Positions 1 through 64,000 of a stretch of 64,000 nt of DNA are shown piece after piece (within the stretch, counting starts at the first letter, position 1; each line of letters starts with the position of its first letter). Origin of the DNA: an uncultured Candidatus Saccharibacteria bacterium (lineage in GTDB: Bacteria > Patescibacteriota > CAZHWT01); assembly GCA_964597145.1 (NCBI GenBank), contig CAZQWH010000002.1, positions 49,232-113,231 on the forward strand, read 5' to 3'. The notes under the pieces were generated by a model. That model saw nothing but the letters and a program-made list of their open reading frames with translations, did no database searches and had not been told where the DNA came from. The translations under genes and the position numbers were made by a program.

Positions 1-16
1 CATACTATAATCAGTT

Positions 17-868
17 ATGGGTATTTTGATTGATTTACTACTATTGGGCTTTATAGGAATCGTAATTCCTACTGTAATTAGATTCGCCATCCTTAGAAAG
101 CCGATTGATGGATGGCCAAACTATCTTGTAGTGGCAATAAACGCCGTAATACTCTTTTTTACTCCAGTAATCGTATTTAGCGTATTCATTGCTCCCCTAG
201 AAATAGCCCCTTATAGTGAATACACCTTTGTAAAATTAAATTCATCTACAATTGTCCCAGTTTCAATTCTTGCTTACTTCATACTAAGGCGCCAGACTAA
301 ACAAAAGACCGTAAAGCCGGAAGAGCCTGTCAAAATCCCGTTTGAACAACACATTAAGAATGAAGTCGGAGTAGAAGAAGAGACCGCTAAGCCTATCAGT
401 AAAACCAATAAACATCGCAACGAATTAAAACCTAGTTTAAAGTTGGTCACAGTAATTGCGATAGTCGCGGTTGTCGGGGGGTTATCCTATTGGTTTATTC
501 AAAGGCCTCAAATTGTACGCTCTGCGTGTTATCAAGAATTCAGCCAAGACACCGAATCCCTTGAAGCAGCCATCGAGTATGATAAGTGTCTACGTTCAAA
601 GGGTCTACCAGGGGACAGTACTGCGATAAACGCACATCTCATTAAGCAAGTTGAAGGGCTTCAAGAGGAAATTAATAACTATTCTTGGAAGGTAGACTTC
701 TTGCTTGATGCCCAACGAGAAACTCTTATGCAGCAAAGCGATTATCAGTCAAGACTAGATGAGGTACAAAATAGCTTAAACTACATCGAGCGCGAAAACA
801 GACTAGAGCAGTCTATCAATTGCGGAGAGGGTAGATATGTAGGCGGGGGAATGTGTGTCTATTATTAA
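17..868 (+). CDS. Membrane protein with N-terminal TM helices and C-terminal coiled-coil; hypothetical
   Basis: 283-aa ORF; 3-4 hydrophobic helices at the N-terminus, a mid-protein TM segment, charged/heptad-rich C-terminus; no recognised catalytic motif. Confidence 0.4.
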   Translation: MGILIDLLLLGFIGIVIPTVIRFAILRKPIDGWPNYLVVAINAVILFFTPVIVFSVFIAPLEIAPYSEYTFVKLNSSTIVPVSILAYFILRRQTKQKTVKPEEPVKIPFEQHIKNEVGVEEETAKPISKTNKHRNELKPSLKLVTVIAIVAVVGGLSYWFIQRPQIVRSACYQEFSQDTESLEAAIEYDKCLRSKGLPGDSTAINAHLIKQVEGLQEEINNYSWKVDFLLDAQRETLMQQSDYQSRLDEVQNSLNYIERENRLEQSINCGEGRYVGGGMCVYY

Positions 869-869
869 G

Positions 870-1253
870 TCAGCTGGCAGCAATTCGTTGCTTTTTAATT
901 ATTTCAGCCTTCGCAATTTCTGCGTCTAATTCTACATCACTCAAATCGTCCAACGGGTCGTGCAGAGGAGTGGATTTGTGCATCCTATACATGCCTCTTA
1001 GCCTAAATGCCATATCCAAACCTTTTGCCCTAATGCTCATATTGTCTGAATCAACTAAGCCTCTTACTGATTTAATCAGTTCCTCCATTGGTAAAATCTC
1101 GGCACTCAATTCCTGCCACGCCTTACTTTGCAGTAGCTTTTGTGGATTGTGTGACATAGCATCAGAATACCCAGCTTCACGCATTGCAGCGCTCACATTT
1201 CCACCATTTTCAACCATTTTATTAAAAGCTAATAATTGTCGCTTGGTTGCCAT
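870..1253 (-). CDS. Phage terminase small subunit-like protein (Terminase_2/P27-type HTH)
   Basis: N-terminus 'MATKRQLLAFNKMVENGGNVSAAMREAGYSDAMSHNPQKLLQSKAW' fits the recalled TerS consensus (LTxKQxxF...N.T.A...AGYS...A...LL); no large terminase adjacent. Confidence 0.5.
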   Translation of the reverse strand: MATKRQLLAFNKMVENGGNVSAAMREAGYSDAMSHNPQKLLQSKAWQELSAEILPMEELIKSVRGLVDSDNMSIRAKGLDMAFRLRGMYRMHKSTPLHDPLDDLSDVELDAEIAKAEIIKKQRIAAS

Positions 1254-2425
1254 ATACTAATTATGCCATGAATTCCACTACCCCCTCTACATCAAAACAA
1301 TCAGTCGATAGTAGATATTCATTTAAGCTCGACAATCATGGTCGTTATTTTCTTGATGAGTACCCAACAGTGTTTATTGGTGGATTCACTGGAACAGGTA
1401 AATCAGTATTGCTGCGTTACATATACCACCAGCTTAGACTGCATTCTGTTGTGCAATTCGTCCATATCGATTTAAAGCAGGTAGAGAGGATAGATATCCC
1501 CAGCGATCGACAGTTTGCCACATCAACCTCCAACCTATTTGAGGCAGATAAGGTTATTGATGACTTACTCGACCTACCGACTAATCATAAGCCTGTTGTG
1601 CTTTTATGGGATGTATTTGAGGACTACTATTTCAGCCATGATAAAGCAGGCGATAAATTTAGACGCTTAATTGAGGCGGCAAATCATAAGCCAAACCTGT
1701 TTGTTATTGCAGCCACTTCTTCTTATAGAGGCAAGACAGTGGAGCCGTATAAGCTTCGATTATTAAGTTCGTGGGCACTTGAGAGTTATAGGCAGCTTAC
1801 AAGCAATCAAATGGGTGTTGAAAGGCTACAGCATCTTATATCACGAACTATTGAGACAAATAACAATCATCTATATTTACCATCAGCAGGTACTTTTATC
1901 GCATTTAATGCTGATGGAAACTTTATCGGCTTCCATAAAGTTCCAGAGTCTATTAGCGACCTAGCTACAGGTAACAAGTTTCTGAATGATAGCCAGTGGA
2001 ATGAGCTGGTTGATTCAAACACTGGCTCGGTAGGGGATAGGGTCAATGCTTGGCAATTCGCCTGGCCGTTAAAAGGGCTCTATACTGAGCTTTATTATGA
2101 TTTTGATATACCACTTCGAGATAAGCTGAAGTCTAGAGCGATTAAGGGTTCGGCAGATTGGATTGCAGTGCAAATTAATGACTTAAACAAGCTTAGAGGG
2201 AAGATGGATTCTATGAAGAGCAGGATGGATGAACAGTCGCATAAATTTATTTCCAAATTCTACAACCAATTAATTAGTTACAGCGATGAGATATTAAAAG
2301 CTTATGAGAAAGCGAGCACCCTCAGGAATGGTGCTGACACAATGGTGGATTTAGACACACTTAGCCATATGAATCATCTGGCGCTTGGGTATATTGGACA
2401 ACTTGAGGCAATGAGCGGGGAATAA
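1247..2425 (+). CDS. P-loop NTPase (Walker A/B), hypothetical
   Basis: Walker A 'GGFTGTGKS', Walker B-like 'VVLLWDVFED'. Real start probably the ATG at 1265, since the 1247 start overlaps the divergent TerS-like start. Confidence 0.5.
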   Translation: MPYTNYAMNSTTPSTSKQSVDSRYSFKLDNHGRYFLDEYPTVFIGGFTGTGKSVLLRYIYHQLRLHSVVQFVHIDLKQVERIDIPSDRQFATSTSNLFEADKVIDDLLDLPTNHKPVVLLWDVFEDYYFSHDKAGDKFRRLIEAANHKPNLFVIAATSSYRGKTVEPYKLRLLSSWALESYRQLTSNQMGVERLQHLISRTIETNNNHLYLPSAGTFIAFNADGNFIGFHKVPESISDLATGNKFLNDSQWNELVDSNTGSVGDRVNAWQFAWPLKGLYTELYYDFDIPLRDKLKSRAIKGSADWIAVQINDLNKLRGKMDSMKSRMDEQSHKFISKFYNQLISYSDEILKAYEKASTLRNGADTMVDLDTLSHMNHLALGYIGQLEAMSGE

Positions 2426-2427
2426 AA

Positions 2428-2826
2428 TTATAAAATACTAATCGTCTCAATCAAGCTCTGAGGACGAGATGTTAAATCTGTTTTAATCCATCTACCATAT
2501 GCGCTATTCTCCCTCAGTACTTTTTGTTCAGATTCCAGCGTGTAATCATCAAACCAAACAAAGGAAGTCTCGAAGTCGATCGCATCAGTCTTTAACACAT
2601 CCCAATTAGTCGGGTTAATGCGCTTAGTTAATTTAAGTACATCCTTATCTTTTATATACCTACCTAAGTACAATTCTAAATACTCTAGATTACCTCTACA
2701 ATGAGATGTAAGCCAGAAAACCTTATGATTGGCTAATATGTGTTCTAAAAATAACTTGAGGCCAGCTGCAGGCGCTCCTGTCTTTTTATCCAAAATGGTG
2801 CCGTCGATATCTATGTAAATATTCAT
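2428..2826 (-). CDS. HAD-superfamily phosphatase-like small protein
   Basis: N-terminal 'IYIDIDGTILD' (DxDGT motif I); 132 aa. Confidence 0.5.
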   Translation of the reverse strand: MNIYIDIDGTILDKKTGAPAAGLKLFLEHILANHKVFWLTSHCRGNLEYLELYLGRYIKDKDVLKLTKRINPTNWDVLKTDAIDFETSFVWFDDYTLESEQKVLRENSAYGRWIKTDLTSRPQSLIETISIL

Positions 2827-2849
2827 ATCTTGGTGCAGACTTATATATA

Positions 2850-3221
2850 CTAACAGCCACGCGTACTCCTTCTGCTGTGATTGTCAGGACTACACCGCCA
2901 CTCCTGTTTTTGTATCTCAAGCTGCTCTTCCTGGATTTCTAATTCTTTTTGTCGATCAGCTTGTGCAGCCGCTTCTTGCTGGGGTAATTGATATCCAAAG
3001 TAATAGCCAGCTACTCCAATAAAGCATAGTAGAATTAGGGCGAGTAAAACTTTAACATCCTTCGATTTGCCTTTACCTGATTTCTTATCACCCGGTCTTA
3101 TGTGTGGACCTTCTAAAAGCGCTTTTTTGTGTTCAGCTAGCTCTTCATCACTTAGTACACCTTTTTCTTTTAGCTTCGCAAGTCTTTCTAATTCGTTCAA
3201 TGTTCGTTCATTCATAAGCAC
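2850..3221 (-). CDS. SHOCT-domain membrane protein
   Basis: 'LERLAKLKEKGVLSDEELAEHKKALL' matches the recalled SHOCT consensus; single TM helix 'VLLALILLCFIGVAGYYF' follows. Confidence 0.55.
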   Translation of the reverse strand: MLMNERTLNELERLAKLKEKGVLSDEELAEHKKALLEGPHIRPGDKKSGKGKSKDVKVLLALILLCFIGVAGYYFGYQLPQQEAAAQADRQKELEIQEEQLEIQKQEWRCSPDNHSRRSTRGC

Positions 3222-3258
3222 ATATTAGTTAACACTTACCTTTATAGTCAATCAACTA

Positions 3259-4119
3259 TTAACCATGCTCCTCATGGTATTTGACCAGCTCTAAATTGAT
3301 TGAATGACTGTCATGTAAAGTTAATCGGCCTACTTTTTTGCCTTCTATCCGATTTTGAACATTAAAATTTTGGTCGATATAAATTGCGCCAGTATCAAAA
3401 AGCACGTGGTGGTTAGGGCATAGGCACAGTAGATTTGATTCAATATCAGGGCCGTTGTGTGGAGCGCCTAACGGCTTTATATGGGCAGCTTCTGCGTACG
3501 GACCTGCGCTAGTTAATAGCCTTGTATCGCATACCTGACAAGTGTAATCGTACAATTCTTTTATTCTAGATGCAGTATTCGTATTTCGAACAATACGCTG
3601 AATAGTTGCCGACTTACGCTCTGTTGCATAATTTGCGCCCTCATCCTCAACTTCTCTCACTAATACAGGCTCTTCGCGGAGTAATCGGAATCTCCAGATA
3701 TTAAAACCGTCACGCCCCTTTTCATGCCAATACGACTCAACTCTATATAAGCCGTCATAACGATAGCCTGTGGTGGGGCTATGGGGAGATTTATGCTCCG
3801 AACCTCTAATCACTCGAACAGGCAGGCCATTTATGCAATTGAGTGCAAGCGCTTTGTTTTGATTAGTTAATTCTTGGTCTGCAATTTGAACGCCTGTATT
3901 TATGTCTCTACCCCCATGACCTGTATAAATCACTTCATCAAAATAATCTTCGTCATCTACATACCCACCTGATATCACCAATGAATCAGCACCCTCAGTA
4001 CTCGAACCGGAAATACCCGCCTGCAAAGGTCGATGGATGCCAGCATCATGCAGTTCACGCCTATTTGCAAACACATCACCAGATTTAATATTTTCAATTT
4101 CACCAAAATGTCTTGCCAT
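3259..4119 (-). CDS. SRA(YDG)-HNH type IV modification-dependent restriction endonuclease
   Basis: SRA blocks align with the UHRF1 SRA domain: 'GIHRPLQAGISG', 'SLVISGGYVDDEDYFDEVIYTGHGGRD', 'QELTNQNKALALNC', 'YRYDGLYRVESYWHEKGRDGFNIWRFRLLRE'. C-terminal HNH: 'CQVCD...HIKP...NLLCLCPNHH'. Confidence 0.85.
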   Translation of the reverse strand: MARHFGEIENIKSGDVFANRRELHDAGIHRPLQAGISGSSTEGADSLVISGGYVDDEDYFDEVIYTGHGGRDINTGVQIADQELTNQNKALALNCINGLPVRVIRGSEHKSPHSPTTGYRYDGLYRVESYWHEKGRDGFNIWRFRLLREEPVLVREVEDEGANYATERKSATIQRIVRNTNTASRIKELYDYTCQVCDTRLLTSAGPYAEAAHIKPLGAPHNGPDIESNLLCLCPNHHVLFDTGAIYIDQNFNVQNRIEGKKVGRLTLHDSHSINLELVKYHEEHG

Positions 4120-4198
4120 GCAGAGTAATTTCTCCTTATTAGATGTAGAAAAATTTCTACCTGCTAATCATTATTTACAATATTAAGCTCCCAAATGA

Positions 4199-6574
4199 TT
4201 AATGCTCAAAATCAATTTTGCGCAATCGAAGCTCCTCTTCAACTCGCTGTCGCTCTGCGATTATAGCTTTATCTAGACTATCAAGTTCTAATCGTGCAAA
4301 CTCTCGTATGTTTTTGTTTTTACTATTACTAAAGTTGGCTTTAATATGGTCATACTTTGCCTGATGTGCATCAGCTACACCATACTCGCCTGAAACTACC
4401 CCTGTTGTAAATATTGATGCGCTAACTTTAGACCAAATCTTTTTATTTTTGGTACGAGCAATAATTGCAAATGCTGTTTCTAAATCTATTGATTCAAACG
4501 AGCTAGAGTAGAAGTTAGCAACTTTTAGAAGCCCGTCCTGATCGGCCTTTTTGACGAAGGAATTTAAATACTGTCTATGCACAGTCAATTGCTTAAGTAA
4601 TTGCGACATTTCAGAATTATACATTGTCCACTGAGTAGAAAATGATTTAATAACGTCAATAAAAACTTCACCAAATTCAGGGTCATTTTCACATATCTCG
4701 CGAGGCCCATCACCAATATGATATGGAACAGGGTCGTAATCTTCATTTTTGAGCCTAGTGGAATCTCTGAGCTTGATGCGCCTGGAGAAGAACTCTATTA
4801 ACCACCTACTCTTACCACTAGCAAGCTTTGTAATAATCCGCTCATGTTCATGTGAAAGGCGAGGAGTATTGATAAGCTTCTCTTCAAGAGTTTGTCTAAT
4901 TTCTTTACTCAATTTTTCTACATGTATTTCGTCTCGATGCTCAGCTATATCAATGGCATGGAAATATAAAGATGAGTGACTTTCATACATGTTAAGAAGG
5001 TCAATAAATAACTTGATTGCTTCATTATCATTGGGGTCTACGGTCAACCTTTTTCCCAGCACCTCTACCAACCCACTGATGTACGATGGCCAGGCCTCTT
5101 TGTCGATAAACTCAAAACGGCCAGACTTGTGTATCATCTCACTAACAACCAGCATTTCATCCTTTTCTACACTACCAAGTGATATTGCTTGAGGGATAGA
5201 AATAAGAGCTTCGCCAACCTTATGTTTAACTATAATTTCGAGAACGCCATTATATTCTTTTATTGCATCCGCTTTTTTAAACCCTATTAAAAATTTTCCT
5301 GCCATTTTTAAAAGCTCGGAACCATCCTGTGCTGCCTCAATAATTAGCTCCATGGCCAATCCAGGCTTTGCTTCCGCAAGCTCGATAAGTAGGGAATAAT
5401 ATGAGCTCAGCTTCCAACTCTCAATCTCTGTAGAGTGGCTAGCTATTTGCTTAATAATCTGCGCTCCATTATCTGACGTGTCTTGAATTTCCTCAATCAG
5501 ACTCGCACGTTCTAAACTCGATTCCTTCTGAATTTGCTCGTAGGGCTTCTTTGAAATATGACGCAACTTATCGCCTAATAACATTGAGTAAATCTGATAA
5601 TTTCTATCGCTACTTAAGCCCTTAGATATGCTATCCATCTTAAGCAAAATGTCTTCATCTTCGTGGTCTTTACCCATAAAATAAAGCTGCTCTTCAATCT
5701 CCAGTCCAAGTACTGGGTCACAAACAAAATCACCTTCACCCAATAAAGAGTCGCTATATATATCGAGAACTTTTTTAGTATTATTCTGGATTAACCCTAT
5801 TAATTCAGGAGATGCCTCGCCGCGACTAGGTATATGAGTTAATGTCTTCATTAAATCTATAATCCTGTTTTTTGTACTAAGGCTGGCATTATTAGATTTA
5901 AGTAACAAACCTAGCTTAGTTAATATCCACTCGCGAATCTCAACTAGCTCATCGTTAACAGGAAGTGGCGCAAATCCCCACACAAATGTATTCTCATCTT
6001 TCATCGAATGAGATTCACCCTCACTAGAAACGAGGTGACTTGTTAACTTTATAAAAAAATCTAAGTTACCATTATGGCTTAAGTCAAGCGTATCTAGATA
6101 TTTAATAATATCTAGTTGGGTTCTATATCCAATATGTGATAACGCCTCCAAATTATATTCGGCAGTTTCCCTAATTTTGTCCTCTAATTGCCTGCTTAGC
6201 GAATCGTCTTTCCTTTGAAAGAGTTTGTGGTAGATTGCAACTACTTTGGTGGTTTCATAATAGCGAATTTGATTAAGTAGCTGAATAGTTTTACTGTTTA
6301 AATCGCTATTACTTTTGCCGACAATTTTCCCAAACTTAGTGTTGCGAACAACAGGCGGCATAGGCTCGTTGTCCAGAAGCTCTCTTAGTAGCTCAACAGC
6401 TTCTCCAGGAACTTGAAGAACAAACTGTGACAATAAATTCAATTGCTCGAAAATTGTATCGTTGTTAGATGCTTCTTTAATAGTCTCTGCAATGGAATTA
6501 AATTTATCACCTAGCAAATTATTCGCTGAAGGCGATTGTAGGCTCATTAGTTTTCTATAAACGTCTCGCTTCAT
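4199..6574 (-). CDS. Large (791 aa) uncharacterised protein, predicted mostly alpha-helical; downstream partner of the Mrr-like nuclease gene
   Basis: Long uninterrupted ORF. Its start lies 3 nt after the stop of the upstream gene (translational coupling). No Walker or other catalytic motif recognised. Confidence 0.6.
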   Translation of the reverse strand: MKRDVYRKLMSLQSPSANNLLGDKFNSIAETIKEASNNDTIFEQLNLLSQFVLQVPGEAVELLRELLDNEPMPPVVRNTKFGKIVGKSNSDLNSKTIQLLNQIRYYETTKVVAIYHKLFQRKDDSLSRQLEDKIRETAEYNLEALSHIGYRTQLDIIKYLDTLDLSHNGNLDFFIKLTSHLVSSEGESHSMKDENTFVWGFAPLPVNDELVEIREWILTKLGLLLKSNNASLSTKNRIIDLMKTLTHIPSRGEASPELIGLIQNNTKKVLDIYSDSLLGEGDFVCDPVLGLEIEEQLYFMGKDHEDEDILLKMDSISKGLSSDRNYQIYSMLLGDKLRHISKKPYEQIQKESSLERASLIEEIQDTSDNGAQIIKQIASHSTEIESWKLSSYYSLLIELAEAKPGLAMELIIEAAQDGSELLKMAGKFLIGFKKADAIKEYNGVLEIIVKHKVGEALISIPQAISLGSVEKDEMLVVSEMIHKSGRFEFIDKEAWPSYISGLVEVLGKRLTVDPNDNEAIKLFIDLLNMYESHSSLYFHAIDIAEHRDEIHVEKLSKEIRQTLEEKLINTPRLSHEHERIITKLASGKSRWLIEFFSRRIKLRDSTRLKNEDYDPVPYHIGDGPREICENDPEFGEVFIDVIKSFSTQWTMYNSEMSQLLKQLTVHRQYLNSFVKKADQDGLLKVANFYSSSFESIDLETAFAIIARTKNKKIWSKVSASIFTTGVVSGEYGVADAHQAKYDHIKANFSNSKNKNIREFARLELDSLDKAIIAERQRVEEELRLRKIDFEH

Positions 6575-6577
6575 AAA

Positions 6578-7465
6578 CTAGCCTCCTTGAATTTGGCTAA
6601 TGACTTCTTCTAAATCTCGACCCATCGTCTCGATCATGTCAGTCGCTACTTCTTGAGCAATTTTAGGATTATTTGCAGTGATAATGTTGCCAGTAATATC
6701 TATACTGGCATTTGTCATCAACATACCATGAACCTTCAATTCGGCGTCCTCATCAATTTGGAATAAATCTCGAAGAACAGCTCTTACTTTATCGTGGTCA
6801 TCTAAATATAAGGGTTCAAATAAGTATACAAATGCATGATACCTACTTGCCAACTTGGGCCAGTCAATATATTGGGTCTTAAACTTCCGACTAATTCTTT
6901 GGAACTCGGGGGCCTGCCGAAATAATTCCCTCTCCTTGGCAGCTTGAGCAGCTTTTTGTTTTTCGAGTTGCACTCGCAGCTTGTCAATTTCTCGGGCATC
7001 GTAAACTTTCAGCAGCGGCTTAGAGATTTCAGGGTATGCGTCCACTAGGTGGGCTAGCTTTTCGAAATCCCAGTATTCAATTCTAGCCTTAGGATAATTG
7101 GCAATAATAGCGTTAACAGCCTCATGGTCCTTTTTAGTCCTACGCACGTTGGTTATATAAACGTATGAGCCTACGCCGTCTTTACCACACTTGGATTCAA
7201 GCCAGTCTTCAAACTCTTTGATAACCTCTCGTCGTTGTCTTGCCCCATCCCCTCCAGCTATCTCCCTGAATTTAAGCTGGTGATATTGAACACCAGCTTG
7301 AGAGCCTGGATAGCTAGAGTCAATACCCCCATCCTTTCCTTTTCTTGGTCCAGGAGTATACCCATCTCCGCCAAACTCTTTTCGTAAGAATTGGTGGCAC
7401 ATCCGGTCAAAATTATCTTGACCGAGCGAGTCGAACATGTAGTTATGGGGCGTAAATTCAAGCAT
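6578..7465 (-). CDS. Restriction-endonuclease-fold protein (Mrr_cat-like PD-(D/E)xK N-terminal domain) with a C-terminal domain of unknown function
   Basis: 'FDRMCHQFLRKEFGGDGYTPGPRKGKDGGIDSSYPGSQAGVQYHQLKF' resembles the Mrr catalytic core (FE..V..LL...G...DGGIDG...VQCK). Confidence 0.45.
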   Translation of the reverse strand: MLEFTPHNYMFDSLGQDNFDRMCHQFLRKEFGGDGYTPGPRKGKDGGIDSSYPGSQAGVQYHQLKFREIAGGDGARQRREVIKEFEDWLESKCGKDGVGSYVYITNVRRTKKDHEAVNAIIANYPKARIEYWDFEKLAHLVDAYPEISKPLLKVYDAREIDKLRVQLEKQKAAQAAKERELFRQAPEFQRISRKFKTQYIDWPKLASRYHAFVYLFEPLYLDDHDKVRAVLRDLFQIDEDAELKVHGMLMTNASIDITGNIITANNPKIAQEVATDMIETMGRDLEEVISQIQGG

Positions 7466-7564
7466 AGATGCAAATTATAGGTATAATTATATACTTACAC
7501 AGTGATACAGTTAAGGAGTATAGCATGCGGATAGCAATTTAATTTAAAATTATAAGTCTTTGTC

Positions 7565-8755
7565 TTGACTTCCGACACTATACTAGTTGTTATGAATTCT
7601 TTTGTGATATTGCCTTACGTGCTTGTAGCTGGACCATTCACCTTTAACGGCTGCACCTTCTTGCCTTTCGATAAGTTAAAAGAGGAGGTTGCCGACCAGG
7701 AAATTCGAAATTTGGCTGAGCAATTACGTAAAACTTATATTAAGTTCGATAATCGTACAGATGAGAATCTAACTTTTATTTACCCAGCTGAATCACACTT
7801 GGGCGATGAAATCGAATCAGAAAGGCTATCTCAGGTCATACAGACCATACAAGTGGCATTTCTGGGGTATTTCATTAACAATCACCAATGGCACTGGATT
7901 ACATCAGATAATTTTGAGCCAATCATGGTGAGATATGACGGTGAGCACATCTCCCTGCAAGGCGGCTCAATTCACCAAGTCTTATCAGGAGGGCATACAC
8001 TTGAAGGCGCTAAAACAATTCGGCCCAACTGGATTAATAATGTAGGCAAACTAGGACCAATTGGAATGAAAAAATATGCGGGTCCACTATTAGAGGCGGC
8101 GCTTCAGAATAATACCAGCAACGCAATCACCTCAATGCTGTTCTTTTTCGAAGCTTATAAAAACAATGACTCAATCCCTTTGGTAAATCGTCTTACAAAC
8201 CTCTACTTGGCATTTAACACACTTTTTAAAGTTCCAACTGGTAGTGGAAGCGAGCGAAAGGTTATCAAAGAACAACTCGTAAAGCACTCCGAACCAAGTT
8301 TGCCAACTTACAGTTATCCCATCATCAATACCAATAATGGCAGAGAAATAGCACGGGAAGAATTAACGGTTGTTCAAATCTGGTGGGAAGAATTCTATAA
8401 GCTTCGATGCCGCATTTTTCACGGTGACGCATTGCAGGAGGGTGACTTTTTATTTACTGATATTTCCGGCCAAAATATTTTCCCACGCCCGACTCTACAC
8501 TTACATTTTGCGAGCAATATTTATGCTGGTGTGCTATTTAATGTCCTTCGTAATTCAGCCGGTAATGCGGATTGTCCTTTACGGTACGAGCTTGGCCCTA
8601 CAACAGGCAGAGGAGATACCTTGAATCCGTCTGGACTAGGATTTGCTGACCGAAATTACATGCCACCATTTAAAGTCTTTGACCGCACTTTTGAAGAGGA
8701 ATTACGGATAACAATGGAGAAGCATGCCGTAAACAATGCTGATTCAGATAGCTAA
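7565..8755 (+). CDS. Hypothetical 396-aa protein with a HEPN-like Rx4H motif (possible Abi-type RNase)
   Basis: 'LRCRIFHGD' gives R-x4-H; no other recognisable domain; sits in the defence island. Confidence 0.3.
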   Translation: MTSDTILVVMNSFVILPYVLVAGPFTFNGCTFLPFDKLKEEVADQEIRNLAEQLRKTYIKFDNRTDENLTFIYPAESHLGDEIESERLSQVIQTIQVAFLGYFINNHQWHWITSDNFEPIMVRYDGEHISLQGGSIHQVLSGGHTLEGAKTIRPNWINNVGKLGPIGMKKYAGPLLEAALQNNTSNAITSMLFFFEAYKNNDSIPLVNRLTNLYLAFNTLFKVPTGSGSERKVIKEQLVKHSEPSLPTYSYPIINTNNGREIAREELTVVQIWWEEFYKLRCRIFHGDALQEGDFLFTDISGQNIFPRPTLHLHFASNIYAGVLFNVLRNSAGNADCPLRYELGPTTGRGDTLNPSGLGFADRNYMPPFKVFDRTFEEELRITMEKHAVNNADSDS

Positions 8756-9306
8756 TAACAACGCCAAAGCGAATGCTAGAACCAACGCTTAGTTCCTATA
8801 AGTAGTGGTAGTTAGTTTACTGAAGCCACGATACGCTTTGAATTCATATCTTTTATTAGTTTATCCCAAGTAGTTAATACCTGAAGCAATTCGTTCCACT
8901 CTAATTTTATCCGGCTCACCAAAAATCCCTCATGACCGAAAGGTTGTGGGGGATTTTTGTTGGGCTGTGTTGAGCCAACCCGCGCAATTCGCTGGGTTCG
9001 ATATCGAGGAGAGCAACTATCGCTGCCGCCAGGCATGCTATAGTTGAGAACTCTATATATTGCCATACTCCCTCCCGGCTCACCAAAAGGGACATTACGA
9101 AGGTAATGTCTTTTTTGTTTTTTGTAATAACTAAAATTTTAGGAGTTGTGTTCGATATTTTGGGACCCGGATGCACAAATCGAACACTTTGACATCATGT
9201 CTGTAGATAGCATAGTAGAGTGATCTTGATGCATAGTTTCTATGCAAGTGGTTGAATGAATTGTTAACTGAGACTGTTTTGTTAGTAGCTGAGTTATAAT
9301 TACCGC

Positions 9307-10158
9307 ATGTATGAAAATTTTGATTGGCAGTTTTTATTACCCTATACCAAAGAGGCGACTCCTGAAAGCTTAAATCCTGTAACGGTTATACATGAGTTAG
9401 ATCAATTACCTAAAAGTATAGTTGAGGCTACAGGGAAAATACATAGCTCAACACCACTCTCTCAAGCCTTATGCAATTATGTGCTATTGCTTAATGCCGA
9501 AAAGGGTGATTTTATCCTAAAAATAGCTAGAGGAGCATATAGAGGCGCGCAGTTGCAGCATGAGTACGCTATAGGCAAATACTTGATTCATAATTCCCAA
9601 TTTCGCTTGCTTTCAAATCCCATAAATTTTTCTAAGGAGGGCGACTTTTATTATTTCCTACAGACTCGAATAAGCGGTAGTGTACTTAGTCCAAGTATTG
9701 ACCAAAATATATGCATTCAGCTGGCTAAGTCATTAAAGGAAATTCACTCATCGAGTTTAATTTATGAGAATTATGATGTAGTTCTCGAATATAATCTCGC
9801 TTTAGCTGAAGCAAATTTTCATAGCAAGCTTATCGATCTAGAGGAATTTATTGGCATAGGTGATCCTTCGACTGTGTTGTCATGGCTTCAGAGTCATCGG
9901 CCTTCTCATCACCCCTTAACTCTCATTCATGGCGATTTTCGACCGAAAAATACACTTTGGCAAGATTCTAAAATAGTCGGCATCATTGATTGGGCTTTTT
10001 CTTCCATAGGCGATCCCTACTACGATATAGCAATAATTCAGTTTTACCTCAAAACACAGCAGCTAAAGGATACCTTTTATATTGAATACGGTATCACTGA
10101 TTTAGATTGGGGAAGGCTTGACTACTATGACAAGTTGAGCAAATTCCTAAATGTTTAA
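9307..10158 (+). CDS. Aminoglycoside/choline-kinase-type phosphotransferase (APH fold)
   Basis: Brenner motif 'HGDFRPKN' and 'IIDWAFSSIGDPYYDIA' (DFG-like), nucleotide-binding-lobe features; flanked by identical 22-nt direct repeats. Confidence 0.7.
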   Translation: MYENFDWQFLLPYTKEATPESLNPVTVIHELDQLPKSIVEATGKIHSSTPLSQALCNYVLLLNAEKGDFILKIARGAYRGAQLQHEYAIGKYLIHNSQFRLLSNPINFSKEGDFYYFLQTRISGSVLSPSIDQNICIQLAKSLKEIHSSSLIYENYDVVLEYNLALAEANFHSKLIDLEEFIGIGDPSTVLSWLQSHRPSHHPLTLIHGDFRPKNTLWQDSKIVGIIDWAFSSIGDPYYDIAIIQFYLKTQQLKDTFYIEYGITDLDWGRLDYYDKLSKFLNV

Positions 10159-10637
10159 TGGCACAATTCTAGCCTTATATCATCCAACCACTCCAGCAGG
10201 TGTTCGAACCAAATGGCATCCGGCTCACCATAAATGGCTCAGATCATTTGATCTAGGCTATTTTTGTTGCGTCGCTAGCGAATCTCCCAGTTCATAGTAC
10301 TGTTCGCTTGGCAGGAGAGTACTATTTGCACAACGATACTAATTGTATGAATTACCAACTTGGCGGAGCCAACTCCCTCCCGGCTCACCAAAACATCTAA
10401 ACAGTGCGCCTCGGATCCATCCATCTATCTGAGGTAAAAAAGCTTTGTTACGTAACATGTTACGCAATAATAGGGTCTGGTGATATCTGTGAGGGGAGCA
10501 GGTGTCATATTTAACTCAACGTACATCCATAGGATCATGTAAATTAATTTTATTTGATATATAGCCTATAATATTATATAATCGTCACTATACATAACCG
10601 AGGTTCGCAAGCAAGTATCTACAAAGGAGACTGCAGA

Positions 10638-10976
10638 GTGGAAGCAATTCTCATAGTCCTTTGTGCATTGGTGGCTGTTATAGTTGCAGGGATAATCATC
10701 CTCAACCCGTTTGCTGCAATGCGCTTTCGGCAACGGTTTGTATATGTGGGCCCTGCCAAACCGCTTTCATATAGAACTGGTATGCAGGATAAGCAGCGAT
10801 GCTTCTGCACAGCACGTGGCACCACTCTGATTCTGTTCAAACCACTGATCGGCAGTAGTGTTATCGCCAACTATCAATCAACCGGCGACACTAACTGTCA
10901 GTCATGCACTGAGCATGAGGCGCTCCTCATCAAGAAGAGCGATCTCGCAAGTTGGCTGCACGCGAACGCCAGATAA
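10638..10976 (+). CDS. Small membrane-anchored hypothetical protein
   Basis: GTG start after RBS 'AAAGGAG'; N-terminal TM helix; strong terminator immediately downstream. An alternative minus-strand ORF overlaps it. Confidence 0.35.
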   Translation: MEAILIVLCALVAVIVAGIIILNPFAAMRFRQRFVYVGPAKPLSYRTGMQDKQRCFCTARGTTLILFKPLIGSSVIANYQSTGDTNCQSCTEHEALLIKKSDLASWLHANAR

Positions 10977-10993
10977 GCCTACTAGCAATACAA

Positions 10994-11036
10994 TGGCGCC
11001 CTACCACTCACCGAGGTCGACGGGCGCCAGTTTTAT
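10994..11036 (+). terminator. Rho-independent terminator
   Basis: GGCGCCC stem ... GGGCGCC followed by TTTTATT. Confidence 0.6.
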
Positions 11037-11178
11037 TCTCGACTTTTATCCCTAGTGTAAATAGGGGATAAACACCTGACAGGTGGAAAGATGTACATTA
11101 CGTCATTCGGATGGCACAATCGAACACTTTGCATTATTCATTATTAAATAGAGACAAAAATTACCGTTTCAAGCAGAA

Positions 11179-12291
11179 CTAATTATAGAACGACCAATTT
11201 TGCGTATTGATGACTGTCTTTCCAAGATACTTATTTAGTATATTCGCCAATTTCTCATAAAAATCATCGTCAAGATTTCCACTCAAAATTCGCTCTTTTA
11301 TGTGCTCCGGCACCGAAGCCATAAATCTTCCTAGTAACGCCTCTCTATATTTAGACGCTGAATATTTTTCACCATTCCGATCCTTAATGCTTTTTTCTGC
11401 AGCCACACCCATTCCTGGGGCTAGTTCGGTGGTAACAAAAGGCACCTTACTGTTAACAAAATCATCAGCATGTGCTTGGTATATTCGTTGAATCACCGAT
11501 AATGCTTTATCTGCCTGCTCGTCATCGGAGTACAATACAATTCGATCATCTCTATGTTTCGTGGCAAAATCGCCGGCTACCATCGAGGCCTCAGATACTT
11601 TAATTTGGACCGATAGGTCCTCCTCTACAATCGCCTCCATCACTTCTTCAAAAACCTGCTTAGCTGCAGCAGGGTGTGGATTAAGATAAATTCTTTTAGA
11701 CGGGTAATTGAACGTGCCATTTTCAATATTTTGCATGGCTTTTGGTGAAGTATACTCCGCAAAAACAAGTGAATTATCCGAACACGAGAATCCTGCTTGC
11801 TTATATTTGCTACGCAAGGATTTCAGATCTTGGTAATAGGCTTCGCGCAACTTCTCGCTATTTGAGTAAGGCTGCTCGTATTCATTGTCCAGATAAAAAT
11901 CGTAACTTAGGTTTATCTGGCCTCCATTTTTGCGATACGAATCCAGGAGTAGCTTTGTTTTTTCGGCGTCGAAATGGTTGGGTATTTGCATTGCCTGTTC
12001 AAAGGTGGTTGCCTTGAAAGTCTCAGCCTCTCTTTGTATTCGAACTTCCTTACTCCTTAGGGCATCCATATAAGCTGCGTGGTCGGGATATTTTTTAAGA
12101 ATAGCAGTATACGCTTGGAGCTCAGGATGACTTAGATCCTCCCACCCCGAACGATACATTTCTTGAATAACCTGGGCTTCGGGATCATCTTGCGTTGCAA
12201 AGCGATCAATAATTTCTTGCGGAGTTTCTGGATTAAATCCTGGCACTTCACTCATAAAAAGTATTGTACAGAAAAAACTTTCGCGATCCAA
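11179..12291 (-). CDS. Hypothetical protein (370 aa)
   Basis: Long ORF, acidic/helical; start ambiguous (TTG at 12291 with 'GGAAG' upstream, or ATG at 12255); no motif recognised. Confidence 0.45.
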   Translation of the reverse strand: MDRESFFCTILFMSEVPGFNPETPQEIIDRFATQDDPEAQVIQEMYRSGWEDLSHPELQAYTAILKKYPDHAAYMDALRSKEVRIQREAETFKATTFEQAMQIPNHFDAEKTKLLLDSYRKNGGQINLSYDFYLDNEYEQPYSNSEKLREAYYQDLKSLRSKYKQAGFSCSDNSLVFAEYTSPKAMQNIENGTFNYPSKRIYLNPHPAAAKQVFEEVMEAIVEEDLSVQIKVSEASMVAGDFATKHRDDRIVLYSDDEQADKALSVIQRIYQAHADDFVNSKVPFVTTELAPGMGVAAEKSIKDRNGEKYSASKYREALLGRFMASVPEHIKERILSGNLDDDFYEKLANILNKYLGKTVINTQNWSFYN

Positions 12292-12623
12292 CTATTACCC
12301 AGCTTCCATACTTTCATTAAAGTAAGGAATTTGGTTGTACAGAGGGGATACCCACTCCCGATATGGTAAAGTTCTAGTCATAACGCTAGTAGTTTTATCT
12401 GAGTTAAAATGACTTTGTTACGTAACACGTTACGTAACAATAGGCATAGTGGTATCTACAAGAGGGCACCTGTTAAGAGGTAAACGCCTGACAGGTGGCA
12501 GAGCTGATTACTCCATAGCCAACCACTCACCCTCAAAGTTGTTGTCGCACTACTTGCGCATAATATTTCAACTCCTCTGTATCATCTGATATAATTCCGC
12601 CACGTATCAAAGGAGTAGACAGT

Positions 12624-13022
12624 ATGCCAAAGACATTCGTCACCTGCGCCATTATTATTGACGACCAAGACCGCTATCTACTAATTAAACGTGCCCGAGA
12701 TCCCTATGCAGGATATTGGGCATGCATTAGTGGTATAGGCGCCTCAAGGAAAGGATTTCCGCCCGAGCAAGCAGTTATCAACGAAGTCAAACACGACATT
12801 AGAGCGGAGTTCCAGGGACATCTAGCCTTCAGCTACCCTTTACCAGAATCTAGGTTAGCCAGCACTGCCTATGTCTTTATTGGCCAAGTCAATCAAAGCC
12901 AGATCGCTCTTAATCCAAGAGCTGCTACAGACTATAGATGGTTCAGCCACCACGAATTAGAGCAAGAAGCATCATTGGCTTTCGAGGATAAGTGGATCCT
13001 TGAGCAAATCACCACAAGCTAG
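12624..13022 (+). CDS. NUDIX-like hydrolase (degenerate Nudix box)
   Basis: 'GYWACISGIGASRKGFPPEQAVINEVKHDIRAEF' is a degraded GX5EX7REUXEEXGU box; RBS 'AAAGGAG'. Confidence 0.45.
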   Translation: MPKTFVTCAIIIDDQDRYLLIKRARDPYAGYWACISGIGASRKGFPPEQAVINEVKHDIRAEFQGHLAFSYPLPESRLASTAYVFIGQVNQSQIALNPRAATDYRWFSHHELEQEASLAFEDKWILEQITTS

Positions 13023-13253
13023 CTCAACCACACCTCCTAGCAACCAAGACCAAAACCTACCTTTGGTCTTGGTTAATCCATGCCTCTTTTATGTCTGTAA
13101 ATTAATGGATTAGGTTATTATTCAATCACTCCAATAGGCATCCGATACTTTAGAGTCTAAATACATTAATCGAGCATTGCAATCATTGACTCGAGATGGC
13201 TCATCTCTTAAACAGTTATAATAGCCTATATTACACAGCCGAATGTATTATGT

Positions 13254-14198
13254 ATGAGAATAAAGATTAGACAAGAAGTATACGATGATTACTGGCGGTT
13301 TGCTGCCGAACGCCAGGAAATATTTTTTCGGCGTTTAGAGGGAGAACTGCCACCATATACATCTGATCCAATTTTGTCTCACTATAAATTTTGTAATACC
13401 TACCGGGCTAGCGACCGAGTGTCTCAGTTTTTAATTAAAGAAGTCATTTATAGCCAACAGCGCTCAGATGCCGACACGCTCTTTCGTATTTTTCTGTTTC
13501 GCCTGCTCAATAAAAACACAACCTGGATGGAACTAGAGAAGCGAATAGAGGAGATATCGCTGACAAAATTTAATACCGATCATTATGCATCAGCACTGGA
13601 GAATATAAGAAAAACACAACCCATTTACGGCAATGCGTTTATACTCTGCGCCAATAAGGCGTTTGGTTTTGACCAGAAGCATCGGAATCACTTAGCATTA
13701 CTTGAGCAAGTTTTTGTGAAAACCAATATTTCTAATGATTTATTGGGAGCCAAAAGTTTAAAGGATTTATTTAAAACCCTTCGATCACTACCATTAATTG
13801 GGGATTTTATGGCATACCAGATTGCCATTGATATGAACTATTCTGAGGTATTTAACTTCAACGAAAACGACTTTACAATTGCGGGCCCAGGAGCAATTCG
13901 TGGCATTAAAAAGTGTATCGAAGATCCCAACGGAACCACTACGGAAGAAATCATTAGCTATATGGTGGAACATCAAGATGAAGAATTTGCGCGCTTAGGG
14001 CTAACATTTAAAAATTTAGGCGGGAGAAAATTACACGCCATTGATTGCCAAGGCCTCTTTTGTGAAACGGACAAGTATTCGCGGGTAAAACACCCCGAGC
14101 TGAAAAGCAGCCGGTCTAAAATAAAATCGACCTTTAAGCCCCTGGCAAAGCCAATCGACTATATGTACCCGCCAAAGTGGAACATTAGACTTGGCTAA
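13254..14198 (+). CDS. Hypothetical protein (314 aa), function unknown
   Basis: Clean ORF; conserved-looking 'YKFCNTYRASDRVSQFL'; no family recognised. Confidence 0.45.
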   Translation: MRIKIRQEVYDDYWRFAAERQEIFFRRLEGELPPYTSDPILSHYKFCNTYRASDRVSQFLIKEVIYSQQRSDADTLFRIFLFRLLNKNTTWMELEKRIEEISLTKFNTDHYASALENIRKTQPIYGNAFILCANKAFGFDQKHRNHLALLEQVFVKTNISNDLLGAKSLKDLFKTLRSLPLIGDFMAYQIAIDMNYSEVFNFNENDFTIAGPGAIRGIKKCIEDPNGTTTEEIISYMVEHQDEEFARLGLTFKNLGGRKLHAIDCQGLFCETDKYSRVKHPELKSSRSKIKSTFKPLAKPIDYMYPPKWNIRLG

Positions 14199-14555
14199 CT
14201 GATACCCAAGTCACCAAACTTGCCGTATATAAGGGGTTTAACCATTTCAGAAGGTGTTCAAATAAAATTGCATCTAGGGTAACTATAAATACGCATGTAG
14301 CTTACTTACCTCAGACAAGTAAGCTACGTCTTAAATCAAGCAACCTAGGTTCAAAGCTATTTAACCTTTGAGGTTAAAGTCGTAAAGGTCTATATTATTA
14401 GAGGCTTAATACGAGGTACGAAAATTTACTCAAACTCTACCCAACCGTCATTGCCAGGTCGCCACGCTCCCCACCATGACGACAAATTCAGACTATGAGA
14501 AAGGAAAAGGGAGCATCAATTGATGCTCCCGCGACGCCAGTGGCGCCCAATAAAT

Positions 14556-15245
14556 CTACTTGGCCTGTTGCTGAATCAGCCAACGAGTCAGATCACCATC
14601 CGTCGGATTAACAAGCGTATCCTTCGCCCCGAAGAACTCGAGGGCAAGCTCGCTGTCTAACCCAATAGCATAAACGACTACCTCAAGGCGTAGTTTATAC
14701 TCGTAGAGGTAGTTGCTCACCTCCACTCGGGGCGGTTGGGAGGCAAAGCTCTGTCCGCTCCAGAGAGCCTGCTGAATTCCCTCGGAAGGCTGCTCCGAAA
14801 GAGAGGCCTCAAAAGCAGCAGCTTCCTGCTTAACCCATTCAATCGTCTGATTGAGAATTACCCGTGTATGTTCCCACACGGCATCGCTTGGTTTGGGGTA
14901 GACTAACCTCGACAAATGTCTCAGCATAATCCGTTCGGCTGTATCGAGGGCAACCGAAGTCGCCTCAACACTTGCTCCTCGCAGCCTTGCTAATTCCACC
15001 ACAGTCCGCGTTGACATATCTTGAGTGCCTGGCAAGTCAAGCTTGTGTTTGGCTACAAACAACTCATACCTCAGTTCTGATAGTTCAGCTTCTGCCACCT
15101 CCTCAACTTGATCCACCGTTGGAATGACAGCACCGAGTGTACTGCTAAAAAGCCGTCCAACTAAGCCCACCATATCGGCTTCTGCATGGAAGTCATAGGT
15201 GTCTGGCAAAAGCTTAGCCATCTCAGGTGACTTTGACCGCCGCAT
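14556..15245 (-). CDS. Hypothetical protein on a GC-rich segment
   Basis: 229-aa ORF; local GC is clearly higher than its surroundings. Confidence 0.4.
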   Translation of the reverse strand: MRRSKSPEMAKLLPDTYDFHAEADMVGLVGRLFSSTLGAVIPTVDQVEEVAEAELSELRYELFVAKHKLDLPGTQDMSTRTVVELARLRGASVEATSVALDTAERIMLRHLSRLVYPKPSDAVWEHTRVILNQTIEWVKQEAAAFEASLSEQPSEGIQQALWSGQSFASQPPRVEVSNYLYEYKLRLEVVVYAIGLDSELALEFFGAKDTLVNPTDGDLTRWLIQQQAK

Positions 15246-15901
15246 GTCTTACTCCTTACCTTACTAACCCGCAATAGCACGGCCACCTGGCCTTAAGGTT
15301 AGCCCGCCGAATTTAGCACAAACTACTAAAAAGGTCAACGAGTGTGCCTAAAAAGGGAATATCAATTGATACTTCCATATAGCCTAGACTGCAACAGCTA
15401 GGCTGCGCTGGCGCGGGCAGTCTTCTGTCTCCAGACGCCAGCTCTCCATTAAGTAGCAACCAATCACCACCGGTTGGCTAGTAAACTCGCCTGGCACCGC
15501 CGAATCTGCACAAAAGCGTAAGTGAGATAGCCTATTTTCTCTTGTCTCAGTGGTGATTTTCACGGCAATGGTGAAGTGATGCAAGTCGTGCTAAATCCCG
15601 AGGTGTCAAGGGATAAACACCCCCGAGGTGTAGTTATCTGAACACCATGCTTACGCGCTGCCTGGGTGGCACTGAGACGTTGCATGCGAACATCATTAAC
15701 GCCAGGCGCCTTACTTTGGATGCAAACGGATTAGTGCTGTACATAAAAACGAGTGCCCTCCTAGATGTAGTCATATACAACTAGTGTGGCACCCGTTTCT
15801 GGTCTTACCCAGTGCTGCATAGGTAGTGAAGTATTGCGCTTGTAACCTATAGTACGGTACAGTATCTATGATATTGTTCGCGACAACACAGGAGAATTAC
15901 C

Positions 15902-16279
15902 GTGAAAATCAAGAACTATCTCCGGGAAGATCTTAGTCGCATGATGATTATGGTCATCGTCATGCGATTACTGCTCGAAGTGGGAGCCATGACTATATTC
16001 GCCACAATGCTGCATGAGGGCTTGCTAGACATGAGACTCATTGTCCTGGCCTGCTTGTCCATTTCGGTATCCAGAGTCGCTATAAGGGAAATCGAGCCAG
16101 CTTTCGGTAACCCGGGGAGAGCTCTGTTCTGGGTCGAAAAAGCAGCAATTGTGTTGCTTTCAACCTCCGTAGCAGTTCTGGTCGCCGGTCTGTATCTGCA
16201 CCAAAGAGATAGCACTGCGGGTGTTATGGCATCAGCTTCAACTAGCGGCACTACTCGTGTTTTGCTGTGCCCTGATTGA
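15902..16279 (+). CDS. Small multi-TM membrane protein, hypothetical
   Basis: GTG start after 'AGGAGAA'; three hydrophobic helices. An overlapping antisense ORF exists and the region is GC-rich, so the strand call is uncertain. Confidence 0.3.
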   Translation: MKIKNYLREDLSRMMIMVIVMRLLLEVGAMTIFATMLHEGLLDMRLIVLACLSISVSRVAIREIEPAFGNPGRALFWVEKAAIVLLSTSVAVLVAGLYLHQRDSTAGVMASASTSGTTRVLLCPD

Positions 16280-16440
16280 TGCCACCATCACCATGATTGG
16301 CATCCGGCACAGTAAAAAACCTCGACGTCTTAGTACAACACCAGGCGCAGATGTCCACCTATCAGCTCGCAAAACAGCATCGCGATCAATAGTCTAGCAG
16401 CGCCCAATTCCCTAATCGGATACGGGCGCTATATTTTTAT

Positions 16441-16470
16441 ACAAATACATATATATATATATATATATAT
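16441..16470. repeat. (AT)n dinucleotide microsatellite (~13 units)
   Basis: 'acatatatatatatatatatatatatatattc' read directly. Confidence 0.9.
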
Positions 16471-16625
16471 ATTCTGGGATAAAATATTATACCGTTCATC
16501 GCTGAATCCCAGAGAAGTGGAGTCTTAGGTTTTATGGAGCACAAATAACCCAACTCCAAAGTTCAATTTGGTAATTCTACTCAGAAGTATTAGTATAGTA
16601 GCAGTATTTTGAAAAGGTAGCAGAT

Positions 16626-17177
16626 ATGACTATAGCCATCATTATTGGCAGTGTGCGCCAAGGTTCCTTTAATCAACACTTAGCTAAATTAGCAATTGCC
16701 CAGACCCCCAAAGAGGTAGAAATAGTCGAGCTACCCATTACTGGATTACCTTTTTATAATCAAGATTTGGATGACAAGTTGCCACGGCCAGTCCAGCAAT
16801 TTAAGCAGGCAATAAGCCAAGCCGATGGGGTTCTTATCGTTACACCCGAATATAACCGCTCCTTGCCCGGTATAGTTAAAAACGCCATCGACTGGGCTTC
16901 TCGCCCAGATAAAGACTCGGTGTGGGCCGGTAAGCCAGTCGGCATAATGGGCGCATCTAATGGGCAGTTCGGCACTATTACTGCCCAGTTCGACCTGCGC
17001 CGAATTCTAACGCACACCAGTTGCTTAATTATGCCCCAACCGCAAGTGTATGTTGCCAGGGCCCAAGATAAGCTTAGCCAACAAGGCACATTTGACGCTA
17101 CCACTACTAAAGTGGTCAACCGCTACATGAAAGCACTGGTGGAGTGGGTCGAACTCAATCGGCAGCAAACGCCCTAA
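16626..17177 (+). CDS. NADPH-dependent FMN reductase family flavoprotein
   Basis: 'IIGSVRQGSFNQHLAK', 'GVLIVTPEYNRSLPGIVKNAIDW' typical of FMN_red (SsuE/ArsH-type). Confidence 0.85.
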   Translation: MTIAIIIGSVRQGSFNQHLAKLAIAQTPKEVEIVELPITGLPFYNQDLDDKLPRPVQQFKQAISQADGVLIVTPEYNRSLPGIVKNAIDWASRPDKDSVWAGKPVGIMGASNGQFGTITAQFDLRRILTHTSCLIMPQPQVYVARAQDKLSQQGTFDATTTKVVNRYMKALVEWVELNRQQTP

Positions 17178-17256
17178 AACCCCCAACCGCTTCGCCTCGT
17201 CTTAACAAAAAGAGCTAGGCTAAACTCTAATCCACAATTCTAGACAATAATAAAAA

Positions 17257-17946
17257 TTAGTCGTTATAGCCCGGGAAATAATCGGTTATGATCTGGTCTT
17301 TCTCAACACCAGCCTCACTCAATTGCTGGGTGTAGCCACCAACCATTGGTTCAGGCCCAGAAATATAGAAGTAAACTTTTTCTCCGTCAAACTGATCGGC
17401 CGCCGCGGTAATATCGGTCAGCTGGATGCGTTGGTCACCAATATAGTATCGCGTCGTGAAAGTAAAACTGGCTGCAGCGATTTTTTCCAACACATCTTTA
17501 AACACCACCTCGTCGTCACGATTAGCATACAACAAGGCCACCTGGATCGGTTGCTGCCGATGTGCCAAATCAAGCAAAATAGAGTGGAATGGTGTAATAC
17601 CAATCCCTCCGGCAATAAACACATAATGGGCCTGAGGATTATCAACCACAAACTCGCCCATGGGTTTGGAGACCTCAATTTCATCACCTATGTTCAACTC
17701 ATCCAAGGCAGACTTAAAAGTACTCCCATGTTGATGGTCTAGCCGGGTCGTAATTTGAATGTGCTCCTCGTAAGGAGCAGACGAAATGGTAAAGTAGCGC
17801 GACTCACCTCGGTCATCCGGTGATGTTTGCGGTAGATGGTACTCAATAAATTGACCAGCTTGCCATTCAACCGAATCAGCTGGCTGGAACTGGTAGGTTG
17901 TGACTGTTGAAGTTTCTGGGATTTTTTTAATCAGAGTTGCTTTCAT
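17257..17946 (-). CDS. Ferredoxin-NADP reductase-like oxidoreductase (FAD/NAD(P)-binding)
   Basis: FAD motif 'RYFTISS', NAD motif 'GGIGITP'. Confidence 0.8.
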   Translation of the reverse strand: MKATLIKKIPETSTVTTYQFQPADSVEWQAGQFIEYHLPQTSPDDRGESRYFTISSAPYEEHIQITTRLDHQHGSTFKSALDELNIGDEIEVSKPMGEFVVDNPQAHYVFIAGGIGITPFHSILLDLAHRQQPIQVALLYANRDDEVVFKDVLEKIAAASFTFTTRYYIGDQRIQLTDITAAADQFDGEKVYFYISGPEPMVGGYTQQLSEAGVEKDQIITDYFPGYND

Positions 17947-18156
17947 AACAAACCTTTCTGTTGTGTTGTATCTAGCCTATCTCATTATACATCTCTGTGG
18001 CACCTGTTGGCATGATCAGCAGGTGCCATCACACATCCCATTCGGCTAGATTGATGCACCTACTAAAACGAGCCATTTTAGTTTCCTCTCTTTACAATTT
18101 AACCTATAGTGGTATACTTGGTTAAAATTCGAGAGAGGTAAAAGAAGGAGAGACTC

Positions 18157-18579
18157 GTGGATGTAATGCTGGTGGGGCGGGCATTTATCTTGCACCGTGA
18201 TAAACTTTTGTTGATCCAGCGTAATCTCGACGATGCCAACAATCCCGGCTTATGGGAAATTCCTGGAGGTAAAATTGACTCAGGAGAACTGCCTCTAACT
18301 TCTTTAATCCGTGAGGTAAAGGAGGAGGTTGGATTAAACATCCGGCCCATTTCACCAACTTTGGCCGGTTGGTCGTACTACATTACAGGCCAAGGTAAAT
18401 ACGCCGGCATGCTGTACTTACCGCTGTACACTGTCTTTGAGACCAATGACGAGGTGTCGCTCGGAACCGAACACTGTAGTTTAAGCTGGCTACCTTGGGC
18501 GGAAGCAGTGAGCCAACCTGGTTTAACACCAGCCACTGCCTACATGTTGGTCATAATGAAAGACTGGCTACGCCGTTAG
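18157..18579 (+). CDS. NUDIX hydrolase
   Basis: Canonical Nudix box 'GGKIDSGELPLTSLIREVKEEVG'; GTG start after 'AGAAGGAGAG'. Confidence 0.85.
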   Translation: MDVMLVGRAFILHRDKLLLIQRNLDDANNPGLWEIPGGKIDSGELPLTSLIREVKEEVGLNIRPISPTLAGWSYYITGQGKYAGMLYLPLYTVFETNDEVSLGTEHCSLSWLPWAEAVSQPGLTPATAYMLVIMKDWLRR

Positions 18580-18597
18580 AGCCTACAGCTATGCCAT

Positions 18598-18628
18598 AGG
18601 ACGCCGCCTCGTCGGCGTCCTATTTAAT
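18598..18628 (+). terminator. Rho-independent terminator after the NUDIX gene
   Basis: AGGACGCCG stem ... CGGCGTCCT followed by ATTT. Confidence 0.55.
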
Positions 18629-18800
18629 TCCCATTACACCAAATATACTTATTGAAAATAACGATCATAGATGGGCTGAATATTGATCAAGTAAGCCAGG
18701 TTCAAGCACGTTTAACCCCGATCAAATCAGGGCTAGCCTCCGAGGTTGCATCTTCAGTCTAGTTTGCCCATGGTGACTGCGGATAGGTATAATTAATTGG

Positions 18801-19241
18801 ATGGCCCGTAGCAACCCCCGTAACCATACCCACCATTTAGATAAACGGCTTCGTTTTCGCTTGCGCCTCTATATAGTTATTAGCCTTATCCTGTTAGGGA
18901 TACTGGTGTTTAATCTGGTACGGGGCGACTTGCGTCTCAATTTCGCATTGCTAGGGTTGGGTGCCGGAACAATACTCGGCGCACTTTCATCCCGTATGTT
19001 CCATACTTCCTGGGACAAAGATGCCGCCAAAATTGTCAGCCAGCTAGATTGGTATGGCGGGGCAATTTTAATTGGATACGTACTAATTGAGCTCAATCGC
19101 AATACAATTGTCCAATATTTTACTCATGGTATCCAAGTCACCACTACCGGACTTGTCGTATTGGCTGGGATCATGCTCGGCCGAGTGCTCGGCACAAGGG
19201 GACGAATCATCACTATATTAAAAGAGCAGCAGATACTATAA
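18801..19241 (+). CDS. Membrane protein, hypothetical
   Basis: 146 aa with 3-4 TM helices. Confidence 0.4.
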   Translation: MARSNPRNHTHHLDKRLRFRLRLYIVISLILLGILVFNLVRGDLRLNFALLGLGAGTILGALSSRMFHTSWDKDAAKIVSQLDWYGGAILIGYVLIELNRNTIVQYFTHGIQVTTTGLVVLAGIMLGRVLGTRGRIITILKEQQIL

Positions 19242-19699
19242 TCCAAAGCTTGGTTACAAACCAGCCAGGCATCGTTACTTACTTCCCAGCAAGAAACCTA
19301 ACTAAATCCCTACAATCCCTAAAATTCCAGCCAAAACCGGAGGAGCCGGGATAGGTAAGTTAACTTTGGCAAAAACATAACCGAGCACAGTTCCAGCCGC
19401 CAAAGCTAGCCCAGCCTCTTTCCAGTCTGTAGTCATAACTGTTTGGAAGACATTTTGAAAATTCATCATGAATCCTTTCTTATTATCCTACTAATACTAC
19501 CCAGTATACCAGAGGTATTTTGCAGATCTGCCTGTTTGATTTACAATGGTTTTATCGAGAGCATACTCCGACTCCTCCGTTCGTCATTCCCACCCTGTGC
19601 TAAGTGAAGTCGAGTAGGTCGGGAATCAAAGCCTATACTGACTATATATATCGGATTTCCACCTCCGTGGGAATGACAGAAATCTAGAGCTAGTTATTT

Positions 19700-20884
19700 A
19701 TGAACATTGCCCTCGGCTCCACATCCCTCTATAAAAAAGAAATTTTACAGAAAGCTCTTAAAGGCAAGTTAGCCTATTGGGATATTGAAAGCGTAGAAGC
19801 TCGATCCGGAGTTTCCGATCAACCACTCAGTATTGAAGAGACTATTACCGGCGCAACCAACCGAGCCAAAACAGCTTTAAACCAACAACCCAACGCTGGC
19901 CTGGCAGTGGGCATGGAAGGTGGACTAGAGCTAATTGGCGGTATTTACAACCTAGTGTGTGCTGTGGCGTTTTGGGATGGAGAGCGGCTAATAATCGGCC
20001 AAAGCGGCCATCTGCCTCTACCTCGAGCTGTTTCGGATAAAATAAAACAAGGCGGAAAGCTTGGCCAGCTCATCCGTCAATATCAAAAGACCGCTCCACC
20101 TGAAGAAGGGGAACGCCTCAAGCAACTAATCTCCCGCGAATTATCGTTTACTTCGGCAATCAATGATGCTCTACCTAAACTAGATGTCGGCAAAGTTAAC
20201 TCCTTAGTCGCCTGGGCTAGCCCTCAGCTTCAACCAGGTATAATAGCTCCTAAGTTGTTAAAATTAGCGGCAATTATATCCGGATTCTACGTATTAACCG
20301 CGCCAGTCATTATAGTTTATGGACAAGCTTGGGGGAGGCCAGAGGTCTTTGCGAAACTAAGTGTTCTCATTCCTGCCTCATTAGGCCTCATTCTATTAAG
20401 TATACTTTCAATATTATCTATACCTTTAACCAAATCTAAGTCCGATCTTCGTCGAAGCTTGACCCTGATTGCTATTGCCACAACCTTACTACTAGCCGTC
20501 AATATTCCGTTAGTAGTCACAGTAATTGATGCCGTTGTGACTGATGTCGGCTCCATTGGATTAATCGCAATGGCCTGGACGCCTATCATTTACATCGTTG
20601 GACTCGTTGTGTTTGGCTTACTTGGGTTGGCTTTGAGGCAAGCAGGCATCTACAGTATCGTCTCCATGGCCACAATAACCTACCTGTTGATTGGAACCAT
20701 GGGCATTGTCCAAAGTTATTGGATACTAGCTCATGCAAGCGGCGTATCAATATTTATTATCCCCACCTTACTTCTTGGTCTACCGTGGAGCATCGGCTTA
20801 TGGCACTTAGCCGATGAACTAGATGCCACTATAAATCCACGAGGTGTTAAAGTTTCAGCTTTTTATAAAGTTGATAAAGTCTAG
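19700..20884 (+). CDS. YjjX/DUF84-like non-canonical NTP (ITP/XTP) pyrophosphatase domain fused to a C-terminal polytopic membrane domain
   Basis: N-terminal ~170 aa align with the E. coli YjjX sequence as recalled ('SGVSDQPLSIEETITGATNRAKTAL' vs '[24 protein letters not shown]'); C-terminal ~220 aa has about 6 TM helices. Confidence 0.65.
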   Translation: MNIALGSTSLYKKEILQKALKGKLAYWDIESVEARSGVSDQPLSIEETITGATNRAKTALNQQPNAGLAVGMEGGLELIGGIYNLVCAVAFWDGERLIIGQSGHLPLPRAVSDKIKQGGKLGQLIRQYQKTAPPEEGERLKQLISRELSFTSAINDALPKLDVGKVNSLVAWASPQLQPGIIAPKLLKLAAIISGFYVLTAPVIIVYGQAWGRPEVFAKLSVLIPASLGLILLSILSILSIPLTKSKSDLRRSLTLIAIATTLLLAVNIPLVVTVIDAVVTDVGSIGLIAMAWTPIIYIVGLVVFGLLGLALRQAGIYSIVSMATITYLLIGTMGIVQSYWILAHASGVSIFIIPTLLLGLPWSIGLWHLADELDATINPRGVKVSAFYKVDKV

Positions 20885-20951
20885 AATAAAAAAGGTAGCC
20901 CTCCGCTGTTGCCAAAAGAATCGGAGGGCATGCTCTAGCTAGCTGTTAATG

Positions 20952-21338
20952 CTAGCAGGAAATATCGATGCGATCCCATGTGTCGCTAAACCATCCCCCC
21001 GTCAGCTGATGTTGGCCCTTGTTGATCCACGAGTAGCCTCCATCATAGGAAAAGAGGAGATTCACGTAGCCTTGCCAAAGCCACCCATCAGGATGAATGT
21101 GGTAGCCTTCGCTGAGACTCCACGTCACCGTCCAGGTATGATTCTGTTGCTGCCCGTTGGAATCTGTGCCGAAGACTTGGATTTCGTTGGAGTTGTTCGG
21201 ATACGACAGTGAGCTGCACTTGACATAGATCTCCTTACTGGTTGCCGCCATAGCCGGCTGCGCCGACAGGCCGAAACTGACCAGCAACATGAGTGAGGCC
21301 ACCAAGACAATTGCCGAAGTCTTGAGCTTGCGCAGCAT
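20952..21338 (-). CDS. Secreted hypothetical protein
   Basis: Signal peptide 'MLRKLKTSAIVLVASLMLLVSFGLSAQPAMAA'; Trp/Gly-rich mature part. Confidence 0.5.
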   Translation of the reverse strand: MLRKLKTSAIVLVASLMLLVSFGLSAQPAMAATSKEIYVKCSSLSYPNNSNEIQVFGTDSNGQQQNHTWTVTWSLSEGYHIHPDGWLWQGYVNLLFSYDGGYSWINKGQHQLTGGWFSDTWDRIDISC

Positions 21339-21484
21339 GTCTCTACCTTTCTGCGTCTCTAAAGTTTGGCAACTTGACCACCTTACCAAGGCCAGAAAAA
21401 TCAGTCAAGCTTTGCATTTATCTGACATTCATTTTAAACTGTAAGGGCTGGTTTGCTCGGTTACAACACTTGATTGGCTGTTAA

Positions 21485-23233
21485 ATGTCTCGACTTCTAC
21501 TATTTTCACTTGCCAGAAAAAAGCTATTTTTCCATAAATTTAAAACTTTTATCATTGCACTCCCGGTGGCAATTTTAATTGCTATTATTGTTGCATTGGC
21601 GGGTTGGGTGGGTGGGCTACAATACACCATTCAAAAAGAAGTACTAGAACCAATTGAACAGCAGCAGGTTTTAATTGGAGTGAATGAATCCTCGGGTGGA
21701 TCAGCTCGTAATGATCTCGAACTAAAGGGAGCTTGGGGCTGGGACTCTACAGATGAGAAATTAATTGCAAAAGCATTAAAGATTCCCGGCATAACATCTA
21801 TAACACCCCATCTCTCATTAAGTTATTCCTCAAATGCAACAATTGATGGTATAGATAAAGTCTTTGAGCAGTATGATCTATGGACATTGGATGAATCCTT
21901 GGCAGAATTATACGGAGTAAAAGACTTTGATTACACTGCTGGACAACTAATTCCAATAATTATTGGTGAAAACTTCTTGCGAGAGTTAAAGTTAAGCGGT
22001 AAAAAAGTTTCAGTTCAAGAGCACATATTTAATGAACCTGATGGCATGACTGAGACTATAGACAATAGCGACTTACTCAATAGTAGCTTAATTGGTAAAT
22101 CAGGCACACTCAGCCTCCCACTCCTTCCACCTGAGCCACAAATAGTAAACGACCAAATTGTGAGAAATAGGATTGTACAAAGAGAAGAAAAGAGGTTGAT
22201 TACGGCTGAACAGTTAGCTGCCTATCGGCGGGCCATCGATGAGGTAATTTCTCCATATTGGAATATTAATTCCCTCAAAGAACCGGCTCTATTTAGGTTT
22301 CAGGTTGTAGGCATAGACAAGTCTGGTGGGCTGTCAGCCTTTATTCCAGAAGATGCCTTAGTTAGCATTATGCAGGAGTTGCAAAACCGACAGCAAAAGG
22401 CGAGGACGGCGACGGAAATTCCAGCCGAACTCATGCAAGAACAGATATACGCCAGCCTGATTCATGATAATCAAATCCGGTTTTCGAGCGGCTTGATGCA
22501 CGATATAATCATCACCGCCAATAAGCTAGAGAAGCCCACCTTTACCATCCCCGGACTGTTAGGTAAGGCCACAAAAGATGCTGAGGGTAATGTGACTTTT
22601 ACTGAGGTGGTCGACTACAAAATAACCAAAGACAGCTTTGTAAATCCGTTTTTGGTGGCTCGCATCTCAAATTACAGCCAGCGCGAACGCATTACAACAG
22701 AGCTGCAAAATATCGGCCTGTTTCCAGGAAGTATTAGTCAGTTTTCTGAGTATGACCGCTTATTCGGCATACTTATGGGAGCTTTGGGTATTGGATTAGG
22801 AGTTATAAGTATTCTTGTGGCCATAGTCTTATTTATCTTGTGTTGGGGGTATATAGCCGACTCTAACCAGGAAATCGGCGCATTGCGAGCGTATGGCCTG
22901 CGCCTTGGTGGAGCAAGACGATTGATAGCCTGGCAACTAGGGATGATATTATCCGCAGGCCTTACCATAGGAGTCTTGATTGGCATAGGCCTGATGTACA
23001 CACTTTCAGGGGCTGTGGCTAATTTTGTTAATACTACATTGCTGGAGTCGGTTGGCTACACCGAACTCTTAGACGGAGTTAAATTTGCAGCCAACGATTT
23101 AACCCATATTAATTGGCAATTAGCTGGGATAGGAACAGTCGCAGCACTGCTTTTGCCAATCATTTTATCTCTAATTGCCTCATATAAGAGATTGCAGTTA
23201 AATCCAGTGGAAGCGCTGAAAAAAGATGCCTAA
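21485..23233 (+). CDS. ABC transporter permease, FtsX/MacB-like (large extracytoplasmic domain plus C-terminal FtsX helices)
   Basis: N-terminal TM, ~400-aa extracytoplasmic region, C-terminal 3-TM FtsX-type domain; in an operon with the ABC ATPase. Confidence 0.8.
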   Translation: MSRLLLFSLARKKLFFHKFKTFIIALPVAILIAIIVALAGWVGGLQYTIQKEVLEPIEQQQVLIGVNESSGGSARNDLELKGAWGWDSTDEKLIAKALKIPGITSITPHLSLSYSSNATIDGIDKVFEQYDLWTLDESLAELYGVKDFDYTAGQLIPIIIGENFLRELKLSGKKVSVQEHIFNEPDGMTETIDNSDLLNSSLIGKSGTLSLPLLPPEPQIVNDQIVRNRIVQREEKRLITAEQLAAYRRAIDEVISPYWNINSLKEPALFRFQVVGIDKSGGLSAFIPEDALVSIMQELQNRQQKARTATEIPAELMQEQIYASLIHDNQIRFSSGLMHDIIITANKLEKPTFTIPGLLGKATKDAEGNVTFTEVVDYKITKDSFVNPFLVARISNYSQRERITTELQNIGLFPGSISQFSEYDRLFGILMGALGIGLGVISILVAIVLFILCWGYIADSNQEIGALRAYGLRLGGARRLIAWQLGMILSAGLTIGVLIGIGLMYTLSGAVANFVNTTLLESVGYTELLDGVKFAANDLTHINWQLAGIGTVAALLLPIILSLIASYKRLQLNPVEALKKDA

Positions 23234-23242
23234 TTAATTTTT

Positions 23243-24982
23243 ATGCGAAGATTCAATTACTTTTTTACCATACTGCCTTGGAAAAGAATGAGAACAAATA
23301 AGGCAAAGTTCGGGGTCATGTCGTTGCCACTAATTTTGCTGGCGATAGTCATTACATTGCTCAATGTTGCCCAAACTAGCTATGCGCATATTGTGAACCA
23401 GCGCATTTTACCAGCCATTGAAGATAGAGAGCGGATATTCAGCTTGAAGAAGCAAAACAGTATGGATCTCGAGTATTATGTTCCATATTACACGGAAGAA
23501 GATATGACAGCTTTACGAGGAATTGGCACTATTTCTGACGTGTTGGAAGTAAGGCCCTCATTGCTGACGCCTGCAACTACCGATTCGCTAATTGATGGAG
23601 AATCGATTGTATTGCAGGATTTTCGCGGGGTATCAGATAAAGCTGTAGAGTTAATTGGGGTGGAAGATTTTACCTTTACTGAGGGACAACCAATTCCAGT
23701 AGTGATTGGCATAGAAGCCTTGAAACAGTACAAAGACATTGTAAACGTAAGTAATGATACCAGCGCGAAGCAAAAGGAGGAGTTGTTGGCAGATTACCAG
23801 CGCACCAGCTCTTTTACTAGTAATTATCCTCACCGAGATACGGTTAACCAGATTAAAAATAAACAATTTACATTTACCCTTGGTACGATAGATCAATCAC
23901 CAATTCTGTATCATAGTATTCAACCAAGCGATGTACCTTACTCGTTCATCTCTGGCGAATCTCGCCAGGCCATACAAAATCAGACTAGAAGATTAATCGA
24001 GCAATATTGGGACTATGACAACTTGGCTAAGGGGATAGAGGTCAAAGCAAAGGTGGTGGGCATTGATTACTCTCTGAACAAATCGGTAATTAGCTTGCCA
24101 TATGAAGCAGTAGAATATTTACACCAAAGCCTACTTGACCATCAACAATCTGCTTTATTACCAGGCGCAACTATTGACTCGGTCGGTAGCATATATCACG
24201 GCATTGAAGTTGCATCTGAGGGGATACAGTCGAGATATGAGGGTGATGGTGAACTTATTGCGACCGAAACGATGGCAGAGATACTTCCAAACGTTTATGT
24301 CCCAGGCTTGTATTACTCAATAAATCAGAATGATGCAAAAACAATCCTAAATACTCCGCCAAGCTTGAGCAACATAAAAACCTCTGAGATTAACGTAGTA
24401 ATGACCAATGCTTCACAGCTAAATAACACTATTAATGGGCTTGTCGGGCAAGGGTTAATCGGAGGCTTCCAGGCTGCCAATATTTACACTAGCTACACTG
24501 GCTTTAGTGAATCATTAAAGTCTTTTGCTTTTTACGTTTCCATGATATTAGTAATCATTTGTGTTGTAATCACTTTATTTTTAATGCTGCGCATCGCCAA
24601 AAACACTCAATACGAGACTGGAGTACTCAGAGTGATTGGAGCAACACAAGGGCAAGCACTTCTGCATACGACTGGTCTACTGTCATGGCAGCTATTTATC
24701 TCTGTAGCTGTTGGCGTTGGCTTGGGATATCTGACCGTGGTGGCTGCAGCTCCTCTAGTATCCAGTTATTTGCAGTATGGCAGCTATCTGGCCCTAGATC
24801 GAATACAAGACACTTACGGTATAGAGATTGTAATCCGAAATTTTGATGTATCCCAGATTGATCTTGCTTCACTCGCGACAAACTTAGGTTGGGTAATTGG
24901 CCTTTGCTTAATTGGAGTACTGCTTGCCATGCTTTTAACTGCACGAGTAATGCCGATTGACATTGTTTCGAAAAACAGATAA
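23243..24982 (+). CDS. ABC transporter permease, FtsX/MacB-like (paralogue of the upstream gene)
   Basis: Same architecture; 9 nt after the upstream permease gene. Confidence 0.8.
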   Translation: MRRFNYFFTILPWKRMRTNKAKFGVMSLPLILLAIVITLLNVAQTSYAHIVNQRILPAIEDRERIFSLKKQNSMDLEYYVPYYTEEDMTALRGIGTISDVLEVRPSLLTPATTDSLIDGESIVLQDFRGVSDKAVELIGVEDFTFTEGQPIPVVIGIEALKQYKDIVNVSNDTSAKQKEELLADYQRTSSFTSNYPHRDTVNQIKNKQFTFTLGTIDQSPILYHSIQPSDVPYSFISGESRQAIQNQTRRLIEQYWDYDNLAKGIEVKAKVVGIDYSLNKSVISLPYEAVEYLHQSLLDHQQSALLPGATIDSVGSIYHGIEVASEGIQSRYEGDGELIATETMAEILPNVYVPGLYYSINQNDAKTILNTPPSLSNIKTSEINVVMTNASQLNNTINGLVGQGLIGGFQAANIYTSYTGFSESLKSFAFYVSMILVIICVVITLFLMLRIAKNTQYETGVLRVIGATQGQALLHTTGLLSWQLFISVAVGVGLGYLTVVAAAPLVSSYLQYGSYLALDRIQDTYGIEIVIRNFDVSQIDLASLATNLGWVIGLCLIGVLLAMLLTARVMPIDIVSKNR

Positions 24983-25009
24983 GTAATTAGAAGGGTTAAA
25001 AGATTAATT

Positions 25010-25708
25010 ATGAGCCAAAACATACTTATTCAAACAACTGACTTAGTCAAGCAATATAAAGTAAAGCATCGTGAAATATTCGCCTTGAATGGGATTTCGA
25101 TTGAGGTAAAGAGTGGTGAGCGAGTGGCGGTGATGGGCCAGAGCGGTTCAGGCAAGAGTACCTTAATGCATATGATTGGAGCGCTAGATAAGCCGACCTC
25201 AGGTGCAATTACTGTGCTGGGTCAAGAGCTGAGCAAACTCAATGACAAGGAACTCTCGTTATTTCGTAATTCAAAAATAGGCTTTATTTTTCAGGACTTT
25301 AATTTGATTAACTATCTCTCAGTCGCAGACAATATTACCTTACCGTTACGAATACTGGGTAAAAGTAGTAGCGAAGCAGCTGAGAAGGCCAATGCCTTGC
25401 TCGACAAGCTGGGTATGGCTGATTTGTCGGACAGATACCCTCATCAGCTATCTGGAGGGCAAAAGCAGCGCGCGGCTGTGGCCCGAGCGCTCATCGTTGA
25501 CCCGGCAATAATTTTAGCTGATGAGCCGACTGCCAATCTTGATGAACAAAATAGCGAAGTGGTTTTGGATTTAATTCGAGGAATAGAAGTGGGCGAAGAC
25601 AAAGCTATGGTGATTGTGACTCATAACCATGACATCGCCCAGCAGTTTGACCGCATTATATATTTAAGTGATGGCAAGGTAACCACCAGATCTAATCTGA
25701 TCAACTAG
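25010..25708 (+). CDS. ABC transporter ATP-binding protein (MacB/LolD-type)
   Basis: Walker A 'GQSGSGKST', signature 'LSGGQKQRAAVARAL', Walker B 'ILADEPTANLD', H-loop 'VTHNHD'. Confidence 0.9.
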   Translation: MSQNILIQTTDLVKQYKVKHREIFALNGISIEVKSGERVAVMGQSGSGKSTLMHMIGALDKPTSGAITVLGQELSKLNDKELSLFRNSKIGFIFQDFNLINYLSVADNITLPLRILGKSSSEAAEKANALLDKLGMADLSDRYPHQLSGGQKQRAAVARALIVDPAIILADEPTANLDEQNSEVVLDLIRGIEVGEDKAMVIVTHNHDIAQQFDRIIYLSDGKVTTRSNLIN

Positions 25709-25893
25709 TCCAGGCCTCCTCAGATTTTTGGTATGATGTTAATTCAAAAAACCGTCCGAAGCGTTAAAGTGAGATGTAGGCTCGTATCTATGGGCGAAGC
25801 GATGATTATGGCATTGAATTGTACGCACCAAGAAATAGGGCGGGTGGCGTTGTAGCCACCCATTGGGGTTGTCTCTCAAACTGAGCAGTTGGA

Positions 25894-26499
25894 CTACTTA
25901 ATTAACTCAAAAGCCTGGCTAATCTGGGTGTCTATCGTAGCTAGGTTAATGGTTGGCCGGGGCATTTGGCTGGAGTACTCCAATCGGCCCTGGTACTGGC
26001 TGCGAAGATTATGGTGCCAACATTCCAAGCCACGCTTGGCCAGCTTCAGCCGCTTTCGATTGTCGCCGTGGCACAACTCGGGATTCGCGCGGTAAGTCTC
26101 GACGACTCTCAACCAAAAATCCACCTGCAGCCACCAGGACTTGATCGCCGTTTGGCTAAGCGCTTTGGTTCGTCTCAGCTCAACAACTATAGAGCTAGCT
26201 GTTGTCAATGCACGCTCCAACTCGACTGCTGCCCAAACTTGAGCCGCAGTCGATTCAACTTCTTCCAACCGGACCTTCATCTGCTGCCGATCATCCTCGT
26301 CACCTTCGGCCTCAACTGCCAGAGAAATAAGCGGTAGCTGCCGACGCAGGCGCTTAACATCAGTCATCACGGCGACAAAATTGGGACAATGCCGACTGCT
26401 TTCGGGGGCAACCTGCAATTTCAAGTTGTTAACCCAGGCTAACGCCGTCAACAAATCGAGCCGATGGTTATTTCCGGTAAATCGATACTCAACTCCCAT
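25894..26499 (-). CDS. Hypothetical protein on a GC-rich segment
   Basis: 201-aa ORF; several overlapping ORFs in other frames because of high GC, so strand and frame are uncertain. Confidence 0.3.
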   Translation of the reverse strand: MGVEYRFTGNNHRLDLLTALAWVNNLKLQVAPESSRHCPNFVAVMTDVKRLRRQLPLISLAVEAEGDEDDRQQMKVRLEEVESTAAQVWAAVELERALTTASSIVVELRRTKALSQTAIKSWWLQVDFWLRVVETYRANPELCHGDNRKRLKLAKRGLECWHHNLRSQYQGRLEYSSQMPRPTINLATIDTQISQAFELIK

Positions 26500-26686
26500 G
26501 GTGTCTCTCCTGAGAAAAAGTCAATACAGCACGTAAGTGAGGCGTATTATAGCACAGAACTAGCCAATGTAACCTGCTTTGCCAAGTTAGGATAAGATCA
26601 ACAACTACACCATTCAGCAGGCGCACACACCAATAGGTCAAAACCAGTAATGAGCCCTACTTTTCGGTGCGGTATATAATAAATAT

Positions 26687-27310
26687 ATGCGGTTAAATTA
26701 TAAAATACTGACAGCTATGTTGGGCGTACTACTAATTGTGATCTTGATTGGAGCCGGATACTATTTCGTAATGCAGCAAAATCAGCCAACCAATCAGTCA
26801 ACCAACAATAGCAATCAATCATCAACCCAATCTTCGCCAACTCCGACAGTCGCTCAGATAACAACTCCTACTCCGGCACAGACTGCTATCGAAGGCCAAT
26901 GTCAAAGCTCGCAATTACAACTTACTATATCGCCCGCTCCTGGGGGCGGCGCAGCCGGAAGCGTGTATTACCAAGTGCTACTCACCAATACCGGTATCCA
27001 AAGTTGTAGCCTGTATGGCTACCCCGGCGTGTCGCTGCTTAATAACCAAGGTCAGATGGTAGGCCAGCCTGCCGAACGCCAAGACTCGACCGTTAAAACC
27101 GTTACCCTCAACTCGGGACAAACCGCCGAATCAACCCTACGTATAACCCAAGACAACTTTGATCCTGGAGTATGCCAAGACGGCGTAACTCAAGTCAAAG
27201 TCTATCCACCTGGCAATACTGAACCCTTAATTTCTCATCCAACCATCGACCATTGGTGCCCTGGAATGAGCGTTAAGGCAGTCACGCTAAGCGGCACCAT
27301 CATTAATTAG
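26687..27310 (+). CDS. Membrane-anchored secreted protein, DUF4232-like
   Basis: N-terminal TM; Ser/Thr/Pro-rich linker; 'CQSSQLQLT...APGGGAAGSVYYQVLLTNTGIQSCSLYGYPGV' fits DUF4232 as recalled. Confidence 0.5.
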   Translation: MRLNYKILTAMLGVLLIVILIGAGYYFVMQQNQPTNQSTNNSNQSSTQSSPTPTVAQITTPTPAQTAIEGQCQSSQLQLTISPAPGGGAAGSVYYQVLLTNTGIQSCSLYGYPGVSLLNNQGQMVGQPAERQDSTVKTVTLNSGQTAESTLRITQDNFDPGVCQDGVTQVKVYPPGNTEPLISHPTIDHWCPGMSVKAVTLSGTIIN

Positions 27311-27702
27311 GGCATATTGCGATATCTTTAGTAAAGGCCTGCATTGCATCTTGCGTCATGCTAAGCGTTAGCAGCCTGTCAGCCTCTGGCTGCAAGAATC
27401 TTTTAAAGCCTCCATTGTTAGTAGCAATTAACGATCCAGCCACCCATTCAACCTCCGAGGTTAAACGTGCTTGAACCTAGGTTGCTTGATGTAATATTTA
27501 TGTACCTTGTCATTCCCGGCTTGACCGGGAATCCGAGCGCCGAGTGACTCCACACTTCTTAAATTGCCGCTGACACAGAGATAACCTTAAGTTTTAACTT
27601 TTGCGCTGTAGTTTCGACCCTTAACCTTTGCCCTTTGAATTTTGACGTCCCTTCACGTTTGCTTGGTTACAGGTACAGAGTTAACGGTATACAATAGACA
27701 AC

Positions 27703-28920
27703 ATGTATACACCTTCATCCCAAATTTTAGCCAACTATGCCGATGTACTGGTTAATTTTGCCCTCAATAGTGGTGAAGGTATCAAATCTGGTGAAGTGGT
27801 GTATGTAAGTGCTCCAGAAATTGCCAAACCCTTGTATGCTGCACTTATACACGCCATTATTGATGCTGGCGGACATTATATTGGCGGTTATCACCCCAGT
27901 GTGGACGACCGATATAATATCGGTCGCGATTTTTACGAGCAGGCTAATCCAGACCAAATCACCTTTTTCCCCGAGAAGTATTATCGGGGGCTAATTGACC
28001 AGATTGACCACCAGTTAATGGTCATCGCCGACACCGATAAACAAGCTCTTAAGGGTATTGATCCTCAAAAAATTATGGCACACGGTAAAGCCATGAAACC
28101 ATACATGGAGTGGCGAGATATTAAAGAAGGTCAGGGGAAATTCACTTGGACTCTAGGCCTATACGCCACCGAAGCTTCGGCTAAAGAAGCCAGTATGTCG
28201 TTAGAGGAGTATTGGCAGCAAATTATTCAAGCCTGCTATCTAGACACCGACAACCCGGTGGAGGAGTGGCGGTCAATGTCCAAGCAGGTTGAAGAAATCA
28301 AAAATTGGCTAAACGACCTAAAGATTGAAACAGTGCATATCCATGGCGAAGACGCTGATTTGCGGATTAAAATTGGTCAACATCGGGCCTGGATGGGCGG
28401 TAGTGGTCGCAATATTCCTTCTTACGAGTTATTTACTTCACCCGACTGGCGCGGCACCCAAGGCTGGATTCGCTTTAACCAGCCCCTGTACCGCTACGGT
28501 AATTTAATTACCGGCATTGAACTTACGTTTAAACAAGGCAGGGTAGTCCAAGCTAAAGCCAAGGAAAATGAAGCCGTCCTCAAAGAGATGATTGCCACCG
28601 AAGGGGCAGATAAGTTAGGCGAGTTCTCGTTAACTGACGCCAGATTCTCTCGTATTACCCGGTTTATGGCTGAAACTTTGTTTGATGAAAACATTGGCGG
28701 CGAGTTTGGCAACACCCACGTGGCCTTGGGTAAATCGTATCACGATTGCTACAGTGGCAACCCAGCCGATTTAAATGACGAAAAATTAGCCCAAGACCTG
28801 GGATATAACGACTCATCCGTCCATACCGACGTTATTTCCACCACCAACCGCACCGTTACCGCCACTTTGCCCGACGGTAGTCACAAGATCATTTACCGCG
28901 ACGGACAGTTCCAACGGTAA
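27703..28920 (+). CDS. Aminopeptidase, M29 (AmpS/PepS/aminopeptidase T) family
   Basis: Length ~405 aa and N-terminal region 'LANYADVLVNFALNSGEGIKSGEVVYVSAPEIAKPLYAAL' consistent with M29 as recalled. Confidence 0.65.
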   Translation: MYTPSSQILANYADVLVNFALNSGEGIKSGEVVYVSAPEIAKPLYAALIHAIIDAGGHYIGGYHPSVDDRYNIGRDFYEQANPDQITFFPEKYYRGLIDQIDHQLMVIADTDKQALKGIDPQKIMAHGKAMKPYMEWRDIKEGQGKFTWTLGLYATEASAKEASMSLEEYWQQIIQACYLDTDNPVEEWRSMSKQVEEIKNWLNDLKIETVHIHGEDADLRIKIGQHRAWMGGSGRNIPSYELFTSPDWRGTQGWIRFNQPLYRYGNLITGIELTFKQGRVVQAKAKENEAVLKEMIATEGADKLGEFSLTDARFSRITRFMAETLFDENIGGEFGNTHVALGKSYHDCYSGNPADLNDEKLAQDLGYNDSSVHTDVISTTNRTVTATLPDGSHKIIYRDGQFQR

Positions 28921-29017
28921 GCGACTTATAACATATATATCTTCTAGTTTGACTAATGAAGTATAATTTTCTAGCCAAGCAAACGGTGCTTGGCCGTTTT
29001 CACATGGAGAGAGTCTC

Positions 29018-29236
29018 ATGATTACGCACCAACATTCCAAACCAATCTTGTATCATGACGGGTCAGTCAAAAGAGACGAACTGCGCAAAGCGTTACTCGA
29101 TGCCAAGCAGGCATACACCGAGCGCCAGACTAGCTTGCCTGGCACGGCAGTGGTAGTGCAAGACGGCAACTGCTATCATAGTGCGCAAAGTGTTCAAGCA
29201 TTGCTGATTGTCCGGCTGCGTGGCTATAACCACTAG
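29018..29236 (+). CDS. Small hypothetical protein
   Basis: 72-aa ORF preceded by 'GGAGAGAG'. Confidence 0.3.
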   Translation: MITHQHSKPILYHDGSVKRDELRKALLDAKQAYTERQTSLPGTAVVVQDGNCYHSAQSVQALLIVRLRGYNH

Positions 29237-29316
29237 AGGACTATCAGTTTAAGGCCAGGGTGCTCGCCGCTGGCGGGTACCCTTTTTGATTACCTTAGAT
29301 ATTCACCACGAAGCTT

Positions 29317-29841
29317 TTATTTCGTCTTTTTGTCCGCTTCAACTTTTTTGCTTTTGGTGCGTCTAATTGGAGTCAGCTGAGAAGCAATCCCAATCGCTGC
29401 ACTCACTAAAACTGTATTTTTAATAATATACTGGCCCTCCAAGGTGGGCACCAACCAGCCTTGCCAAACCATATCAGGAGTTAGGGCTAAGGGCAAGGCA
29501 GTACTAACCATATGCGGCAAAAGTAGAGCAATGGCGGCGCGCTCAAACCCTTTAATAATAAAGGTTAAGCCAATCACCACCTCGTACACGCCAAAGGCCA
29601 TATAAAATTCATCAAAGGGGATGAAGGGTATTGTTTGATCGTGCAAGGCTTCAACTAGCGGCGTGGCGGGGGAGAGACCAAAGACTTTAAGTGCCCCAAA
29701 CCAGGCAAAAACAATAAATAAGGCCACACGGGCGCTAGGCAGAAACGCCTTACGCATGGCACCGATAATATGAACGTCGAGGGATGATAGGCCACTTTTA
29801 CTCACTGGTTCAGTATAATCTATCAACCAAGCTAACGCCAT
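29317..29841 (-). CDS. Small integral membrane protein (DUF417/YkgB- or DoxX-like)
   Basis: 174 aa, 4 TM helices, Lys-rich C-terminus; a heptamer array lies immediately 5' of its start. Confidence 0.5.
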   Translation of the reverse strand: MALAWLIDYTEPVSKSGLSSLDVHIIGAMRKAFLPSARVALFIVFAWFGALKVFGLSPATPLVEALHDQTIPFIPFDEFYMAFGVYEVVIGLTFIIKGFERAAIALLLPHMVSTALPLALTPDMVWQGWLVPTLEGQYIIKNTVLVSAAIGIASQLTPIRRTKSKKVEADKKTK

Positions 29842-29843
29842 GG

Positions 29844-29882
29844 GAGGTCAGAGGTCAGAGGTCAGAGGTCAGAGGTCAGAGA
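29844..29882. repeat. Heptanucleotide tandem array (AGGTCAG, 5 units)
   Basis: 'gaggtcagaggtcagaggtcagaggtcagaggtcagag' read directly; begins 3 nt upstream of the 29841 start codon. Confidence 0.9.
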
Positions 29883-30001
29883 AGGCAGTTTAGCACATGG
29901 TTGGCAGTGCAAATTAAACGGGGAATCCAATGTATTTCTTAATGTCATACTTGTTAACCTCCGCCGCCTGGTGGCTCATTTTATAGATTCAACCTATTAC
30001 T

Positions 30002-30070
30002 CACCCTTCATCCAATTATCTGAGTTAATTTGGCAAACGTATATACGTCCGTATATACGTTTTTTAAGCT
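30002..30070 (+). repeat. Dispersed ~70-nt element: TTATCTGAGTTAATT box plus perfect hairpin AACGTATATACG-N3-CGTATATACGTT and T-run (terminator-like)
   Basis: Near-identical copy at 51970..52040. Confidence 0.75.
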
Positions 30071-30243
30071 ACAAGGTTTCATACTTATTCGTCATTCCCA
30101 ACTCCTGCTCGCAACGCTTCGCTTACGATAGCCGATGGGCGATCGGGAATCTAAAACGTTATCAGCTCATTCAACACTTTTAATTCCCGCCGGAGGTTAT
30201 GCTGCACTAGATTCAGTGCGGGAATGACAGGAAGGGTGTCGGG

Positions 30244-30345
<102 letters not shown>

Positions 30346-30703
30346 GAAGGTTAGTATACGTCATTACGAAGCCATTCGGCTCTAAAGACTCAAGCCTCAT
30401 CGTCCATTCGACGGTCTCAAGCTTATGGTTGAAGGATCAGGCTCGAATGAGGAGTGGTAACGGACTGTGGCGACCTGCCTGTTTGGACGGCGAAGGCATG
30501 GGGAGTGGGCCAAGTTTCGGATTTCGAACTTTATCAATAAACCTACCCCTTCACCTCTTGTGCCAACGAATCATCGTAGGCAGACTCAGCATGATAGGAT
30601 GCCGGCAGAAAGCTGCAGTTTGACAACAAGTGTATTGATTGTCTGCCCAATATGTGTTACTATAGGTTATGTAGATTATTCGATTTCACCAAAGGTGGGG
30701 AAA

Positions 30704-31261
30704 ATGAGTCGGATTCCACTCGCTGATCAGTTTTCGCTATTGCGTGTTGCGTTCATGCTATTGGTGATTATCTCTAGCCTGTTTGAGAGGTGGGAATTCG
30801 CCCTTGTTTACCTTGTAGCGGGGTGGGTGACCGATATCCTGGATGGCTATCTCGCTCAGGAGTTTGGCTCCTGGAGAGACAAGTATCCCAGCCTGGACAT
30901 GGATGGCCTGGCCGATACGGCTTTGGCCTTTGGCTCCAGTCTGGTAGTTGTCATCTATGGGTGGCACTACTACAGTCTGGGGATAGCCTGGTCGCTGACT
31001 GGACTTTTCGCTCTGACAGTAATCTCGGGGGTGGGCATGGTGCTAGTGATGAACCAGACCGTAACCACCTGGACGCGTCGTCTGATCGCTGTCAACATGA
31101 TTGTGATGCATGGCGGAATCCAAATTTTTGGCACCGCCGCCTGGTTCGCCTACATGACCTTCGGTACCCCCGGGGTGCTCATCACTCTGGCAGTGGCGGT
31201 ACCCGTCGTTTTGCTGCAGCGACCTAAAATGCAGCTATGGATGGCTGGCAAGTTCGCCTAG
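30704..31261 (+). CDS. CDP-alcohol phosphatidyltransferase family protein
   Basis: 'DILDGYLAQEFGSWRDKYPSLDMDGLAD' is the D-x2-DG-x2-A(R/Q)-x8-G-x3-D-x3-D motif; multi-TM; ATG at 30704 after 'AAAGGTGGGG'. The longer ORF from 30467 runs through the repeat DNA. Confidence 0.7.
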   Translation: MSRIPLADQFSLLRVAFMLLVIISSLFERWEFALVYLVAGWVTDILDGYLAQEFGSWRDKYPSLDMDGLADTALAFGSSLVVVIYGWHYYSLGIAWSLTGLFALTVISGVGMVLVMNQTVTTWTRRLIAVNMIVMHGGIQIFGTAAWFAYMTFGTPGVLITLAVAVPVVLLQRPKMQLWMAGKFA

Positions 31262-31268
31262 CATCCAC

Positions 31269-31309
31269 GGGCGGTGTTCGTTTCTAACGCGCACCGCCCT
31301 TTGCTTTTT
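31269..31309 (+). terminator. Rho-independent terminator
   Basis: GGGCGGTG stem ... CACCGCCC followed by TTTGCTTTTT. Confidence 0.6.
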
Positions 31310-31422
31310 CCGAAGAGATAACCAGTTCTAATTTTACCAGACTGTGGCTAAACGTTCTTCCATAGGGTCAGACCCTGCCCAAGGGTCCGACCCTCACCTG
31401 GCGAATCTATGGTAAGCTATGA

Positions 31423-32889
31423 GTGCAATTACTTTTGCTTTCCAATCCAAACCAAATGTTGCAAGATTTTGACTCTAAATTGCAAGAAAAGTGTGGCGTC
31501 TTTGGCGTGTATGGTAAGGGATTAGAGGCCGCCCGGCTGGTGCATGTTGGTTTGTGGGCCTTACAACACCGTGGTCAAGAAAGTTCGGGTATTTGTTCTA
31601 GTAACGGCCGCTCATTATTTGCCCACAAAGATGCTGGTTTAGTGGCTCATGTTTTTAATGAAGCCAACCTAGGCAAACTTAAAGGCCACATCGCTATTGG
31701 CCATAACCGCTATGCCACATCCGGTAACGTCTCCAATTTTCATCACCAGCCAGTCACCCAAGCTGGCGCACTTTTAGCTCTAGCCCACAATGGTAATTTA
31801 CCTTCTACACTAAAACTAGAACGTTTTTTAAAAGGACGCCACTTCGATACGGCTACCATGAATGATTCCGAGATGATGCATGCCGCAATACAGGCATATT
31901 TAATGGAAGGCAAAACCATTGAGCAGGCAATTGAGTCGGCCTTCCCTTTATTCACTGGGGTGTTCTCTATAGTGGTTATGACCAATACAAAGATCATCGC
32001 GCTACGCGATACCTGTGGTGTGCGGCCACTGTCAATTGGTCGCCTCAGTGATGGCTTTGTTATTTCGTCGGAAACCTGTGCCATCAACGCCATCATGGCC
32101 GAGTATATCCGCGACGTCCAGCCAGGCGAAATGGTTGTTATCGATAGTAAAGGCCTCCACTCATACACTTTGGCTTCTGGCCAAACTAAGCTGGATATAT
32201 TTGAATTTGTTTATTTTGCCCGCCCCGATAGCCTACTGATGGGCAAGAGCGTTAATCAGGTTCGGCAACAGATGGGAGAACAGTTAGCCATCGAACATCC
32301 TCTAAAGGCCGACGTCGTCATTCCAGTTCCCGATTCGGGTATTCCAGCCGCAATTGGCTATGCCCGCAAAGCAGGCATTCCCTTTGACCACGGTTTTGTT
32401 AAAAACCGCTACATTCATCGCACCTTTATCCGTCCAGCTCAAAGCTTGCGCGAGCGCGATGTTAACATTAAATTAAACCCATTAAAAAGTGTGATTGCTG
32501 GCAAAAATGTCATTATTGTCGACGACTCAATTGTCCGTGGCACTACCTCAAAGAAAATTGTCGCTATGGTGCGAAGAGCCGGGGCAAAACAAGTGCATAT
32601 GCTGGCCAGCTCACCACCTGTGCGCTACCCCGACTTTTATGGGATCAACACGCCAAACCCACATGATTTACTCGCTTCTCGTCTAACCCACGCCCAAATC
32701 GAAGCCTATATTGAGGCCGATTCAATTGGCTATTTATCAATGAAGGGCATGATATCGGCAACCGGCGTACCGGCCAATCAGTTCAACACCTCCTGCTTTA
32801 GCGGAGAATACCCCGTTGCAGTTGGACGCAAAGCCCAACGTAGCATTGACACAATTACCAAACATCTCCAATCACTTGGCTTGGCTTAG
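31423..32889 (+). CDS. purF: Amidophosphoribosyltransferase
   Basis: Ntn-type GATase with 'CGVFGV' after a propeptide-like leader (start may be the ATG at 31459); PRTase motif 'VIIVDDSIVRGTT'; C-terminal 'CFSGEYP' Fe-S ligand region. Confidence 0.9.
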   Translation: MQLLLLSNPNQMLQDFDSKLQEKCGVFGVYGKGLEAARLVHVGLWALQHRGQESSGICSSNGRSLFAHKDAGLVAHVFNEANLGKLKGHIAIGHNRYATSGNVSNFHHQPVTQAGALLALAHNGNLPSTLKLERFLKGRHFDTATMNDSEMMHAAIQAYLMEGKTIEQAIESAFPLFTGVFSIVVMTNTKIIALRDTCGVRPLSIGRLSDGFVISSETCAINAIMAEYIRDVQPGEMVVIDSKGLHSYTLASGQTKLDIFEFVYFARPDSLLMGKSVNQVRQQMGEQLAIEHPLKADVVIPVPDSGIPAAIGYARKAGIPFDHGFVKNRYIHRTFIRPAQSLRERDVNIKLNPLKSVIAGKNVIIVDDSIVRGTTSKKIVAMVRRAGAKQVHMLASSPPVRYPDFYGINTPNPHDLLASRLTHAQIEAYIEADSIGYLSMKGMISATGVPANQFNTSCFSGEYPVAVGRKAQRSIDTITKHLQSLGLA

Positions 32890-34596
32890 CTGATCGGCCG
32901 CAGACTCAACAATCTCTTCCAAACCAGCATCGTTATGAGACGAAACGTGCTTTTGTCGATAGGCAGCGAACGAACTCTTACTCATGCCGTGCTTTTTTAA
33001 ATGGGAGCTTAACCGTTCACTGCCAATATAATGGGGCAGTACTACATACGTAGCTCCCAAATCGTACAATTGCTGGGCCTGGTCAAGATGGTCAGCGTGG
33101 CAAATAAATAATGCTTCGGATTTATGGTGTTTAAGATAATCAAGCAAGACCACATTCACACTAAACTCATCAATCGTACTCACCACCACCGCAGCCCGAT
33201 TAACATTCAATTCCTCAAGAAATTCTAGGTCAGTAGCATCACCATAGGCATGCCGGATGCCCTGCTGCTCTAAATACTCAACTACCTCTGGATCATAGTC
33301 AATCACTAAATAGCGTTGACGAAGATGTCGGAAGGCTCGAAGAAACTCATGCCCGCCTTTAGTATACCCAAAAAGAATCGCCTCATACGTCGTTTGTTGT
33401 TGCTTGGTCGCGCGCGGCTTGTGATGTTCAAAAATATGTAGCCAGCCATTAATCCTATCGTAAATGGCATCATCATACTTCATTAGATAGGTCGAAACCC
33501 CAATGGTAAGTAAGGCCACCATCGTAATAATGGCTAACACATGCTGGTTAATAAGCCCCACGCTATAGGCAAATACTACTAAGACCATCGAAAACTCACT
33601 AATTTGCGACAAGTGAATACCCGCTTTAAAACTCGTCAGTCGAGTGTAGCCGAGTGCCCCTAGAGTAGCAATCACCGCCAACGGTTTACCCAATATAACA
33701 ATGACTGATAGCAGTAAAGCTGGGAGTAGACTAATCCCAACCTGTTCAAATGAGAATGATTCACCCAGATGGACAAAGAACAGCACAATAAAGAAATCCC
33801 GTAATGGTTTAAGCCGAGAGCTCATTTGCGTGGCATAAGGCAAGGCGGCTAAGCTAATACCAGCTGCCAGCGCTCCAACCTCATACGAAAACCCAATTAA
33901 CGAAAACAAAGTGGCGATCCCAAAGGCCCACGCCACCGCGAATAGAAAAAGCAGTTCCTGAGAGCCAGCAAACAACCGGCCAATGTAGGGCATTAACTTG
34001 GTGCTAACTAGATACAAAGCCAACACAATCCCGCCCCCCTTTAAGATTAGGACCAAAATATCGGAATAATTAAGACCCCCTGTTGTACCAATCGCCGCCA
34101 CTACCAGCAACGCCAGTGTGGCCACCATATCATCCATCACAATTACCCCAATCGAAAGCTGGGAGTAGAGTCGGGACAATTCTTTTTTATCGGAGATTAC
34201 TTTTAAAATGATAATAGTACTACTAAAGAATAAGGCGAGCCCAATAATTAGCCCTTCAAAAGTACTAAATCCCAAAATGGTACCAACGGCAAAACCAGCA
34301 CTCCCAACCAAGAGCAAAATGGAGATGGCTGTGAGTAGCACTGGCCGCCCCAAGCTTTTAATCACATTTGGGTTGAGCCCTAGGCCAATGATGAACAACA
34401 GTAAAGTAATACCAATTTCACTAAAAGAAGCGAATGCCTCGCTATCACTAACCAGGTTAAGAACTGCCGGGCCAACCAGAATACCCGTTACGATATATCC
34501 CATAATCAGCGGCTGGCGGAATAGTCGCATCAGCAATGAGATAACACCGGCGATCACTAAAACTAAGGTAAGCTGAGTAAAGATTGCTTGATCCAT
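32872..34596 (-). CDS. Monovalent cation:proton antiporter-2 (CPA2, KefB/KefC-like) with C-terminal TrkA-N/KTN regulatory domain
   Basis: ~12 TM helices of the Na_H_Exchanger family, then 'YLVIDYDPEVVEYLEQQGIRHAYGDATD' Rossmann-type KTN domain. Confidence 0.85.
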   Translation of the reverse strand: MDQAIFTQLTLVLVIAGVISLLMRLFRQPLIMGYIVTGILVGPAVLNLVSDSEAFASFSEIGITLLLFIIGLGLNPNVIKSLGRPVLLTAISILLLVGSAGFAVGTILGFSTFEGLIIGLALFFSSTIIILKVISDKKELSRLYSQLSIGVIVMDDMVATLALLVVAAIGTTGGLNYSDILVLILKGGGIVLALYLVSTKLMPYIGRLFAGSQELLFLFAVAWAFGIATLFSLIGFSYEVGALAAGISLAALPYATQMSSRLKPLRDFFIVLFFVHLGESFSFEQVGISLLPALLLSVIVILGKPLAVIATLGALGYTRLTSFKAGIHLSQISEFSMVLVVFAYSVGLINQHVLAIITMVALLTIGVSTYLMKYDDAIYDRINGWLHIFEHHKPRATKQQQTTYEAILFGYTKGGHEFLRAFRHLRQRYLVIDYDPEVVEYLEQQGIRHAYGDATDLEFLEELNVNRAAVVVSTIDEFSVNVVLLDYLKHHKSEALFICHADHLDQAQQLYDLGATYVVLPHYIGSERLSSHLKKHGMSKSSFAAYRQKHVSSHNDAGLEEIVESAADQLSQAK

Positions 34597-35216
34597 GTGT
34601 ATTTATTGTAACGTATATTGTTTCCCGACGCACAGGAGGAATTCGCTGACGCGAGACTTTGACTAAGAGAATTGGAGATGGGATGTAGGATGAAGGATTC
34701 GGGATATAAGTAGGTTAAAGTGCAAAGTGTAAATGGCAAAGCCAAAGGTTAAAAGCTAAGACATTAAAGATCTTCGGTTTATCACGATAACCGATCTACG
34801 ATCAACTCATAATCCAAAACCGATAGACGATGTGCAAGATACAAAATACCTCAGCCTAGCAACCAACGTCTTGGATAAAGTCCTATAGTATAGTATAATC
34901 TTGGGAAAGGCAGCTGATCTTTTCGCTTAAAGTCAGGAGAGGATTATGACTCCAGAAGCGCTCGAAGAGGCAAGTCATCCTCAGCCAACAGTTCGATCTT
35001 CAGGGTCATCTCGATCCAGGCGACTCTGTCATCTTCCAAGGCGAAAATGACGGTGTTCAGCTCTTTATCGAGACCAACCAGGCTGGCGACGTTGTCTACT
35101 TCTTTGCTCCCGAAGACTACGAGCCATAAGGAGCTTGCCCCGGATGCACAGCAGTGCATTCCGTGGTTTAACTTTTTATCTGTTCATACACACAGGCTTG
35201 AACAAGGAGAGTGAAC

Positions 35217-35399
35217 GTGTCTACCGCAAAGATCTTTTGTCCCAATTGCAACCAGATGCAGTTGGTGTCCGACGCTAAGTCCAAGACCGAAGTTGTTGAT
35301 GGACGGCCGCCGAAAATCCAAACCACCATCCAAGGCACCTGCCCTAGATGTGGCCGGGAAATTAGCAAGTCCCCACCTGCAGCCGGCAAGCTTCGTTAG
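35217..35399 (+). CDS. Small zinc-ribbon protein
   Basis: 'CPNC...CPRC' two CxxC pairs; GTG start after 'AAGGAGAG'; GC-rich segment. Confidence 0.4.
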   Translation: MSTAKIFCPNCNQMQLVSDAKSKTEVVDGRPPKIQTTIQGTCPRCGREISKSPPAAGKLR

Positions 35400-35433
35400 G
35401 CATTACCACCGCAATCACATTTAAGGAGAGGTT

Positions 35434-35880
35434 ATGAAGCGGGGACAAATACTCCACGAGCTGCAGCAGAAGCAGCGTCAAATCATCAAGCAACAATACG
35501 GTCGCGATCGGATCTTTGGTTACAGGCTGGTACAACAGCCTTCAGTGGTCAATATCCAGCAACGCCGGGCCATGCTGCCATACATTAAACGGCAAGTACG
35601 GGAGATCATTGGTAGGCTGGTCGTTGAAGTGCTCAATAACGACACTCCTGTTGCCCTAACTGGCAATGCCATGGCGCTGCCTCACGATCCGCTCACGCCG
35701 AGCGAACAAGAAGTCTTACGCTTAGTTCTGGAAGACATCTTCCAAGTGGAGGATTGGCCACATCTTCAACCCAATGAGGATGCGCTGGTCATAGTACGAG
35801 GAGGTATCCGCCTCGGCGCCCAGTGTTCAAAAATAGGCAAGGTTATCTACTACCTTGCTCCAAAAAACTACCAGCCGTAG
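35434..35880 (+). CDS. Hypothetical protein (148 aa)
   Basis: ORF 35 nt downstream of the zinc-ribbon gene, RBS 'AAGGAGAGG'; followed by a terminator hairpin. Confidence 0.4.
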   Translation: MKRGQILHELQQKQRQIIKQQYGRDRIFGYRLVQQPSVVNIQQRRAMLPYIKRQVREIIGRLVVEVLNNDTPVALTGNAMALPHDPLTPSEQEVLRLVLEDIFQVEDWPHLQPNEDALVIVRGGIRLGAQCSKIGKVIYYLAPKNYQP

Positions 35881-35888
35881 AAAGTCAG

Positions 35889-35930
35889 ACCCTAGATACG
35901 CACCTAAGCGCTCTAGGGTTCTTTATTTCA
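35889..35930 (+). terminator. Rho-independent terminator
   Basis: ACCCTAGA stem ... TCTAGGGT followed by TCTTTATTTC. Confidence 0.5.
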
Positions 35931-35938
35931 TACACTAC

Positions 35939-35983
35939 TTGACGACTCTGTCATAATAGAATTATATCCCCCTAGGGGGGATA
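35939..35983 (+). promoter_or_regulatory. Candidate sigma70-type promoter (TTGACG-17-TTATAT) overlapped by a G/C-tract palindrome ATATCCCCCTAGGGGGGATA, putative CsoR/RcnR-type operator
   Basis: Palindrome at 35964..35983 overlaps the -10 element. Type-2 G-tract operators are typical of CsoR/RcnR repressors, and the csoR gene follows. Confidence 0.5.
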
Positions 35984-36094
35984 AGTATGAAGTTAAAAAT
36001 CAAAAATCAAAGGTCAAAACCACAGTTCAAAGCTTAAAATTTTACCTCCAAAGCGCAGTTTTGCCTTTTGACCTTGCGACAAAGGAGGCTATTT

Positions 36095-36364
36095 ATGTAC
36101 CGACCGAAAGACGACAAGGACCGTATTATCCACCGGCTAAAGATTGCCCGTGGACACTTAAACAAGGTTATGCAGATGGTCCAGGATGACGAATATTGCA
36201 TTAACGTGTTGCATCAATCCCAGGCAGTACAGCAGGCTTTACGGCAAACCGAAACGGTACTGATTGAGCATCATTTTAATCATTGTATGGTGGATCAGCT
36301 GCAAAATGGCCAACAAAATAAAGCGGTTCAAGAAATGATGAAAATTATTAAAAAGAGAGGCTAA
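36095..36364 (+). CDS. csoR: CsoR/RcnR-family metal-sensing transcriptional repressor
   Basis: 'RLKIARGHLNKVMQMVQDDEYCINVLHQSQAVQQAL...EHHFNHC' carries the C-H-C ligand positions of DUF156; RBS 'AAAGGAGG'. Confidence 0.85.
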   Translation: MYRPKDDKDRIIHRLKIARGHLNKVMQMVQDDEYCINVLHQSQAVQQALRQTETVLIEHHFNHCMVDQLQNGQQNKAVQEMMKIIKKRG

Positions 36365-36366
36365 CC

Positions 36367-36999
36367 ATGACCAATAAACCAACCATATACACCTGTCCCA
36401 TGCATCCAGAAATAAAATCGGACAAGCCAGGCAAATGCCCCATTTGTGGCGGCATGGATTTAGTCGAACAGAGTACACTGTCTCAGTTAGCTCCCCTTGC
36501 ACCTCAATCACAGGAAAGCTATCGGCCTTTGGTTATCATTATTAGCTTAATTAGTCTGGTTACCATTGTACTGTCAATCACCCAATGGCTAGCCGGCCAA
36601 TGGTCATGGCAACAGAGTATGGCCTATTTTATGGCCGGGTTTTTCTTAGTATTTTCGGGCTTTAAATTACTCGACCTTAAGGGGTTTGTAGATGGGTATC
36701 AAACCTATGACCTGTTAGCTAAACGAATTCCCGCTTATGGCTATGTGTATCCCTTTTTAGAACTTGGCCTAGGCTTACTTTATGCTACCATGGCATTCCC
36801 GTTGTTCGCTGATATAGCTACGGTTATACTACTCGGATTTAGTGGTATTGGTGTAGCCCAAAAACTACGCAAACATGAGCGCTTCCAGTGTGCTTGTTTA
36901 GGAACATTTCTAAAAGTGCCCTTAACTAAAGTAACCTTGGTTGAAGATTTTGGTATGGCCATAATGGCCTTAATCATGCTCGTGATGCGGCTCATGTAG
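36367..36999 (+). CDS. Heavy-metal-binding-domain (YHYH/'TCPMHPE') protein fused to a 4-TM membrane domain (MauE/DoxX-like)
   Basis: 'YTCPMHPEIKSDKPGKCPICGGMDL' is the heavy-metal-binding domain (HMBD) motif; the gene starts 2 nt after the csoR stop, so it is co-transcribed. Confidence 0.7.
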   Translation: MTNKPTIYTCPMHPEIKSDKPGKCPICGGMDLVEQSTLSQLAPLAPQSQESYRPLVIIISLISLVTIVLSITQWLAGQWSWQQSMAYFMAGFFLVFSGFKLLDLKGFVDGYQTYDLLAKRIPAYGYVYPFLELGLGLLYATMAFPLFADIATVILLGFSGIGVAQKLRKHERFQCACLGTFLKVPLTKVTLVEDFGMAIMALIMLVMRLM

Positions 37000-37052
37000 T
37001 ATAAAAGGGTGTTTAGGTTATACGCCTAAACACCCTTATTTATTCAGTTAAC

Positions 37053-38258
37053 CTACGGCAGCGACAGCTTATGGCTTTGACAGCCACGGTTGGGGTAGGG
37101 CACCCGCAACGATTCTCTAATCAACTGCAACTCCTCTATAAAAGCCTGAACTCGGGGGTTAGACCGATCGCTCAAGTCAACGCAACCCTCCATAGCCAGT
37201 TCGTTCCAACTCCATTGTTGAAGCTCCGGCATATCGTCGAGCACCTGCTGCGACCATTTACCGGGCGGCAAAAAGATCGGCTTGGGGGAGTAATAAATCG
37301 GGTCATCCTCACCCCGGAAAGGATTGGGAGCACTCCATCGGCCAATATGAACCCGATCATCTCCAAACAAGTTATTCGGCGTCGCCGTGGTTAGCACGGG
37401 GCTATTACCAATCATCTCCGTTCCTTCAAACGGTTCAATGCCATGGTTTCGACTCTGAAACCGCCGTTGGGTAGCCACCACCCTGCCATCTGGCCGAAAA
37501 ATCTGCTCCATCACCCATTCAACATCCAGCGTCCGCTGGAACGACGTCATTAAACGGGTTGGCATGCTGCCGCCATTCTCGGAGGAGAAGATGAGGTGGG
37601 AAGAGACTAGGTACTCAGCGGTAGAATCACGCTTTTTAATGTGGCAATAGCCTACCAGTGGAATATCATCGAGCACGTTGTGAAGGTTCTTAATTTTAAC
37701 CACAGGATTGTGGTCAATAAAGCTGGCTAACAACGAATCGGATGCCGGCCGAGCCGCAGTCAAAGTCAGCGAATCTGGTATAGGAATAGCAACCGCTGCG
37801 TCCTGGTTTACGGTAATTTGATGATCACCAGCCGTAAACGTACCCAAGTTAATCGAATTGGGAACTCGCCGCCCTGGAGTTTCAGAGCGAATAAGCGACA
37901 GCAAATGACGCCGACCGCTACCCAATCGCACAATCAAGGGATGAACGAATGTTACTTCGGCGCTAGCTGCACTTGCAGTTAAGTAAACCGTCGTCTCCTC
38001 GGCCAGAGAAAAGGTGAAAGTTTTCACTTCGTTATCGCTACCAGCCACCAGCCGAAGATCGATTGGTAATTCAGCCTGGGATCTAACCAATCCCCAAAAC
38101 TCAAGTGGCTCCAAGAGGGCAAATCCGCGGAATTGACGATTAAACTCCCGCGCCCACTCCGCCTGTGCTTTAACCGTAATTGCAGCTGATTGCATAGCAA
38201 CCAGTGCTGCACCCAGCACAAAGTTCCGCCGGTTAAGCCGCCTTAGTCCGCTGGACAT
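37053..38258 (-). CDS. Tat-secreted hypothetical protein (401 aa)
   Basis: Twin-arginine signal 'RRLNRRNFVLGAALVAMQSAA'; no catalytic motif recognised. Confidence 0.5.
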   Translation of the reverse strand: MSSGLRRLNRRNFVLGAALVAMQSAAITVKAQAEWAREFNRQFRGFALLEPLEFWGLVRSQAELPIDLRLVAGSDNEVKTFTFSLAEETTVYLTASAASAEVTFVHPLIVRLGSGRRHLLSLIRSETPGRRVPNSINLGTFTAGDHQITVNQDAAVAIPIPDSLTLTAARPASDSLLASFIDHNPVVKIKNLHNVLDDIPLVGYCHIKKRDSTAEYLVSSHLIFSSENGGSMPTRLMTSFQRTLDVEWVMEQIFRPDGRVVATQRRFQSRNHGIEPFEGTEMIGNSPVLTTATPNNLFGDDRVHIGRWSAPNPFRGEDDPIYYSPKPIFLPPGKWSQQVLDDMPELQQWSWNELAMEGCVDLSDRSNPRVQAFIEELQLIRESLRVPYPNRGCQSHKLSLP

Positions 38259-38349
38259 GCCATACCCCTTTCTTTGTTTGCCTGCCTCCAGTTAGGCGCA
38301 TTATAGCACGGTTAATTGAGTCTTAAGTCCGAAAAGAAGGTGTGTACTT

Positions 38350-38417
38350 CATTGCCAGGGAGTGGTAGCAACCGTGGCAACCTGCCTGTTTCGCATCTAA
38401 AATTCGCTCGCTATGAC
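38350..38417. repeat. MITE-like element with GTCATTGC(G/C)AGG-type inverted termini (family copy)
   Basis: 'TTCATTGCCAGGGAGTGGTAGCAACCGTGGCAACCTGCC...CGCTATGACGAGGGAGG'; the internal 'GGAGTGGTA.C..C..TGGCAACCTGCC' is shared with the copy at 52815. Confidence 0.6.
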
Positions 38418-38581
38418 GAGGGAGGGGTGGGGTTGGAGATCGGGTTTTAGGTTTCTAGCTCTAAGCGTCAGTACGTCCTCGTCATTCCCGCGCAGGCGGG
38501 AATCTGAGACTGTGGTGGTGGATGTAGGGCTTAGATTTAATTGGAGAAGATCGCCACGGCGTAGCCTCGCGATGACGGGCT

Positions 38582-38623
38582 GTAGACCGTAGACCGTAGA
38601 CCGTAGACCGTAGACCGTAGAGG
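38582..38623. repeat. Heptanucleotide tandem array (GTAGACC, 6 units) inside a composite repeat element
   Basis: Read directly; flanked by the conserved 'GATCGCCACGGCGTAGCCTCGCGATGACGGG' (38551..38580) and 'GAGGAGATTCTATCTCTTCGCT' (38621..38642). Confidence 0.9.
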
Positions 38624-38816
38624 AGATTCTATCTCTTCGCTGCGCTCCGCTCCAGAATGACGGGAGGGTGTCGAAGATCGGAGGTCGGAGATCTAATATC
38701 GTATTTCATTCATCCAGCAGTCCAATCTCCTAACTCCTGCCTCCTGCAGTACATACAAAAAGACCCCGGAGATTATCCGGGGTCTTTTTGTTAGGCGTTA
38801 GCTAATTAATGGTAAT

Positions 38817-39566
38817 TTAAGAGATAAACTTTTTACCAATTAATGCTGCGCTAATACCACCCAAGGCTACCATCATGGCCGCACCAGGACCAGTTGAAGG
38901 AAGTTGTGTTACTTCACCTAGTACATCTGGAGTAGGAGTTGGCGTTGGGTTCTGGCTACCACCAGTAGGCTGCTGAACCTGATGCACCTTAGTAGGTGTA
39001 GGGGTTGGCTTATGGTGGTTGTGCTGCTCCGGTGTAGGAGTTGGGGTATTATCCTCAACAGCTGGAGTCGGAGTTGGAGTTGGGGTATTATCCTCAGGAG
39101 TTGGGGTAGGAGTTATTCGAGGTGTTGGGGTAGCTGTAGGAGTTGGAGTAGGCTGACTTGTCACAATAGTTAAGCGACAGTCATTCTTGTAAATACCATT
39201 AAAAGTAGTTAAGGTGCCTTGGCCCAAAACCTTTGAGTCACAAACCCAACCTTTATCATTAGCAAAGTCCTTCAAACTATAGTCGCATGAACTTTCCTTA
39301 ATAATACCGTTAAACGAAGTTGGTGATTTTTGACCCAAAATCTTAATTGGGCAAACGCTTTTACCATTAACAGAGCAATCGCGCTTATAAATACCATTCA
39401 TTTTATCGGTGGTGGCATTATATTGGCCCAGAAACTTAATTGAACAATGGATTACTTTAGTACTAACAGTGCTGCTCGCCGAGACGGTGGCTGGTTGAGC
39501 AAACATGCCCATCCCCATCAAGCTTACAGCTGCGACTAAACTAACAGTAGATTTAATTGAATTCAT
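38817..39566 (-). CDS. LPXTG-anchored cell-surface protein with three Cys-containing ~35-aa modules and a Pro/Thr-rich stalk
   Basis: Signal peptide; thrice-repeated 'K.LGQ....FNGIYK.DC' modules; 'PTPTPT' linker; C-terminal 'LPSTG' plus hydrophobic helix plus 'KKFIS' sorting signal. Confidence 0.85.
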   Translation of the reverse strand: MNSIKSTVSLVAAVSLMGMGMFAQPATVSASSTVSTKVIHCSIKFLGQYNATTDKMNGIYKRDCSVNGKSVCPIKILGQKSPTSFNGIIKESSCDYSLKDFANDKGWVCDSKVLGQGTLTTFNGIYKNDCRLTIVTSQPTPTPTATPTPRITPTPTPEDNTPTPTPTPAVEDNTPTPTPEQHNHHKPTPTPTKVHQVQQPTGGSQNPTPTPTPDVLGEVTQLPSTGPGAAMMVALGGISAALIGKKFIS

Positions 39567-39817
39567 ATTAGTGTCCCTCCTTGGGGTTACTAGTTATTGA
39601 TATATTTATACCATATACTATAGGATATGTCAAGATGTACTATTATATGCCTATCTTCTGGGATTTGCAAATAAGAAATTATCTGAGTTAATTCTTTAGT
39701 CTTAAATCGGAGTAAATTATAGGGTTTATAAACTAATTTTAATAGAACCCAGATGGTATAATGGGCGCCGATAGAATTTGGAGATAGAAGCTAGGAGCTA
39801 GGAGCTCGAATGTAAAT

Positions 39818-39892
39818 GTCATTGCAAGGGAGTGTATTGACCGCGGCAATCTATATAAACCAATCAAGATTGCTTCGCTAGGGCGCAATGAC
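39818..39892. repeat. MITE-like element, GTCATTGCAAGGG ... GCGCAATGAC terminal inverted repeats
   Basis: ~75 nt; internal 'GACCGCGGCAATCT'; preceded by GCTAGGA x2. Confidence 0.7.
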
Positions 39893-39924
39893 GACAAGCA
39901 ACTTACAATTAACGGTATTTAAGT

Positions 39925-40971
39925 ATGAAAATTTACGTTGGCATGAGCGGCGGGGTAGATAGCTCCCTGACCGCGGCATTATTAAAAGAACAAGGGCATG
40001 ACGTCACTGGGGTTTACCTCAAGAACTGGGCCAAAGAATGGGATATCTTTGACTGTCCCTGGGCAGATGACTTGCACGATGCCTCACGGGTAGCCGAGCA
40101 ACTTGGGATAGAGTTGAAAGTGTTTGATGTCCAGCAGCAGTATCGCCATTATGTGGTGGACTATATGTTGGCCGAGTACCAGGCTGGGCGCACGCCTAAC
40201 CCCGATATCATGTGCAACCAGGAGATGAAGTTTGGGGTGTTTATGCGATTGGCTGAGGCTGATGGGGCAGAGGCTATCGCGACTGGACACTACGCACGAA
40301 TTAAAGAAGGGAACTTGATGGCTGGCGTTGATAAAAACAAGGATCAGAGTTATTTCCTTTACCGTATCAGGCCAGAATCATTAACCAAAGCCTATATGCC
40401 CATTGGCCAATACACCAAACCTCATGTTCGCGAAATGGCTAAAGAGCGCGGATTAGTGACCGCCAGCAAAAAAGATTCGCAAGGCATATGCTTCATCGGC
40501 AAGGTTAAGTTAAAGGACTTTCTGAAAATGTATGTCAAAAGTGAACCGGGTGAGGTGATTGATCAGCACGGTCAAGTGATAGGGGAACATGATGGCGCAA
40601 TTTATTACACCATCGGCCAGCGGTCAGGCTTGGGTATCGGTGGTGGCCAGCCCTACTTTATTACTGGTAAAGACATGAATAAAAATGAGATCTATGTCAC
40701 CACTGATCCGCAAGATGATGAACTGTGGAAAGACACTGTATCAATCAATCAGCTCCATTGGCTGAACGAGGCTCCAAAGTCAAATAAGATCTACCACATC
40801 CGAGCTCGCTATCGCGCACCATTAGTTGAAGCTAGAATTACCCAGCTTAACAACACGTCCATGTCTTTCAAGTTACAACAGCCAGTCCGCGCCATCGCCC
40901 CTGGTCAGTCATTAGTAATGTATGACAAAGATAGGGTGGTGGGTGGAGGCATCATCACCGCAGAGCGGTGA
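39925..40971 (+). CDS. mnmA: tRNA-specific 2-thiouridylase
   Basis: PP-loop 'YVGMSGGVDSSLTAALL', conserved Cys positions, length 348 aa. Confidence 0.9.
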   Translation: MKIYVGMSGGVDSSLTAALLKEQGHDVTGVYLKNWAKEWDIFDCPWADDLHDASRVAEQLGIELKVFDVQQQYRHYVVDYMLAEYQAGRTPNPDIMCNQEMKFGVFMRLAEADGAEAIATGHYARIKEGNLMAGVDKNKDQSYFLYRIRPESLTKAYMPIGQYTKPHVREMAKERGLVTASKKDSQGICFIGKVKLKDFLKMYVKSEPGEVIDQHGQVIGEHDGAIYYTIGQRSGLGIGGGQPYFITGKDMNKNEIYVTTDPQDDELWKDTVSINQLHWLNEAPKSNKIYHIRARYRAPLVEARITQLNNTSMSFKLQQPVRAIAPGQSLVMYDKDRVVGGGIITAER

Positions 40972-41039
40972 TGAGTAGTAAGTATTGAGTCCGGAGTAGG
41001 GAATAAATGAAGTCTTTCTCAGAATAATGCGGTTCCACC

Positions 41040-41122
41040 GTCATTGCGAGGGAGTAAAACGACCACGGCAATCTTCTCAGCACAGCCAAGATTGCTTCGT
41101 CATTTACATTCCTCGCAATGAC
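41040..41122. repeat. MITE-like element, GTCATTGCGAGG ... CCTCGCAATGAC perfect 12-nt terminal inverted repeats
   Basis: 83 nt, read directly; internal 'ACGACCACGGCAATCT' box shared with other copies. Confidence 0.8.
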
Positions 41123-41263
41123 GAAGTACTCAAAACCCATTCGCACACCACCCATCACCCTTCGTCGATATATCTGAGATATAAACGGCTTGTTACGTAA
41201 CATGTTACGTAACAAAATCAATTGGTAATGATAACTTACGATTAACTAAATAACCCATAGTAT

Positions 41264-41292
41264 TTGATATTAAAAGATTTTTTTGGTATAAT
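41264..41292 (+). promoter_or_regulatory. Near-consensus sigma70 promoter TTGATA-17-TATAAT
   Basis: -35 at 41264..41269, 17-nt spacer, -10 at 41287..41292; about 95 nt upstream of the 41389 ORF. Confidence 0.6.
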
Positions 41293-41388
41293 TTACGCAC
41301 AATTCCCAGGTGGATGTCTGGGTGCTTCGAATCATTCGGGGAACAGTGAGTCCTGCCACTGAAGCATGACGTGGAGAAAGGCTAGTCG

Positions 41389-41790
41389 ATGACTCAACCC
41401 AAGGTGAAAAGCGAGTGGGCTCTCAGGTATGTCCAGGCACAAAATAATAAAGACGCTGGCAGACCGAAGGGTTCACTTCTTACTCAAACAGACTTCCGGC
41501 CTGTTGTAGGGAACGAGTATGAGATCGAAGATGCCCCCAGCATCGCTGATCTCGACCACAGTAAGAATTTTGGTTTCGTTTTCTCTAGCGACCAGCATCA
41601 GGTAGGTTTCCAGATAGCTGGAAAACTCGGCGGTTTTGCCGGATGGATCGTAGAGATGGGGAGAGCAGGATACAGCAGTGACTCGTGGACAGTCGAGGGA
41701 GTAACAAACTCGTTTAGCAACGACCTCCACTACTTCGTAGTCACCATGAGCATCAGGTATCGCACCGGTCGCGTGAAGTTCTACCGCTAA
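41389..41790 (+). CDS. Hypothetical protein (133 aa)
   Basis: Monocistronic unit with the promoter above and a strong terminator below. Confidence 0.45.
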   Translation: MTQPKVKSEWALRYVQAQNNKDAGRPKGSLLTQTDFRPVVGNEYEIEDAPSIADLDHSKNFGFVFSSDQHQVGFQIAGKLGGFAGWIVEMGRAGYSSDSWTVEGVTNSFSNDLHYFVVTMSIRYRTGRVKFYR

Positions 41791-41810
41791 ATCAGCGGCT
41801 TGACCGCAAA

Positions 41811-41845
41811 AACCCCGGAGGTCCGCCTCTGGGGTTTTCTTTTGT
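41811..41845 (+). terminator. Rho-independent terminator
   Basis: CCCCGGAGG stem ... CCTCTGGGG followed by TTTTCTTTTG. Confidence 0.7.
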
Positions 41846-42344
41846 CTTTGTCATTCTGAGTGTCAACGCCTACCAGCCTCTAGCTAGAAGAATCCTCCAA
41901 TCTAGATGGCCATAAGGATCCTTCGCTTTCAGTTCAGGATGACAAATACCTGTAATTCCTAGAAAGTAGTTAATCAAGATCTTTATTAACTGTTCATCGC
42001 TCAGATTCCGGCTCGGAGCCTCAATGGAAACATTCCAAACTCAGGCGCATTTATGACGCGCTTCACTCCCTATAAACCACAGTCTATCTAGATACTTTCG
42101 TCTCAATAAACCCGAGAATTGCACGATACTTAACCATAATTTCATCTATTCCACCCATCAACCTATCCAAGTTAATATATCTCAGACAGGAACCTCCCAT
42201 AAATTTGACCTCTCACATATAAAAGCCTAAAAAACTACACACAATCAGTACCAAGTAACAGTATGTAACATGCAGCCTCCATCACGCCTTAACCTAAAGC
42301 CTGAGCCAGAAATTCCCAACTCTTCGTCACACCAACAAGCAACC

Positions 42345-42412
42345 TAGGTTCAAAGCTGTTTAACCCCCGAGGTTAAATGTGTTTGAACCTAGGTTGCTTG
42401 TTAAACTTTAAG
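42345..42412. repeat. Palindromic dispersed element ACAAGCAACCTAGGTTCAAAGC-TTTAACCCCCGAGGTTAAA-TTTGAACCTAGGTTGCTTGTT (complete copy)
   Basis: Half or partial copies at 14335..14380, 27450..27491, 54516..54572 and 18696..18720. Confidence 0.8.
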
Positions 42413-42755
42413 CGCAATAACACCTCGCGGGTGTTGCACCCATACACTATCCACAAAATCGCGTCAGAGTCATGTGATTTAGATTAATTTTGTGATGATG
42501 AATAGCTATAATTAGAGATTTATGTGCCACGAAGGAGTGCTCAAAATGAGGCCTTGGGGTGTTTCATCTCTCCAAACTTTACTGGCATTCTAAGTGTCAA
42601 CCGCCTGCCAGCCTCTGGCTGGAAGAATCTTTCAACCTACATAGCCACAAAGATCCCTCATTGAGGGCAATTGAGGTTTAACCTCAATAAGGGGGTTGAG
42701 GTTAAACCTCAATTATACGCATTCTGAATGCTATACGCGTGACGCTGACCGCTTT

Positions 42756-43808
42756 CTAAAATTCTCCCACCAACCCAATTTCCATTTCCAATTGATAGCC
42801 GGTTTCGGCTTTGACTTTCTCCTGAGCCAGTATGGCTAAGGCCATAACATCAGCCGCAGTAGCCTGACCCGTATTGACTAAAAAGTTAGCATGTTTTTCG
42901 GATATTTTTGCTCCGCCAACCTGCTTGCCTTTTAGTCCCACCTGATCGATTAATCGACCAGCGCCCACCCCTTCAATTTTTTTAAAGACCGAACCACAAG
43001 AGGGGAAATCCTCTAGTTGGGGTTGACGTTCGCGACGCCATTTAAGATTTTCTTGGGCTTGATGGACTATTTCCGCCTTTGGTTTAGTTATCAGATTAAA
43101 GGTGGCCTCTAACACAATAACCTCCTGGTGGTGGAGGATAGAATCGTCATAGCCAAACTGAAAAAAGTCGGTACCCACTACTCGAGTTGAATTATCTGGC
43201 ATCAGAACTTTGGCACTATCTAAAACCTCCTCAATAAACACTGTCCGACTACGATCTGGCGACAAAAAATGCAGATTCTGCCATAAGGCGCCACCAACGC
43301 TACTTGGAATGCCGGCAAAATGCTCGAGGCCGGAGAGTTGGCGCTCGGCTGTATATTTAATTAAATCGGCAATGGTTGCCCCGGACTCGGCAGTGAGCAA
43401 GCAGGTCGGAGATCGCATGTCGGAGGTCGATTCACTGTCATCCAGGAGTGCGTCAGCACGATAGGATCTATCCTGGACATCATGACCATCCTGAGAGATT
43501 CTATCGCCTCCGGCTCCAGAAAGACGAGATAAAGGGTTAATCTCAACATTATCTGCCTGATTATAAATTACTAACCCACGAAATCCTTTGTCGCCGATGA
43601 GGATATTGGCGCCGGTGCCGAGGAGGAAGTAGGGGATGGACTGCTGTCGCGCTTGAGTGATGGCAGTTACGAGCTGGTCTTGGGAGTGAACCTCCACAAA
43701 ATAGTCAGCTGGGCCGCCGATCTGGTAGGTGGTGTAAGGGGCAAGGGATACATCTCGTTGTATATCTAACCCAGGTATATTGAGATCCATATGAGTGTAG
43801 TGTACCAT
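42756..43808 (-). CDS. murB: UDP-N-acetylenolpyruvoylglucosamine reductase
   Basis: FAD-binding 'YTTYQIGGPADYFVEV...LLGTGANIL', 'GLEHFAGIPSSVGGALWQN', C-terminal MurB domain. Carries an extra ~40-aa acidic insert encoded by repeat-like DNA at ~43400..43520. Confidence 0.9.
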   Translation of the reverse strand: MVHYTHMDLNIPGLDIQRDVSLAPYTTYQIGGPADYFVEVHSQDQLVTAITQARQQSIPYFLLGTGANILIGDKGFRGLVIYNQADNVEINPLSRLSGAGGDRISQDGHDVQDRSYRADALLDDSESTSDMRSPTCLLTAESGATIADLIKYTAERQLSGLEHFAGIPSSVGGALWQNLHFLSPDRSRTVFIEEVLDSAKVLMPDNSTRVVGTDFFQFGYDDSILHHQEVIVLEATFNLITKPKAEIVHQAQENLKWRRERQPQLEDFPSCGSVFKKIEGVGAGRLIDQVGLKGKQVGGAKISEKHANFLVNTGQATAADVMALAILAQEKVKAETGYQLEMEIGLVGEF

Positions 43809-43878
43809 TTTGCAATTATATAGCCTATAGTATATAATGTATTTTGATTATTGGATCTTCAAACCAGGAGATTGCTCA

Positions 43879-44457
43879 ATGTATGGTCCGATTCTCAAAG
43901 GCAAGACCAAGCATGGTCGTCAATTCGTACTTCGCCCTCCCACCGAGGATGACGCCCCACTGCTGATTCGATGGATGGCAGATCCAGAGGTAACGCGTAC
44001 CTTGGGTCGGATCTTTCCTATGTCGCTTGACTCGGAGAGAGAGTGGCTGTCCGAGGAAGCAAACAACTCTGAATCGGTCATTTGGATCATCGAGTGCAAA
44101 CATAGATGGAATTTTGTTCCAATTGGCATAGCTGGTATCCACGAAATCGATTCTATTCATCGGAACGCAGTCACTAGCATGTTTATCGGCGAAAAATCGC
44201 TTTGGGATCAAGGCATCGCAACAGCAGTGATGGAGTTGCGTATCAACTTTACCTTTACATTTCTAGGCCTGCACAAGCTCAAGTCGTCTTTTTTGGAAGG
44301 AAATGAAGGCAGCCGGAGGGCTCAAAAGTCTGCTGGCTACCAAGAAGTTGGCCGAAACAGAGAAGAGTTTTGGCGTGACGGTCAATGGGTGGATGAAATT
44401 TTAACCGAAGTGCTGGCCGCAGACTGGTTTGCTGCGAATAGACCAGTAGTTGAATGA
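43879..44457 (+). CDS. GNAT-family N-acetyltransferase (RimJ/RimL-like)
   Basis: 'FVLRPPTEDDAPLLIRWMADPEVTRTLG' and a GNAT core; ATG at 43879 (the longer ORF begins at 43837). Confidence 0.7.
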   Translation: MYGPILKGKTKHGRQFVLRPPTEDDAPLLIRWMADPEVTRTLGRIFPMSLDSEREWLSEEANNSESVIWIIECKHRWNFVPIGIAGIHEIDSIHRNAVTSMFIGEKSLWDQGIATAVMELRINFTFTFLGLHKLKSSFLEGNEGSRRAQKSAGYQEVGRNREEFWRDGQWVDEILTEVLAADWFAANRPVVE

Positions 44458-44580
44458 AGATTGATACAATTCCCTGGAGGCGAAAGCCGACGGGGAATTT
44501 TTATTGCTAATATTTCATGCTTAGAATTTGTTTCATATACTGTAATTCTGATTTCTCATTTCAAAACATCAGATTCCCGA

Positions 44581-46215
44581 TCAGGTCGGGAATGACAGGG
44601 GAGCGGTGTTTGTTAATTGAGGCGAATATGGTTTGATATTGGATCGATTGCTAGGACTACTTATATATCGTTTTAAGATTTTATATTGATCCAGATCGAA
44701 CTGAGGGATTATCGATTGGTGCTCAATTAACTGGTCATGTTGGATAATATGGCCAACCAAACACCAGTTATCAATAATATACCCATCACTTTGGCCTTGA
44801 TGGTCGCTTTCGGTAATAATAATCGGTGTCGCATATGGCCATTGTTTAATTCTGGTTGTGGCAAAAGCTTGGTTGAATCGCATTAAATACTCCAAGCTGG
44901 ATTCTTTTCCCACACACGCTCCATAGCAAACTTTGAGTTGATGAGGGAAACAGGCGCCAGAGGTTTTTTGGAGCCCTAATAATTTGTGACAAAGGTGATG
45001 CTCTTTGGCTAGAGCAACTAATGATTCTTTAGCCTGTCGCTCGGAGCGATAGACGGCCATAACTGCGTCCAGAGGGACGCAGGAGGTCGATGGTGGGAGG
45101 TTGGAAGGCGACTTGGATTTTAATTTGTCGTCATCCCGGAAGAAGTCTTGCGACTGATAGGATCTAGATTCTATCGCCTTTGGCTCTCTTCGATCCTGAG
45201 CCTCAGAGCCGAAGGCCAGAATGACATTTTCTATATTTATTTTTTCTGATTTCTGATTTGTTTCGATTTTAGGATTTAGAATTTCTGATTTGCGCTGCAA
45301 GGAGATTGTTGGATAGCCAGCCTCATCTTTGCCTTTAATCGCCACCATCATCTCGGTTTGGCATCGCAGCAGCCGGTTATGGATCGGCATTAGCTCCTTA
45401 ATTAAGCGTGATTCAGTAAGCAAGGCACCTAGTTCGCCGGTAGTAGATATGGTTTCAATATCCGTAATTTCCCGGGCAATCCGTTGCTCTTTGGGGGAGC
45501 GGTGGTCATCGCTAAAGTGAGATAAAACTCGATCACGGATACTCACACTTTTGCCGACATACAAGGGTGCATTAGTGGCAGAGCGAAAAATATAAACCCC
45601 CGGCGACTCAGGTAAGTCATTCACAATTCTCTGGGGCAGGTGAACCGGCAAAGATGGCTGACGTAGCTGTAATCGAACCTGCTGGTTAATAATTGCTTCG
45701 TCATGTTGTTCAACCATGCATTGCAAGGCTTTCCAAGTCGCTTCAGCATCAGCAAAAGCCCGGTGGCGTTCGAGTATAGGGATAGCAAAGCGTTCAATGA
45801 GGGCGTCTAGTTTATGGCTGCGATAGTGCGGGTAAAGTGCTCGGGACAACTTGACCGTGCAGAGCAGGCGAGGTTTAAACTGGTACCCAGCTCGCCCTAA
45901 TTCCTCTTTGATAAAGGCATAATCAAACCGGGCGTTGTGCGCCACAAAAATACAGCCTTCAAGTAAGTCGTACACATCCTGAGCCACCTCAGTAAAAGTA
46001 GGTGCGCCCGTTATATCATCATTAGAAATCCCAGTTAATTGGGTAATAAAGGCTGGGAGTGAGGTACCAGGATTAATTAATTGGCGCATAGTTTGCACCA
46101 CCTGCCCCTGCTCAATCCGTAAAATACCCACATCAATCACGCCGCCGTTTTTATACGACATCCCAGTAGTTTCGACATCAACAATAGCCAGCGGAGAATG
46201 GAACAGATTGGGCAT
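44581..46215 (-). CDS. DnaQ-like 3'-5' exonuclease (DEDDh) fused to GIY-YIG nuclease domain (Cho/UvrC-homologue-like)
   Basis: Exo motifs 'VDVETTG', 'HNARFD', 'HRAFADA'; GIY-YIG 'GVYIFRS...LYVGKSVSIRDRVLSHF'. A ~75-aa low-complexity insert is encoded by repeat DNA at ~45060..45300. Confidence 0.85.
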   Translation of the reverse strand: MPNLFHSPLAIVDVETTGMSYKNGGVIDVGILRIEQGQVVQTMRQLINPGTSLPAFITQLTGISNDDITGAPTFTEVAQDVYDLLEGCIFVAHNARFDYAFIKEELGRAGYQFKPRLLCTVKLSRALYPHYRSHKLDALIERFAIPILERHRAFADAEATWKALQCMVEQHDEAIINQQVRLQLRQPSLPVHLPQRIVNDLPESPGVYIFRSATNAPLYVGKSVSIRDRVLSHFSDDHRSPKEQRIAREITDIETISTTGELGALLTESRLIKELMPIHNRLLRCQTEMMVAIKGKDEAGYPTISLQRKSEILNPKIETNQKSEKINIENVILAFGSEAQDRREPKAIESRSYQSQDFFRDDDKLKSKSPSNLPPSTSCVPLDAVMAVYRSERQAKESLVALAKEHHLCHKLLGLQKTSGACFPHQLKVCYGACVGKESSLEYLMRFNQAFATTRIKQWPYATPIIITESDHQGQSDGYIIDNWCLVGHIIQHDQLIEHQSIIPQFDLDQYKILKRYISSPSNRSNIKPYSPQLTNTAPLSFPT

Positions 46216-46475
46216 TACCCGAAATTATAACGAAGTTGGTGGGAAAATAGTAAGAGGCAGGCGAGTCAGCGGAGCCGACAAAAGTTGGGAGATAGGAGGT
46301 AGGATATAGTAGGGTTATCGTATGTTTTTATCTTGGCCCCTTTTTACGGTGGCTCACTTCAAAAGGCCTGATAACCTCTTATATAAATGTAATACAGAAG
46401 TAAAAAGGGCAGGGCTAAGTGGGGAATACCCACAAAGCACCTGCCCTTGCGTTGCACCTTTCTGTTTAGCTGTTA

Positions 46476-47297
46476 CTACTTACCTACACCCAGCACCGTG
46501 GACAAGGCCAAGATCAGACAATCGATCAGCCTGTCAATGATCTCCTGAGGAACACCCGGGTAAGGGTTGTCCACACCAGTGTCGGTGCCGGTGTCGGTGT
46601 CGGTGTCAGTGTCACCTCCGCATTGAAGCGCGAAGTAACTGAAATCCGCCCCGTTGATCACCGAGCCGTGAATGTACACTGGCTCAGTGAATACCTGGTC
46701 CCCAGGCAGCAGATCAAGTTGGCCCGACGTATCCGCCACAGCACTGACCGCAAGTCTTTCGGTCAGCACCTGGGTGTCGGACTCACCATCACGAGCGAAG
46801 AACTCGATCTGATAGGGCCCACCTTCTTCGTAGTTAACGAAGATAGTGTATTCAATCAGCCCACTACAGTTTGCATCCGTGATGACGGAGCAGACCGAAT
46901 GGTCACACTGATTGACCGGGCCACCATCCGATTCTGCATCGGTATCCGGGGCGCCCGTATCGGTATCGACGTCTGTGTCAGCGTCAGCTGAGGTGTCGGC
47001 GTCGAAGTCAGAAGTTGTGTCGGTCGTTGTATCAACGATCGGCACCGACGAATTGTCGATGTCCTCGACTGGGACAATCTGCTGATCCGACGGAGTGTCG
47101 GTGTCGATATCGGTGTCGGTATCGATGTCAGAATTGTCGATGTTTTCGACCAGCTGCTGGCCGGAATTATCGATCGGCACCGACGAGTTGTCGATATCCT
47201 CAACCGGGACGAGCTGCTGCTCCGTCTCGGCACTAGCCATCGCCGGCATGATCGCCATCATGAGCGCTGCAAACAGCGGAACCAGAATCTTCTTCAT
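46476..47297 (-). CDS. Secreted acidic repeat protein (DT/DxD-rich), hypothetical
   Basis: Signal peptide 'MKKILVPLFAALMMAIMPAMASA'; duplicated 'QQLVPVEDIDNSSVPI' segments; (DT)n runs; GC-rich. Confidence 0.5.
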   Translation of the reverse strand: MKKILVPLFAALMMAIMPAMASAETEQQLVPVEDIDNSSVPIDNSGQQLVENIDNSDIDTDTDIDTDTPSDQQIVPVEDIDNSSVPIVDTTTDTTSDFDADTSADADTDVDTDTGAPDTDAESDGGPVNQCDHSVCSVITDANCSGLIEYTIFVNYEEGGPYQIEFFARDGESDTQVLTERLAVSAVADTSGQLDLLPGDQVFTEPVYIHGSVINGADFSYFALQCGGDTDTDTDTGTDTGVDNPYPGVPQEIIDRLIDCLILALSTVLGVGK

Positions 47298-47741
47298 CTC
47301 TTTCTCCTTGTTTTACAAAAAAGAACTAACTCTACTGTTGCAAAAACCTCCGTGGCGAGTCCTCCGACCCTACCACCTGATAAGGCCAACAGCAGATAAA
47401 ACGACGCACACACGTGTGTCGTTAATCCTACTGTTGGTCATCCGATAAAGGTTGAGTTACGTACCAATACAAAATCCGTCCGCAGATGTGGGTTTTGAGC
47501 TAACCGTATTAAGGTGCACAGCAAAACATAGGTTGTGCTGTTCATTTAGTTACTGCGTTATATCATATTTTACATCTTATCGCAATACTATAAGCTTTAA
47601 TAGATTGGCTGATAAGGTAAATACATTTACCTAGAGAAAATTTTTGCACCAATTTAACCACTAAAGCAGCATCCAGTAAGGACACCCTGAGACTATTAGA
47701 TATGGCCCGATCTGAATAAAGTATTCAATCAGCATGCTAGG

Positions 47742-48293
47742 TTGACAGCCAAGCATTTGACGTACGATACTAGATGTGTGTATAGATTAAACCTTGACCC
47801 CTTCGGTCCTCCATTTACAAAGCTTCACATTATTGCCTATGGCAGCATTACTTTGGCTTTGGGCTTTGTAATTTTATTGGGCGTGATTCCAAAGTTACGC
47901 CAAGGCCAAGAAGCGTTAACCGCTGTAGCTACCGCAACTCCAGCCAGCTTGCAGCAGGATTACAACAAGCCGTTAGCTACTGTCCAAAATAATCAATTCG
48001 CCAAAGCCTGGAAAGAAGATGGATTTCTTATCTTTGATATAAGACCTGCGGTAGAATTTGAAGTCATACATATTACGGGCTCCCGCAATGCACCAATCGA
48101 GTTTCTAGCCGCATCTTCCTTTGACACCGATACCACCACCGTGATTTATAGTCCCAACCTGCAAGACCTGGAAAAGGCTACCCAAATACTCACAGATAAG
48201 GGAGTAAAGCAGGTAGTTCAATTGCACGGAACCATCGAAGAACTGCGGGCTCAGGGATATGCATTAAAAGCATCTGAAAGTATTACCCAATGA
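47742..48293 (+). CDS. Membrane-anchored rhodanese-like domain protein (catalytic Cys apparently replaced)
   Basis: 'FLIFDIRPAVEFEVIHITGSRNAPI' rhodanese fold; loop 'VIYSPN' has Ser where an active rhodanese has Cys; stop overlaps the start of the next gene. Confidence 0.55.
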   Translation: MTAKHLTYDTRCVYRLNLDPFGPPFTKLHIIAYGSITLALGFVILLGVIPKLRQGQEALTAVATATPASLQQDYNKPLATVQNNQFAKAWKEDGFLIFDIRPAVEFEVIHITGSRNAPIEFLAASSFDTDTTTVIYSPNLQDLEKATQILTDKGVKQVVQLHGTIEELRAQGYALKASESITQ

Positions 48294-51200
48294 ATATACG
48301 ACTAAGAATCCAGCGCTCAGCCACCTTACTAGTTGCCTTACTAGCCGTTGTTGGAATAGTGTTTCCAACTAATAGCTTAGCGGCAGACGCGGATAAGGTC
48401 ATTATTGGTGGGTCTTCATCGTATTCAGCTGGCGATACGGTAAATATTGAAGTCAGAGTACCGTGGCCCGATTCTATTGACGTTAACCCTGTCGAAATTG
48501 TATTAGTGGTTGATGCTTCGGCGTCACTAGATTCGTACATCGCGGCAGCTAAAACTCCACTTAAAAACTTTGTTGATGACCTGGCTAATTTCCCCGGAGC
48601 AGCCAAAGTGTCTGTAGTTACCTTTGGCCATCGGCCATCCTCAAGTTCTGCTCCAAACAGCCCTTTCACCCACACCCAGTTTGCCATGAGACAAATTAAG
48701 ACATCGACGGATAGAACCGATTTAAAAAATGCGATTAATAGTATTGACACCAACAGCCTTGAAGCCTATTCGGATATCCGACAAGGAATTATCTATGGCA
48801 ATAGCAAGTTCTCAACAAGTAGCAACGTAAGTAAGCGCTATTTAGTACTAGTGACAGATGGATTAGATAACTATCCTGCATCGGGCTCGAGTATCTTGGG
48901 TGAAACAAGCTGGAATGGACAGTGCGCCATCACTCCGTCTGGAGCATCTAATATTAGTGGCCTACGGTATGATGAATTTACAATCTTACCTGGCGGAGAC
49001 ACTTCAAAAAAATTAGATTTTAGCTTTAATGACGGCTCAAATAAGCACTATATTTCGCCATGCGGATACGGCCAAGGTGATAGTATTCCAACTGGTTCAC
49101 AATTCATTAACAAAATGACTACCGCTTTTTCCAATACAGATCGGGCTACTAGCCTACAGGATACAATCAACCAGATCTACTACTTAATCACGCCAGCTCA
49201 GGTTGAAGTCACCGATCGATTAAACAGCAATGTATTCGACTCAATCATCACTACTCAAAACCCCAAGAATTGCAGCTCTGGTGACACCTATTCATTTGGC
49301 GACACTCAAAAAACTGGCGCTATCTCATTTAGCTCAACAGCACTTTCGCCAAGCAAAAATGGCACCTGTATTCGAATTAGCGCTCGAGTTAAATCTGGGG
49401 CAAGTACAGGCAGTCAATCAATCAATTCCAGTATTAACTCGGTCAAGTACAAAAACGTGCCTGGCGATATTTTGTCTGAGACAGATATTAAACTTGGCTC
49501 CATAAATATTAGTGGTGGAACCTTCCCCACACCAGACCCTACTTCTACTCCCATAGACAATTCGCCAACGCCAACACCAACACCCAAACCAACACCAATT
49601 TCAACGCCACCACCATCAACCAAAGATCTAGGGTTAAACGCTGGGCCTAATTTTAGCGTCAATGCTGGGGAGCAGCACACCTCAAGCGTCAGTCTGCAGT
49701 ATTATCCAAATTCCTCCGCCTGGTCCACCAGCGACAGAGTGATGCTGAAAATTACGGGCATTGTATCTTCGAGTAGTAGTTGTCCTAGTAGTTACACGGC
49801 CGATGCAGTATCAACCGGATCTAACATAACCGCTGGACTAAATACACTAGGTAATGACACCACCTTCTTATATTTTCCAGACTCATCCCGATCAGTCATT
49901 GTTAAGCCAAACACCAGTGCAAGTCCTGGTAATTACAAAGTCTGTCTTGGTGGCATGCTGGTTGGCCACACCGATATTTATGCCACCGATTCCCTTAACT
50001 TTACGGTTGTTGCTCAAAGCAAGGACCTAGCCTTAACTACAGAGTCGGGAATTAGTATAAGTACAGGAACTAATTACAACACCGCGGTGGGTCTTCAGTA
50101 CCTACCAAGTGCTTCTGCTTGGAACAGCAGTGATCGAGTTAACCACCGAAGTGTTGGCATTGTGCCGGCTGGGGCCACTTGTCCCGATGATGGGGGGCTG
50201 CGCACCACTGGCAGTGGTCCAACCGCTGGCATTAGTTTGAATGGTATTTATAAGACCGTTAATTTTAATACCCCTTCAATCCCTTTTACCATCCAAGTCG
50301 ATAACTCAACCGATCCAGGCAACTATAAAATATGCTTATATGCCATAAGAGTCAGAGAGTCTATCAGTGATCCTTATGTCAAGGCCTATAAAGAACTAAA
50401 CTTTACCGTTACCGCCCCACCTAAAAGCATCGGGTTAACAACCGAGCCTAATATTAAGATAAATGCCGGCGCAACCTACACTACCTCGGCTGGAATCCAA
50501 TATTTACCGAGTGATTCGGCCTGGGATACCAGCGATCGATTGTGGCTTAAAATCACCGGGATTATGCCAGCCAGCAGTAGTTGTCCGGCAGACGCTCGGG
50601 CTGATGATGTAACGTCCGGTACTGGCTCGGCATCAAACATCACTGCTGGGATAGATAATCTAGGAGATGGATTTAAATATTTATATTATGATACCGCGTC
50701 AAAATCAATTAAAATCCAACCAGGTACCAACACCCCAATCGGCGATTATAAAATCTGCCTTGGACTATCACTCAACGGTTCGTCTGATGTAGTAACAGTC
50801 GACGCTATTAATTTTGCCGTTACCCAGCAATCTTGGATACAAATAGGGCGCTCCCTGGGGCAAGCTGTTGGTGAAACCGGAGATGTTCACTCTAATAGTG
50901 GTTTAACTATCAAGGTGCCAATAAATCAATATTTCTTTAAAGATGGCACCGCTGGAGTAGTAACAGCCAAAGCCGCTTTTGACGACCCGGCCCAAGACCG
51001 ATTTACCACAGCAGCTGCCAAACTATGGCGAATACCTAGTTATCCCGATGTTATTACCACCGACAGTTATACTCGACTACGCCAAGCGATCCTAGATAAT
51101 GTGGGGCAAACTGCTATTAATTCAAATTCGGCATCCGACATTAACACAGCCTGCACCAATCACCAAACAGTGGTCATTCATCAAGCTTCATTAGCCCAAG

Positions 51201-51610
51201 GAGAGCTCCTCAACTCCGCCGACCTACCAGCCTGTGCTGGCAAAAATATTATCTTCTTAATCGATGGGGCAGCCACCTTTGATGCCAATGTAATTAACAA
51301 CTCAAACAATATTACTTTTACCTTTATTGCAAGCGGCGATATAACAGTAGACCAGAACGTCGACCAACTAGATGGGGTCTATATATTCGGCCACAACTTT
51401 GATGGCGGTGGGGGAGATACGCAACTGGTAGTTAACGGCTCACTGATTGGTTTGGCTGGAAGCTCACCCAGCTCTAGCACTGGATCATTTAACTTGCACC
51501 GAAGCTTGGCCGACAATACTACACCTGCCCTACTTATCCGCTACCAACCCAAGTATCTATTTCTACTTAAAGATGTGATGGGTACCTCCAACTACACCTG
51601 GAGCGAGTAG
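48290..51610 (+). CDS. Large secreted surface protein: N-terminal vWA domain, three tandem ~125-aa beta-rich repeats, C-terminal ~290-aa domain
   Basis: Signal peptide; vWA MIDAS 'VLVVDASASLD' and 'LVLVTDGLDN'; Pro/Thr linker; thrice-repeated 'L.LTTE..I.I..G..Y.T..G.QYLPS.SAW..SDR...GI...S.CP...G.YK.CLG' units. Confidence 0.75.
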   Translation: MNIRLRIQRSATLLVALLAVVGIVFPTNSLAADADKVIIGGSSSYSAGDTVNIEVRVPWPDSIDVNPVEIVLVVDASASLDSYIAAAKTPLKNFVDDLANFPGAAKVSVVTFGHRPSSSSAPNSPFTHTQFAMRQIKTSTDRTDLKNAINSIDTNSLEAYSDIRQGIIYGNSKFSTSSNVSKRYLVLVTDGLDNYPASGSSILGETSWNGQCAITPSGASNISGLRYDEFTILPGGDTSKKLDFSFNDGSNKHYISPCGYGQGDSIPTGSQFINKMTTAFSNTDRATSLQDTINQIYYLITPAQVEVTDRLNSNVFDSIITTQNPKNCSSGDTYSFGDTQKTGAISFSSTALSPSKNGTCIRISARVKSGASTGSQSINSSINSVKYKNVPGDILSETDIKLGSINISGGTFPTPDPTSTPIDNSPTPTPTPKPTPISTPPPSTKDLGLNAGPNFSVNAGEQHTSSVSLQYYPNSSAWSTSDRVMLKITGIVSSSSSCPSSYTADAVSTGSNITAGLNTLGNDTTFLYFPDSSRSVIVKPNTSASPGNYKVCLGGMLVGHTDIYATDSLNFTVVAQSKDLALTTESGISISTGTNYNTAVGLQYLPSASAWNSSDRVNHRSVGIVPAGATCPDDGGLRTTGSGPTAGISLNGIYKTVNFNTPSIPFTIQVDNSTDPGNYKICLYAIRVRESISDPYVKAYKELNFTVTAPPKSIGLTTEPNIKINAGATYTTSAGIQYLPSDSAWDTSDRLWLKITGIMPASSSCPADARADDVTSGTGSASNITAGIDNLGDGFKYLYYDTASKSIKIQPGTNTPIGDYKICLGLSLNGSSDVVTVDAINFAVTQQSWIQIGRSLGQAVGETGDVHSNSGLTIKVPINQYFFKDGTAGVVTAKAAFDDPAQDRFTTAAAKLWRIPSYPDVITTDSYTRLRQAILDNVGQTAINSNSASDINTACTNHQTVVIHQASLAQGELLNSADLPACAGKNIIFLIDGAATFDANVINNSNNITFTFIASGDITVDQNVDQLDGVYIFGHNFDGGGGDTQLVVNGSLIGLAGSSPSSSTGSFNLHRSLADNTTPALLIRYQPKYLFLLKDVMGTSNYTWSE

Positions 51611-51612
51611 AG

Positions 51613-51662
51613 GACTTTGGACTTTGGACTTTGGACTTTGGACTTTGGACTTTGGACTTTGG
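51613..51662. repeat. Heptanucleotide tandem array (GACTTTG, 7 units) starting 3 nt after the stop codon of the 1106-aa gene
   Basis: Read directly; followed by the conserved 'GGAGGAGATTCTATCTCTTCGCT' and 'GATCACCACGGCGTAGC...GATGACGGGAGGG' flanks. Confidence 0.9.
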
Positions 51663-51969
51663 AGGAGATTCTATCTCTTCGCTATAGATACTGCTGGTAA
51701 TACAGGCAGGTCTGGTTGGATAAAGTAGATACCGATTAAATTGGGGTAGATCACCACGGCGTAGCTTCCGCCAGGGGCGGACAGGCGTGATGACGGGAGG
51801 GATTCGAAGATCGTATATCGGGTTTTAGGTTTGGTGTTTGTGATTTCGAGCTTGTGATTTGTTTCTCATTTCGAATTTCTCATTTCGGCTTTTGCCTATA
51901 ATTCCACCTCCATTTCTTGTCTTGCGCATTTCGTATTCTGCCTTCTAGTTTCCCATCCCACCCGGCACA

Positions 51970-52040
51970 TCACCCTTCCATCATTTATCTGAGTTATTTT
52001 GGCCAACGTATATACGGGCGTATATACGTTTTTTGAGCCT
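51970..52040 (+). repeat. Second copy of the TTATCTGAGTTATTT plus AACGTATATACG-N3-CGTATATACGTT-T6 terminator-like element
   Basis: Near-identical to 30002..30070. Confidence 0.75.
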
Positions 52041-52178
52041 TTCGTGAAATCTTCTGGGATATTGGGGAAGTGAGACGCGAGTGGGGTTACATTTTGGTAT
52101 AACTGTACTTAAAAGACCACTGCTGTAGCAGTGGTCTTTTAAGTAATCTCAATTGCAATCAGGCAATCTAGCCATCGG

Positions 52179-52514
52179 TTAGGCTGCTTGACGTTGCTGC
52201 TGGAAGCAGTCGTTGCAATAAACAGGCTTAGCACCGCTCGGTTCAAACGGTACCTCGGTATCTTTACCGCAATTGGCACAAACGGCCGGGTGCATTTGGC
52301 GTGGACCGCCGTTGCGATGACCGTTAAAACGAGCTTTCTTAGCTGCCCGGCAAGCAGGACAACGCTGAGGCTCGCTAAAGCCCTTCTCAGCATAAAACTC
52401 TTGTTCTTGAGCAGTGAAAGTAAACTCGCGAGAGGCAGGCATGCCAGTCTCGTCTAGGGTATTTTCATCGTGGAATGAATCGGTACACGATAAAACTTTA
52501 TCTTGATATTCCAT
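52179..52514 (-). CDS. Zinc-ribbon protein (two CxxC pairs)
   Basis: 'CPACR...CANCGK...CNDC'; ATG at 52514 preceded by a perfect RBS 'AAGGAGGTG'. Confidence 0.5.
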   Translation of the reverse strand: MEYQDKVLSCTDSFHDENTLDETGMPASREFTFTAQEQEFYAEKGFSEPQRCPACRAAKKARFNGHRNGGPRQMHPAVCANCGKDTEVPFEPSGAKPVYCNDCFQQQRQAA

Positions 52515-52769
52515 CTTTCTGTGGTTCACCTCCTTTATTGGCGAACTTCCTTGGCGCAAAGGAGGAGTGCAGAAAGAAGAAATCTCGTCTTACGCTAGCT
52601 ACCAGCCTTATCCTCGGTATGTCAGAAGCCACCTCGCGTATATCTATTTGGCCATTAGTCCAAATCTACAACTAAGTCGGCTTCTGTTGCGAGTATATAA
52701 GTCTGGAATAAGCTGGTCAAGTAGGAAAGCGACAACAGTGAGCGTTGTAGGGTTACAAGACGAGAGACT

Positions 52770-52805
52770 GGATGCGGGATGCGGGATAAGGGATAAGGGA
52801 TAAGG
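52770..52805. repeat. Heptanucleotide tandem array (GGATGCG x2, GGATAAG x3)
   Basis: Read directly; followed by 'GGTTAGTATACGTCATTGCGAAGG', as at 30346. Confidence 0.85.
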
Positions 52806-52814
52806 TTAGTATAC

Positions 52815-52928
52815 GTCATTGCGAAGGAGTGGTAACGACTATGGCAACCTGCCCGCCATGCTTACGCAGCCGTTGCAGGCGGGTCTTGGTGGGATCTAGC
52901 AGATCGCCACGGCGTAGCCTCGCGATGA
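52815..52928. repeat. MITE-like element, GTCATTGCGAAGG ... CCTCGCGATGAC termini
   Basis: 114 nt; internal 'GGAGTGGTAACGACTATGGCAACCTGCC' and 'GATCGCCACGGCGTAGCCTCGCGATGACGG' boxes shared with 38350 and 38551. Confidence 0.75.
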
Positions 52929-53338
52929 CGGGGAAGAGGATTTGTATATTGTATATCGTATATCGTATTTCGGGGATTGGGTTGGTGTGTTGTGATTCCT
53001 GTCCGCAAGGCTGGTTATGGCTTGCCTGGTGGACGGGTTTTGTTTCTGATTTGTTTCGTATTTCGTATTTCGTATTTTGTATTTCTGAATAAGTTTTACC
53101 TTTTATCTTTTCCGTTCAGATCACAGCTGTCCTTTAGGTAAGATTTTTGTCTTATCGAACAACTTCCAACTAAGGCTCAATCTAGCTCATTCCCCTAGCT
53201 ATCTGAGTTAATTCTGTGACTAAGAAATATTTTACCCAATTTCCGGTCTAAATTTTCAAAAATTAACCAACAGCGGAGTACATATTTTACCCTGGTAATT
53301 TGACAGGCAACCAAGCGATTGGATACCATTAACAAGAT

Positions 53339-53971
53339 ATGGAACTGCCCCTTAAACGGACGCATCTACGCCGCACGCTATTGTTATTGTGGCTCCCCTC
53401 AATGGCTTTGCTGATTCCTACGGCCGGCATCGTGCTGGCTAGCTTTAACCAATCGCCAGAGTCTATTTCGTTTATCCCTTTGGAACAGCCTCAAAATGGC
53501 GGGTTATTTGCTGCTGCACCTCCACGTGGTCAAGTGCTTGGCGATTCAATCGTATCTGGAACAGATGCGCGTATCGCTATAGTCAGCAATTATCTACAAT
53601 CTAAAGGCTCACCAATGGCGGGTAGTGCTGCTACATTTGTAGCCACAGCCGATGAATATGCACTAGATTGGAGATTGCTGGTAGCAATTGCCGGCAAAGA
53701 GAGTAGTTTTGGTAAATACATCCCGCCGGGTTCACACAATGCCTGGGGTTGGGGCATTCCAACCGGTGCGCAGAGTGGTATTGGGTTTGATTCCTGGGAA
53801 CACGGTATCGAAACAGTAGCGCGGGGATTGCGTAAAAATTACTTCAACCATGGCTACGACACACTAATCGAAATTGAATCCAAATACACCCCTCCCAGCG
53901 CTTCTCAGGCCGACCATCCTTGGGTTACCGGCGTCAGCCACTTCATGTACGAAATCGAAAACTACCGTTAA
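53339..53971 (+). CDS. Secreted/membrane-anchored protein with SLT-like (lytic transglycosylase-like) motif; hypothetical
   Basis: N-terminal hydrophobic segment; 'LLVAIAGKESSFGKY...HNAWGWG' loosely resembles the SLT 'AIA.QES.F' catalytic region. Confidence 0.35.
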   Translation: MELPLKRTHLRRTLLLLWLPSMALLIPTAGIVLASFNQSPESISFIPLEQPQNGGLFAAAPPRGQVLGDSIVSGTDARIAIVSNYLQSKGSPMAGSAATFVATADEYALDWRLLVAIAGKESSFGKYIPPGSHNAWGWGIPTGAQSGIGFDSWEHGIETVARGLRKNYFNHGYDTLIEIESKYTPPSASQADHPWVTGVSHFMYEIENYR

Positions 53972-54145
53972 TTGGTTAGGAATATTGGGTAGGGAGTAGA
54001 GTGTGTAGCAGCAAGCACCACTTTTCTTTATATAAACCCCCTTTGTGATATAATCCTAAGCGCATTAGATAGCATCCATTGTTAGAATCAAGTTTTCTGC
54101 CTACTAACTACTATCTATGTGCTACCGCAAGCTCCGCTTGCTCAT

Positions 54146-54229
54146 GCCGGGGTGGTGAAATGGTAGACACGCATGCCTTAGGAGCATGTGTCGCAAGACG
54201 TGGAGGTTCAAGTCCTCTCCCCGGCACCA
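54146..54229 (+). tRNA. tRNA-Leu (anticodon TAG), long variable arm
   Basis: Acceptor GCCGGGG/CCCCGGC, anticodon stem-loop CATGC-CTTAGGA-GCATG, T-loop GGTTCAAGTCC, 3' ACCA. Confidence 0.9.
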
Positions 54230-54702
54230 AAAATATGGATTGAATCCGTAGTGATTCAGTCTATGTTTTTTGTGCTTGTGGGTTTGGAGTTTCACTATGC
54301 AAAGCAGGTTCACATTCTAAAAGAGTACTATGCCAACACCGATTGTAATAGTGAGAACTAGAAATCCCAACATAGTCGGGGTCCCTCTCCCCAGTACCGC
54401 ATCTATCAGTCTCAAGCTAGGAGAGTAATAACAACGCAGCAGTCTTATCTAAAGATGTACATTTGAATGTACATCTTTAGATATTTATCTGAGATGAAAT
54501 AAACAGCCATCAAATCAGACAACCTAGGTTCAAGCACGTTTAACCCCGGGGGTTAAACGGGTCGTCATTCGCACTCATTAATAATTCACAGGATAAAAAT
54601 AGCCATCACTCGGCATCATTTGTATTGGCTTATTTGACTTATACCACCCTATCCGTTATATAACCCACATCGGCGTGAGAGTGCATAAAAAGGAGAGACT
54701 TC

Positions 54703-55212
54703 ATGTATGCAACGCTCGTTTTGGTGGTGGTTGGAGCAATTATTGGCCGTAAAATCAGCCAAAAATACAATAGCGACGAGTTCGACGAGTTCACTGGCTT
54801 TGCTGTCGGGATGGTCGGTGGCCTCCTGCTTGGGGCACTACTCATATTTACTCTGGTTCAAGTCTTCTATCCACCCAAGTGGCAACAGGTGGAGACTATT
54901 GCGCTTCAGGAGAGCCATAATCCAGCCCACATACCGTATTATGTGGTGCTTATACAGGGGGATTATCCATCATACACCTACATAGATGAAGCAACTGGCG
55001 ATCCAGGCAAGGTTGAATTGCGCGGCAACACCGTACAGGTGTTCGACAACGATTTTACGGCCACTCTAAGTAAAGAGATTGAGAATCGACCAGACTGGGT
55101 GAGAACCTGGTTGATCGGACCGTCAAGTATACAAAATAAACCAGCCGTTAAGTACTTTCTCTCCGTTCCGCCCGGTGGAATCATACTAGATTCTATGACC
55201 GTCGGACCATGA
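54703..55212 (+). CDS. Membrane protein, hypothetical
   Basis: RBS 'AAAGGAGAG'; two N-terminal TM helices. Confidence 0.45.
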   Translation: MYATLVLVVVGAIIGRKISQKYNSDEFDEFTGFAVGMVGGLLLGALLIFTLVQVFYPPKWQQVETIALQESHNPAHIPYYVVLIQGDYPSYTYIDEATGDPGKVELRGNTVQVFDNDFTATLSKEIENRPDWVRTWLIGPSSIQNKPAVKYFLSVPPGGIILDSMTVGP

Positions 55213-55325
55213 GTCTAACGTCAAAAACCTTGGGGCTATTGGTTAATAACCAATAGCCCCTATATTTACGTAGCAAGACTTCCCCTGTTGACGACAAACA
55301 AAACCTCTGCTACCATACCTAACAT

Positions 55326-55415
55326 ATGTTTACGACAGCAAGCATTGTCGCTCTCACAACCGTCGTCGTCCTACTACTAGGGCGTCGGAGGCATATGGCG
55401 ATAATTGCCAAGTAA
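55326..55415 (+). CDS. Candidate small ORF for a 29-aa hydrophobic peptide 'MFTTASIVALTTVVVLLLGRRRHMAIIAK' (type I toxin-like or leader peptide)
   Basis: Putative promoter TTGACG (55279) ... TACCAT upstream and a strong terminator 30 nt downstream; single TM helix plus basic tail. Below the ORF-track cutoff. Confidence 0.25.
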   Translation: MFTTASIVALTTVVVLLLGRRRHMAIIAK

Positions 55416-55444
55416 ACACCTTACTTGAAAGAGCAATTCTCCAA

Positions 55445-55482
55445 AGCCTCCCGACTAACCACCGGGAGGTTTTTTGTTTTTG
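55445..55482 (+). terminator. Rho-independent terminator
   Basis: CCTCCCG stem ... CGGGAGG followed by TTTTTTGTTTTT. Confidence 0.75.
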
Positions 55483-55658
55483 GTCTGGTCTTAGTGGCTA
55501 ACAAACTGATGGTAAGCATCCATCACTTGTTTGTAGGATTAGAAAACATCTAATCCTACTAGCTGAGACTAGGTACTCACAAAAATGAGTAGAGGTTCAG
55601 TACCTTGCCAGACCACCGTTGGTGAGAAAGAGTAGAGGTGTAGACAAGGAGAGGAGTC

Positions 55659-55826
55659 ATGGCCTGTGCCGACTATGGTGTCCAGTTTATGTCCACAGCC
55701 CAATTGCAACAGATTGCCAGCAAGCGCAAAGGGCGAAACTGGAGAGCAGCCGTGAAAGAGCTGACCAATCGTAAAAGGCGACACAAGCAAGCCTTGCGAC
55801 AGGACAAATCACGCAGCAAGCGCTAA
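55659..55826 (+). CDS. Small basic protein (55 aa), hypothetical
   Basis: ATG 6 nt after 'AAGGAGAGGAG'; Lys/Arg-rich C-terminus. Competes with an antisense 73-aa ORF that lacks an RBS. Confidence 0.35.
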   Translation: MACADYGVQFMSTAQLQQIASKRKGRNWRAAVKELTNRKRRHKQALRQDKSRSKR

Positions 55827-56032
55827 TGCAGCTTTTAGCAAGACTAGAGAGTCAACATATGGGCTATCATCAAGGTCGACAGAAATAGTCATTCAACCCA
55901 GGTTGTACACGATGTGGTGTCAATCTGGGTTGCTTTTTATTCAGGGGAGCTAATCAAACTTTTCCCTTGAACTCCAGAGAATATTAGTGTAATATTGTGA
56001 GGTTTAAAACAGCAAACAAGGACATCTTTACC

Positions 56033-57094
56033 ATGAAATCATCGTTAAAAAAACTACCTCAGAGCCAAGTAGAACTCACCTTTCAGCTCGACCCAAAAGA
56101 ATTAGAAAAAGAGCGCGAAGTTGCATTTAAAAAGTTAGCCACCCAAGTTAAGGTACCTGGATTCCGGGCTGGTAAGGCACCTCGGCGCATGATTGAGGAG
56201 CATATGAACCCCTCTGCACCAATGCAGCAAGCCCTAGATGTGGTGCTCAACCAGGCCTATCAAGAAGCCCTCAAGGAGCATGAACTAACTCCGGTAGCAC
56301 AACCAGAGGTTAATCTTGAGTCGCTAGACTTAGCTAAACCCATCGAGGCTAAAGCGGTCGTCCAAATTCGCCCCCAAGCCAAAGTTGGCGATTATACTAA
56401 GATTAAAGCCAAAAAAGAAGTTATCAAGATTGACGAGAACAAAGTTGATGAAACTTTAAAGACTATTTTTGAACGCTCAACTGAGCAAAAGGGTGAAGGG
56501 AGTCATGAGAAAGGACAGTTGGTTGGGGCGGATGGCCAGCCACTAACCAAGGGCAAGCCCGAGGCTCAGATGGATGACGCCTGGGCCAAAACCTTAGGCG
56601 CCAAAGATCTAACTGGCCTGCGCCAAATGGTCAAAGGCGACCTAGAGGGTCAAGCCGAATATGAAGCTCAAAATAAATGGCAAGAAGCGGTCTTAGACGA
56701 GTTAATTGCTATGACCAAGACCGAGCTACCTCCAGCATTTGTTGAAGATGAGATTTCGCGGATGCGATCACACTACCAACAGCAGCTCCAAGGGGTTGGC
56801 ATAACCATGGATGATTATCTAAAACAGGCCGGTAAAACCCAAGCAGGGCTAGAAGAACAGTGGCGACCTCAAGCCGAAAAGCAGGCCACTATGGAAATTG
56901 CCCTAGCCGAGATAGCCAAGCAAGAAGATATTCAGGTCGAAGAGAGCGAAGTCGAAGCCGAACTGGCCAAGGTAGATGATAAGACTCGGGCTCAATTCCA
57001 AGACCCACAACAACGCTATTATTTAACCTATTCGCTATGGAGACAAAAAGTACTCAAACATATACTTAACACTCTAGATAAAGGGAAGAAGTAA
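56033..57094 (+). CDS. tig: Trigger factor (short form)
   Basis: N-terminal ribosome-binding signature 'GFRAGKAPRRMIE'; 353 aa from the ATG at 56033. Confidence 0.85.
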   Translation: MKSSLKKLPQSQVELTFQLDPKELEKEREVAFKKLATQVKVPGFRAGKAPRRMIEEHMNPSAPMQQALDVVLNQAYQEALKEHELTPVAQPEVNLESLDLAKPIEAKAVVQIRPQAKVGDYTKIKAKKEVIKIDENKVDETLKTIFERSTEQKGEGSHEKGQLVGADGQPLTKGKPEAQMDDAWAKTLGAKDLTGLRQMVKGDLEGQAEYEAQNKWQEAVLDELIAMTKTELPPAFVEDEISRMRSHYQQQLQGVGITMDDYLKQAGKTQAGLEEQWRPQAEKQATMEIALAEIAKQEDIQVEESEVEAELAKVDDKTRAQFQDPQQRYYLTYSLWRQKVLKHILNTLDKGKK

Positions 57095-57240
57095 GGTGTT
57101 GCAAGTCGCAGCGTCAAGGTCAAAATATTGATAAAAGATAGAAACTAGATCCTGGATCAAGTCCAGGATGACAAGGAAAATTAAGTTATTATATATTTTC
57201 CTTGTCAACTAACAACGATAAACTACTCCGAAGGAGCATT

Positions 57241-57816
57241 ATGGATTTGGTTCCAATGGTAATTAAAAAAGATATGCGCGGTGAGCGGGCGTATGATATA
57301 TTCTCCCGCCTACTAGAAGACCGGATCATATTCGTTGGGGGCGGCATTCACGATGACATGTCACATGTGATTGTTGCCCAGCTACTGTACCTTGAAGCGC
57401 AAGACCCTCAAAAGGATATTTCTATGTATATCAATAGTCCAGGAGGCGTGATTACGGCTGGATTGGCCATTTATGACACCATGCAGCATATTCAATGCGA
57501 TGTTTCCACTATCTGTGTTGGCCAAGCAGCCAGCATGGGAACTATCTTGTTGTCAGGTGGTAAAAAAGGGAAACGTTTTACCCTTCCCAATAGCCGAATC
57601 CACATGCACCAGCCTTTAGGTGGAGCAGAGGGGCAAGCAAGCGATATGGAGATCCAAGCCCGAGAGATTTTACGCATGAGGGAAATGCTGAATCAGATGC
57701 TGATGGACAACACTGGCCAATCCCAGGAGCGGATTGAAAAAGACACGGATCGCGACTTCTTTATGTCAGCTGCTGAGGCGGTGGAGTATGGACTGGTAGA
57801 TAAAGTTCTCAAGTAA
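57241..57816 (+). CDS. clpP: ATP-dependent Clp protease proteolytic subunit
   Basis: 'GQAASMG' (Ser), 'HMHQP' (His), ClpP fold throughout; RBS 'GAAGGAGC'. Confidence 0.9.
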
Positions 57817-57910
57817 GAACCTTATCTGGTAAATCGTTGGTCGATAATCGTTGGTCGTTTGGGGGTATGGTACAATCCTTAATGCATTGCCGTAGTTCTA
57901 CTTTTAATCT

Positions 57911-57987
57911 GGACTCGTAGCTCAGCTGGCTAGAGTGCTACATTGACATTGTAGAGGTCACAGGTTCAAGTCCTGTCGAGTCCACCA
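57911..57987 (+). tRNA. tRNA-Val (anticodon GAC)
   Basis: GGACTCG acceptor, D-loop AGCTCAGCTGGCTAGAGT, anticodon loop TTGACAT, T-loop GGTTCAAGTCC, 3' CCA. Confidence 0.9.
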
Positions 57988-58071
57988 TTTGAAATTGACA
58001 GTTAGCACATCCTGCTATCTCTAAGCGCTTAGTGCAACTTTCTATTTCTGGATATACATAAAAAGCAACTC

Positions 58072-58543
58072 ATGATTATTTTTATTAGCGGCAGTGTCAA
58101 CTCAGGCAAATCTACAACATCAAAGCTTGTAGCAGATAAACTCGGCGCCAAGTGAATTGATATCGATGAACTTGCTGACTCTATTGTAAATTTTGATCTC
58201 ACAAAAGACATTCCCAAAGCCATCTCCCTTACGATCGACACCATCAATAAACTGACAGCAGATGGAAAAACAGTCGCCGCGAATTACGTACTGCGTCAGG
58301 AAGATTATGAGCAATTAAGGTATGGCCTCAACGACAATGAGCAATACTATTTTTACCTTAGAACCTAGTCTTGCAATCGCTCACAGCGACCGAGGTCGAG
58401 GATTGAACGATTGGGAGTCGGCACGAATTAAATATCATTACGACACAGGCATAACTAGCCCAAAATTTGGTGTTGTAATTGATACTTCCGATATGACATT
58501 AGAGCAAGTGGCTGATAAGGTTCTACAAATAGTTGCGCAGTAA
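58072..58543 (+). pseudogene. Disrupted P-loop kinase-like gene (in-frame TGA at 58153 and a frameshift near 58310)
   Basis: 'MIIFISGSVNSGKSTTSKLVADKLGAK*' Walker A, then the same frame continues 'IDIDELADSIVNF...' to 58317, then a third fragment in another frame ending '...VVIDTSDMTLEQVADKVLQIVAQ'. Confidence 0.5.
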
Positions 58544-58554
58544 TATAGTGTAGT

Positions 58555-59118
58555 TTAGTTCCTAGCGACTTGTTTTTGGGCAGCTAGCTCAGGAAAAGCT
58601 TTGTATTTTTCGCTTATCTCCGTATTGAAGTGTCCTTGTCCTGACTTTATGACAAGTTCGCCACCAACTTGTTCTGCAAGATACTGAGCGTGCTCAACAG
58701 GACAGTATGGGTCATTGTCAGAGTGCAAGAAAATAAACTTGTCCGCTTTTGTTCTGATAACCTCAAAGTCAAATGGCTCTGTAAATAAGTTCTTTAATGC
58801 GTCCCAGCCTAAATCATCTCTGAACGCACTAACTAAAAATACTGTTTTGACTTTCTTGCCCTCTGGCAAGTGTTGCAGTAAACTTAATACTTCCACCGCG
58901 CCAGATGAATGACCGATAATGATAGTTTCACCATTAAAATCAAAGTTCCCATTTGATAGCAAAAACTGATTGTAGGTTTTGGTACTTGGCTTTTCGCTGT
59001 TGGGCAGTTGTGGCAACCACACCTTGTAGCCGTCTTGCTCTAGTTGCTCCTTAAGCCAAGCAAACCAGTTGCTTGCTGGTGTCGCATCTGTTCCTTGTAA
59101 GATGAGTGCTTGTTTCAT
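58555..59118 (-). CDS. Alpha/beta serine hydrolase (YdeN/RBBP9-like, Ser_hydrolase family)
   Basis: 'IIIGHSSGA' GxSxG nucleophile elbow, conserved Asp and 'GHF' His near the C-terminus; 187 aa. Confidence 0.7.
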   Translation of the reverse strand: MKQALILQGTDATPASNWFAWLKEQLEQDGYKVWLPQLPNSEKPSTKTYNQFLLSNGNFDFNGETIIIGHSSGAVEVLSLLQHLPEGKKVKTVFLVSAFRDDLGWDALKNLFTEPFDFEVIRTKADKFIFLHSDNDPYCPVEHAQYLAEQVGGELVIKSGQGHFNTEISEKYKAFPELAAQKQVARN

Positions 59119-59750
59119 GATTCGTTTTTAATTCTTTCCCATTGCTCGCGGGGACACAACTCTTGCCATTCCGCCCACTTGGTGCGATACTCTCCGAACT
59201 TATCAGGCTCTACCCAATGAAGTTTAGTGTCGTCTGTTATACGGTCTGGGAAACGGATGCCATCGAGATGGTCAATCTCGTGTTGAAAAATTCGAGCAGT
59301 AAAGCCAGTCCAAGCTTCAGACACCAACTCTCCTTGACGGTTATACCCACTAACAACTATTTCACTTGAACGATTCACGTTACCACATACATTGCCGGTT
59401 GAAAAGCAACCCTCGCGTCCTTGTTCCAAATGTTCTGATTTAGAAACTATGGCTGGATTTATGTAGGCGTGTAATTCGGGGGTTTCGCCCATGCCTGTTG
59501 AGGCAGTGTCGATAATAATTATTCTCTTACTAACTCCTAGCTGTGGAGCCGCCAGACCGACCATTGTTCGACGGTTTGTGTCGCCCTGTTCACCGTTAGC
59601 TACCCGAAGCATATCGTCAATGAGTTGTTGGATTTCTTGGTTACCAATTTCTTTGACTTCAATCGTCCCAGCGACATGATTAAGAACCTCGCTACTTGGC
59701 GATAAGAGCGTAAGTTCTCGTTTATAGGTGGTCTGGTCAAGTTCTTTCAT
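59115..59750 (-). CDS. def: Peptide deformylase (with N-terminal extension)
   Basis: Motif I 'GLAAPQLG', motif II 'EGCFS', motif III 'QHEIDHLDG'. Confidence 0.85.
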   Translation of the reverse strand: MKELDQTTYKRELTLLSPSSEVLNHVAGTIEVKEIGNQEIQQLIDDMLRVANGEQGDTNRRTMVGLAAPQLGVSKRIIIIDTASTGMGETPELHAYINPAIVSKSEHLEQGREGCFSTGNVCGNVNRSSEIVVSGYNRQGELVSEAWTGFTARIFQHEIDHLDGIRFPDRITDDTKLHWVEPDKFGEYRTKWAEWQELCPREQWERIKNES

Positions 59751-60118
59751 GTACTTATTTTAGCAGATTTTACTCTGTTTCTGGTTGCGCGAAGCGCGTC
59801 GGCTTTGCCGACCGAGCCACGCCGCCTGTTTCGGCTACTGCCGAAACGCGCACCACCAGAAAACCCTTTTCAACTAAAAAAGAAATTCGGCGGGGGAAAT
59901 CTCAAAAATATGCAAAGGGTTTTTCTGGCGGGGCGCAGCACGGCTTTGCCGTGCTAGGCGGCGGGGCTTGTGCTCGTCAGCCATTTTGCTCAAAATAGGT
60001 TCGGACTTGCGTGTAGTAGTCCACCAATTAAAAAAACGCCAAAGTTGTTTTTTAGTTTAATAGTTTATTGTTTGTAGTTTATAGATGACAAAGCAAATAC
60101 AATATCCCAATTTGCTTT

Positions 60119-60257
60119 GTCGTTGCGAGGAAGCAAGGCGATCATGGCAATCTTTGTTACCAACACCCATTTGCATAATTCGTGGCGAGTAGCTCTACGC
60201 CGAGTATAGAAGATTGCCACACTACGCCTGCCTACAGGCAGGCAAGTTCGCGATGAC
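60119..60257. repeat. MITE-like element, GTCGTTGCGAGG ... TTCGCGATGAC termini
   Basis: 139 nt; internal 'GGCGATCATGGCAATCT' box as in the 41040 and 39818 copies. Confidence 0.65.
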
Positions 60258-60319
60258 GGCAAACTGTTGTAAACTAGCCTCTTAAAAGCAGGTTTGCTGT
60301 TTTTCTTGCTATACTTTAA

Positions 60320-60955
60320 TTGATGCCTTATAGATTTAAGTTGCTGGTTTTGGATTATGGTGGGGTGTATTCGTTTCACCATGCTGACCATGCATTCAAC
60401 ACAATAATGAAGTCCACTTTTGACCGCGAACCCAATGAAGAGGGGCGGCGAGAGATTTCAGAACAATCACGGCTGCTTGGGGCAAACAAAATTACAACCC
60501 AGGAATATATCGCTGTGCTGGGAGAAATTTTTTCAACTCCACAACTCCCAACCGTCCAACAATTTGAAGATGCGACCATTGCCGCAACTCATCCACCATC
60601 ACCTGAAATGGTAGAGCTAGTAGCTACTGTCCGAAGCTCAGGAATAAAAGTGTCGCTATTGTCGGACATGTACCTGTTCGAGGCGGAGCTCACCCGGCCA
60701 TGGGGTCACTACGAAGGATTTGACTATGTATCCCTCTCAGCAGAGACTGGCCTGACCAAGCACGATCCTGGCTTTTTTGAAAATACACTCAATCATTTTG
60801 GCGTAGCAGCACATAAGGCTGTGTTTGTGGATGATACAATTAAAAATAGTGAAGTCGCCAAAACTGTAGGACTAGCGACGCTTGTGGCCAATAAGGAGAA
60901 ATATACTCATGCCAGCGAGTTGGCGACTGCAATACGACAGCTTTTAGGTGTATGA
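60320..60955 (+). CDS. HAD-family hydrolase
   Basis: Motif I 'LVLDYGGV', C-terminal 'VFVDDTIKNSEVA'. Confidence 0.6.
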   Translation: MMPYRFKLLVLDYGGVYSFHHADHAFNTIMKSTFDREPNEEGRREISEQSRLLGANKITTQEYIAVLGEIFSTPQLPTVQQFEDATIAATHPPSPEMVELVATVRSSGIKVSLLSDMYLFEAELTRPWGHYEGFDYVSLSAETGLTKHDPGFFENTLNHFGVAAHKAVFVDDTIKNSEVAKTVGLATLVANKEKYTHASELATAIRQLLGV

Positions 60956-61110
60956 AATCCACTTTGACACAACTTTATTACATTCACTTTGGTTTTATGC
61001 TCTATGCTCATCATCCTTAGCTTGACTGAGGATCTTCTGAGTCTATAGAAAATAGATCCTGAAACAAGTTCAGGATGACAGGGGGGGCGCACAAGTCCTG
61101 TTTATTAGTT

Positions 61111-61518
61111 ATGAAAAACCTCTTAACCTTACCAGAAATTATAGACCGCGTGGCGGACGATATAAAATCCTCCCCACTTATTTATGCTATGTGGTTAGAA
61201 GGATCGTATGCTACAGGCAGGTTTAACCAGCAATCAGACATCGATGTCTGGCTTGATGTGGATGACGATTCATTCGACGCATGCATCTCCATTTTTCGCC
61301 ATGCATTATCTACGGTAGTTGGCATTGACCATGAATCAGGCGCCAAAGGAGTTTATTCCCAAAACCCCAAACTCCAAAAACACACATTTTACTTAAAAGG
61401 TTACGTCGACGATAATTGTATTGAACTCGATCTCCAAGAACACAGCCGCAACTTCAATTTTTCCCAGACCAAGCATGCTATACAGATGTTATTCGATAAA
61501 GACCACACCATTACCTAA
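61111..61518 (+). CDS. Nucleotidyltransferase-domain protein (Pol-beta superfamily; ANT/Lnu-type)
   Basis: 'LEGSYATGRFNQQSDIDVWLDVDD' is the GS-x(9-13)-DxD signature; ATG at 61111. Confidence 0.55.
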   Translation: MKNLLTLPEIIDRVADDIKSSPLIYAMWLEGSYATGRFNQQSDIDVWLDVDDDSFDACISIFRHALSTVVGIDHESGAKGVYSQNPKLQKHTFYLKGYVDDNCIELDLQEHSRNFNFSQTKHAIQMLFDKDHTIT

Positions 61519-61725
61519 AGATACCAACACCTACGTATCTAAATTGACACCCAAATTCAGCCTGATTTTTCACTCCATGTACGTCAGGTCGAGCAATGGA
61601 TTTGCCCACTTACCCAGTGTTTACCTCAAAAACTTAACGACGCCATGATTAATTTAAGCTGACACTTCCAGCTCAACTCGTTGTGGTTGGCCATTCAAAA
61701 GTGGTAGGACTTTGGCGATCAATAC

Positions 61726-61947
61726 TTAAGCCTCGGGATTATCGAGTGAATGATCGGCATCGGCCTTGGAATCCCAGACCTCAAAAATATGGATATAGTT
61801 TGGTTCATTGACATCTTTACTAACCGTATATTGCCGACAGTTCTCAAGCAGCAAGGTCATGGCCGAGGCTTGCACCAAAAGCGCAACTAGATCATCTGCT
61901 TTGCCGGGCTGGGTGGTAAATGTTACGAAACGCCCATATGTACTCAT
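61726..61947 (-). CDS. ABM-domain (antibiotic-biosynthesis-monooxygenase-like) small protein
   Basis: 73 aa; 'FVTFTTQPGKADDL...IHIFEVWDSKADADHS' fits the ABM ferredoxin-like pattern. Confidence 0.45.
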   Translation of the reverse strand: MSTYGRFVTFTTQPGKADDLVALLVQASAMTLLLENCRQYTVSKDVNEPNYIHIFEVWDSKADADHSLDNPEA

Positions 61948-62073
61948 ATGCCTAAAGTATACTATTGCTCTACAATCAGCAAATTAGACTATGTTTGGCA
62001 CTAATAGCACCACTATCTACTTGATAAACCCGAATTAAACCCGTATAGTAGAATCTCATCACCTGGAGGCGTC

Positions 62074-62454
62074 ATGAAAGAGCTTGAAGCATACATCTCA
62101 CAATACTTACAAGAGCGGGGTTGGGATAATTTAAAACCAGCCAATATAGCTAAATCAATTATGATTGAAGGGGCCGAACTACTCGAAGTCTTCCAGTGGA
62201 GCGACCAAAGCTTAGATGAAGTTAAACAAGATCCAGCAAAGTTGGAGCGAGTCAAAGAAGAATTAGCCGATGTACTAGTCTACGCCATTGAAATGGCCGT
62301 ATTATTAAAGCTCGATACTAAACAAATTATACTCGACAAAAACAACCAAGCTCGTATAAAATATCCCGCCGATGCTATACAAAAGGCCAAGGAAGACGGT
62401 AGGGGAGAACTATACCAACACATCAAACAGCAACATCGGCAAAATCGAAAATAA
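62074..62454 (+). CDS. MazG-like nucleoside triphosphate pyrophosphohydrolase
   Basis: 'IMIEGAELLEVFQW...EELADVLVYAIEMA' EExxE/D metal-binding helices of the all-alpha NTP-PPase fold. Confidence 0.7.
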   Translation: MKELEAYISQYLQERGWDNLKPANIAKSIMIEGAELLEVFQWSDQSLDEVKQDPAKLERVKEELADVLVYAIEMAVLLKLDTKQIILDKNNQARIKYPADAIQKAKEDGRGELYQHIKQQHRQNRK

Positions 62455-62623
62455 TAGCCTCTTACTAAGCGCCTGACCTTAAAATAAAGATTACCCAAGA
62501 GTGGCAGGCATGCTGATTTTAAAGAATCTCAGATAAAACGGTCACCTCAACTCTTGAACCAAGCATGGTCATTTTGCACAATGACTGTACAGTATAGTCT
62601 TGCCACTTTAGGAGCTATCTCGT

Positions 62624-63223
62624 TTACAACACAAAGATGAGTACAAATAAAATACCAAAACAAACGAGCATCAAAGGCTTGGTAAATGAATCAATTTGTT
62701 GGTTGCGCTGAGCAAAACGCTCAAAATCAGTCCAGACTCCTGATTCCCACACCTGTCGACGACCGTTAAATATGATATTAGTATAAAAAAAGTTAGCTGG
62801 GAGATGGGCAATGTAGGCTTGGGGAGCATTCATGTACAGATAATACATAAATCCCCAACATCCACCCCAGCTAGCATTGTGAATGTAGGCCATTTGATTG
62901 GCGGTTAGCTCTGGCTTGGTAATTGCTGTGGGGCTTGTTGTTGTCACGGTCTCCAGCTCTGTGGTCGCAGCAGTCGCCGCTGGAACAGGAATCGCAGAGT
63001 TATTAATAGCCTTAACCGCTCCAATTGCCAGAAAAATCACTGCCGTTGGCATAGAAACAAAGAATAAGAGCCCCAGGCCAATCGGATTATCGGATACATT
63101 AAACCCCAGCGCAAGAAGCAGGATGATTAAGAGGAGCGGGCCACAGCCAAAGAGAAAGATGAAGGCTCCAATTTTAAGAAATATATTTTGACTCAACCAC
63201 CAGAATAAACGCATAAGAGACAA
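62624..63223 (-). CDS. Membrane protein, hypothetical
   Basis: 199 aa, 4-5 TM helices. Confidence 0.45.
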   Translation of the reverse strand: MSLMRLFWWLSQNIFLKIGAFIFLFGCGPLLLIILLLALGFNVSDNPIGLGLLFFVSMPTAVIFLAIGAVKAINNSAIPVPAATAATTELETVTTTSPTAITKPELTANQMAYIHNASWGGCWGFMYYLYMNAPQAYIAHLPANFFYTNIIFNGRRQVWESGVWTDFERFAQRNQQIDSFTKPLMLVCFGILFVLIFVL

Positions 63224-63372
63224 GCTAGCTTAAGTTTATTATATTCCCGTTTGCCCATCCTGCCAAACCCAAAACTCCTTGTGAATCTATGATAAAATTC
63301 GCAGGAACACACATAATAAGTAGTCCAAATTACTCCACCATTCGTGATGTGTGCTCATTAACCAACTAAACC

Positions 63373-64000
63373 ATGAAAGATATCAGTAATGCCTGGAATT
63401 TAGCCTTGCAAACTATTAACCAAACACTTGGCATCCCAGCCAATGCATCCCCCCCAATAATAGAATACCATTCCGCTTTACACGCGGTTGGCTATAAAAA
63501 CCCAGCCAGACTGATTGTCCTAAATGGGCCAGCAGGCGCGGGCAAGAGTACAATTGGCAAGCTGCTTGGCCAGCTCAATTACCACCGCATTCCGCGTCTC
63601 ACCACCCGACCCATGCGTTATGGTGAGCAGGATGGGGTAGACTACTACTTTGTTTCTCAGCCCTATTTTAATAATGAGTTACGAGCAGGTAACGTTTTAG
63701 CCGCAAAAACAACCTACGGTCATCACCGTGGATTTTTAGCGAACGACCTAGAGCACGCGATGTTAGGTGACAAGTTTTATATGGAAGGGGATAGCTCGCT
63801 GCAAGCCATTTGGGAATTTAAAGATTCCCAGCAATTCAATTTAATGGACGTACTAAATATTTTCATCCTCCCACCAGATCCCAAAAGCTGGGTGGGTAGA
63901 GTAGAATCCCAGATGAAGGCCGGGCATTTTTCTACAACTGAACGCAATCTACGCGTGCAAGAAGGGATACAGTATATACAAACCAGTGCCAAGCGCTATC
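63373..64000 (+). CDS. Guanylate-kinase-family protein, 3'-partial (runs off the window)
   Basis: 'VLNGPAGAGKSTIGKLL' P-loop then 'RLTTRPMRYGEQDGVDYYFVS' GMP-binding region typical of Gmk; not in the ORF track because it is open-ended. Confidence 0.65.
   Translation, partial: MKDISNAWNLALQTINQTLGIPANASPPIIEYHSALHAVGYKNPARLIVLNGPAGAGKSTIGKLLGQLNYHRIPRLTTRPMRYGEQDGVDYYFVSQPYFNNELRAGNVLAAKTTYGHHRGFLANDLEHAMLGDKFYMEGDSSLQAIWEFKDSQQFNLMDVLNIFILPPDPKSWVGRVESQMKAGHFSTTERNLRVQEGIQYIQTSAKRY

Follow-up and report, generated by a model that had tools for sequence, protein, structure and literature searches.

What kind of system is encoded by two adjacent genes, here called A and B, in a 64,000-nucleotide stretch of Candidatus Saccharibacteria DNA (the window)? 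The initial annotation had proposed a translationally coupled operon of an Mrr-like nuclease and a large partner without catalytic signatures, possibly a new defence system of the sensor-plus-effector kind. Our analysis favours, with a probability of about 0.6, an immune module of the abortive-infection type, built from two subunits and directed against phages or mobile elements, in which B would act as the sensor and A as a plug-in effector. The features on which this reading is based are collected in Table 1.

Table 1. Features of the A-B locus in the window (AF2, AlphaFold model; aa, residue numbers of the respective protein)
Feature	Coordinates	Strand	Evidence
Gene A, 295 aa, candidate effector subunit (predicted nuclease head, helical linker, adaptor tail)	6578..7465	−	ORF
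Predicted Mrr-type PD-(D/E)xK nuclease domain, A residues 1-155	7001..7465	−	
Putative catalytic motif GKDGGIDS (aa 43-50) … Q63-L-K65	7271..7339	−	invariance in 14 sequences
Long helical linker, A residues ~157-183	6917..6997	−	AF2 helix H157-183
Adaptor tail domain, A residues ~184-295 (DITGNII motif at 6680-6700)	6581..6916	−	conservation
Gene B, 791 aa, modelled as a HEAT/ARM-like α-solenoid that carries two β-hairpins, probable sensor/scaffold	4199..6574	−	ORF, model
B motif EGESHSMKDENT (aa 185-196), second β-hairpin tip	5987..6022	−	alignment
B motif YDPVPYH (aa 613-619)	4718..4738	−	alignment
B motif TGVVSGEYG (aa 724-732), superfamily signature loop	4379..4405	−	alignment
GGAGG Shine-Dalgarno for B, within the last two sense codons of A	6582..6586	−	sequence read
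Promoter-like TTAACT-17-TATAAT 5' of A, weak	7486..7514	−	consensus scan, 10/12 matches
Type IV restriction enzyme (SRA-HNH), separated by 79 nt from the 3' end of B	3259..4119	−	SAD_SRA E 5e-49, HNH_2 E 1e-11

Both reading frames are present as first annotated, and the junction between them reads CAA GGA GGC TAG ttt ATG, which leaves 3 nt between the stop of A and the start of B. The proposed translational coupling is well founded, given this gap, the Shine-Dalgarno sequence inside A and the homologous pairs: among the GTDB loci with a B gene of ~800 aa, a coupled upstream partner occurs in all 34 that could be evaluated, and the gaps range from −26 to +7 nt. The pair is also kept as neighbours elsewhere, as the adjacency of A and B recurs in every independent context examined and is thus more than chance. 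The consensus scan finds promoter-like sites in the region at a count not above the shuffled expectation.

The A family comprises 12 clusters, all of 286-304 aa and always directly upstream of a B gene. The head of A is modelled with the αβββαβ core fold of restriction endonucleases and carries the catalytic D … (E/Q)xK on β2/β3, in the form GKDGGID(49) … Q63-L-K65; across 14 members of the family, the L016 and L028 relatives included, residues D45, G47, D49, Q63, K65 and T105-N106 do not vary. This fold and the invariant D…QxK motif bear out the earlier suggestion of an Mrr-like nuclease and support the prediction that the head is an Mrr-type PD-(D/E)xK nuclease. Since the Pfam Mrr_cat model leaves A unmatched, as does every Pfam family at E ≤ 0.1, the assignment holds at the level of fold and motif only. 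Behind the head, the family alignment shows a charged, low-complexity linker followed by a strongly conserved tail, for which the AF2 model has a pLDDT below 50. A PDB sequence search with the tail alone returned nothing significant. The tail does match the C-terminal tails of HNH-headed, DUF4365-headed and unknown-headed partners of other B proteins (hhalign 99.4 %, E 4e-21), and its match to the tails of PIN_12 partners is at a suggestive level (E 0.003, probability 11 %). The tail is a putative docking module for B.

The model of B is a confident HEAT-like α-solenoid (pLDDT 86), a predicted architecture that is a protein-binding fold. At the tip of its second β-hairpin, residues E185, G186, E187, H189, M191, K192, D193, E194 and T196 are invariant across the close family, and T196 is 82 % conserved across the superfamily. 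The signature loops of the superfamily, namely R599, YDxIPY(H) and TGVVSGEYG, are all found in the B of the window and are 85-100 % conserved among 150 representatives: Y613 at 96 %, P617 at 99 % and the nearby R599 at 100 %, and in the TGVVSGEYG loop G725 at 97 %, G729 at 100 %, E730 at 85 % and G732 at 97 %. Walker A motifs are absent from both proteins, and B matches no profile in Pfam, NCBIfam, PHROGs or PADLOC, in agreement with the description of B as a large partner without catalytic signatures. No specific solved structural relative of B was found.

The close family is small (10 and 12 clusters, the 12 being those of the A family), and a ~290-aa gene lies directly upstream in all 12 contexts. 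A first scan of GTDB with patterns of the close family found no relative; with the TGVVSGEYG motif as the query, 56 loci were recovered from GTDB genomes (185,579 species genomes), and by an exhaustive profile search the B superfamily numbers 888 clusters at 50 % identity. The loci are rare and patchy, and occur in Patescibacteria, Proteobacteria, Nitrospirae, Bacteroidota and one Micrarchaeota archaeon. A phage-encoded origin of B was considered and rejected because neither a scan of IMG/VR nor a tblastn search of GenBank phages found a B relative. Likewise, a conserved third gene was rejected, as the genes downstream of the loci are not homologous to each other.

In superfamily members of ~1000 aa the partner is fused N-terminally to B. 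Such an N-terminal extension is seen in 67 of the 150 top representatives and in 11 GTDB loci, none of which has a coupled upstream gene. In the fused chains of P0089, P0096 and P0104 the adaptor tail separates the head from the B module, and in L024 it is fused straight onto B. By tail homology and by strict adjacency or fusion, A with its adaptor tail belongs to the proposed B-solenoid family. The partner heads are of at least seven unrelated types: Mrr-like, DUF4365 (26 representatives), HNH, PIN_12 (23 loci, and the commonest B partner head in Proteobacteria), RelA/SpoT, TIR (TIR_2, 2) and NB-ARC. The RelA_SpoT heads, of the toxSAS type, form a cluster of 35 among the 150 top B relatives, each fused to a C-terminal regulatory or sensor region. 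P0104, which combines NB-ARC with an Mrr-like head, is the sole member with a STAND module, and by analogy its B is in the place of the ligand-sensing repeats of STAND/NLR proteins. As classified from sequence, every head is a toxic domain or an effector domain that known defence systems also use. Heads are exchanged between close relatives, in that the B modules of L014 (HNH) and L015 (DUF4365) are 70 % identical despite their different heads, and the B of L017, with a fused RelA_SpoT head, is 63 % identical to that of L015. The adaptor tail is conserved whatever the head type and tracks the clades of B, not the heads.

Searches for known systems argue for novelty. A has no match in Pfam, NCBIfam, PHROGs or PADLOC beyond a weak one to the head of PDC-S73, and neither protein matches the marker HMMs of Hachiman, Gabija, Lamassu, Kiwa, Druantia, Zorya, Shedu, Upx or other PADLOC v2 systems. 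In addition, the PADLOC 'Aga_REase/TIR-PNTD' models match the heads of B partners, and the heads only. PDB sequences compared with the single family profiles (A1, A2) and with a 39-member superfamily profile (A4) gave nothing significant, solved defence proteins offered no sequence or fold match, and open-access full-text literature contained no description of a nuclease or effector combined with a HEAT solenoid in this architecture. PANGU (NAP sensors), which was also compared, has no relation to A-B. The claim that the pair is not a known system is therefore upheld: PADLOC v2 has no model for B, A covers only the first 138 of the 752 positions of PDC-S73, and there is no solved match. Profile and locus evidence gives B no housekeeping role and no place among the assigned components of defence systems, and the family is apparently widespread and previously undescribed. 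The sensor-plus-effector guess, in turn, is strengthened by the gene fusions, the swapping of effectors, the dedicated adaptor domain and the association of the loci with mobile elements and restriction genes.

Several known systems share parts of this design. The layout of head, connector and HEAT sensor is common, as an analogy only, to A+B, the fused relatives and DSR2. In DSR2 a small helical/HTH connector joins an N-terminal effector head to a long helical/HEAT C-terminal region, which binds the phage tail tube and DSAD1 and controls the head (PMC11263360). DSR2 has 1005 aa and the fused B relatives about 1000 aa; however, the head of DSR2 is a SIR2 NADase, a domain not present in A, where the head is predicted to be an Mrr-type PD-(D/E)xK nuclease on a separate polypeptide, and the helical/HEAT sensor region of DSR2 has no homology to B. 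DSR2 is not known to exchange many plug-in head types through a dedicated adaptor. Avs/STAND proteins such as Avs4 differ in that A and B contain no NTPase or Walker A and no NTPase Pfam match, NB-ARC being found only in the relative P0104 and all other members being without STAND, and in that the presumed sensor, B, is a HEAT-like solenoid of a new kind in place of TPR. The whole CapRel protein is about 370 aa, with a small C-terminal domain that is unrelated to B, and the window system would use a predicted DNase instead of toxSAS. CapRel(SJ46) is described as a fused toxSAS toxin with a sensing C-terminus (10.64898/2026.04.06.716658), and the RelA_SpoT-headed B relatives appear to embody this same idea of a fused toxin with C-terminal sensing. 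Short-pAgo systems (SPARDA/SPARTA; DUF4365-, Mrr-, HNH-, TIR- and SIR2-APAZ) offer the same exchangeable menu of heads on a constant sensor-binding module, and DUF4365 is a validated collateral DNase in them (PMC10810196). The B family, in contrast, has neither Argonaute nor APAZ: no Argonaute (MID-PIWI) gene occurs among the surveyed neighbours, and the role of the guide-loaded Ago as sensor would fall to a protein solenoid. Cosus (Brc24), a single-gene integron defence with PIN_12, shows that PIN_12 is able to act as an effector against phages (10.1101/2024.07.02.601719). Cosus consists of one small protein, lacks a B partner and has no direct bearing on the Mrr-type A of the window. PDC-S73, a PADLOC single-gene candidate with no mention in the open-access literature, is alike in its first ~138 positions, where model positions 3-138 match the nuclease head of A (E 3e-4); its other ~610 positions match neither the A tail nor B, and no full-length match was obtained.

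Under the immune-module reading, the ~790-aa HEAT-like solenoid of B would be the recognition and regulatory scaffold and A the killing subunit, with an Mrr-type DNase head, a helical linker and a ~110-aa adaptor that may dock on B. The resting complex would hold the nuclease inactive, presumably by autoinhibition. Binding of a trigger by B, most likely a phage protein by analogy with other solenoid sensors, would then cause a conformational change or oligomerisation of the complex, and the nuclease heads, brought together by induced proximity, would cut DNA and abort the infection. A defence phenotype of A-B is predicted from the sequence comparisons.

Other readings account for parts of the data. 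In the near clade the pair is co-oriented and directly 3' of MmeI/Eco57I-type or type III restriction-modification genes (L012-L015, L021, L022): an MmeI-like gene overlaps the start of the partner gene in L013, a PLD-SNF2 gene and an MmeI-like gene precede with a 4-nt overlap in L014, and type III Mod and Res precede with a 12-nt gap in L015. In the window, the type IV enzyme follows B and the terminator scan finds no terminator-like site between them. The pair might therefore monitor a neighbouring restriction enzyme and fire when a phage anti-restriction protein inactivates it, B binding the enzyme or the inhibitor, much as EcoprrI keeps the PrrC anticodon nuclease latent until the Stp peptide of T4 triggers it. 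We regard this as unlikely in general, since the restriction systems next to the pair belong to types that have no relation to each other (IIG/L, III, IV) while B is conserved, and since most loci have no adjacent restriction gene, among them most proteobacterial PIN_12 loci, L001, L004-L006 and L008. Clustering in defence islands could by itself account for the adjacency; in the locus survey, which compares the neighbours from locus to locus, the apparent enrichment next to defence genes is strong only in the near clade. An addiction module, with A as the toxin and B as a very large antitoxin, the pair stabilising the mobile element on which it lies rather than sensing phage, seems improbable too. 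The pairs do occur on ICEs (an ICE/T4SS element), on a plasmid with SIR2, VapC and IS elements and in recombinase-bounded islands (a Legionella integrase island), a toxin-like gene is tightly coupled to its partner, and PIN, RelA_SpoT and HNH heads are also typical toxins of such modules. Type II antitoxins, however, are small, labile and toxin-specific, and none that neutralises a toxin comes near the 800 aa of the solenoid. One and the same B goes with toxins of unrelated chemistry, apparently through a common adaptor, and is therefore not an active-site-specific inhibitor; moreover, stable single-chain fusions are incompatible with a labile antitoxin, one relative has a STAND NTPase inserted between head and B, and several loci are chromosomal, among housekeeping genes.

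Polymorphic toxins draw on a repertoire that overlaps with the heads found here (HNH, PIN, REase-fold, RelA_SpoT, TIR), and L001 adjoins a T4SS, so that the heads might be delivered to competitors with B as a trafficking or loading scaffold. This is very improbable: heads are N-terminal here and C-terminal in polymorphic toxins, no immunity gene co-varies with the head (downstream genes are absent or mutually unrelated), no secretion-system marker or signal is conserved across loci, and the family is present in tiny-genome Patescibacteria and in an archaeon. Least probable of all is that B is a housekeeping scaffold, serving for instance RNA processing or DNA repair, and recruits a nuclease only incidentally. 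HEAT scaffolds are frequent in housekeeping complexes and some loci (L004-L006) lie among housekeeping genes, but the 56 signature-bearing loci are very patchy, their flanks differ from one locus to the next, the family travels on mobile elements, effectors are exchanged rapidly, TIR and toxSAS-type heads have no repair role, and no lineage shows core-genome conservation.

If the immune-module reading is correct, these 888 clusters add a sizeable family of immune systems in bacteria and at least one archaeon, and A-B would be among the few defence systems native to Patescibacteria (CPR), whose repertoire is poorly known. The family would also be a natural experiment in modular immunity, in which one scaffold and one adaptor serve at least seven effector chemistries (including DNases, RNase-type PIN, toxSAS, TIR NADase and STAND NTPase) with repeated transitions between split and fused forms; the trigger and the interface between adaptor and sensor thereby become open to direct tests, and the conserved adaptor could find use as a docking tag that is portable between proteins. 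The repeated occurrence of the pair in operons with MmeI-type and type III restriction genes would suggest a testable layered-defence or guard relation. More tentatively, B may represent a new class of NTPase-independent immune receptor in Patescibacteria, Proteobacteria and DPANN archaea, into which effectors plug in cis or in trans through the ~110-aa adaptor, and of which a subset guards restriction enzymes and fires once restriction is disarmed.

The surroundings of the pair were reassessed as well. No rRNA is present in the window. The SRA-HNH assignment is confirmed by the domain matches in Table 1. The SHOCT (2850..3221) and HAD (2428..2826) labels can be kept tentatively, the former having a match at E 6e-5 that falls below the gathering score and the latter a match to TIGR01484 at E 0.02. 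The 'HEPN-like' label at 7565..8755 is not confirmed, as the RCRIFH motif is present but the protein has no match in any library or in PDB sequences, and neither is 'TerS-like' at 870..1253, which has no match. At the edge of the low-GC island, which carries a serine recombinase together with the SRA-HNH enzyme, lie two 229-aa ORFs that are unrelated to one another.

Our analysis shows that genes A and B of the window belong to a family organised as a variable toxic head, an adaptor tail and a constant HEAT solenoid, encoded either as a single chain or as two genes split after the tail. In the window both open reading frames are present and coupled, as the initial annotation had described: the gap is 3 nt, since the junction reads CAA GGA GGC TAG ttt ATG, and a GGAGG Shine-Dalgarno sequence for B can be read within the last codons of A. 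Up to the HAD-like gene, the minus strand shows no terminator-like sites in a consensus scan whose matches do not exceed shuffled expectation.

The product of gene A has no matches to Pfam, NCBIfam or PHROG models; its residues 8-151 weakly match the first 138 of the 752 positions of PDC-S73, a single-gene candidate system in PADLOC (E 3e-4). The motifs GKDGGID49 … Q63-x-K65 and TN105-106 do not vary among 14 sequences, even where identity falls to about 25-30 %, so the nuclease is probably active. A long helix (residues 157-183) leads into a strongly conserved C-terminal domain of ~110 aa, residues 184-295, that carries DITGNII, has no sequence matches in the PDB and has a fold predicted with low confidence only. 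Gene B fits its earlier description as a large partner without a recognisable catalytic motif, having no Walker A and no profile match in Pfam, NCBIfam, PHROGs or PADLOC. Its confident AF2 model (pLDDT 86.1, pTM 0.68) has about 40 helices that form an α-solenoid, plus two β-hairpins. The invariant, poorly ordered termini MKRDIYKKLMNLQSSEA… and …EELRLRKIDFEH are candidate interfaces, together with the loops EGESHxMKDENT, YDxIPYH and TGVVSGEYG and with R599. At the N-terminus of B the invariance spans 20 residues.

Coordinates of the features discussed, in the window and at loci (L numbers) carrying relatives of gene B
Feature	Position	Strand	Remarks
P-loop protein, 392 aa	1247..2425	+	weak nSTAND3/AAA_16 matches, below gathering scores
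SRA-HNH enzyme, downstream neighbour of B	3259..4119		SAD_SRA E 5e-49, HNH_2 E 1e-11
Gene B	4199..6574	−	ORF, 791 aa
Gene A	6578..7465	−	ORF, 295 aa
Promoter-like TTAACT-17-TATAAT	7514..7486	−	consensus match, not above shuffled expectation
ORFan, 396 aa, divergent from gene A	7565..8755	+	RCRIFH (R-x4-H) motif
APH-family kinase	9307..10158	+	in low-GC island
HopA1-domain protein	11179..12291	−	in low-GC island
NUDIX hydrolase	12624..13022	+	in low-GC island
Protein with HMUDK_hel domain of 5-hydroxymethyl-dU DNA kinases	13254..14198	+	in low-GC island
HTH and recombinase genes	L009:14410-17225
MmeI/Eco57I-type RM + T5orf172-ResIII helicase	L012:468-5135
MmeI-like gene	L013:141-2801		overlaps partner's start
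PLD-SNF2 helicase gene + MmeI-like gene	L014:985-7330
Type III Mod+Res pair	L015:3277-7069
MmeI-like gene + SNF2 helicase with Y1_Tnp domain	L021:77-6929
MmeI-like gene	L022:4178-7042
Gene with central NUDIX	L020:3765-7310
Tail-B fusion and upstream gene	L024:7010-10319
Mrr-like-head gene	L054:2742-5123
Fused B	L070 (NZ_MK318989.1:61234-65166)
Post-B gene	L006:10355-11200
Post-B gene	L017:10347-11033
Post-B gene	L018:10431-11108
Post-B gene	L025:3379-4134

Word-indexed searches of 5.8 billion proteins recover 10 clusters for B and 12 for A, every one full length. In the close family a ~290-aa gene lies directly upstream of B in every recovered context, with a gap of 2-3 nt or an overlap of 4 nt, the pair being conserved as neighbours. 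The flanks of these pairs are wholly different from one context to the next: L001-3 lie on an ICE that has a serine recombinase and a T4SS, L004-6 among housekeeping genes of the chromosome, L008 by a recombinase, and L012 by an MmeI/Eco57I-type RM and a T5orf172-ResIII helicase. An exhaustive HMM search extends the B superfamily to 888 representatives at E ≤ 1e-3 (310 at ≤ 1e-30). Among the best 150 of these 888, about half are ~800 aa long and 67 have an N-terminal extension of >120 aa; the extension classes in the same 150 include a RelA_SpoT-type cluster of 35 (Pfam RelA_SpoT confirmed in both members scanned), 26 DUF4365 PD-(D/E)xK nucleases, 2 TIR_2 domains and a single Mrr-like + NB-ARC protein, P0104, whose head matches the nuclease of A. 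In P0104 and in two other fused representatives, P0089 and P0096, the tail domain of A can be recognised, placed between the head and the B module.

A scan of one genome per GTDB species for the TGVVSGEYG signature yields 56 loci, from Patescibacteria, Gamma-, Beta- and Alphaproteobacteria, Nitrospirae, Anaerolineae, Bacteroidota and one Micrarchaeota archaeon; cultured proteobacterial hosts include Pseudomonas graminis, Cupriavidus pauculus, Variovorax, Pelomonas, Undibacterium, Massilia and Lysobacter. Strain UASWS1507 of P. graminis carries a PIN-B pair at locus L034, and the C. pauculus pair is locus L037. A coupled upstream gene accompanies the ~800-aa form of B at 34 of 35 loci (gap −26 to +7 nt; at the remaining locus a contig end interrupts the sequence) and the ~1000-aa form at none of 11. 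The heads of these partners are PIN_12 (23 loci), HNH (3), DUF4365 (3), Mrr-like (2, the type found in the window) or without assignment (4). Compared with the heads, the tails sort into many fewer clusters. A single one of these unites A with HNH, DUF4365 and unassigned-head partners (hhalign probability 99.4 %, E 4e-21), and a kinship of the A tail with those of the PIN partners is only suggested, by a weak hhalign match (E 0.003) and a D-x-TGN motif in common. Exchange of heads is recent: within one clade of B (52-70 % identity), HNH, DUF4365, Mrr-like, fused RelA_SpoT and one unassigned head type all occur, and B is 70 % identical between L014, with an HNH head, and L015, with a DUF4365 head.

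The split point itself varies. At L024 an 871-aa protein begins with the adaptor tail and continues into B, while a separate gene of 230 aa lies 1 nt upstream, an alternative split of the same unit. A 948-aa fusion of a RelA_SpoT-type head to B in a Candidatus Micrarchaeota MAG (L032, JACRGB010000005.1) places the unit in a DPANN archaeon, and the B family therefore crosses the boundary between bacteria and archaea. On the Rhizobium rhizogenes plasmid pC6.5d (L070, NZ_MK318989.1), the B module is contained in a 1310-aa protein annotated as 'poly-gamma-glutamate hydrolase family protein', which suggests a further, peptidase-like head type. In Lysobacter sp. Root690 (L054), a PIN_12-B pair is preceded, at a distance of about 0.3 kb, by a gene for a 793-aa protein that matches the Mrr-like head of A at its N-terminus (E 1.5e-3) and may be a PDC-S73-like single-gene candidate.

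Since heads of unrelated chemistry all go with B, and it is the tail, not the head, that varies together with it, B cannot be a head-specific inhibitor, and we read it as a shared platform for regulation or recognition. A HEAT solenoid offers a surface for binding proteins; in P0104, B occupies the exact place of the ligand-sensing repeats in STAND/NLR proteins. In addition, DSR2 binds a phage tail-tube protein via its HEAT solenoid (PMC11263360). On this basis we infer a four-step mechanism, in which B would keep A inactive via the tail, sense a phage-derived protein or a perturbation caused by infection, and switch the head on by conformational release or induced oligomerisation, so that DNA degradation would lead to abortive infection. 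Either way of switching on suits nucleases as well as TIR domains and toxSAS.

In the proposed logic, as in DSR2, Avs and CapRel, a sensor domain controls a suicidal effector, and head types are shared with short-pAgo systems (DUF4365, the head in SPARDA; PMC10810196) and with Cosus (PIN_12; 10.1101/2024.07.02.601719). However, the pair belongs to none of these; the SIR2 domain that defines DSR2, the STAND NTPase of Avs/STAND, the Ago/APAZ of short-pAgo and the marker HMMs of PADLOC v2 were all tested for and are lacking, in agreement with the earlier failure to match a known system. The architecture is undescribed in PADLOC v2, in RefSeq annotation ('hypothetical protein') and in the open-access full-text literature searched. 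We therefore rate it, on comparative evidence, an undescribed sensor family and adaptor inside a familiar sensor-effector logic.

Restriction genes recur in the genomic context of the family. Among 128 flanking ORFs from 32 loci, Eco57I, N6_Mtase and MmeI_Mtase are commonest (5 ORFs each), followed by ResIII and TaqI_C (3 each) and by UvrD helicase, N6_N4_Mtase, SNF2, PLDc_2, Peptidase_M78 and LexA/S24 (2 each). In the near clade, at L012-L015, L021 and L022, restriction genes directly precede the pair on the same strand, frequently so close that the stop codon of one gene overlaps the start of the next, and may form larger composite systems with it. Such operonic linkage would also suit a pair that watches over a neighbouring restriction system, but the linked RM types are mutually unrelated and RM is absent from most loci, so we consider a guard of this kind unlikely. 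Annotated replicons show mobile surroundings as well: a 'PIN domain-containing protein' and a 'hypothetical protein' close an integrase island on a Legionella adelaidensis plasmid, the Rhizobium fusion adjoins a SIR2 family protein, a VapC TA pair and IS elements, and a Sphingobium plasmid encodes a RelA/SpoT fusion. No B relatives were found in the phage genomes and viral contigs searched. The mobile context agrees with an addiction or toxin-antitoxin module, which is slightly less likely still, B being too large and head-independent and stable fusions being in existence. A polymorphic toxin is highly improbable, as the toxin domains are N-terminal and co-varying immunity genes are absent, and least credible is a housekeeping scaffold, against which both the patchy distribution of B and the nature of the heads speak.

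At several loci a further gene of 225-281 aa starts within 3 nt of the stop of B or overlaps it; these genes are mutually non-homologous, and a conserved third component was rejected. At L020, the gene for an 1181-aa protein with a central NUDIX domain ends 25 nt before an HNH-tail + B pair and has the same orientation; the island of the window contains a NUDIX gene too.

This island, from position 1 to about 14000, is low in GC (0.37-0.44 vs 0.45-0.51 elsewhere). The same strain's longer contig L009 reaches past the left edge of the window and encodes there, at 0.05-2.9 kb, an HTH protein and a large serine recombinase of 521 aa. The low-GC region as a whole is probably a mobile element that has integrated. 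Of the neighbours named in the initial annotation, the SRA-HNH enzyme is confirmed by both of its domains. The 'HEPN-like' label of the divergent ORFan, which occurs only in same-strain contigs, finds no match in Pfam, NCBIfam, PHROGs, PADLOC or PDB sequences, and 'TerS-like' for 870..1253 has no support from any library searched. The P-loop protein could be another defence-type NTPase of the island, and the four genes from the APH-family kinase to the HMUDK_hel protein may be nucleotide- or DNA-hypermodification cargo, or another conflict module. Outside the island, and with no relation to the A-B pair, 44581..46215 (−) encodes a 544-aa protein in which a DnaQ-type DEDD 3'-5' exonuclease is joined to a GIY-YIG/Cho-like excinuclease domain (NF005906 6e-77; Cho 5e-56).

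Follow-up and report, generated by a model that had tools for sequence, protein, structure and literature searches.

The four tRNA-like repeats (copies A to D) found in this DNA of an uncultured Candidatus Saccharibacteria bacterium are likely to be the distal end of a tandem array of elements at the 3' end of a tRNA-Lys(CTT) gene, inserted mostly by large serine recombinases (LSRs). In the proposed order, the array would run from tRNA-Lys through element E1, element E2, copy A, unit 1, copy B, the kinase-carrying element E5, copy C and unit 2 to copy D, over a length of ~23.6 kb, with copies A to D at the end far from the tRNA. The window (the whole stretch of 64,000 nucleotides that was analyzed) was extended leftward with the same-strain contigs L006 and L068, and positions in this extension are given as negative numbers.

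Four tRNA fragments and their tRNA-Lys target

The sequence CCGGCTCACCA occurs four times on the + strand inside 1.5 kb, against a chance expectation of 0.5. A scan of the window with CCGGCTCACCAAAA, allowing up to 2 mismatches, retrieved the four copies, all on the + strand (C with 1 mismatch), and a fifth match at 63618 on the - strand, with 2 mismatches, which is probably due to chance. Shuffled sequences gave a mean of 0.51 matches to CCGGCTCACCAAAA, and 0 of 100 shuffles reached five. The copies present two types, as follows:

8911-8924, + strand: copy A, short type, attR-like; the tRNA-derived part is limited to the final 11 nt of tRNA-Lys and AAA
9067-9088, + strand: copy B, long type; it consists of the final 19 nt of tRNA-Lys, which run from the T-loop to CCA, and AAA, with CCGGCTCACCAAAA at 9075-9088
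10220-10233, + strand: copy C, short type with 1 mismatch; attR-like right edge of the kinase-carrying element E5
10372-10393, + strand: copy D, long type, 22 nt identical to B, with CCGGCTCACCAAAA at 10380-10393; no terminator-like hairpin (z -1.3)

The 22-mer ACTCCCTCCCGGCTCACCAAAA, identical at 9067-9088 and 10372-10393, had been described in the earlier note as a tRNA-3'-end-like repeat. The repeat is real and its two copies identical, although the coordinates given there (9065-9086 and 10383-10404) were off by 2 and 11 nt; the short versions lie within 1-2 nt of where that note had placed them. Its likeness to the tRNA-Leu of the window is only superficial: tRNA-Lys genes elsewhere finish, letter for letter, with the 19-nt core ACTCCCTCCCGGCTCACCA, and those of at least 10 genomes finish in the same exact way with the 18-mer CTCCCTCCCGGCTCACCA. 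Such genes were called by ARAGORN in Hyphomicrobium, a Rhizobiaceae bacterium, Vicinamibacterales and a Ca. Saccharibacteria MAG. Neither ARAGORN nor Rfam (RF00005, at the gathering threshold and also at E <= 10) detects a tRNA gene at A to D, in agreement with the claim that none of the four sites is a complete tRNA, and the only tRNAs detected in the window are a tRNA-Leu (54146) and a tRNA-Val (57911). Copies A to D are tRNA fragments, not tRNA genes.

The remaining ~54 kb of the window contains no copy of the motif, and the 13 kb to the left of the window contains it only at tRNA-Lys and at the E1/E2 junction, so that 77 kb in all holds none beyond A to D and these two places. Generic dispersal of the repeats, which the earlier note had named as the counterevidence to its proposal, is not what is seen, because the motif is confined to this locus.

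On the same-strain contigs, a tRNA-Lys(CTT) precedes copy A by ~22 kb and has the same orientation. Three same-strain assemblies (L067, L068, and L069) all start inside ...TTGGGGGTTCGACTCCCTCCCGGCTCACCAAAAGG, ~13.2 kb left of the window, and this start lies in the 3' part of tRNA-Lys, at about -13.19 kb. The full protein of the first recombinase of the array (rec1; P0024), encoded on a 243-kb NCBI contig, ends with LVSREGVEPPTNALRGHCSTIELPA, and in 25 of 25 residues this tail agrees with what the complete tRNA-Lys(CTT) of contig L034 encodes when its reverse strand is translated. From these 30 nt of DNA and the protein tail, we infer that an intact tRNA-Lys(CTT) stands at the left end of the array. 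Copies A to D match the 3' end of a real tRNA that is present in the same genome and in the same orientation. Two leads given in the earlier note, an intact matching tRNA and an integrase further left, are both borne out, by this tRNA-Lys on the same strand and by two serine integrases, each adjoining a repeat copy; with a true tRNA 3' end and these genes to the left, its view of the repeats as integration footprints stands.

Elements E1 and E2 and their attachment sites

Two elements of ~10-12 kb each, E1 (~10.4 kb) and E2 (~11.7 kb), lie between tRNA-Lys and copy A. Each starts with an LSR gene that is encoded on the opposite strand and the reading frame of which crosses the repeat. The two recombinases are 56% identical; rec1 adjoins the tRNA and rec2 adjoins the copy at -2761. 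On the same-strain contigs outside the window, a recombinase with Resolvase, Recombinase, and zinc-ribbon domains was found at one end of each element, beside an att junction. E2 carries an SRA-HNH nuclease and several large proteins without a family match. The features of this region are the following:

-2862..-1297 (outside the window): rec2, serine recombinase with the domains Resolvase, Recombinase, and Zn_ribbon_recom
1..8910, no strand: right ~8.9 kb of E2; the whole element spans about -2761 to 8910, with the short copy at -2761 and copy A as its edges
8812..8925, - strand: P-type arm of the E2 attachment site, encoding the recombinase C-terminal tail LVSR-IKLEWNELLQVLTTWDKLIKDMNSKRIVASVN and stop; GTTCCA at 8893-8898
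10202..10223, + strand: P-type half-site GTTCGA-N12-CC/GG, directly left of copy C, with a spacing of 14 nt

The last codons of the recombinase, LLVSR, are the reverse complement of CCGGCTCACCAA, and the attachment site is therefore located inside the 3' end of the recombinase gene. The tail of rec2 matches 8922-8842 on the - strand in tblastn (52% identity over 27 amino acids, E 4e-5).

The short copies A and C appear from their sequence to be attR junctions, because in both an element-side half-site meets the tRNA end at CC/GG. The motif GTTCSA stands 14 nt from the CC/GG center in five P-type half-sites (at -2761, at A, at C, at the first site of contig L016 and in the attP of contig L077). 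Where this distance was measured in tRNA half-sites, those of L034 and L078, it is 9 nt, and GTTCSA is the T-loop; the same-strain tRNA fragment has the same sequence as these tRNA half-sites with the 9-nt spacing. Such a shift of the distal motif by 5 bp between attP and attB is a published rule for LSRs (PMC11722253), and it was found here on the left half-sites, the ones on which it was assessed. The right-hand half-sites, by reading of the sequences, present no mirrored motif. At the attR of L078, no GTTCSA stands at 14 nt, and the motif rule is therefore not universal in the family.

The recombinase family comprises 809 homologues at E <= 0.001. Among the 120 best, the C terminus of 94 fits [LMIV][VA]xx-x-G[IVFLM]E[PS], a reverse-translated T-arm, and these read into a tRNA; 8 carry a "native" tail, in which WN stands at a fixed offset. 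Contig L078 carries an LSR that is 48% identical and a simple attL/attR pair, a 14-nt repeat with its copies 5.4 kb apart, at a tRNA-Lys(TTT). Contig L077, with a length of 12.2 kb, a 29-bp terminal overlap, and an attP that is intact at the recombinase 3' end, is consistent with the circular form of a related element. Three motif scans of viral contigs, and one with the recombinase protein, returned nothing; blastn against phage records gave no match; and the sole match of the metagenome motif scan, in GC-rich coding DNA, is a chance one.

The search for empty-site alleles suggested in the earlier note, made among the same-strain contigs, retrieved no empty or excised allele of the locus, and the arrangement is the same in all of them. 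If the elements excise, the predicted circle junctions would be ...GTTCCACTCTAATTTTATCC joined to GGCTCACCAAAAGTTCTTTTTTGG for E2, ...GTTCCAATGCGCCGAAAGTC joined to GGCTCACCAAAAGGTCTTTTGG for E1, and ...AAATGGCATCC joined to GGCTCACCAAAAGGGACATT for the kinase-carrying element.

Small units, terminator hairpins, and the kinase segment

Each pair of copies at the far end of the array encloses a short body, and hairpins follow three of the four copies:

8914..8965, + strand: long hairpin then T-run after A, -38.5 kcal/mol, z -7.3 (inverted repeat I1)
8925..9066, + strand: body of unit 1, 142 nt, between A and B
9084..9117, + strand: intrinsic-terminator-like hairpin after B, z -4.6
10223..10272, + strand: hairpin then T-run after C, minimum free energy -17.4 kcal/mol, z -3.45
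10234..10371, + strand: body of unit 2, 138 nt, between C and D, with the same layout as unit 1

A stable hairpin with a T-run is present after A, B, and C, and none is present after D. The hairpin after A is nearly identical in L016, a Saccharibacteria MAG contig (36-70), and the start of the B hairpin resembles the hairpin 3' of the L034 tRNA-Lys (blastn, L034 7257-7285 versus 9095-9067, 96.6% over 29 nt). Unit 1 shows 72% identity with a unit of L016 over ~200 nt, including the flanking copies (blastn, L016 15-209 versus 8903-9088). Units 1 and 2 have in common the blocks ATTTTTGTTG and GTTCG-N6-AGGAGAG, with little other shared sequence. The copy-to-copy spacing is 164 nt for A-B and 160 nt for C-D; such near-equal spacing of the copy pairs, with one homologous unit in L016, is unlike random decay of large elements.

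The left flanks of the long copies B and D lack GTTCSA, and these copies cannot have been produced by crossover at CC/GG. B, D, and the long copy of L016 all become identical to the tRNA at one and the same place in the T-loop, ACTCCCTC, and stay so up to the tRNA 3' end. We infer that two older insertions, of units with ~140-nt bodies, severed the tRNA at the T-loop and left B and D as its displaced 3' halves; on this model, copy D is the oldest displaced tRNA 3' half.

The shared start at ACTCCCTC also speaks for a plausible, if tentative, reading in which B, D, and the units are scars or miniature nonautonomous derivatives of a second element class that crosses over in the T-loop, each insertion bringing a 19-nt replacement 3' end and a terminator. 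For B and D, this reading adds to the main explanation and does not compete with it; the terminator hairpins to the right of A and C are what a replacement 3' end predicts. The T-loop is the classic crossover sublocation for some tyrosine integrases, and such enzymes are said, in work attributed to Williams from 2002, to prefer particular sublocations of tRNA genes. Against it, Pfam domains on the genes from -13.2 to +14.4 kb reveal no second integrase type and no tyrosine integrase; no relative or full-length element with matching ends for B and D was found in the viral, metagenome, and phage searches; and the similar, very small sizes of the units are odd for decay products.

The periods of ~160 nt (A-B, C-D, and L016) could instead represent tandem tRNA-like noncoding RNA genes downstream of tRNA-Lys, each sharing the acceptor 3' strand and CCA of the tRNA and having its own terminator, with recombinase elements having landed among them. 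Conservation of the A-B unit at 72% in another genome (L016), the terminator-like hairpin after each of A, B, and C, a hairpin of the same shape and position but different sequence in the window and in L016, and a GGGCTG(G) block, complementary to CCGGCTC, after the upstream terminator in three units all fit such genes. They are nevertheless improbable: RNAalifold on the four units, a very small sample, retrieved no shared structure, only a 4-bp consensus pairing at -1.56 kcal/mol; Rfam and ARAGORN give no match even at permissive thresholds; the units start directly after a terminator, with no promoter-like site in or just before them; and neither the 5' acceptor-like block nor the second hairpin is present in unit 2. 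A permuted or two-piece tmRNA, or a permuted tRNA (CCGGCTC-ACCA, hairpin, GGGCTG), was likewise rejected, because the G.U pair falls at 2:71 and not 3:70, ARAGORN is negative, and the recombinase junctions explain the layout.

The segment from B to C contains the kinase and its neighboring features, as follows:

9067..9285, - strand: decayed remnant of the 3' part of a serine recombinase gene (L034 "LSR3" type), interrupted by a stop codon and by gaps
9148..9187, no strand: 40-bp palindrome, GTGTTCGA...CCGG...TCGAACAC; its L034 equivalent is inside a recombinase coding region
9307..10158, + strand: APH-fold kinase (Pfam APH, PF01636), 283 amino acids, cargo between B and C

Two further features lie to its right:

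10638..10976, + strand: open reading frame of 112 amino acids with an N-terminal hydrophobic segment; near-consensus promoter-like site upstream at 10554-10582
11108..11131, + strand: second copy of the 24-nt repeat CGGATG(G)CACAA(A)TCGAACACTTTG, the counterpart of the right half of the palindrome

The kinase is located and classified as in the earlier note and does lie between repeats, but its functional brackets are B (attL-like) and C (attR-like) and not the identical pair B and D. Its catalytic motif HGDFRPKN is intact. The score against the NCBIfam APH(3') model NF033068 is 91.6 bits, versus a cutoff of 205, and the assignment is to the general Pfam APH fold only. Copy B acts as the attL-like left edge of E5, and the ~1.15 kb from B to C would be a decayed, recombinase-less element that retains two ends, a recombinase-gene stub, and the kinase. 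Residues 426-510 of LSR3 match 9285-9067 on the - strand in tblastn (29% over 85 amino acids, E 0.009); this match, moderate rather than strong, suggests a stub of the LSR3 type to the right of B and lends weak support to the kinase element. Contig L034 was also considered as an empty site with a HopA1-like gene, and this was rejected, the gene beside its tRNA being a third recombinase.

With two copies before the kinase gene and two after it, the tRNA-like ends might be tied to what the kinase does, serving for instance as RNA decoys or antitoxins against an enzyme whose target is the CCA end of tRNAs. This is very improbable, because around the examined homologues of the kinase in other genomes (44% and 33% identical) the motif is missing for 5 kb in each direction, or as far as the contig end where a contig is shorter; moreover, the recombinase junctions already explain the copies. 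Generic dispersed repeats (REP- or MITE-like) or chance, unrelated to integration, have nothing in their favor but the repetition itself and are almost certainly the wrong explanation, given four clustered copies where shuffles predict 0.5, the 77 kb free of further copies except at the tRNA and the two-element junction, and the coincidence of the copies with recombinase gene ends and tRNA sequence.

The second direct-repeat pair of the earlier note is real, at 9168-9191 and 11108-11131 (83% identical without gaps; by reading, 22 of 24 with one indel each), but its role as an att core is unlikely: it is probably a duplicated fragment of a recombinase gene 3' end. The palindrome at 9148-9187 was rejected as a recombinase att site, because its spacings, counted by hand, are 13 and 11 nt and not 14 or 9, and its L034 equivalent lies within recombinase coding sequence. 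The successive small cassettes proposed in that note are better described as one decayed, recombinase-less kinase element and two tRNA-3'-half units with ~140-nt bodies.

Insertion history and comparison with known systems

In the proposed history, each incoming element would bring new sequence in place of the final ~11 nt of the tRNA, together with a new terminator hairpin, and each insertion would shift the previous junction rightwards. The older units with ~140-nt bodies (~160 nt from copy to copy) would each have brought a replacement 3' end and a terminator.

This organization is reminiscent of the tandem accretion of integrative elements at a tRNA gene, with recombinase-less remnants (CIMEs) among them. 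The actinomycete elements Fean5518 and Fean5534, in tandem at a tRNA-Lys, are an example (PMC3218068). Accretion of ICESt and CIME elements is found in Streptococcus. In tandem accretion as in the present array, elements stand in a row at one tRNA 3' end, with tRNA-end direct repeats between them and an intact tRNA at one end, and the B-to-C segment likewise keeps its ends and cargo without a working recombinase. In contrast to tandem tRNA accretion by tyrosine integrases, the enzymes here are LSRs, and the array includes the two units with ~140-nt bodies.

The SCC and pseudo-SCC islands of staphylococci and enterococci are inserted at the 3' end of rlmH (orfX) by the serine recombinases CcrAB. 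In these islands and in the present array alike, serine recombinases insert elements in a specific orientation at the 3' end of a conserved gene, short direct repeats split the tandem composites, and recombinase-less cassettes carry accessory genes. Here, however, the target is a tRNA, the attachment site lies in the 3' coding end of the recombinase, and single recombinase genes replace the ccrA/ccrB pair. An attP inside the integrase gene, such that integration alters the integrase C terminus, occurs in Mx8 intP/intX and SSV1, which have tyrosine integrases. The crossover within the 3' coding end is similar, with a tRNA-encoded tail in the integrated copy versus a WN tail in the circular form; the enzymes here are serine recombinases.

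The phage phiRSM1 is a filamentous phage with a small serine recombinase. It integrates into a tRNA-Ser, and AICEs of Mycobacterium integrate into a tRNA-Leu, also by serine recombinases, a mode of integration into tRNA genes that was called rare in a 2011 survey (PMC3218068). Integration by a serine recombinase at a tRNA 3' end is common to these elements and the array, whereas the family here is large, with 809 homologues and with 94 of the 120 best reading into a tRNA. The integrases of LI/A118, Bxb1, phiC31, and SPbeta have the same Resolvase, Recombinase, and zinc-ribbon set, short sites, and a distal motif that is 5 bp nearer the center in the host-side half-site (PMC11722253). Their targets are mostly protein coding, whereas here the distal motif is the tRNA T-loop and appears recognizable in the left half-sites only. 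The type of scar is already known; the enzyme class is reported to use tRNA genes only rarely.

Two further readings, rather doubtful ones, concern (a) T-loop-reading recombinases with a tail swap and (b) miniature T-loop-inserting units. In the former, the near-universal T-loop GTTCGA may be the recognition motif of the second DNA-binding domain of the recombinase, and attP may carry, 5 bp further out, the GTTCCA that is read as the conserved Trp-Asn of the recombinase C-terminal tail. In the latter, the units with ~140-nt bodies may be miniature, trans-mobilized T-loop inserters that deliver a spare tRNA 3' end and a terminator.

A cluster of tRNA-like repeats thereby becomes a readable insertion history at one tRNA gene, in an organism whose shared mobile sequences and similar G+C content point to a possible Saccharibacteria-like identity. 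The recombinases belong to a large, mostly metagenomic serine recombinase family aimed at tRNA 3' ends. Because the core, the 5-bp-shifted motif, and the attP within the recombinase gene can all be read from sequence, candidate attP/attB pairs are easy to define and could be tried as integration tools. In annotations, the kinase should be entered as mobile-element cargo and not as a confirmed resistance gene, and the long C-terminal "GIEP/GVEP" tails of these recombinases as read-through into a tRNA gene. If recognition of the T-loop as in (a) is true, it could explain the retargeting of relatives among different tRNAs, and integration would swap the tail of the enzyme, possibly as a built-in directionality or expression switch.

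Repeat copies and their tRNA-Lys identity

The motif CCGGCTCACCA(A/T)AA occurs in four + strand copies inside 1.5 kb of the window, against a chance expectation of 0.5 matches, and the observed number was reached in 0 of 100 shuffles.

8911-8924, +, copy A (short type), motif match
9075-9088, +, copy B (long type), motif match
10220-10233, +, copy C (short type), motif match
10380-10393, +, copy D (long type), motif match

Copies B and D extend into an identical 22-mer (9067-9088 and 10372-10393), which the earlier note had rightly recognized, although it misplaced the two sites by 2 and 11 nt. Its description of an APH-domain open reading frame (9307-10158) and of a second repeat pair (9168-9191 and 11108-11131) holds, and with the corrections given here the overall observation is confirmed and its interpretation as footprints of integration is supported. 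Copies A and C have in common a left flank, GTTC(C/G)A-N12-CC, that differs from the flank of B and D. A stable hairpin followed by a T-run lies after A (z −7.3), B (z −4.6), and C (z −3.5) but was not found after D, and neither a tRNA nor a match to a known RNA family was obtained at any of the four sites.

A search with the 18-mer CTCCCTCCCGGCTCACCA in one genome per species retrieved 45 loci; at 10 of them it coincides exactly with the 3′ end of a tRNA-Lys (CTT or TTT) called by ARAGORN, in Hyphomicrobium, a Rhizobiaceae bacterium, Vicinamibacterales, and a “Candidatus Saccharibacteria” metagenome-assembled genome (MAG). The long copies therefore correspond to the final 19 nt of tRNA-Lys (T-loop through CCA), and the short copies retain just the last 11 nt.

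Presumably intact tRNA, serine recombinases, and the short copies

Same-strain contigs, found through exact protein matches, reach leftward past the window start by 13.2 kb (negative coordinates). Three independent assemblies begin at a common point inside ...TTGGGGGTTCGACTCCCTCCCGGCTCACCAAAAGG, the T-arm and acceptor end of a tRNA on the + strand. This fragment is adjoined on its right by rec1, a large serine recombinase (LSR) gene on the opposite strand, whose reading frame enters the tRNA. The C terminus of full-length Rec1 (P0024, from a 243-kb NCBI contig) is ...LLVSREGVEPPTNALRGHCSTIELPA..., and since this tail is identical at 25/25 positions to the reverse-strand translation of a complete tRNA-Lys(CTT) from a Saccharibacteria MAG, the same-strain tRNA-Lys is almost certainly whole. 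The matching tRNA that the earlier note had advised searching for, and the integrase that it had advised looking for farther left, both lie to the left of the window, the latter as two LSR genes belonging to tandem elements, E1 (rec1) and E2 (rec2).

−2862 to −1297, rec2, second recombinase, 56% identical to rec1, spanning a short copy at −2761

The LLVSR peptide of both recombinases is encoded by the reverse complement of CCGGCTCACCAA. In its 3′ end, just past the att core, rec1 carries a 12-bp inverted repeat, which might serve as terminator for the restored tRNA; its place parallels that of the palindrome in LSR3-type genes (below).

L068 (same-strain contig) 25-95, window about −13165 to −13095, rec1 inverted repeat CCGCAGAAGTTGG ... 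CCAATTTCTGCGG

The − strand translation of the left flank of copy A, LVSR-IKLEWNELLQVLTTWDKLIKDMN..., is 52% identical to the Rec2 tail (E value, 4e-5). This resemblance indicates that the flank is the element-side arm of an att site inside a recombinase gene 3′ end. The distance from the end of GTTC(C/G)A to the att center CC|GG is 14 nt at five half-sites of element-side type (those at −2761, A, and C, the first one on contig L016, and attP of contig L077), whereas in the tRNA half-sites measured (contigs L034 and L078) the motif is the T-loop and the distance is 9 nt; the same-strain tRNA fragment matches the latter in sequence. A distal motif 5 bp nearer the center in attB than in attP is a hallmark of large serine integrases (PMC11722253). 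Given the recombinase-tail flank and the 14- versus 9-nt spacing, the short copies are read as attR junctions.

The E2 cargo (window 3259-7465 and 17-2425) looks like a defense island: it includes an SRA and HNH nuclease weakly similar to a phosphorothioate-DNA-dependent restriction enzyme, and the adjacent proteins of 791, 295, 392, and 283 amino acids have no family match or just weak PADLOC matches. Genes just right of the array (11179-14198) encode a NUDIX hydrolase, a HopA1-domain protein, and a protein with HMUDK_hel, the helical domain found in 5-hydroxymethyl-dU DNA kinases. The three make an unusual combination, possibly connected with modified DNA bases. Farther on, 44581-46215 encodes a 544-amino-acid fusion of an RNase_T-type exonuclease domain and a GIY-YIG nuclease domain.

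Kinase segment, small units, and proposed insertion order

The terminator hairpin right of B resembles the hairpin following the tRNA-Lys of L034 (96.6% over 29 nt), where the hairpin and a 40-bp palindrome ~60 nt beyond it both fall inside the 3′-terminal coding region of LSR3, a third recombinase (32% identical to rec1 and rec2).

9148-9187, 40-bp palindrome GTGTTCGA...CCGG...TCGAACAC, ~60 nt past the tRNA end
L034 7209-7156, −, palindrome equivalent inside the recombinase coding region
11108-11131, copy of the palindrome's right half, 1.9 kb away, with sharp boundaries

Window 9285-9067 (−) aligns weakly with the last 85 LSR3 residues (29%; E value, 0.009; one stop codon), and the right end of the segment is copy C, a proper element-side half-site. 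On the basis of the hairpin, the weak LSR3 match, and this half-site, the B-to-C segment is read as a decayed, recombinase-less element of ~1.15 kb that retains the APH-fold kinase as well as its two ends. With 91.6 bits against NCBIfam APH(3′), below the cutoff of 205, this kinase is a distant member of the fold; the repeats were not found near the kinase homologues examined in other genomes.

In B and D the tRNA identity reaches back to the T-loop, so that a crossover at CC|GG cannot generate them, and the half-site motif is absent from their left flanks. Each is preceded by a ~140-nt body (copy-to-copy distances, 164 and 160 nt) that opens with a replacement tRNA end and terminator. The first of these bodies, unit 1 (between A and B), shares 72% identity with one on the Saccharibacteria contig L016, where more units follow. 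The units, including unit 2 (between C and D), are candidate scars of an element with a T-loop-class integrase or candidate miniature non-autonomous elements. That they encode tRNA-like RNAs is the weakest reading, as they give no consensus fold, promoter-like site, or Rfam match.

In the simplest order, the starting state would be the tRNA followed by D; unit 2 would enter at the T-loop, followed by the kinase element, unit 1, E2, and last E1. Tandem integrative elements at tRNA genes are well known, and such arrays can include remnants that lack a recombinase; SCC elements form serine-recombinase composites at the 3′ end of a gene. The tandem elements at tRNA-Lys, with their putative recombinase-less remnant, resemble such tRNA-gene arrays. 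One such array is a pair of actinomycete elements in tandem at a tRNA-Lys, and tRNA genes were regarded in 2011 as rare integration targets of serine recombinases (PMC3218068); the main text of the 2022 recombinase survey by Durrant does not mention tRNA.

Relatives of the recombinases

Among the 120 best Rec2 homologues, the C terminus fits [LMIV][VA]xx-x-G[IVFLM]E[PS] in 94; this pattern is the reverse translation of a tRNA T-arm, placed at a constant offset. A “native” tail with WN four codons past the core (TGGAAC, the reverse complement of GTTCCA) is present in eight, and the uniformity of this class is partly built in because the selecting pattern contains WN. In the free element the true stop codon lies in the other att arm, so the annotated tails of most family members, such as ...GIEPVTS and ...GVEPPT (P0023-P0142; L068 1-1485 and 10327-11892), come from reading across the integration junction.

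Contig L077 (12.2 kb, 1-12166; recombinase 49% identical) has a 29-bp terminal overlap and an intact attP and is apparently a circular form. It also encodes a reverse-transcriptase-domain protein and two proteins, an SRAP peptidase and the Y-family polymerase IMS, that recur as a pair in the E1 cargo and in L016. L078 presents a clean attL/attR pair at tRNA-Lys(TTT), the two copies of a 14-nt repeat lying 5.4 kb apart; its attR is devoid of GTTCSA, and the motif rule therefore has exceptions. In one “Candidatus Saccharibacteria” MAG, an intact tRNA-Lys with an adjoining recombinase (L034 7267-7341) and a contig that begins at the repeat, with an element-side half-site and then at least two tRNA-3′-half units (L016 1-480), may be two ends of one element divided by an assembly break. 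The T-loop may possibly be used as a recombinase recognition motif, and the recombinases belong to a large family with attachment sites legible from sequence.

Follow-up and report, generated by a model that had tools for sequence, protein, structure and literature searches.

The region at 38342-38791 of the window, as we call the whole 64,000 nt stretch of DNA that was analysed, is patched together from small mobile elements that form hairpins and are of a type widespread among bacteria, each edged by runs of 7 nt tandem repeats. It is a mosaic of two known kinds of repeat, REP/MITE-like elements and heptanucleotide microsatellites, and it is their arrangement that is unusual and tightly coupled. 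A preliminary description had recognised mosaics of heptanucleotide arrays and MITE-like boxes here, which is right in kind, but had taken them for a single element with an array at its core; what is conserved is instead the termini of several elements, and these are also present where there is no array. Period 7 stands out among the periodicities of the window, with 211 positions showing a lag-7 self-match of at least 0.7 as compared with 0-39 for lags 3-12.

The host is probably a member of the Patescibacteria and not a cyanobacterium, judging by two proteins: the nearest named homologues of the purF product are Microgenomates-type Patescibacteria (58-62% identity), and those named for an exonuclease protein are Saccharibacteria/Patescibacteria. 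A cyanobacterial origin was the first assumption, and was dropped on account of these homologues and of HIP1 (GCGATCGC), whose count in the 64 kb is 0. There is no transposase gene in the 64 kb among 46 ORFs compared with Pfam, 10 of them also with NCBIfam, and an Rfam scan of the window finds two tRNAs only, with no known RNA at the arrays. The flanking 401-aa protein has no homologue closer than 57% identity, so there is no orthologous spacer for comparison.

Reading the region from the left, a decayed inverted-repeat element (38342-38417, + strand) comprises a box-3-like spacer AGAAGGTGTGTAC, a B-type end TTCATTGCCAGGGAGTGGTAGCAACCGTGGCAACC and a right end CGCTCGCTATGAC. It matches 52809-52853 at 82% by blastn and scores E=3e-15 against the nhmmer B-left profile, whose training set includes this copy itself. 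Adjoining its tag is a heptamer-phased arm (38418-38470, given without strand) that runs from G-rich to T-rich (GAGGGAGGGGTGGGGTTGGAGATCGGGTTTTAGGTTT) and can be aligned to the arm that follows the head at 51794. Next is a CGTC-1-type REP hairpin (38478-38506, + strand) in which CGTC, ATTCCCGC, gcag, GCGGGAAT and ctg follow one another; the hairpin at 38481 has a DNA fold of -8.9 kcal/mol (z=-4.5). Box 1 (38545-38579) is a C-type terminus on the minus strand whose tag, GTCAT, ends at 38576, and the short-read contigs L001 and L002 end inside it. Five nucleotides from this tag stands the array (GTAGACC)x5.7 (38582-38621, + strand; TRF score 80, 100% matches), followed by a D-type element on the minus strand (38620-38668, tag on the minus strand at 38661), a single unit with box 2 (GAGGAGATTCTATCTCTTCGCT) at one end and box 4 (CCAGAATGAC plus GGGAGGG) at the other. 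The D profile matches at 43495, 45161 and 51661, the nhmmer hits of the D, B and C profiles being mostly their training sequences. A degenerate heptamer-phased tract on the + strand (38663-38719; TCGAAGA TCGGAGG TCGGAGA TCTAATA TCGTATT TCATTCA), which is a lag-7 segment, is homologous to 51790-51821 (family D12). The edge of the mosaic is a terminator-like palindrome with A/T runs (38755-38791, given without strand), an inverted repeat of 92% over 37 nt lying downstream of the minus-strand gene 38817-39566; a terminator consensus scan did not flag it.

Perfect arrays were called by TRF, and this confirms the 7 nt tandem arrays at the loci first listed. All are on the + strand: besides that at 38582 they are (GAGGTCA)x5.4 at 29844-29881, also perfect; an array of 14.6 units at 30244-30345 that passes from GATACGA to GGGATAC to GGGATGC and lies between two element tags; (GGACTTT)x7.4 at 51612-51663; and (GGATGCG/GGGATAA) at 52770-52805. 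TRF places weaker arrays at 52944, 53054, 45243, 51862 and 39780. The unit had been said to differ at every locus, but GGGATGC is present at both 30246 and 52770, and the two loci are alignable across array and box 3 with 85% identity over a length of 66 nt (30306-30371 versus 52761-52826, E=2e-13 by within-window blastn); in at least this one pair, array and box were copied together.

Read from their sequence, the boxes are the termini and short spacers of several small non-autonomous elements with a (C/T)GTC-AT tag. They occur in the window exactly as originally quoted, where shuffles lead one to expect 0, and formal alignment finds them significantly similar to one another, with E-values of 2e-13 to 2e-5 in within-window blastn. 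They are not common to five or more loci, as had been supposed, and each is present in just two or three: box 1 at 38549 and 52902 (an exact 31-mer) and, in diverged form, at 51745; box 2 at 38620 and 51662 and, diverged and intragenic, at 43496 and 45161; and box 3 at 30349 and 52804. The locus at 29844 has only a weak spacer resemblance (AGAAGG...). Box 4 is a divided case, in that its exact copies at 38657 and 51790 are real and extend into a 32 nt family with 84% identity, but the short core ATGACGGGAGGG that was thought to be shared is on its own not above chance (8 matches with up to 2 mismatches versus 3.4 expected, the largest shuffle also giving 8).

The elements are of two kinds, short CGTC-type REP hairpins and doublets of 70-130 nt, each of which is bounded by the terminal inverted repeats GTCATTGCGAGG...CCTCGCGATGAC and folds up as a single long hairpin. 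CGTC or TGTC is found 5' of the stem at 38481, 27509, 44596, 57172, 61079, 30228, 19583, 38576 and 38661, and likewise at 51794, 52929, 30359 and 52815. The five simple hairpins (38481, 27509, 44573, 57149 and 61056) have 8 bp stems opening with A-T/T-A, loops of 4-5 nt, and the 3' tails CTG, CCG, CTG, CTA and CTA. Boxes 1 and 2+4 and the B-type ends have 5 bp stems and loops of 14-32 nt; that boxes 1 and 2+4 are independent hairpins is ruled out by their folds (z=-0.5 and z=+0.8), and fold analysis has the B, C and D ends pairing mainly with each other as terminal inverted repeats. A compensatory stem change from ATCGC/GCGAT to ATCAC/GTGAT is seen at 51750-51794. The elements at 41040-41122, 52815-52929 and 39818-39892 are MITE-like in being small, lacking coding capacity and having terminal inverted repeats, and there are no matching direct repeats flanking these three that would mark a target-site duplication. 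Elements without arrays are present at 27509, 44573, 57149, 61056 and 19583-19677.

Further composites are dispersed through the window, all on the + strand unless stated. At 29844-29900 the array is accompanied by the remnant of an AGAAGG-type spacer, and five short-read contigs end in the array. Two CGTC hairpins, at 30091-30150 (+) and 30183-30228 (-), are nested, with loop insertions of 45 nt and 27 nt. At 30349-30484 box 3 (the spacer GGTTAGTATAC and a tag) and a B-type end are interrupted by a nested 79 nt insertion (30372-30450), and seven independent short-read assemblies all begin at 30426. The 51612-51903 composite consists of (GGACTTT)x7.4, a D-type tail (box 2), a C-type variant with the compensatory stem ATCAC/GTGAT and its tag at 51794 on the minus strand, and then a G-rich to T-rich heptamer tract. 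The most complete composite, 52770-53095, has the (GGATGCG/GGGATAA) array, box 3, a B+C doublet at 52815-52929, a (GTATATC) array and a T-rich (TTTCGTA) tract; when folded, this doublet forms a single hairpin (-31.1 kcal/mol, z=-3.5, over 52804-52935). At 39780-39892 a (GGAGCTA) array is separated by 12 nt from a B-type doublet (39818-39892, z=-2.3), and at 41040-41122 the inverted-repeat doublet GTCATTGCGAGG...CCTCGCAATGAC is preceded by a purine-rich heptamer tract (40963-41005) and has a fold of -26.3 kcal/mol (z=-8.9, over 41036-41126).

Two composites of the same kind, about 140-210 nt in length, lie within genes and leave long reading frames open. The minus-strand murB gene (42756-43808) carries one in frame at 43395-43535 (+), made up of G-rich heptamers, GTCATCC...GGATC and a box-2-like D element (D profile E=1e-11); residues 83-136 of the query correspond to 12 residues in PDB 3tx1, an excess of about 42. 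The second, also in frame, is at 45073-45279 (+) in the linker of a DEDD-exonuclease/GIY-YIG gene (44581-46215, -), where a G-rich arm, two elements with their tags outward and a T-rich heptamer arm add about 68 residues relative to the closest homologues (P0159 and P0160). Residues 314-378 of the exonuclease are encoded by the insert and have pLDDT <50 between confident domains, and this segment is predicted to be disordered. The proteins presumably tolerate such inserts. The linker site is filled in the window, filled independently in the related species L142, and empty in L140 and L141. In L142 the same linker contains (CTGAAGG)x5-CGCA-CGTCATTGCGAG...GGCAATC...(AACCTAA)x5, an array-plus-element insertion independent of the one in the window.

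The coupling of arrays to elements is non-random. With tags defined by motif, 5 of 11 arrays are found 5' of a tag at a distance of up to 30 nt, as compared with 0.13 under the null (0/2000 permutations), and on the other side there is one array versus 0.23; when the list is curated and the null confined to intergenic DNA, 6 of 17 arrays are at elements versus 0.39. An association test that demanded stems of at least 6 bp missed most element ends and is uninformative. Within these 64 kb the arrangement also has a polarity: G exceeds C on the + strand in 18 of 20 tracts (P=4e-4), the tract boundaries being partly set by hand, and all copies of the B, C and D modules are on the + strand. This polarity tracks the chromosome strand and not the orientation of adjacent genes. 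A single orientation, with the G/T-rich arms on the same strand, suggests a strand-specific, replication-linked process. Among 120 metagenome loci the association of arrays with tags is not significant (3/71, null 1.33, P=0.14), nor is lag 7 enriched in their flanks, and the idea that it is general across bacteria was dropped for want of a significant association at these loci. The coupling is specific to this lineage, or could arise in part from both features crowding into the same spacers.

One element type is widely spread. The segment 38479-38517 has 90% identity over 39 nt with repeats in two Neisseria gonorrhoeae records, each of which contains them at 40 or more places. The records are unannotated at these positions, and we read the repeats as dRS3; when 38340-38700 was compared with plasmids by blastn, only this dRS3-like hairpin was matched, with no cyanobacterial plasmid among the matches. 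The pattern of the B-type end is present in at least 120 metagenome contigs with GC contents of 0.32-0.64, often with an inverted partner. For box 1, 28 consecutive bases (ATCGCCACGGCGTAGCCTCGCGATGACG) are present in a Comamonadaceae intergenic region (L004, a MAG). Its 21-mer has two matches only among 185,579 species genomes, in L004 and L003, the latter being inside an ftsH-like ORF and set aside as chance. The head-flank 24-mer ATGACGGGAGGGNNTCGAAGATCG has 0 matches in metagenomes, a literature text search for the element sequence gives unrelated primers only, and in the paper library searched none of the top-ranked matches joins REP or MITE terms with Patescibacteria terms.

The repeat island is probably built of selfish or mutational DNA of two kinds, which in this genome are physically joined to one another. 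In this scenario the tagged small elements move, nest inside one another, and land both between genes and in frame within genes, presumably in trans by means of a transposase. None is encoded in the 64 kb, and CGTC repeats have no known dedicated transposase (PMC3733652), so only the filled and empty sites bear on their mobility. The heptamer microsatellites would start at the outer, tag-proximal junction of an element, and would grow and change unit by replication slippage, with the result that units differ between loci; an array could also be copied together with its element, and the in-frame composites would encode disordered linkers. The composites most likely have no dedicated regulatory role.

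A different proposal, made in the preliminary description, is that a single composite MITE-like family surrounds the array, and that changes in copy number tune UTR spacing and so produce phase variation. Arrays do touch gene boundaries: there is 1 nt between the stop codon of ORF 48290-51610 and the point at which TRF begins the 51612 array (first given as beginning at 51613, 3 nt after the stop), and the 29844 array is, as described, 3 nt from the ATG of ORF 29317-29841 (-), a start that is itself putative. Array and box are co-copied in one pair, and simple sequence repeats as long as the perfect arrays, which have 5-15 units, are expected to slip. Against this, no box is common to all loci, elements occur without arrays, and the same composites are found inside coding sequence. 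The arrays at 38582 and 51612 are in spacers or after stops, the tracts inside ORFs are degenerate, and the 38582 array appears to sit between the terminator-like palindrome and the presumed promoter of the next gene. The closest relative available, whose shared genes encode proteins with about 57-89% identity, has neither array nor element in the orthologous upstream region. There is no evidence of phase variation, and we regard this explanation as unlikely.

It is equally unlikely, in our judgement, that the elements themselves produce the arrays through a strand-specific reaction, either transposition or nicking, that is coupled to replication, acts at the tagged end and duplicates the neighbouring 7 nt again and again; the arrays would then be a record of element activity. 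Patescibacteria are usually described as streamlined, and were elements indeed to make arrays in this way, a composite mobile element would be manufacturing disordered linkers in streamlined genomes, and the excess of 7 nt repeats in cyanobacterial STRR, Xanthomonas and others would have a mechanistic origin. Even a coupling that is mechanistic in some more general sense would offer a testable route to why 7 nt is favoured as the unit of long simple repeats in certain bacteria, and would show selfish DNA creating new peptide linkers.

A related view takes the arrays as footprints of transposition, in which elements insert and excise repeatedly with a 7 bp staggered cut, or a single-strand transposase nicks and slips strand-specifically, so that copies of the local 7-mer pile up at the element junction. 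It would account for arrays that start at the tag-side boundaries of elements, for a constant unit length with a locus-specific unit sequence, for the uniform orientation and strand polarity, and for the arrays borne by each of the independent insertions in the same linker. Yet the units differ across one and the same element, with GGGATAA versus GTATATC at 52815-52929 and GTAGACC versus TCGGAGG at 38620-38668, and for this reason the arrays are not simple target-site duplications, an idea that was dropped. Some 7 nt tracts have no element nearby (34664-34849, 35974-36039 and 60043), and in many bacteria no long simple repeat is commoner than the heptamer, irrespective of such elements (Mrazek 2007, as relayed in PMC4679880 and PMC4692102). 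Footprints are on this evidence a decidedly unlikely origin.

Functional binding or structural sites are highly improbable as an explanation, whether as (GGGNNNN)n G-quadruplexes or as targets of S1/cold-shock-type proteins that act on transcription or mRNA. The uniform strand polarity speaks for them, as do two arrays of the G3N4 form, (GGGATGC)n at 30286-30345 and (GGGATAA)n at 52770-52805, which resemble the GGGNATC repeats studied in Xanthomonas and Nostoc (Rehm 2015, PMC4692102). However, most units (GAGGTCA, GTAGACC, GGACTTT, GTATATC and TTTCGTA) cannot form three-tetrad quadruplexes, the arrays are not conserved in the relative, the polarity follows the chromosome strand and not the adjacent genes, and Rfam finds no known RNA. 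It is extremely unlikely that mis-assembly of repeats created the arrays or the box junctions. Repeats of this kind do break short-read assemblies, but independent assemblies, from as many as seven samples, have exactly the same flanks up to and into arrays and boxes, and long reading frames stay open through the intragenic composites. The breakpoints of independent short-read assemblies, at 38573/38577, 30426 and 29873/29859, speak for a multi-copy status; all of the contigs end inside arrays or boxes, and the copy numbers quoted are those of the deposited contig alone. The practical upshot is that short-read assemblies of this organism break at these mosaics.

Mosaic clusters of intergenic repeats are familiar from the dRS3-bounded NIMEs of Neisseria and the BIMEs of Escherichia coli. 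The composites in the window resemble both in that spacers are built from short conserved modules in variable combinations, with small palindromic bounds and each module present in some of the loci; they differ in that the filler is largely heptanucleotide microsatellite, the strand polarity is uniform, and mosaics are also intragenic. The Rickettsia palindromic elements (RPE), reportedly described by Ogata et al. in 2000, are said to lie in frame in protein genes. They share with the inserts in murB and the exonuclease gene the presence of palindromic selfish DNA in frame in genes, including essential ones, where a peptide is added and the frame stays intact, but the inserts here consist of elements together with heptamer arms, and the lineage is free-standing and non-rickettsial. 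For the cyanobacterial STRR, the units CCCCAGT, TTGGTCA and CAACAGT are said to go back to Mazel in 1990. In the window none of the three has two or more tandem copies in any register, and TAACTGA and GGGAATC are absent in tandem. Units of 7 nt that are mostly intergenic, many units per genome, some of GGGNNNN type and a dominant period 7 are features in common with STRR and other heptanucleotide repeats; the host here is non-cyanobacterial, and the arrays are anchored to element termini with one strand polarity. The STRR likeness drawn in the preliminary description is therefore not upheld, given the lack of HIP1, the Patescibacteria homologues and the lack of a canonical STRR unit in tandem.

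The small dispersed repeats (SDR) of Nostoc, reportedly described by Elhai et al. in 2008, are said to include SDR5, which inserts into HIP1, and a coupling similar to the one seen here may already have been described in them. As citing papers describe them (PMC4390886, PMC5861425), SDRs are similarly very small hairpin-like repeats that are nested, as at 30091-30150, 30183-30228 and 30372-30450 here. The mode of insertion of SDR5 is inapplicable in a window that lacks HIP1, and SDRs have been reported from Nostocaceae only (PMC5861425). In REPIN/RAYT systems (PMC3116915) two inverted REP-like units likewise form a larger hairpin that is presumed to be mobilised in trans, and the orientation bias seen here would be compatible with single-strand transposition of that sort. 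The tag here is CGTC, unlike the GTAG of REPINs, and no RAYT or Y1 transposase is encoded within the 64 kb window. Closest to the elements described here is the superfamily of CGTC-tagged REPs, of which dRS3 is a CGTC-1 member and with which RPE-6 and RPE-4 have been equated, as CGTC-1 and CGTC-4, respectively (Di Nocera et al. 2013, PMC3733652). These repeats are listed from five phyla, Patescibacteria and Cyanobacteria not among them, have no known dedicated transposase, and in Neisseria the CGTC-1 elements cluster in mosaics (PMC3733652). The 5' unpaired (C/T)GTC tag, the inverted pairs, the occurrence of some units within genes and the lack of an associated transposase are shared with this superfamily, as is the form of the five simple hairpins, with 8-bp A-T/T-A-opening stems and 4-5-nt loops. 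The B, C and D ends with their 5-bp local stems and long loops are unlike it, as are the heptamer arms, which are not described for it; the tails here are CTG, CCG or CTA, and those of the superfamily are near CCA. The two building blocks, REP/MITE-like hairpin elements and heptanucleotide microsatellites, are already known; this probable Patescibacteria genome is set apart by coupling them tightly and directionally, by holding them to one strand polarity, and by carrying them in frame within murB and a gene for a repair nuclease.

The outstanding periodicity of the window is seven nucleotides. In a lag-autocorrelation scan (35-nt self-match, cut-off ≥0.7, lags 3 to 12), 211 positions reach the cut-off at lag 7, and 0-39 do so at each of the other lags. 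Heptanucleotide arrays are present, and perfect, where the preliminary description placed them: Tandem Repeats Finder reports GAGGTCA x5.4 at 29844-29881, an array of 14.6 copies at 30244-30345, GTAGACC x5.7 at 38582-38621, GGACTTT x7.4 at 51612-51663 and a further perfect array at 52770-52805, together with weaker arrays at 52944, 53054, 45243, 51862 and 39780. The perfect arrays are the clean portions of longer, degenerate heptamer-phased arms that begin at an element boundary (for example, ATGAC-GGGAGGG-TGTCGAA-GATCGGA-GGTCGGA), some portions of which are kept from locus to locus; the scan identifies 20 such heptamer-phased tracts.

The elements become apparent when the window is scanned mechanically for GTCAT with an inverted repeat after it. 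Each of the four conserved boxes previously described around the arrays is an element end, in which a (C/T)GTC tag lies immediately 5' of a stem starting with AT. Simple hairpins with an 8-bp stem and a 4-5-nt loop are located at 38481, 27509, 44573, 57149 and 61056; the first (CGTC-ATTCCCGC-gcag-GCGGGAAT-ctg; fold z=-4.5) matches repeats that two Neisseria gonorrhoeae records each carry at 40 or more places. In box 3 the spacer GGTTAGTATAC is joined to the tag of a B-type end (GTCATTGCRAGGGAGT...GGCAATC); the opposite end, of C type, is box 1, and boxes 2 and 4 are both ends of one D-type unit. B and C ends with outward tags form a doublet at 52815-52929 (z=-3.5), with similar doublets at 41040-41122 (z=-8.9) and 39818-39892 (z=-2.3), and the inverted termini GTCATTGCGAGG/CCTCGCRATGAC fold each into a single long hairpin. 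Box 1 by itself and boxes 2 and 4 together are not stable hairpins (z=-0.5 and +0.8). A variant of box 1 at 51750-51794 keeps its stem by compensatory change (ATCGC/GCGAT to ATCAC/GTGAT). Elements are also nested: the hairpin loops at 30091-30150 and 30183-30228 hold insertions of 45 nt and 27 nt, and a 79-nt insertion splits the B end at 30359.

Exact copies of the boxes are found where none is expected by chance, and blastn within the window confirms the similarity of the shared pieces (E 2e-13 to 2e-5); the 12-nt core of box 4 by itself shows no excess over chance. The boxes are not common to five or more loci, as had been proposed, each occurring in just two or three, and locus 29844 shows only a weak spacer resemblance. 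Nor does the unit differ at every locus: GGGATGC is present at both 30246 and 52770, which align at 85% over 66 nt spanning the array plus box 3. The within-window comparison shows directly that in some cases an array was copied together with its element.

Arrays and elements are coupled directionally. With tags set by sequence motif alone, five of 11 arrays are 5' of a tag and no more than 30 nt from it (random-placement mean 0.13; five or more in 0 of 2000 permutations) and one is on the other side (null 0.23). If the tag list is curated instead and random placement is confined to the window's 21.4 kb of non-coding DNA, 6 of 17 are within 20 nt of a tag (null 0.39). G exceeds C on the plus strand in 18 of the 20 tracts (P=4e-4), in a window that is slightly C-rich overall, and all copies of the B, C and D modules are on the plus strand, most of them being the profile training sequences; polarity tracks the chromosome strand and not gene orientation. 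Among tandem repeats at 120 metagenome loci (759 kb), period 7 is the most frequent class (54 arrays, with another 42 of period 14), and the array-tag tie is not significant (3/71 versus a null of 1.33). Tight array-element coupling is particular to this lineage, or may in part reflect the packing of both features into shared spacers. One unrelated metagenome contig (L116, GC 0.40; 3540-3660, 5600-5740, 6290-6410 and 6520-6670) carries 12 heptamer arrays in 13.5 kb, among them a CTTGCTA array about 20 nt beyond a C+B doublet; several form inverted pairs giving long imperfect palindromes, and part of the repeats appears to lie within an uninterrupted membrane-protein-like reading frame.

Two composites of arrays and elements are inserted in frame within genes. 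In murB (42756-43808, minus strand) 54 residues replace the 12 in PDB homologues, and the extra DNA (43395-43535) consists of G-rich heptamers, GTCATCC...GGATC and a box-2-like D element. The DEDD-exonuclease/GIY-YIG gene (44581-46215, minus strand) has about 68 interdomain-linker residues more than its closest homologues, which are 476-487 residues long; the insert (about 45073-45279) comprises a G-rich arm, two elements with outward tags and a T-rich heptamer arm. Residues 314-378, encoded by the insert, have pLDDT <50 in an AlphaFold model and are flanked by confidently folded domains. Contigs L140 and L141 have empty sites at the DNA level, and a related species sampled in the same series (L142:1140-1320) has an independent insert in that linker, (CTGAAGG)x5-CGCA-CGTCATTGCGAGAAGCAACGCGACGCGGCAATC...(AACCTAA)x5. 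This linker looks like a hotspot tolerating array-element inserts. The exonuclease homologue P0166 has an additional segment there as well.

The likeliest reading is that these are selfish hairpin elements mobilised in trans, at whose tag-side junctions heptamer microsatellites would grow by slippage; the window contains no transposase genes. The arrays could instead be transposition footprints of the elements, a possibility weakened because the units to either side of a single element are unlike and some tracts lie away from any element. We find nothing in support of the suggested phase variation: in L012, the closest relative available (about 57-89% protein identity over shared genes), the orthologue of ORF 29317-29841 has neither array nor element upstream, and the 38582 array appears to lie between a terminator-like palindrome (38755-38791) and the presumed promoter of the next gene.

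At least 120 metagenome contigs (GC 0.32-0.64) carry the B-type pattern, mostly with an inverted partner close by, and 28 bases of box 1 are also intergenic in a Comamonadaceae genome. There (L004:6039-6121) half of box 1 is now a 23-nt tandem repeat (CGTCATCGCGAGGCCGTAACCTT x3.6), lying just 3' of a stop codon and ahead of a gene whose translation reads as zwf-like. A lineage-specific head-plus-flank 24-mer has no metagenome match. Assemblies of short reads from as many as seven samples match the flanks exactly and all break at 38573/38577 (within box 1), 29873/29859 (within the array) and 30426; at 30426 each 31-mer occurs once in the window, so the break indicates more copies elsewhere or strain polymorphism.

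Other repeats are present. The motif TTATCTGAGTTAAT lies on the plus strand at 12395, 30016, 39679, 51985 and 53199 (and at 10426 and 41171), with seven matches at two or fewer mismatches on both strands (0.6 expected) and five at one or fewer, all plus. It often precedes paired palindromes, TGTTACGTAACA x2 at 12417 and 41191, and ACGTATATACGT x2 with a T-run at 30038 and 52005, and the module could be a promoter, operator or terminator. A separate, partly palindromic family, CAAGCAACCTAGGTTCAAAGC...TTTAACCCCCGAGGTTAAA, unrelated to the tagged elements, occurs on both strands (14337-14378, 18686-18720, 27447-27495, 42334-42402, 54509-54562). ORF 46476-47297 (minus), with hexamer (GTGTCG) and 135-nt-spaced repeats (46579-46613, 47095-47129, 47031-47224), has no Pfam match and looks like a repetitive protein, separate from the heptamer system; ORF 38817-39566 (minus), bordering the 38380-38720 spacer, contains a 39-nt tandem repeat (x2.2, 39030-39114) and likewise has no Pfam match. 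Positions 1-15000 (GC 0.38-0.42 versus about 0.46 elsewhere) are possibly an acquired island, with defence- or DNA-modification-type genes: an nSTAND3-like NTPase (1247-2425), SAD/SRA+HNH nuclease (3259-4119, minus), APH-type kinase (9307-10158), HopA1-like protein (11179-12291, minus) and 5-hmdU DNA kinase domain protein (13254-14198).

A cyanobacterial host is rejected: HIP1 (GCGATCGC) is absent from the 64-kb window, and the nearest named homologues are patescibacterial. Those of purF are from Woese-, Davies- and Levybacteria and Saccharimonadales (58-62%, with no relative above 85% identity found), and those of the exonuclease from Saccharibacteria/Patescibacteria, so the host is probably an uncultured Patescibacteria-related bacterium, to judge from these two proteins. 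The encoded proteins map to a single NCBI contig of 242,992 nt. In blastn of 38340-38700 against plasmids, the dRS3-like hairpin alone gives matches, none of them in a cyanobacterial plasmid.

Individually, the components are of known kinds: CGTC-tagged REPs and dRS3, REPIN- or MITE-like doublets, NIME/BIME-type mosaics, RPE-like in-frame inserts and long heptanucleotide simple repeats. Hairpin 38481 agrees with the CGTC-tagged REP superfamily described by Di Nocera et al., to which Neisseria dRS3 belongs as a CGTC-1 member (PMC3733652), and the intragenic composites parallel the in-frame behaviour of Rickettsia palindromic elements, assigned to the same superfamily (PMC3733652). REPIN/RAYT membership is rejected on the tag. 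The arrays are of the same kind as the long heptanucleotide repeats of cyanobacteria (STRR), Xanthomonas and Beggiatoaceae, and are excluded from STRR itself by host and unit sequence. The unusual features are directional array-element coupling, one polarity throughout, copies inside genes and the probable host group; contexts of a related kind may be described in a 2008 paper on the Nostoc small dispersed repeats (SDR).
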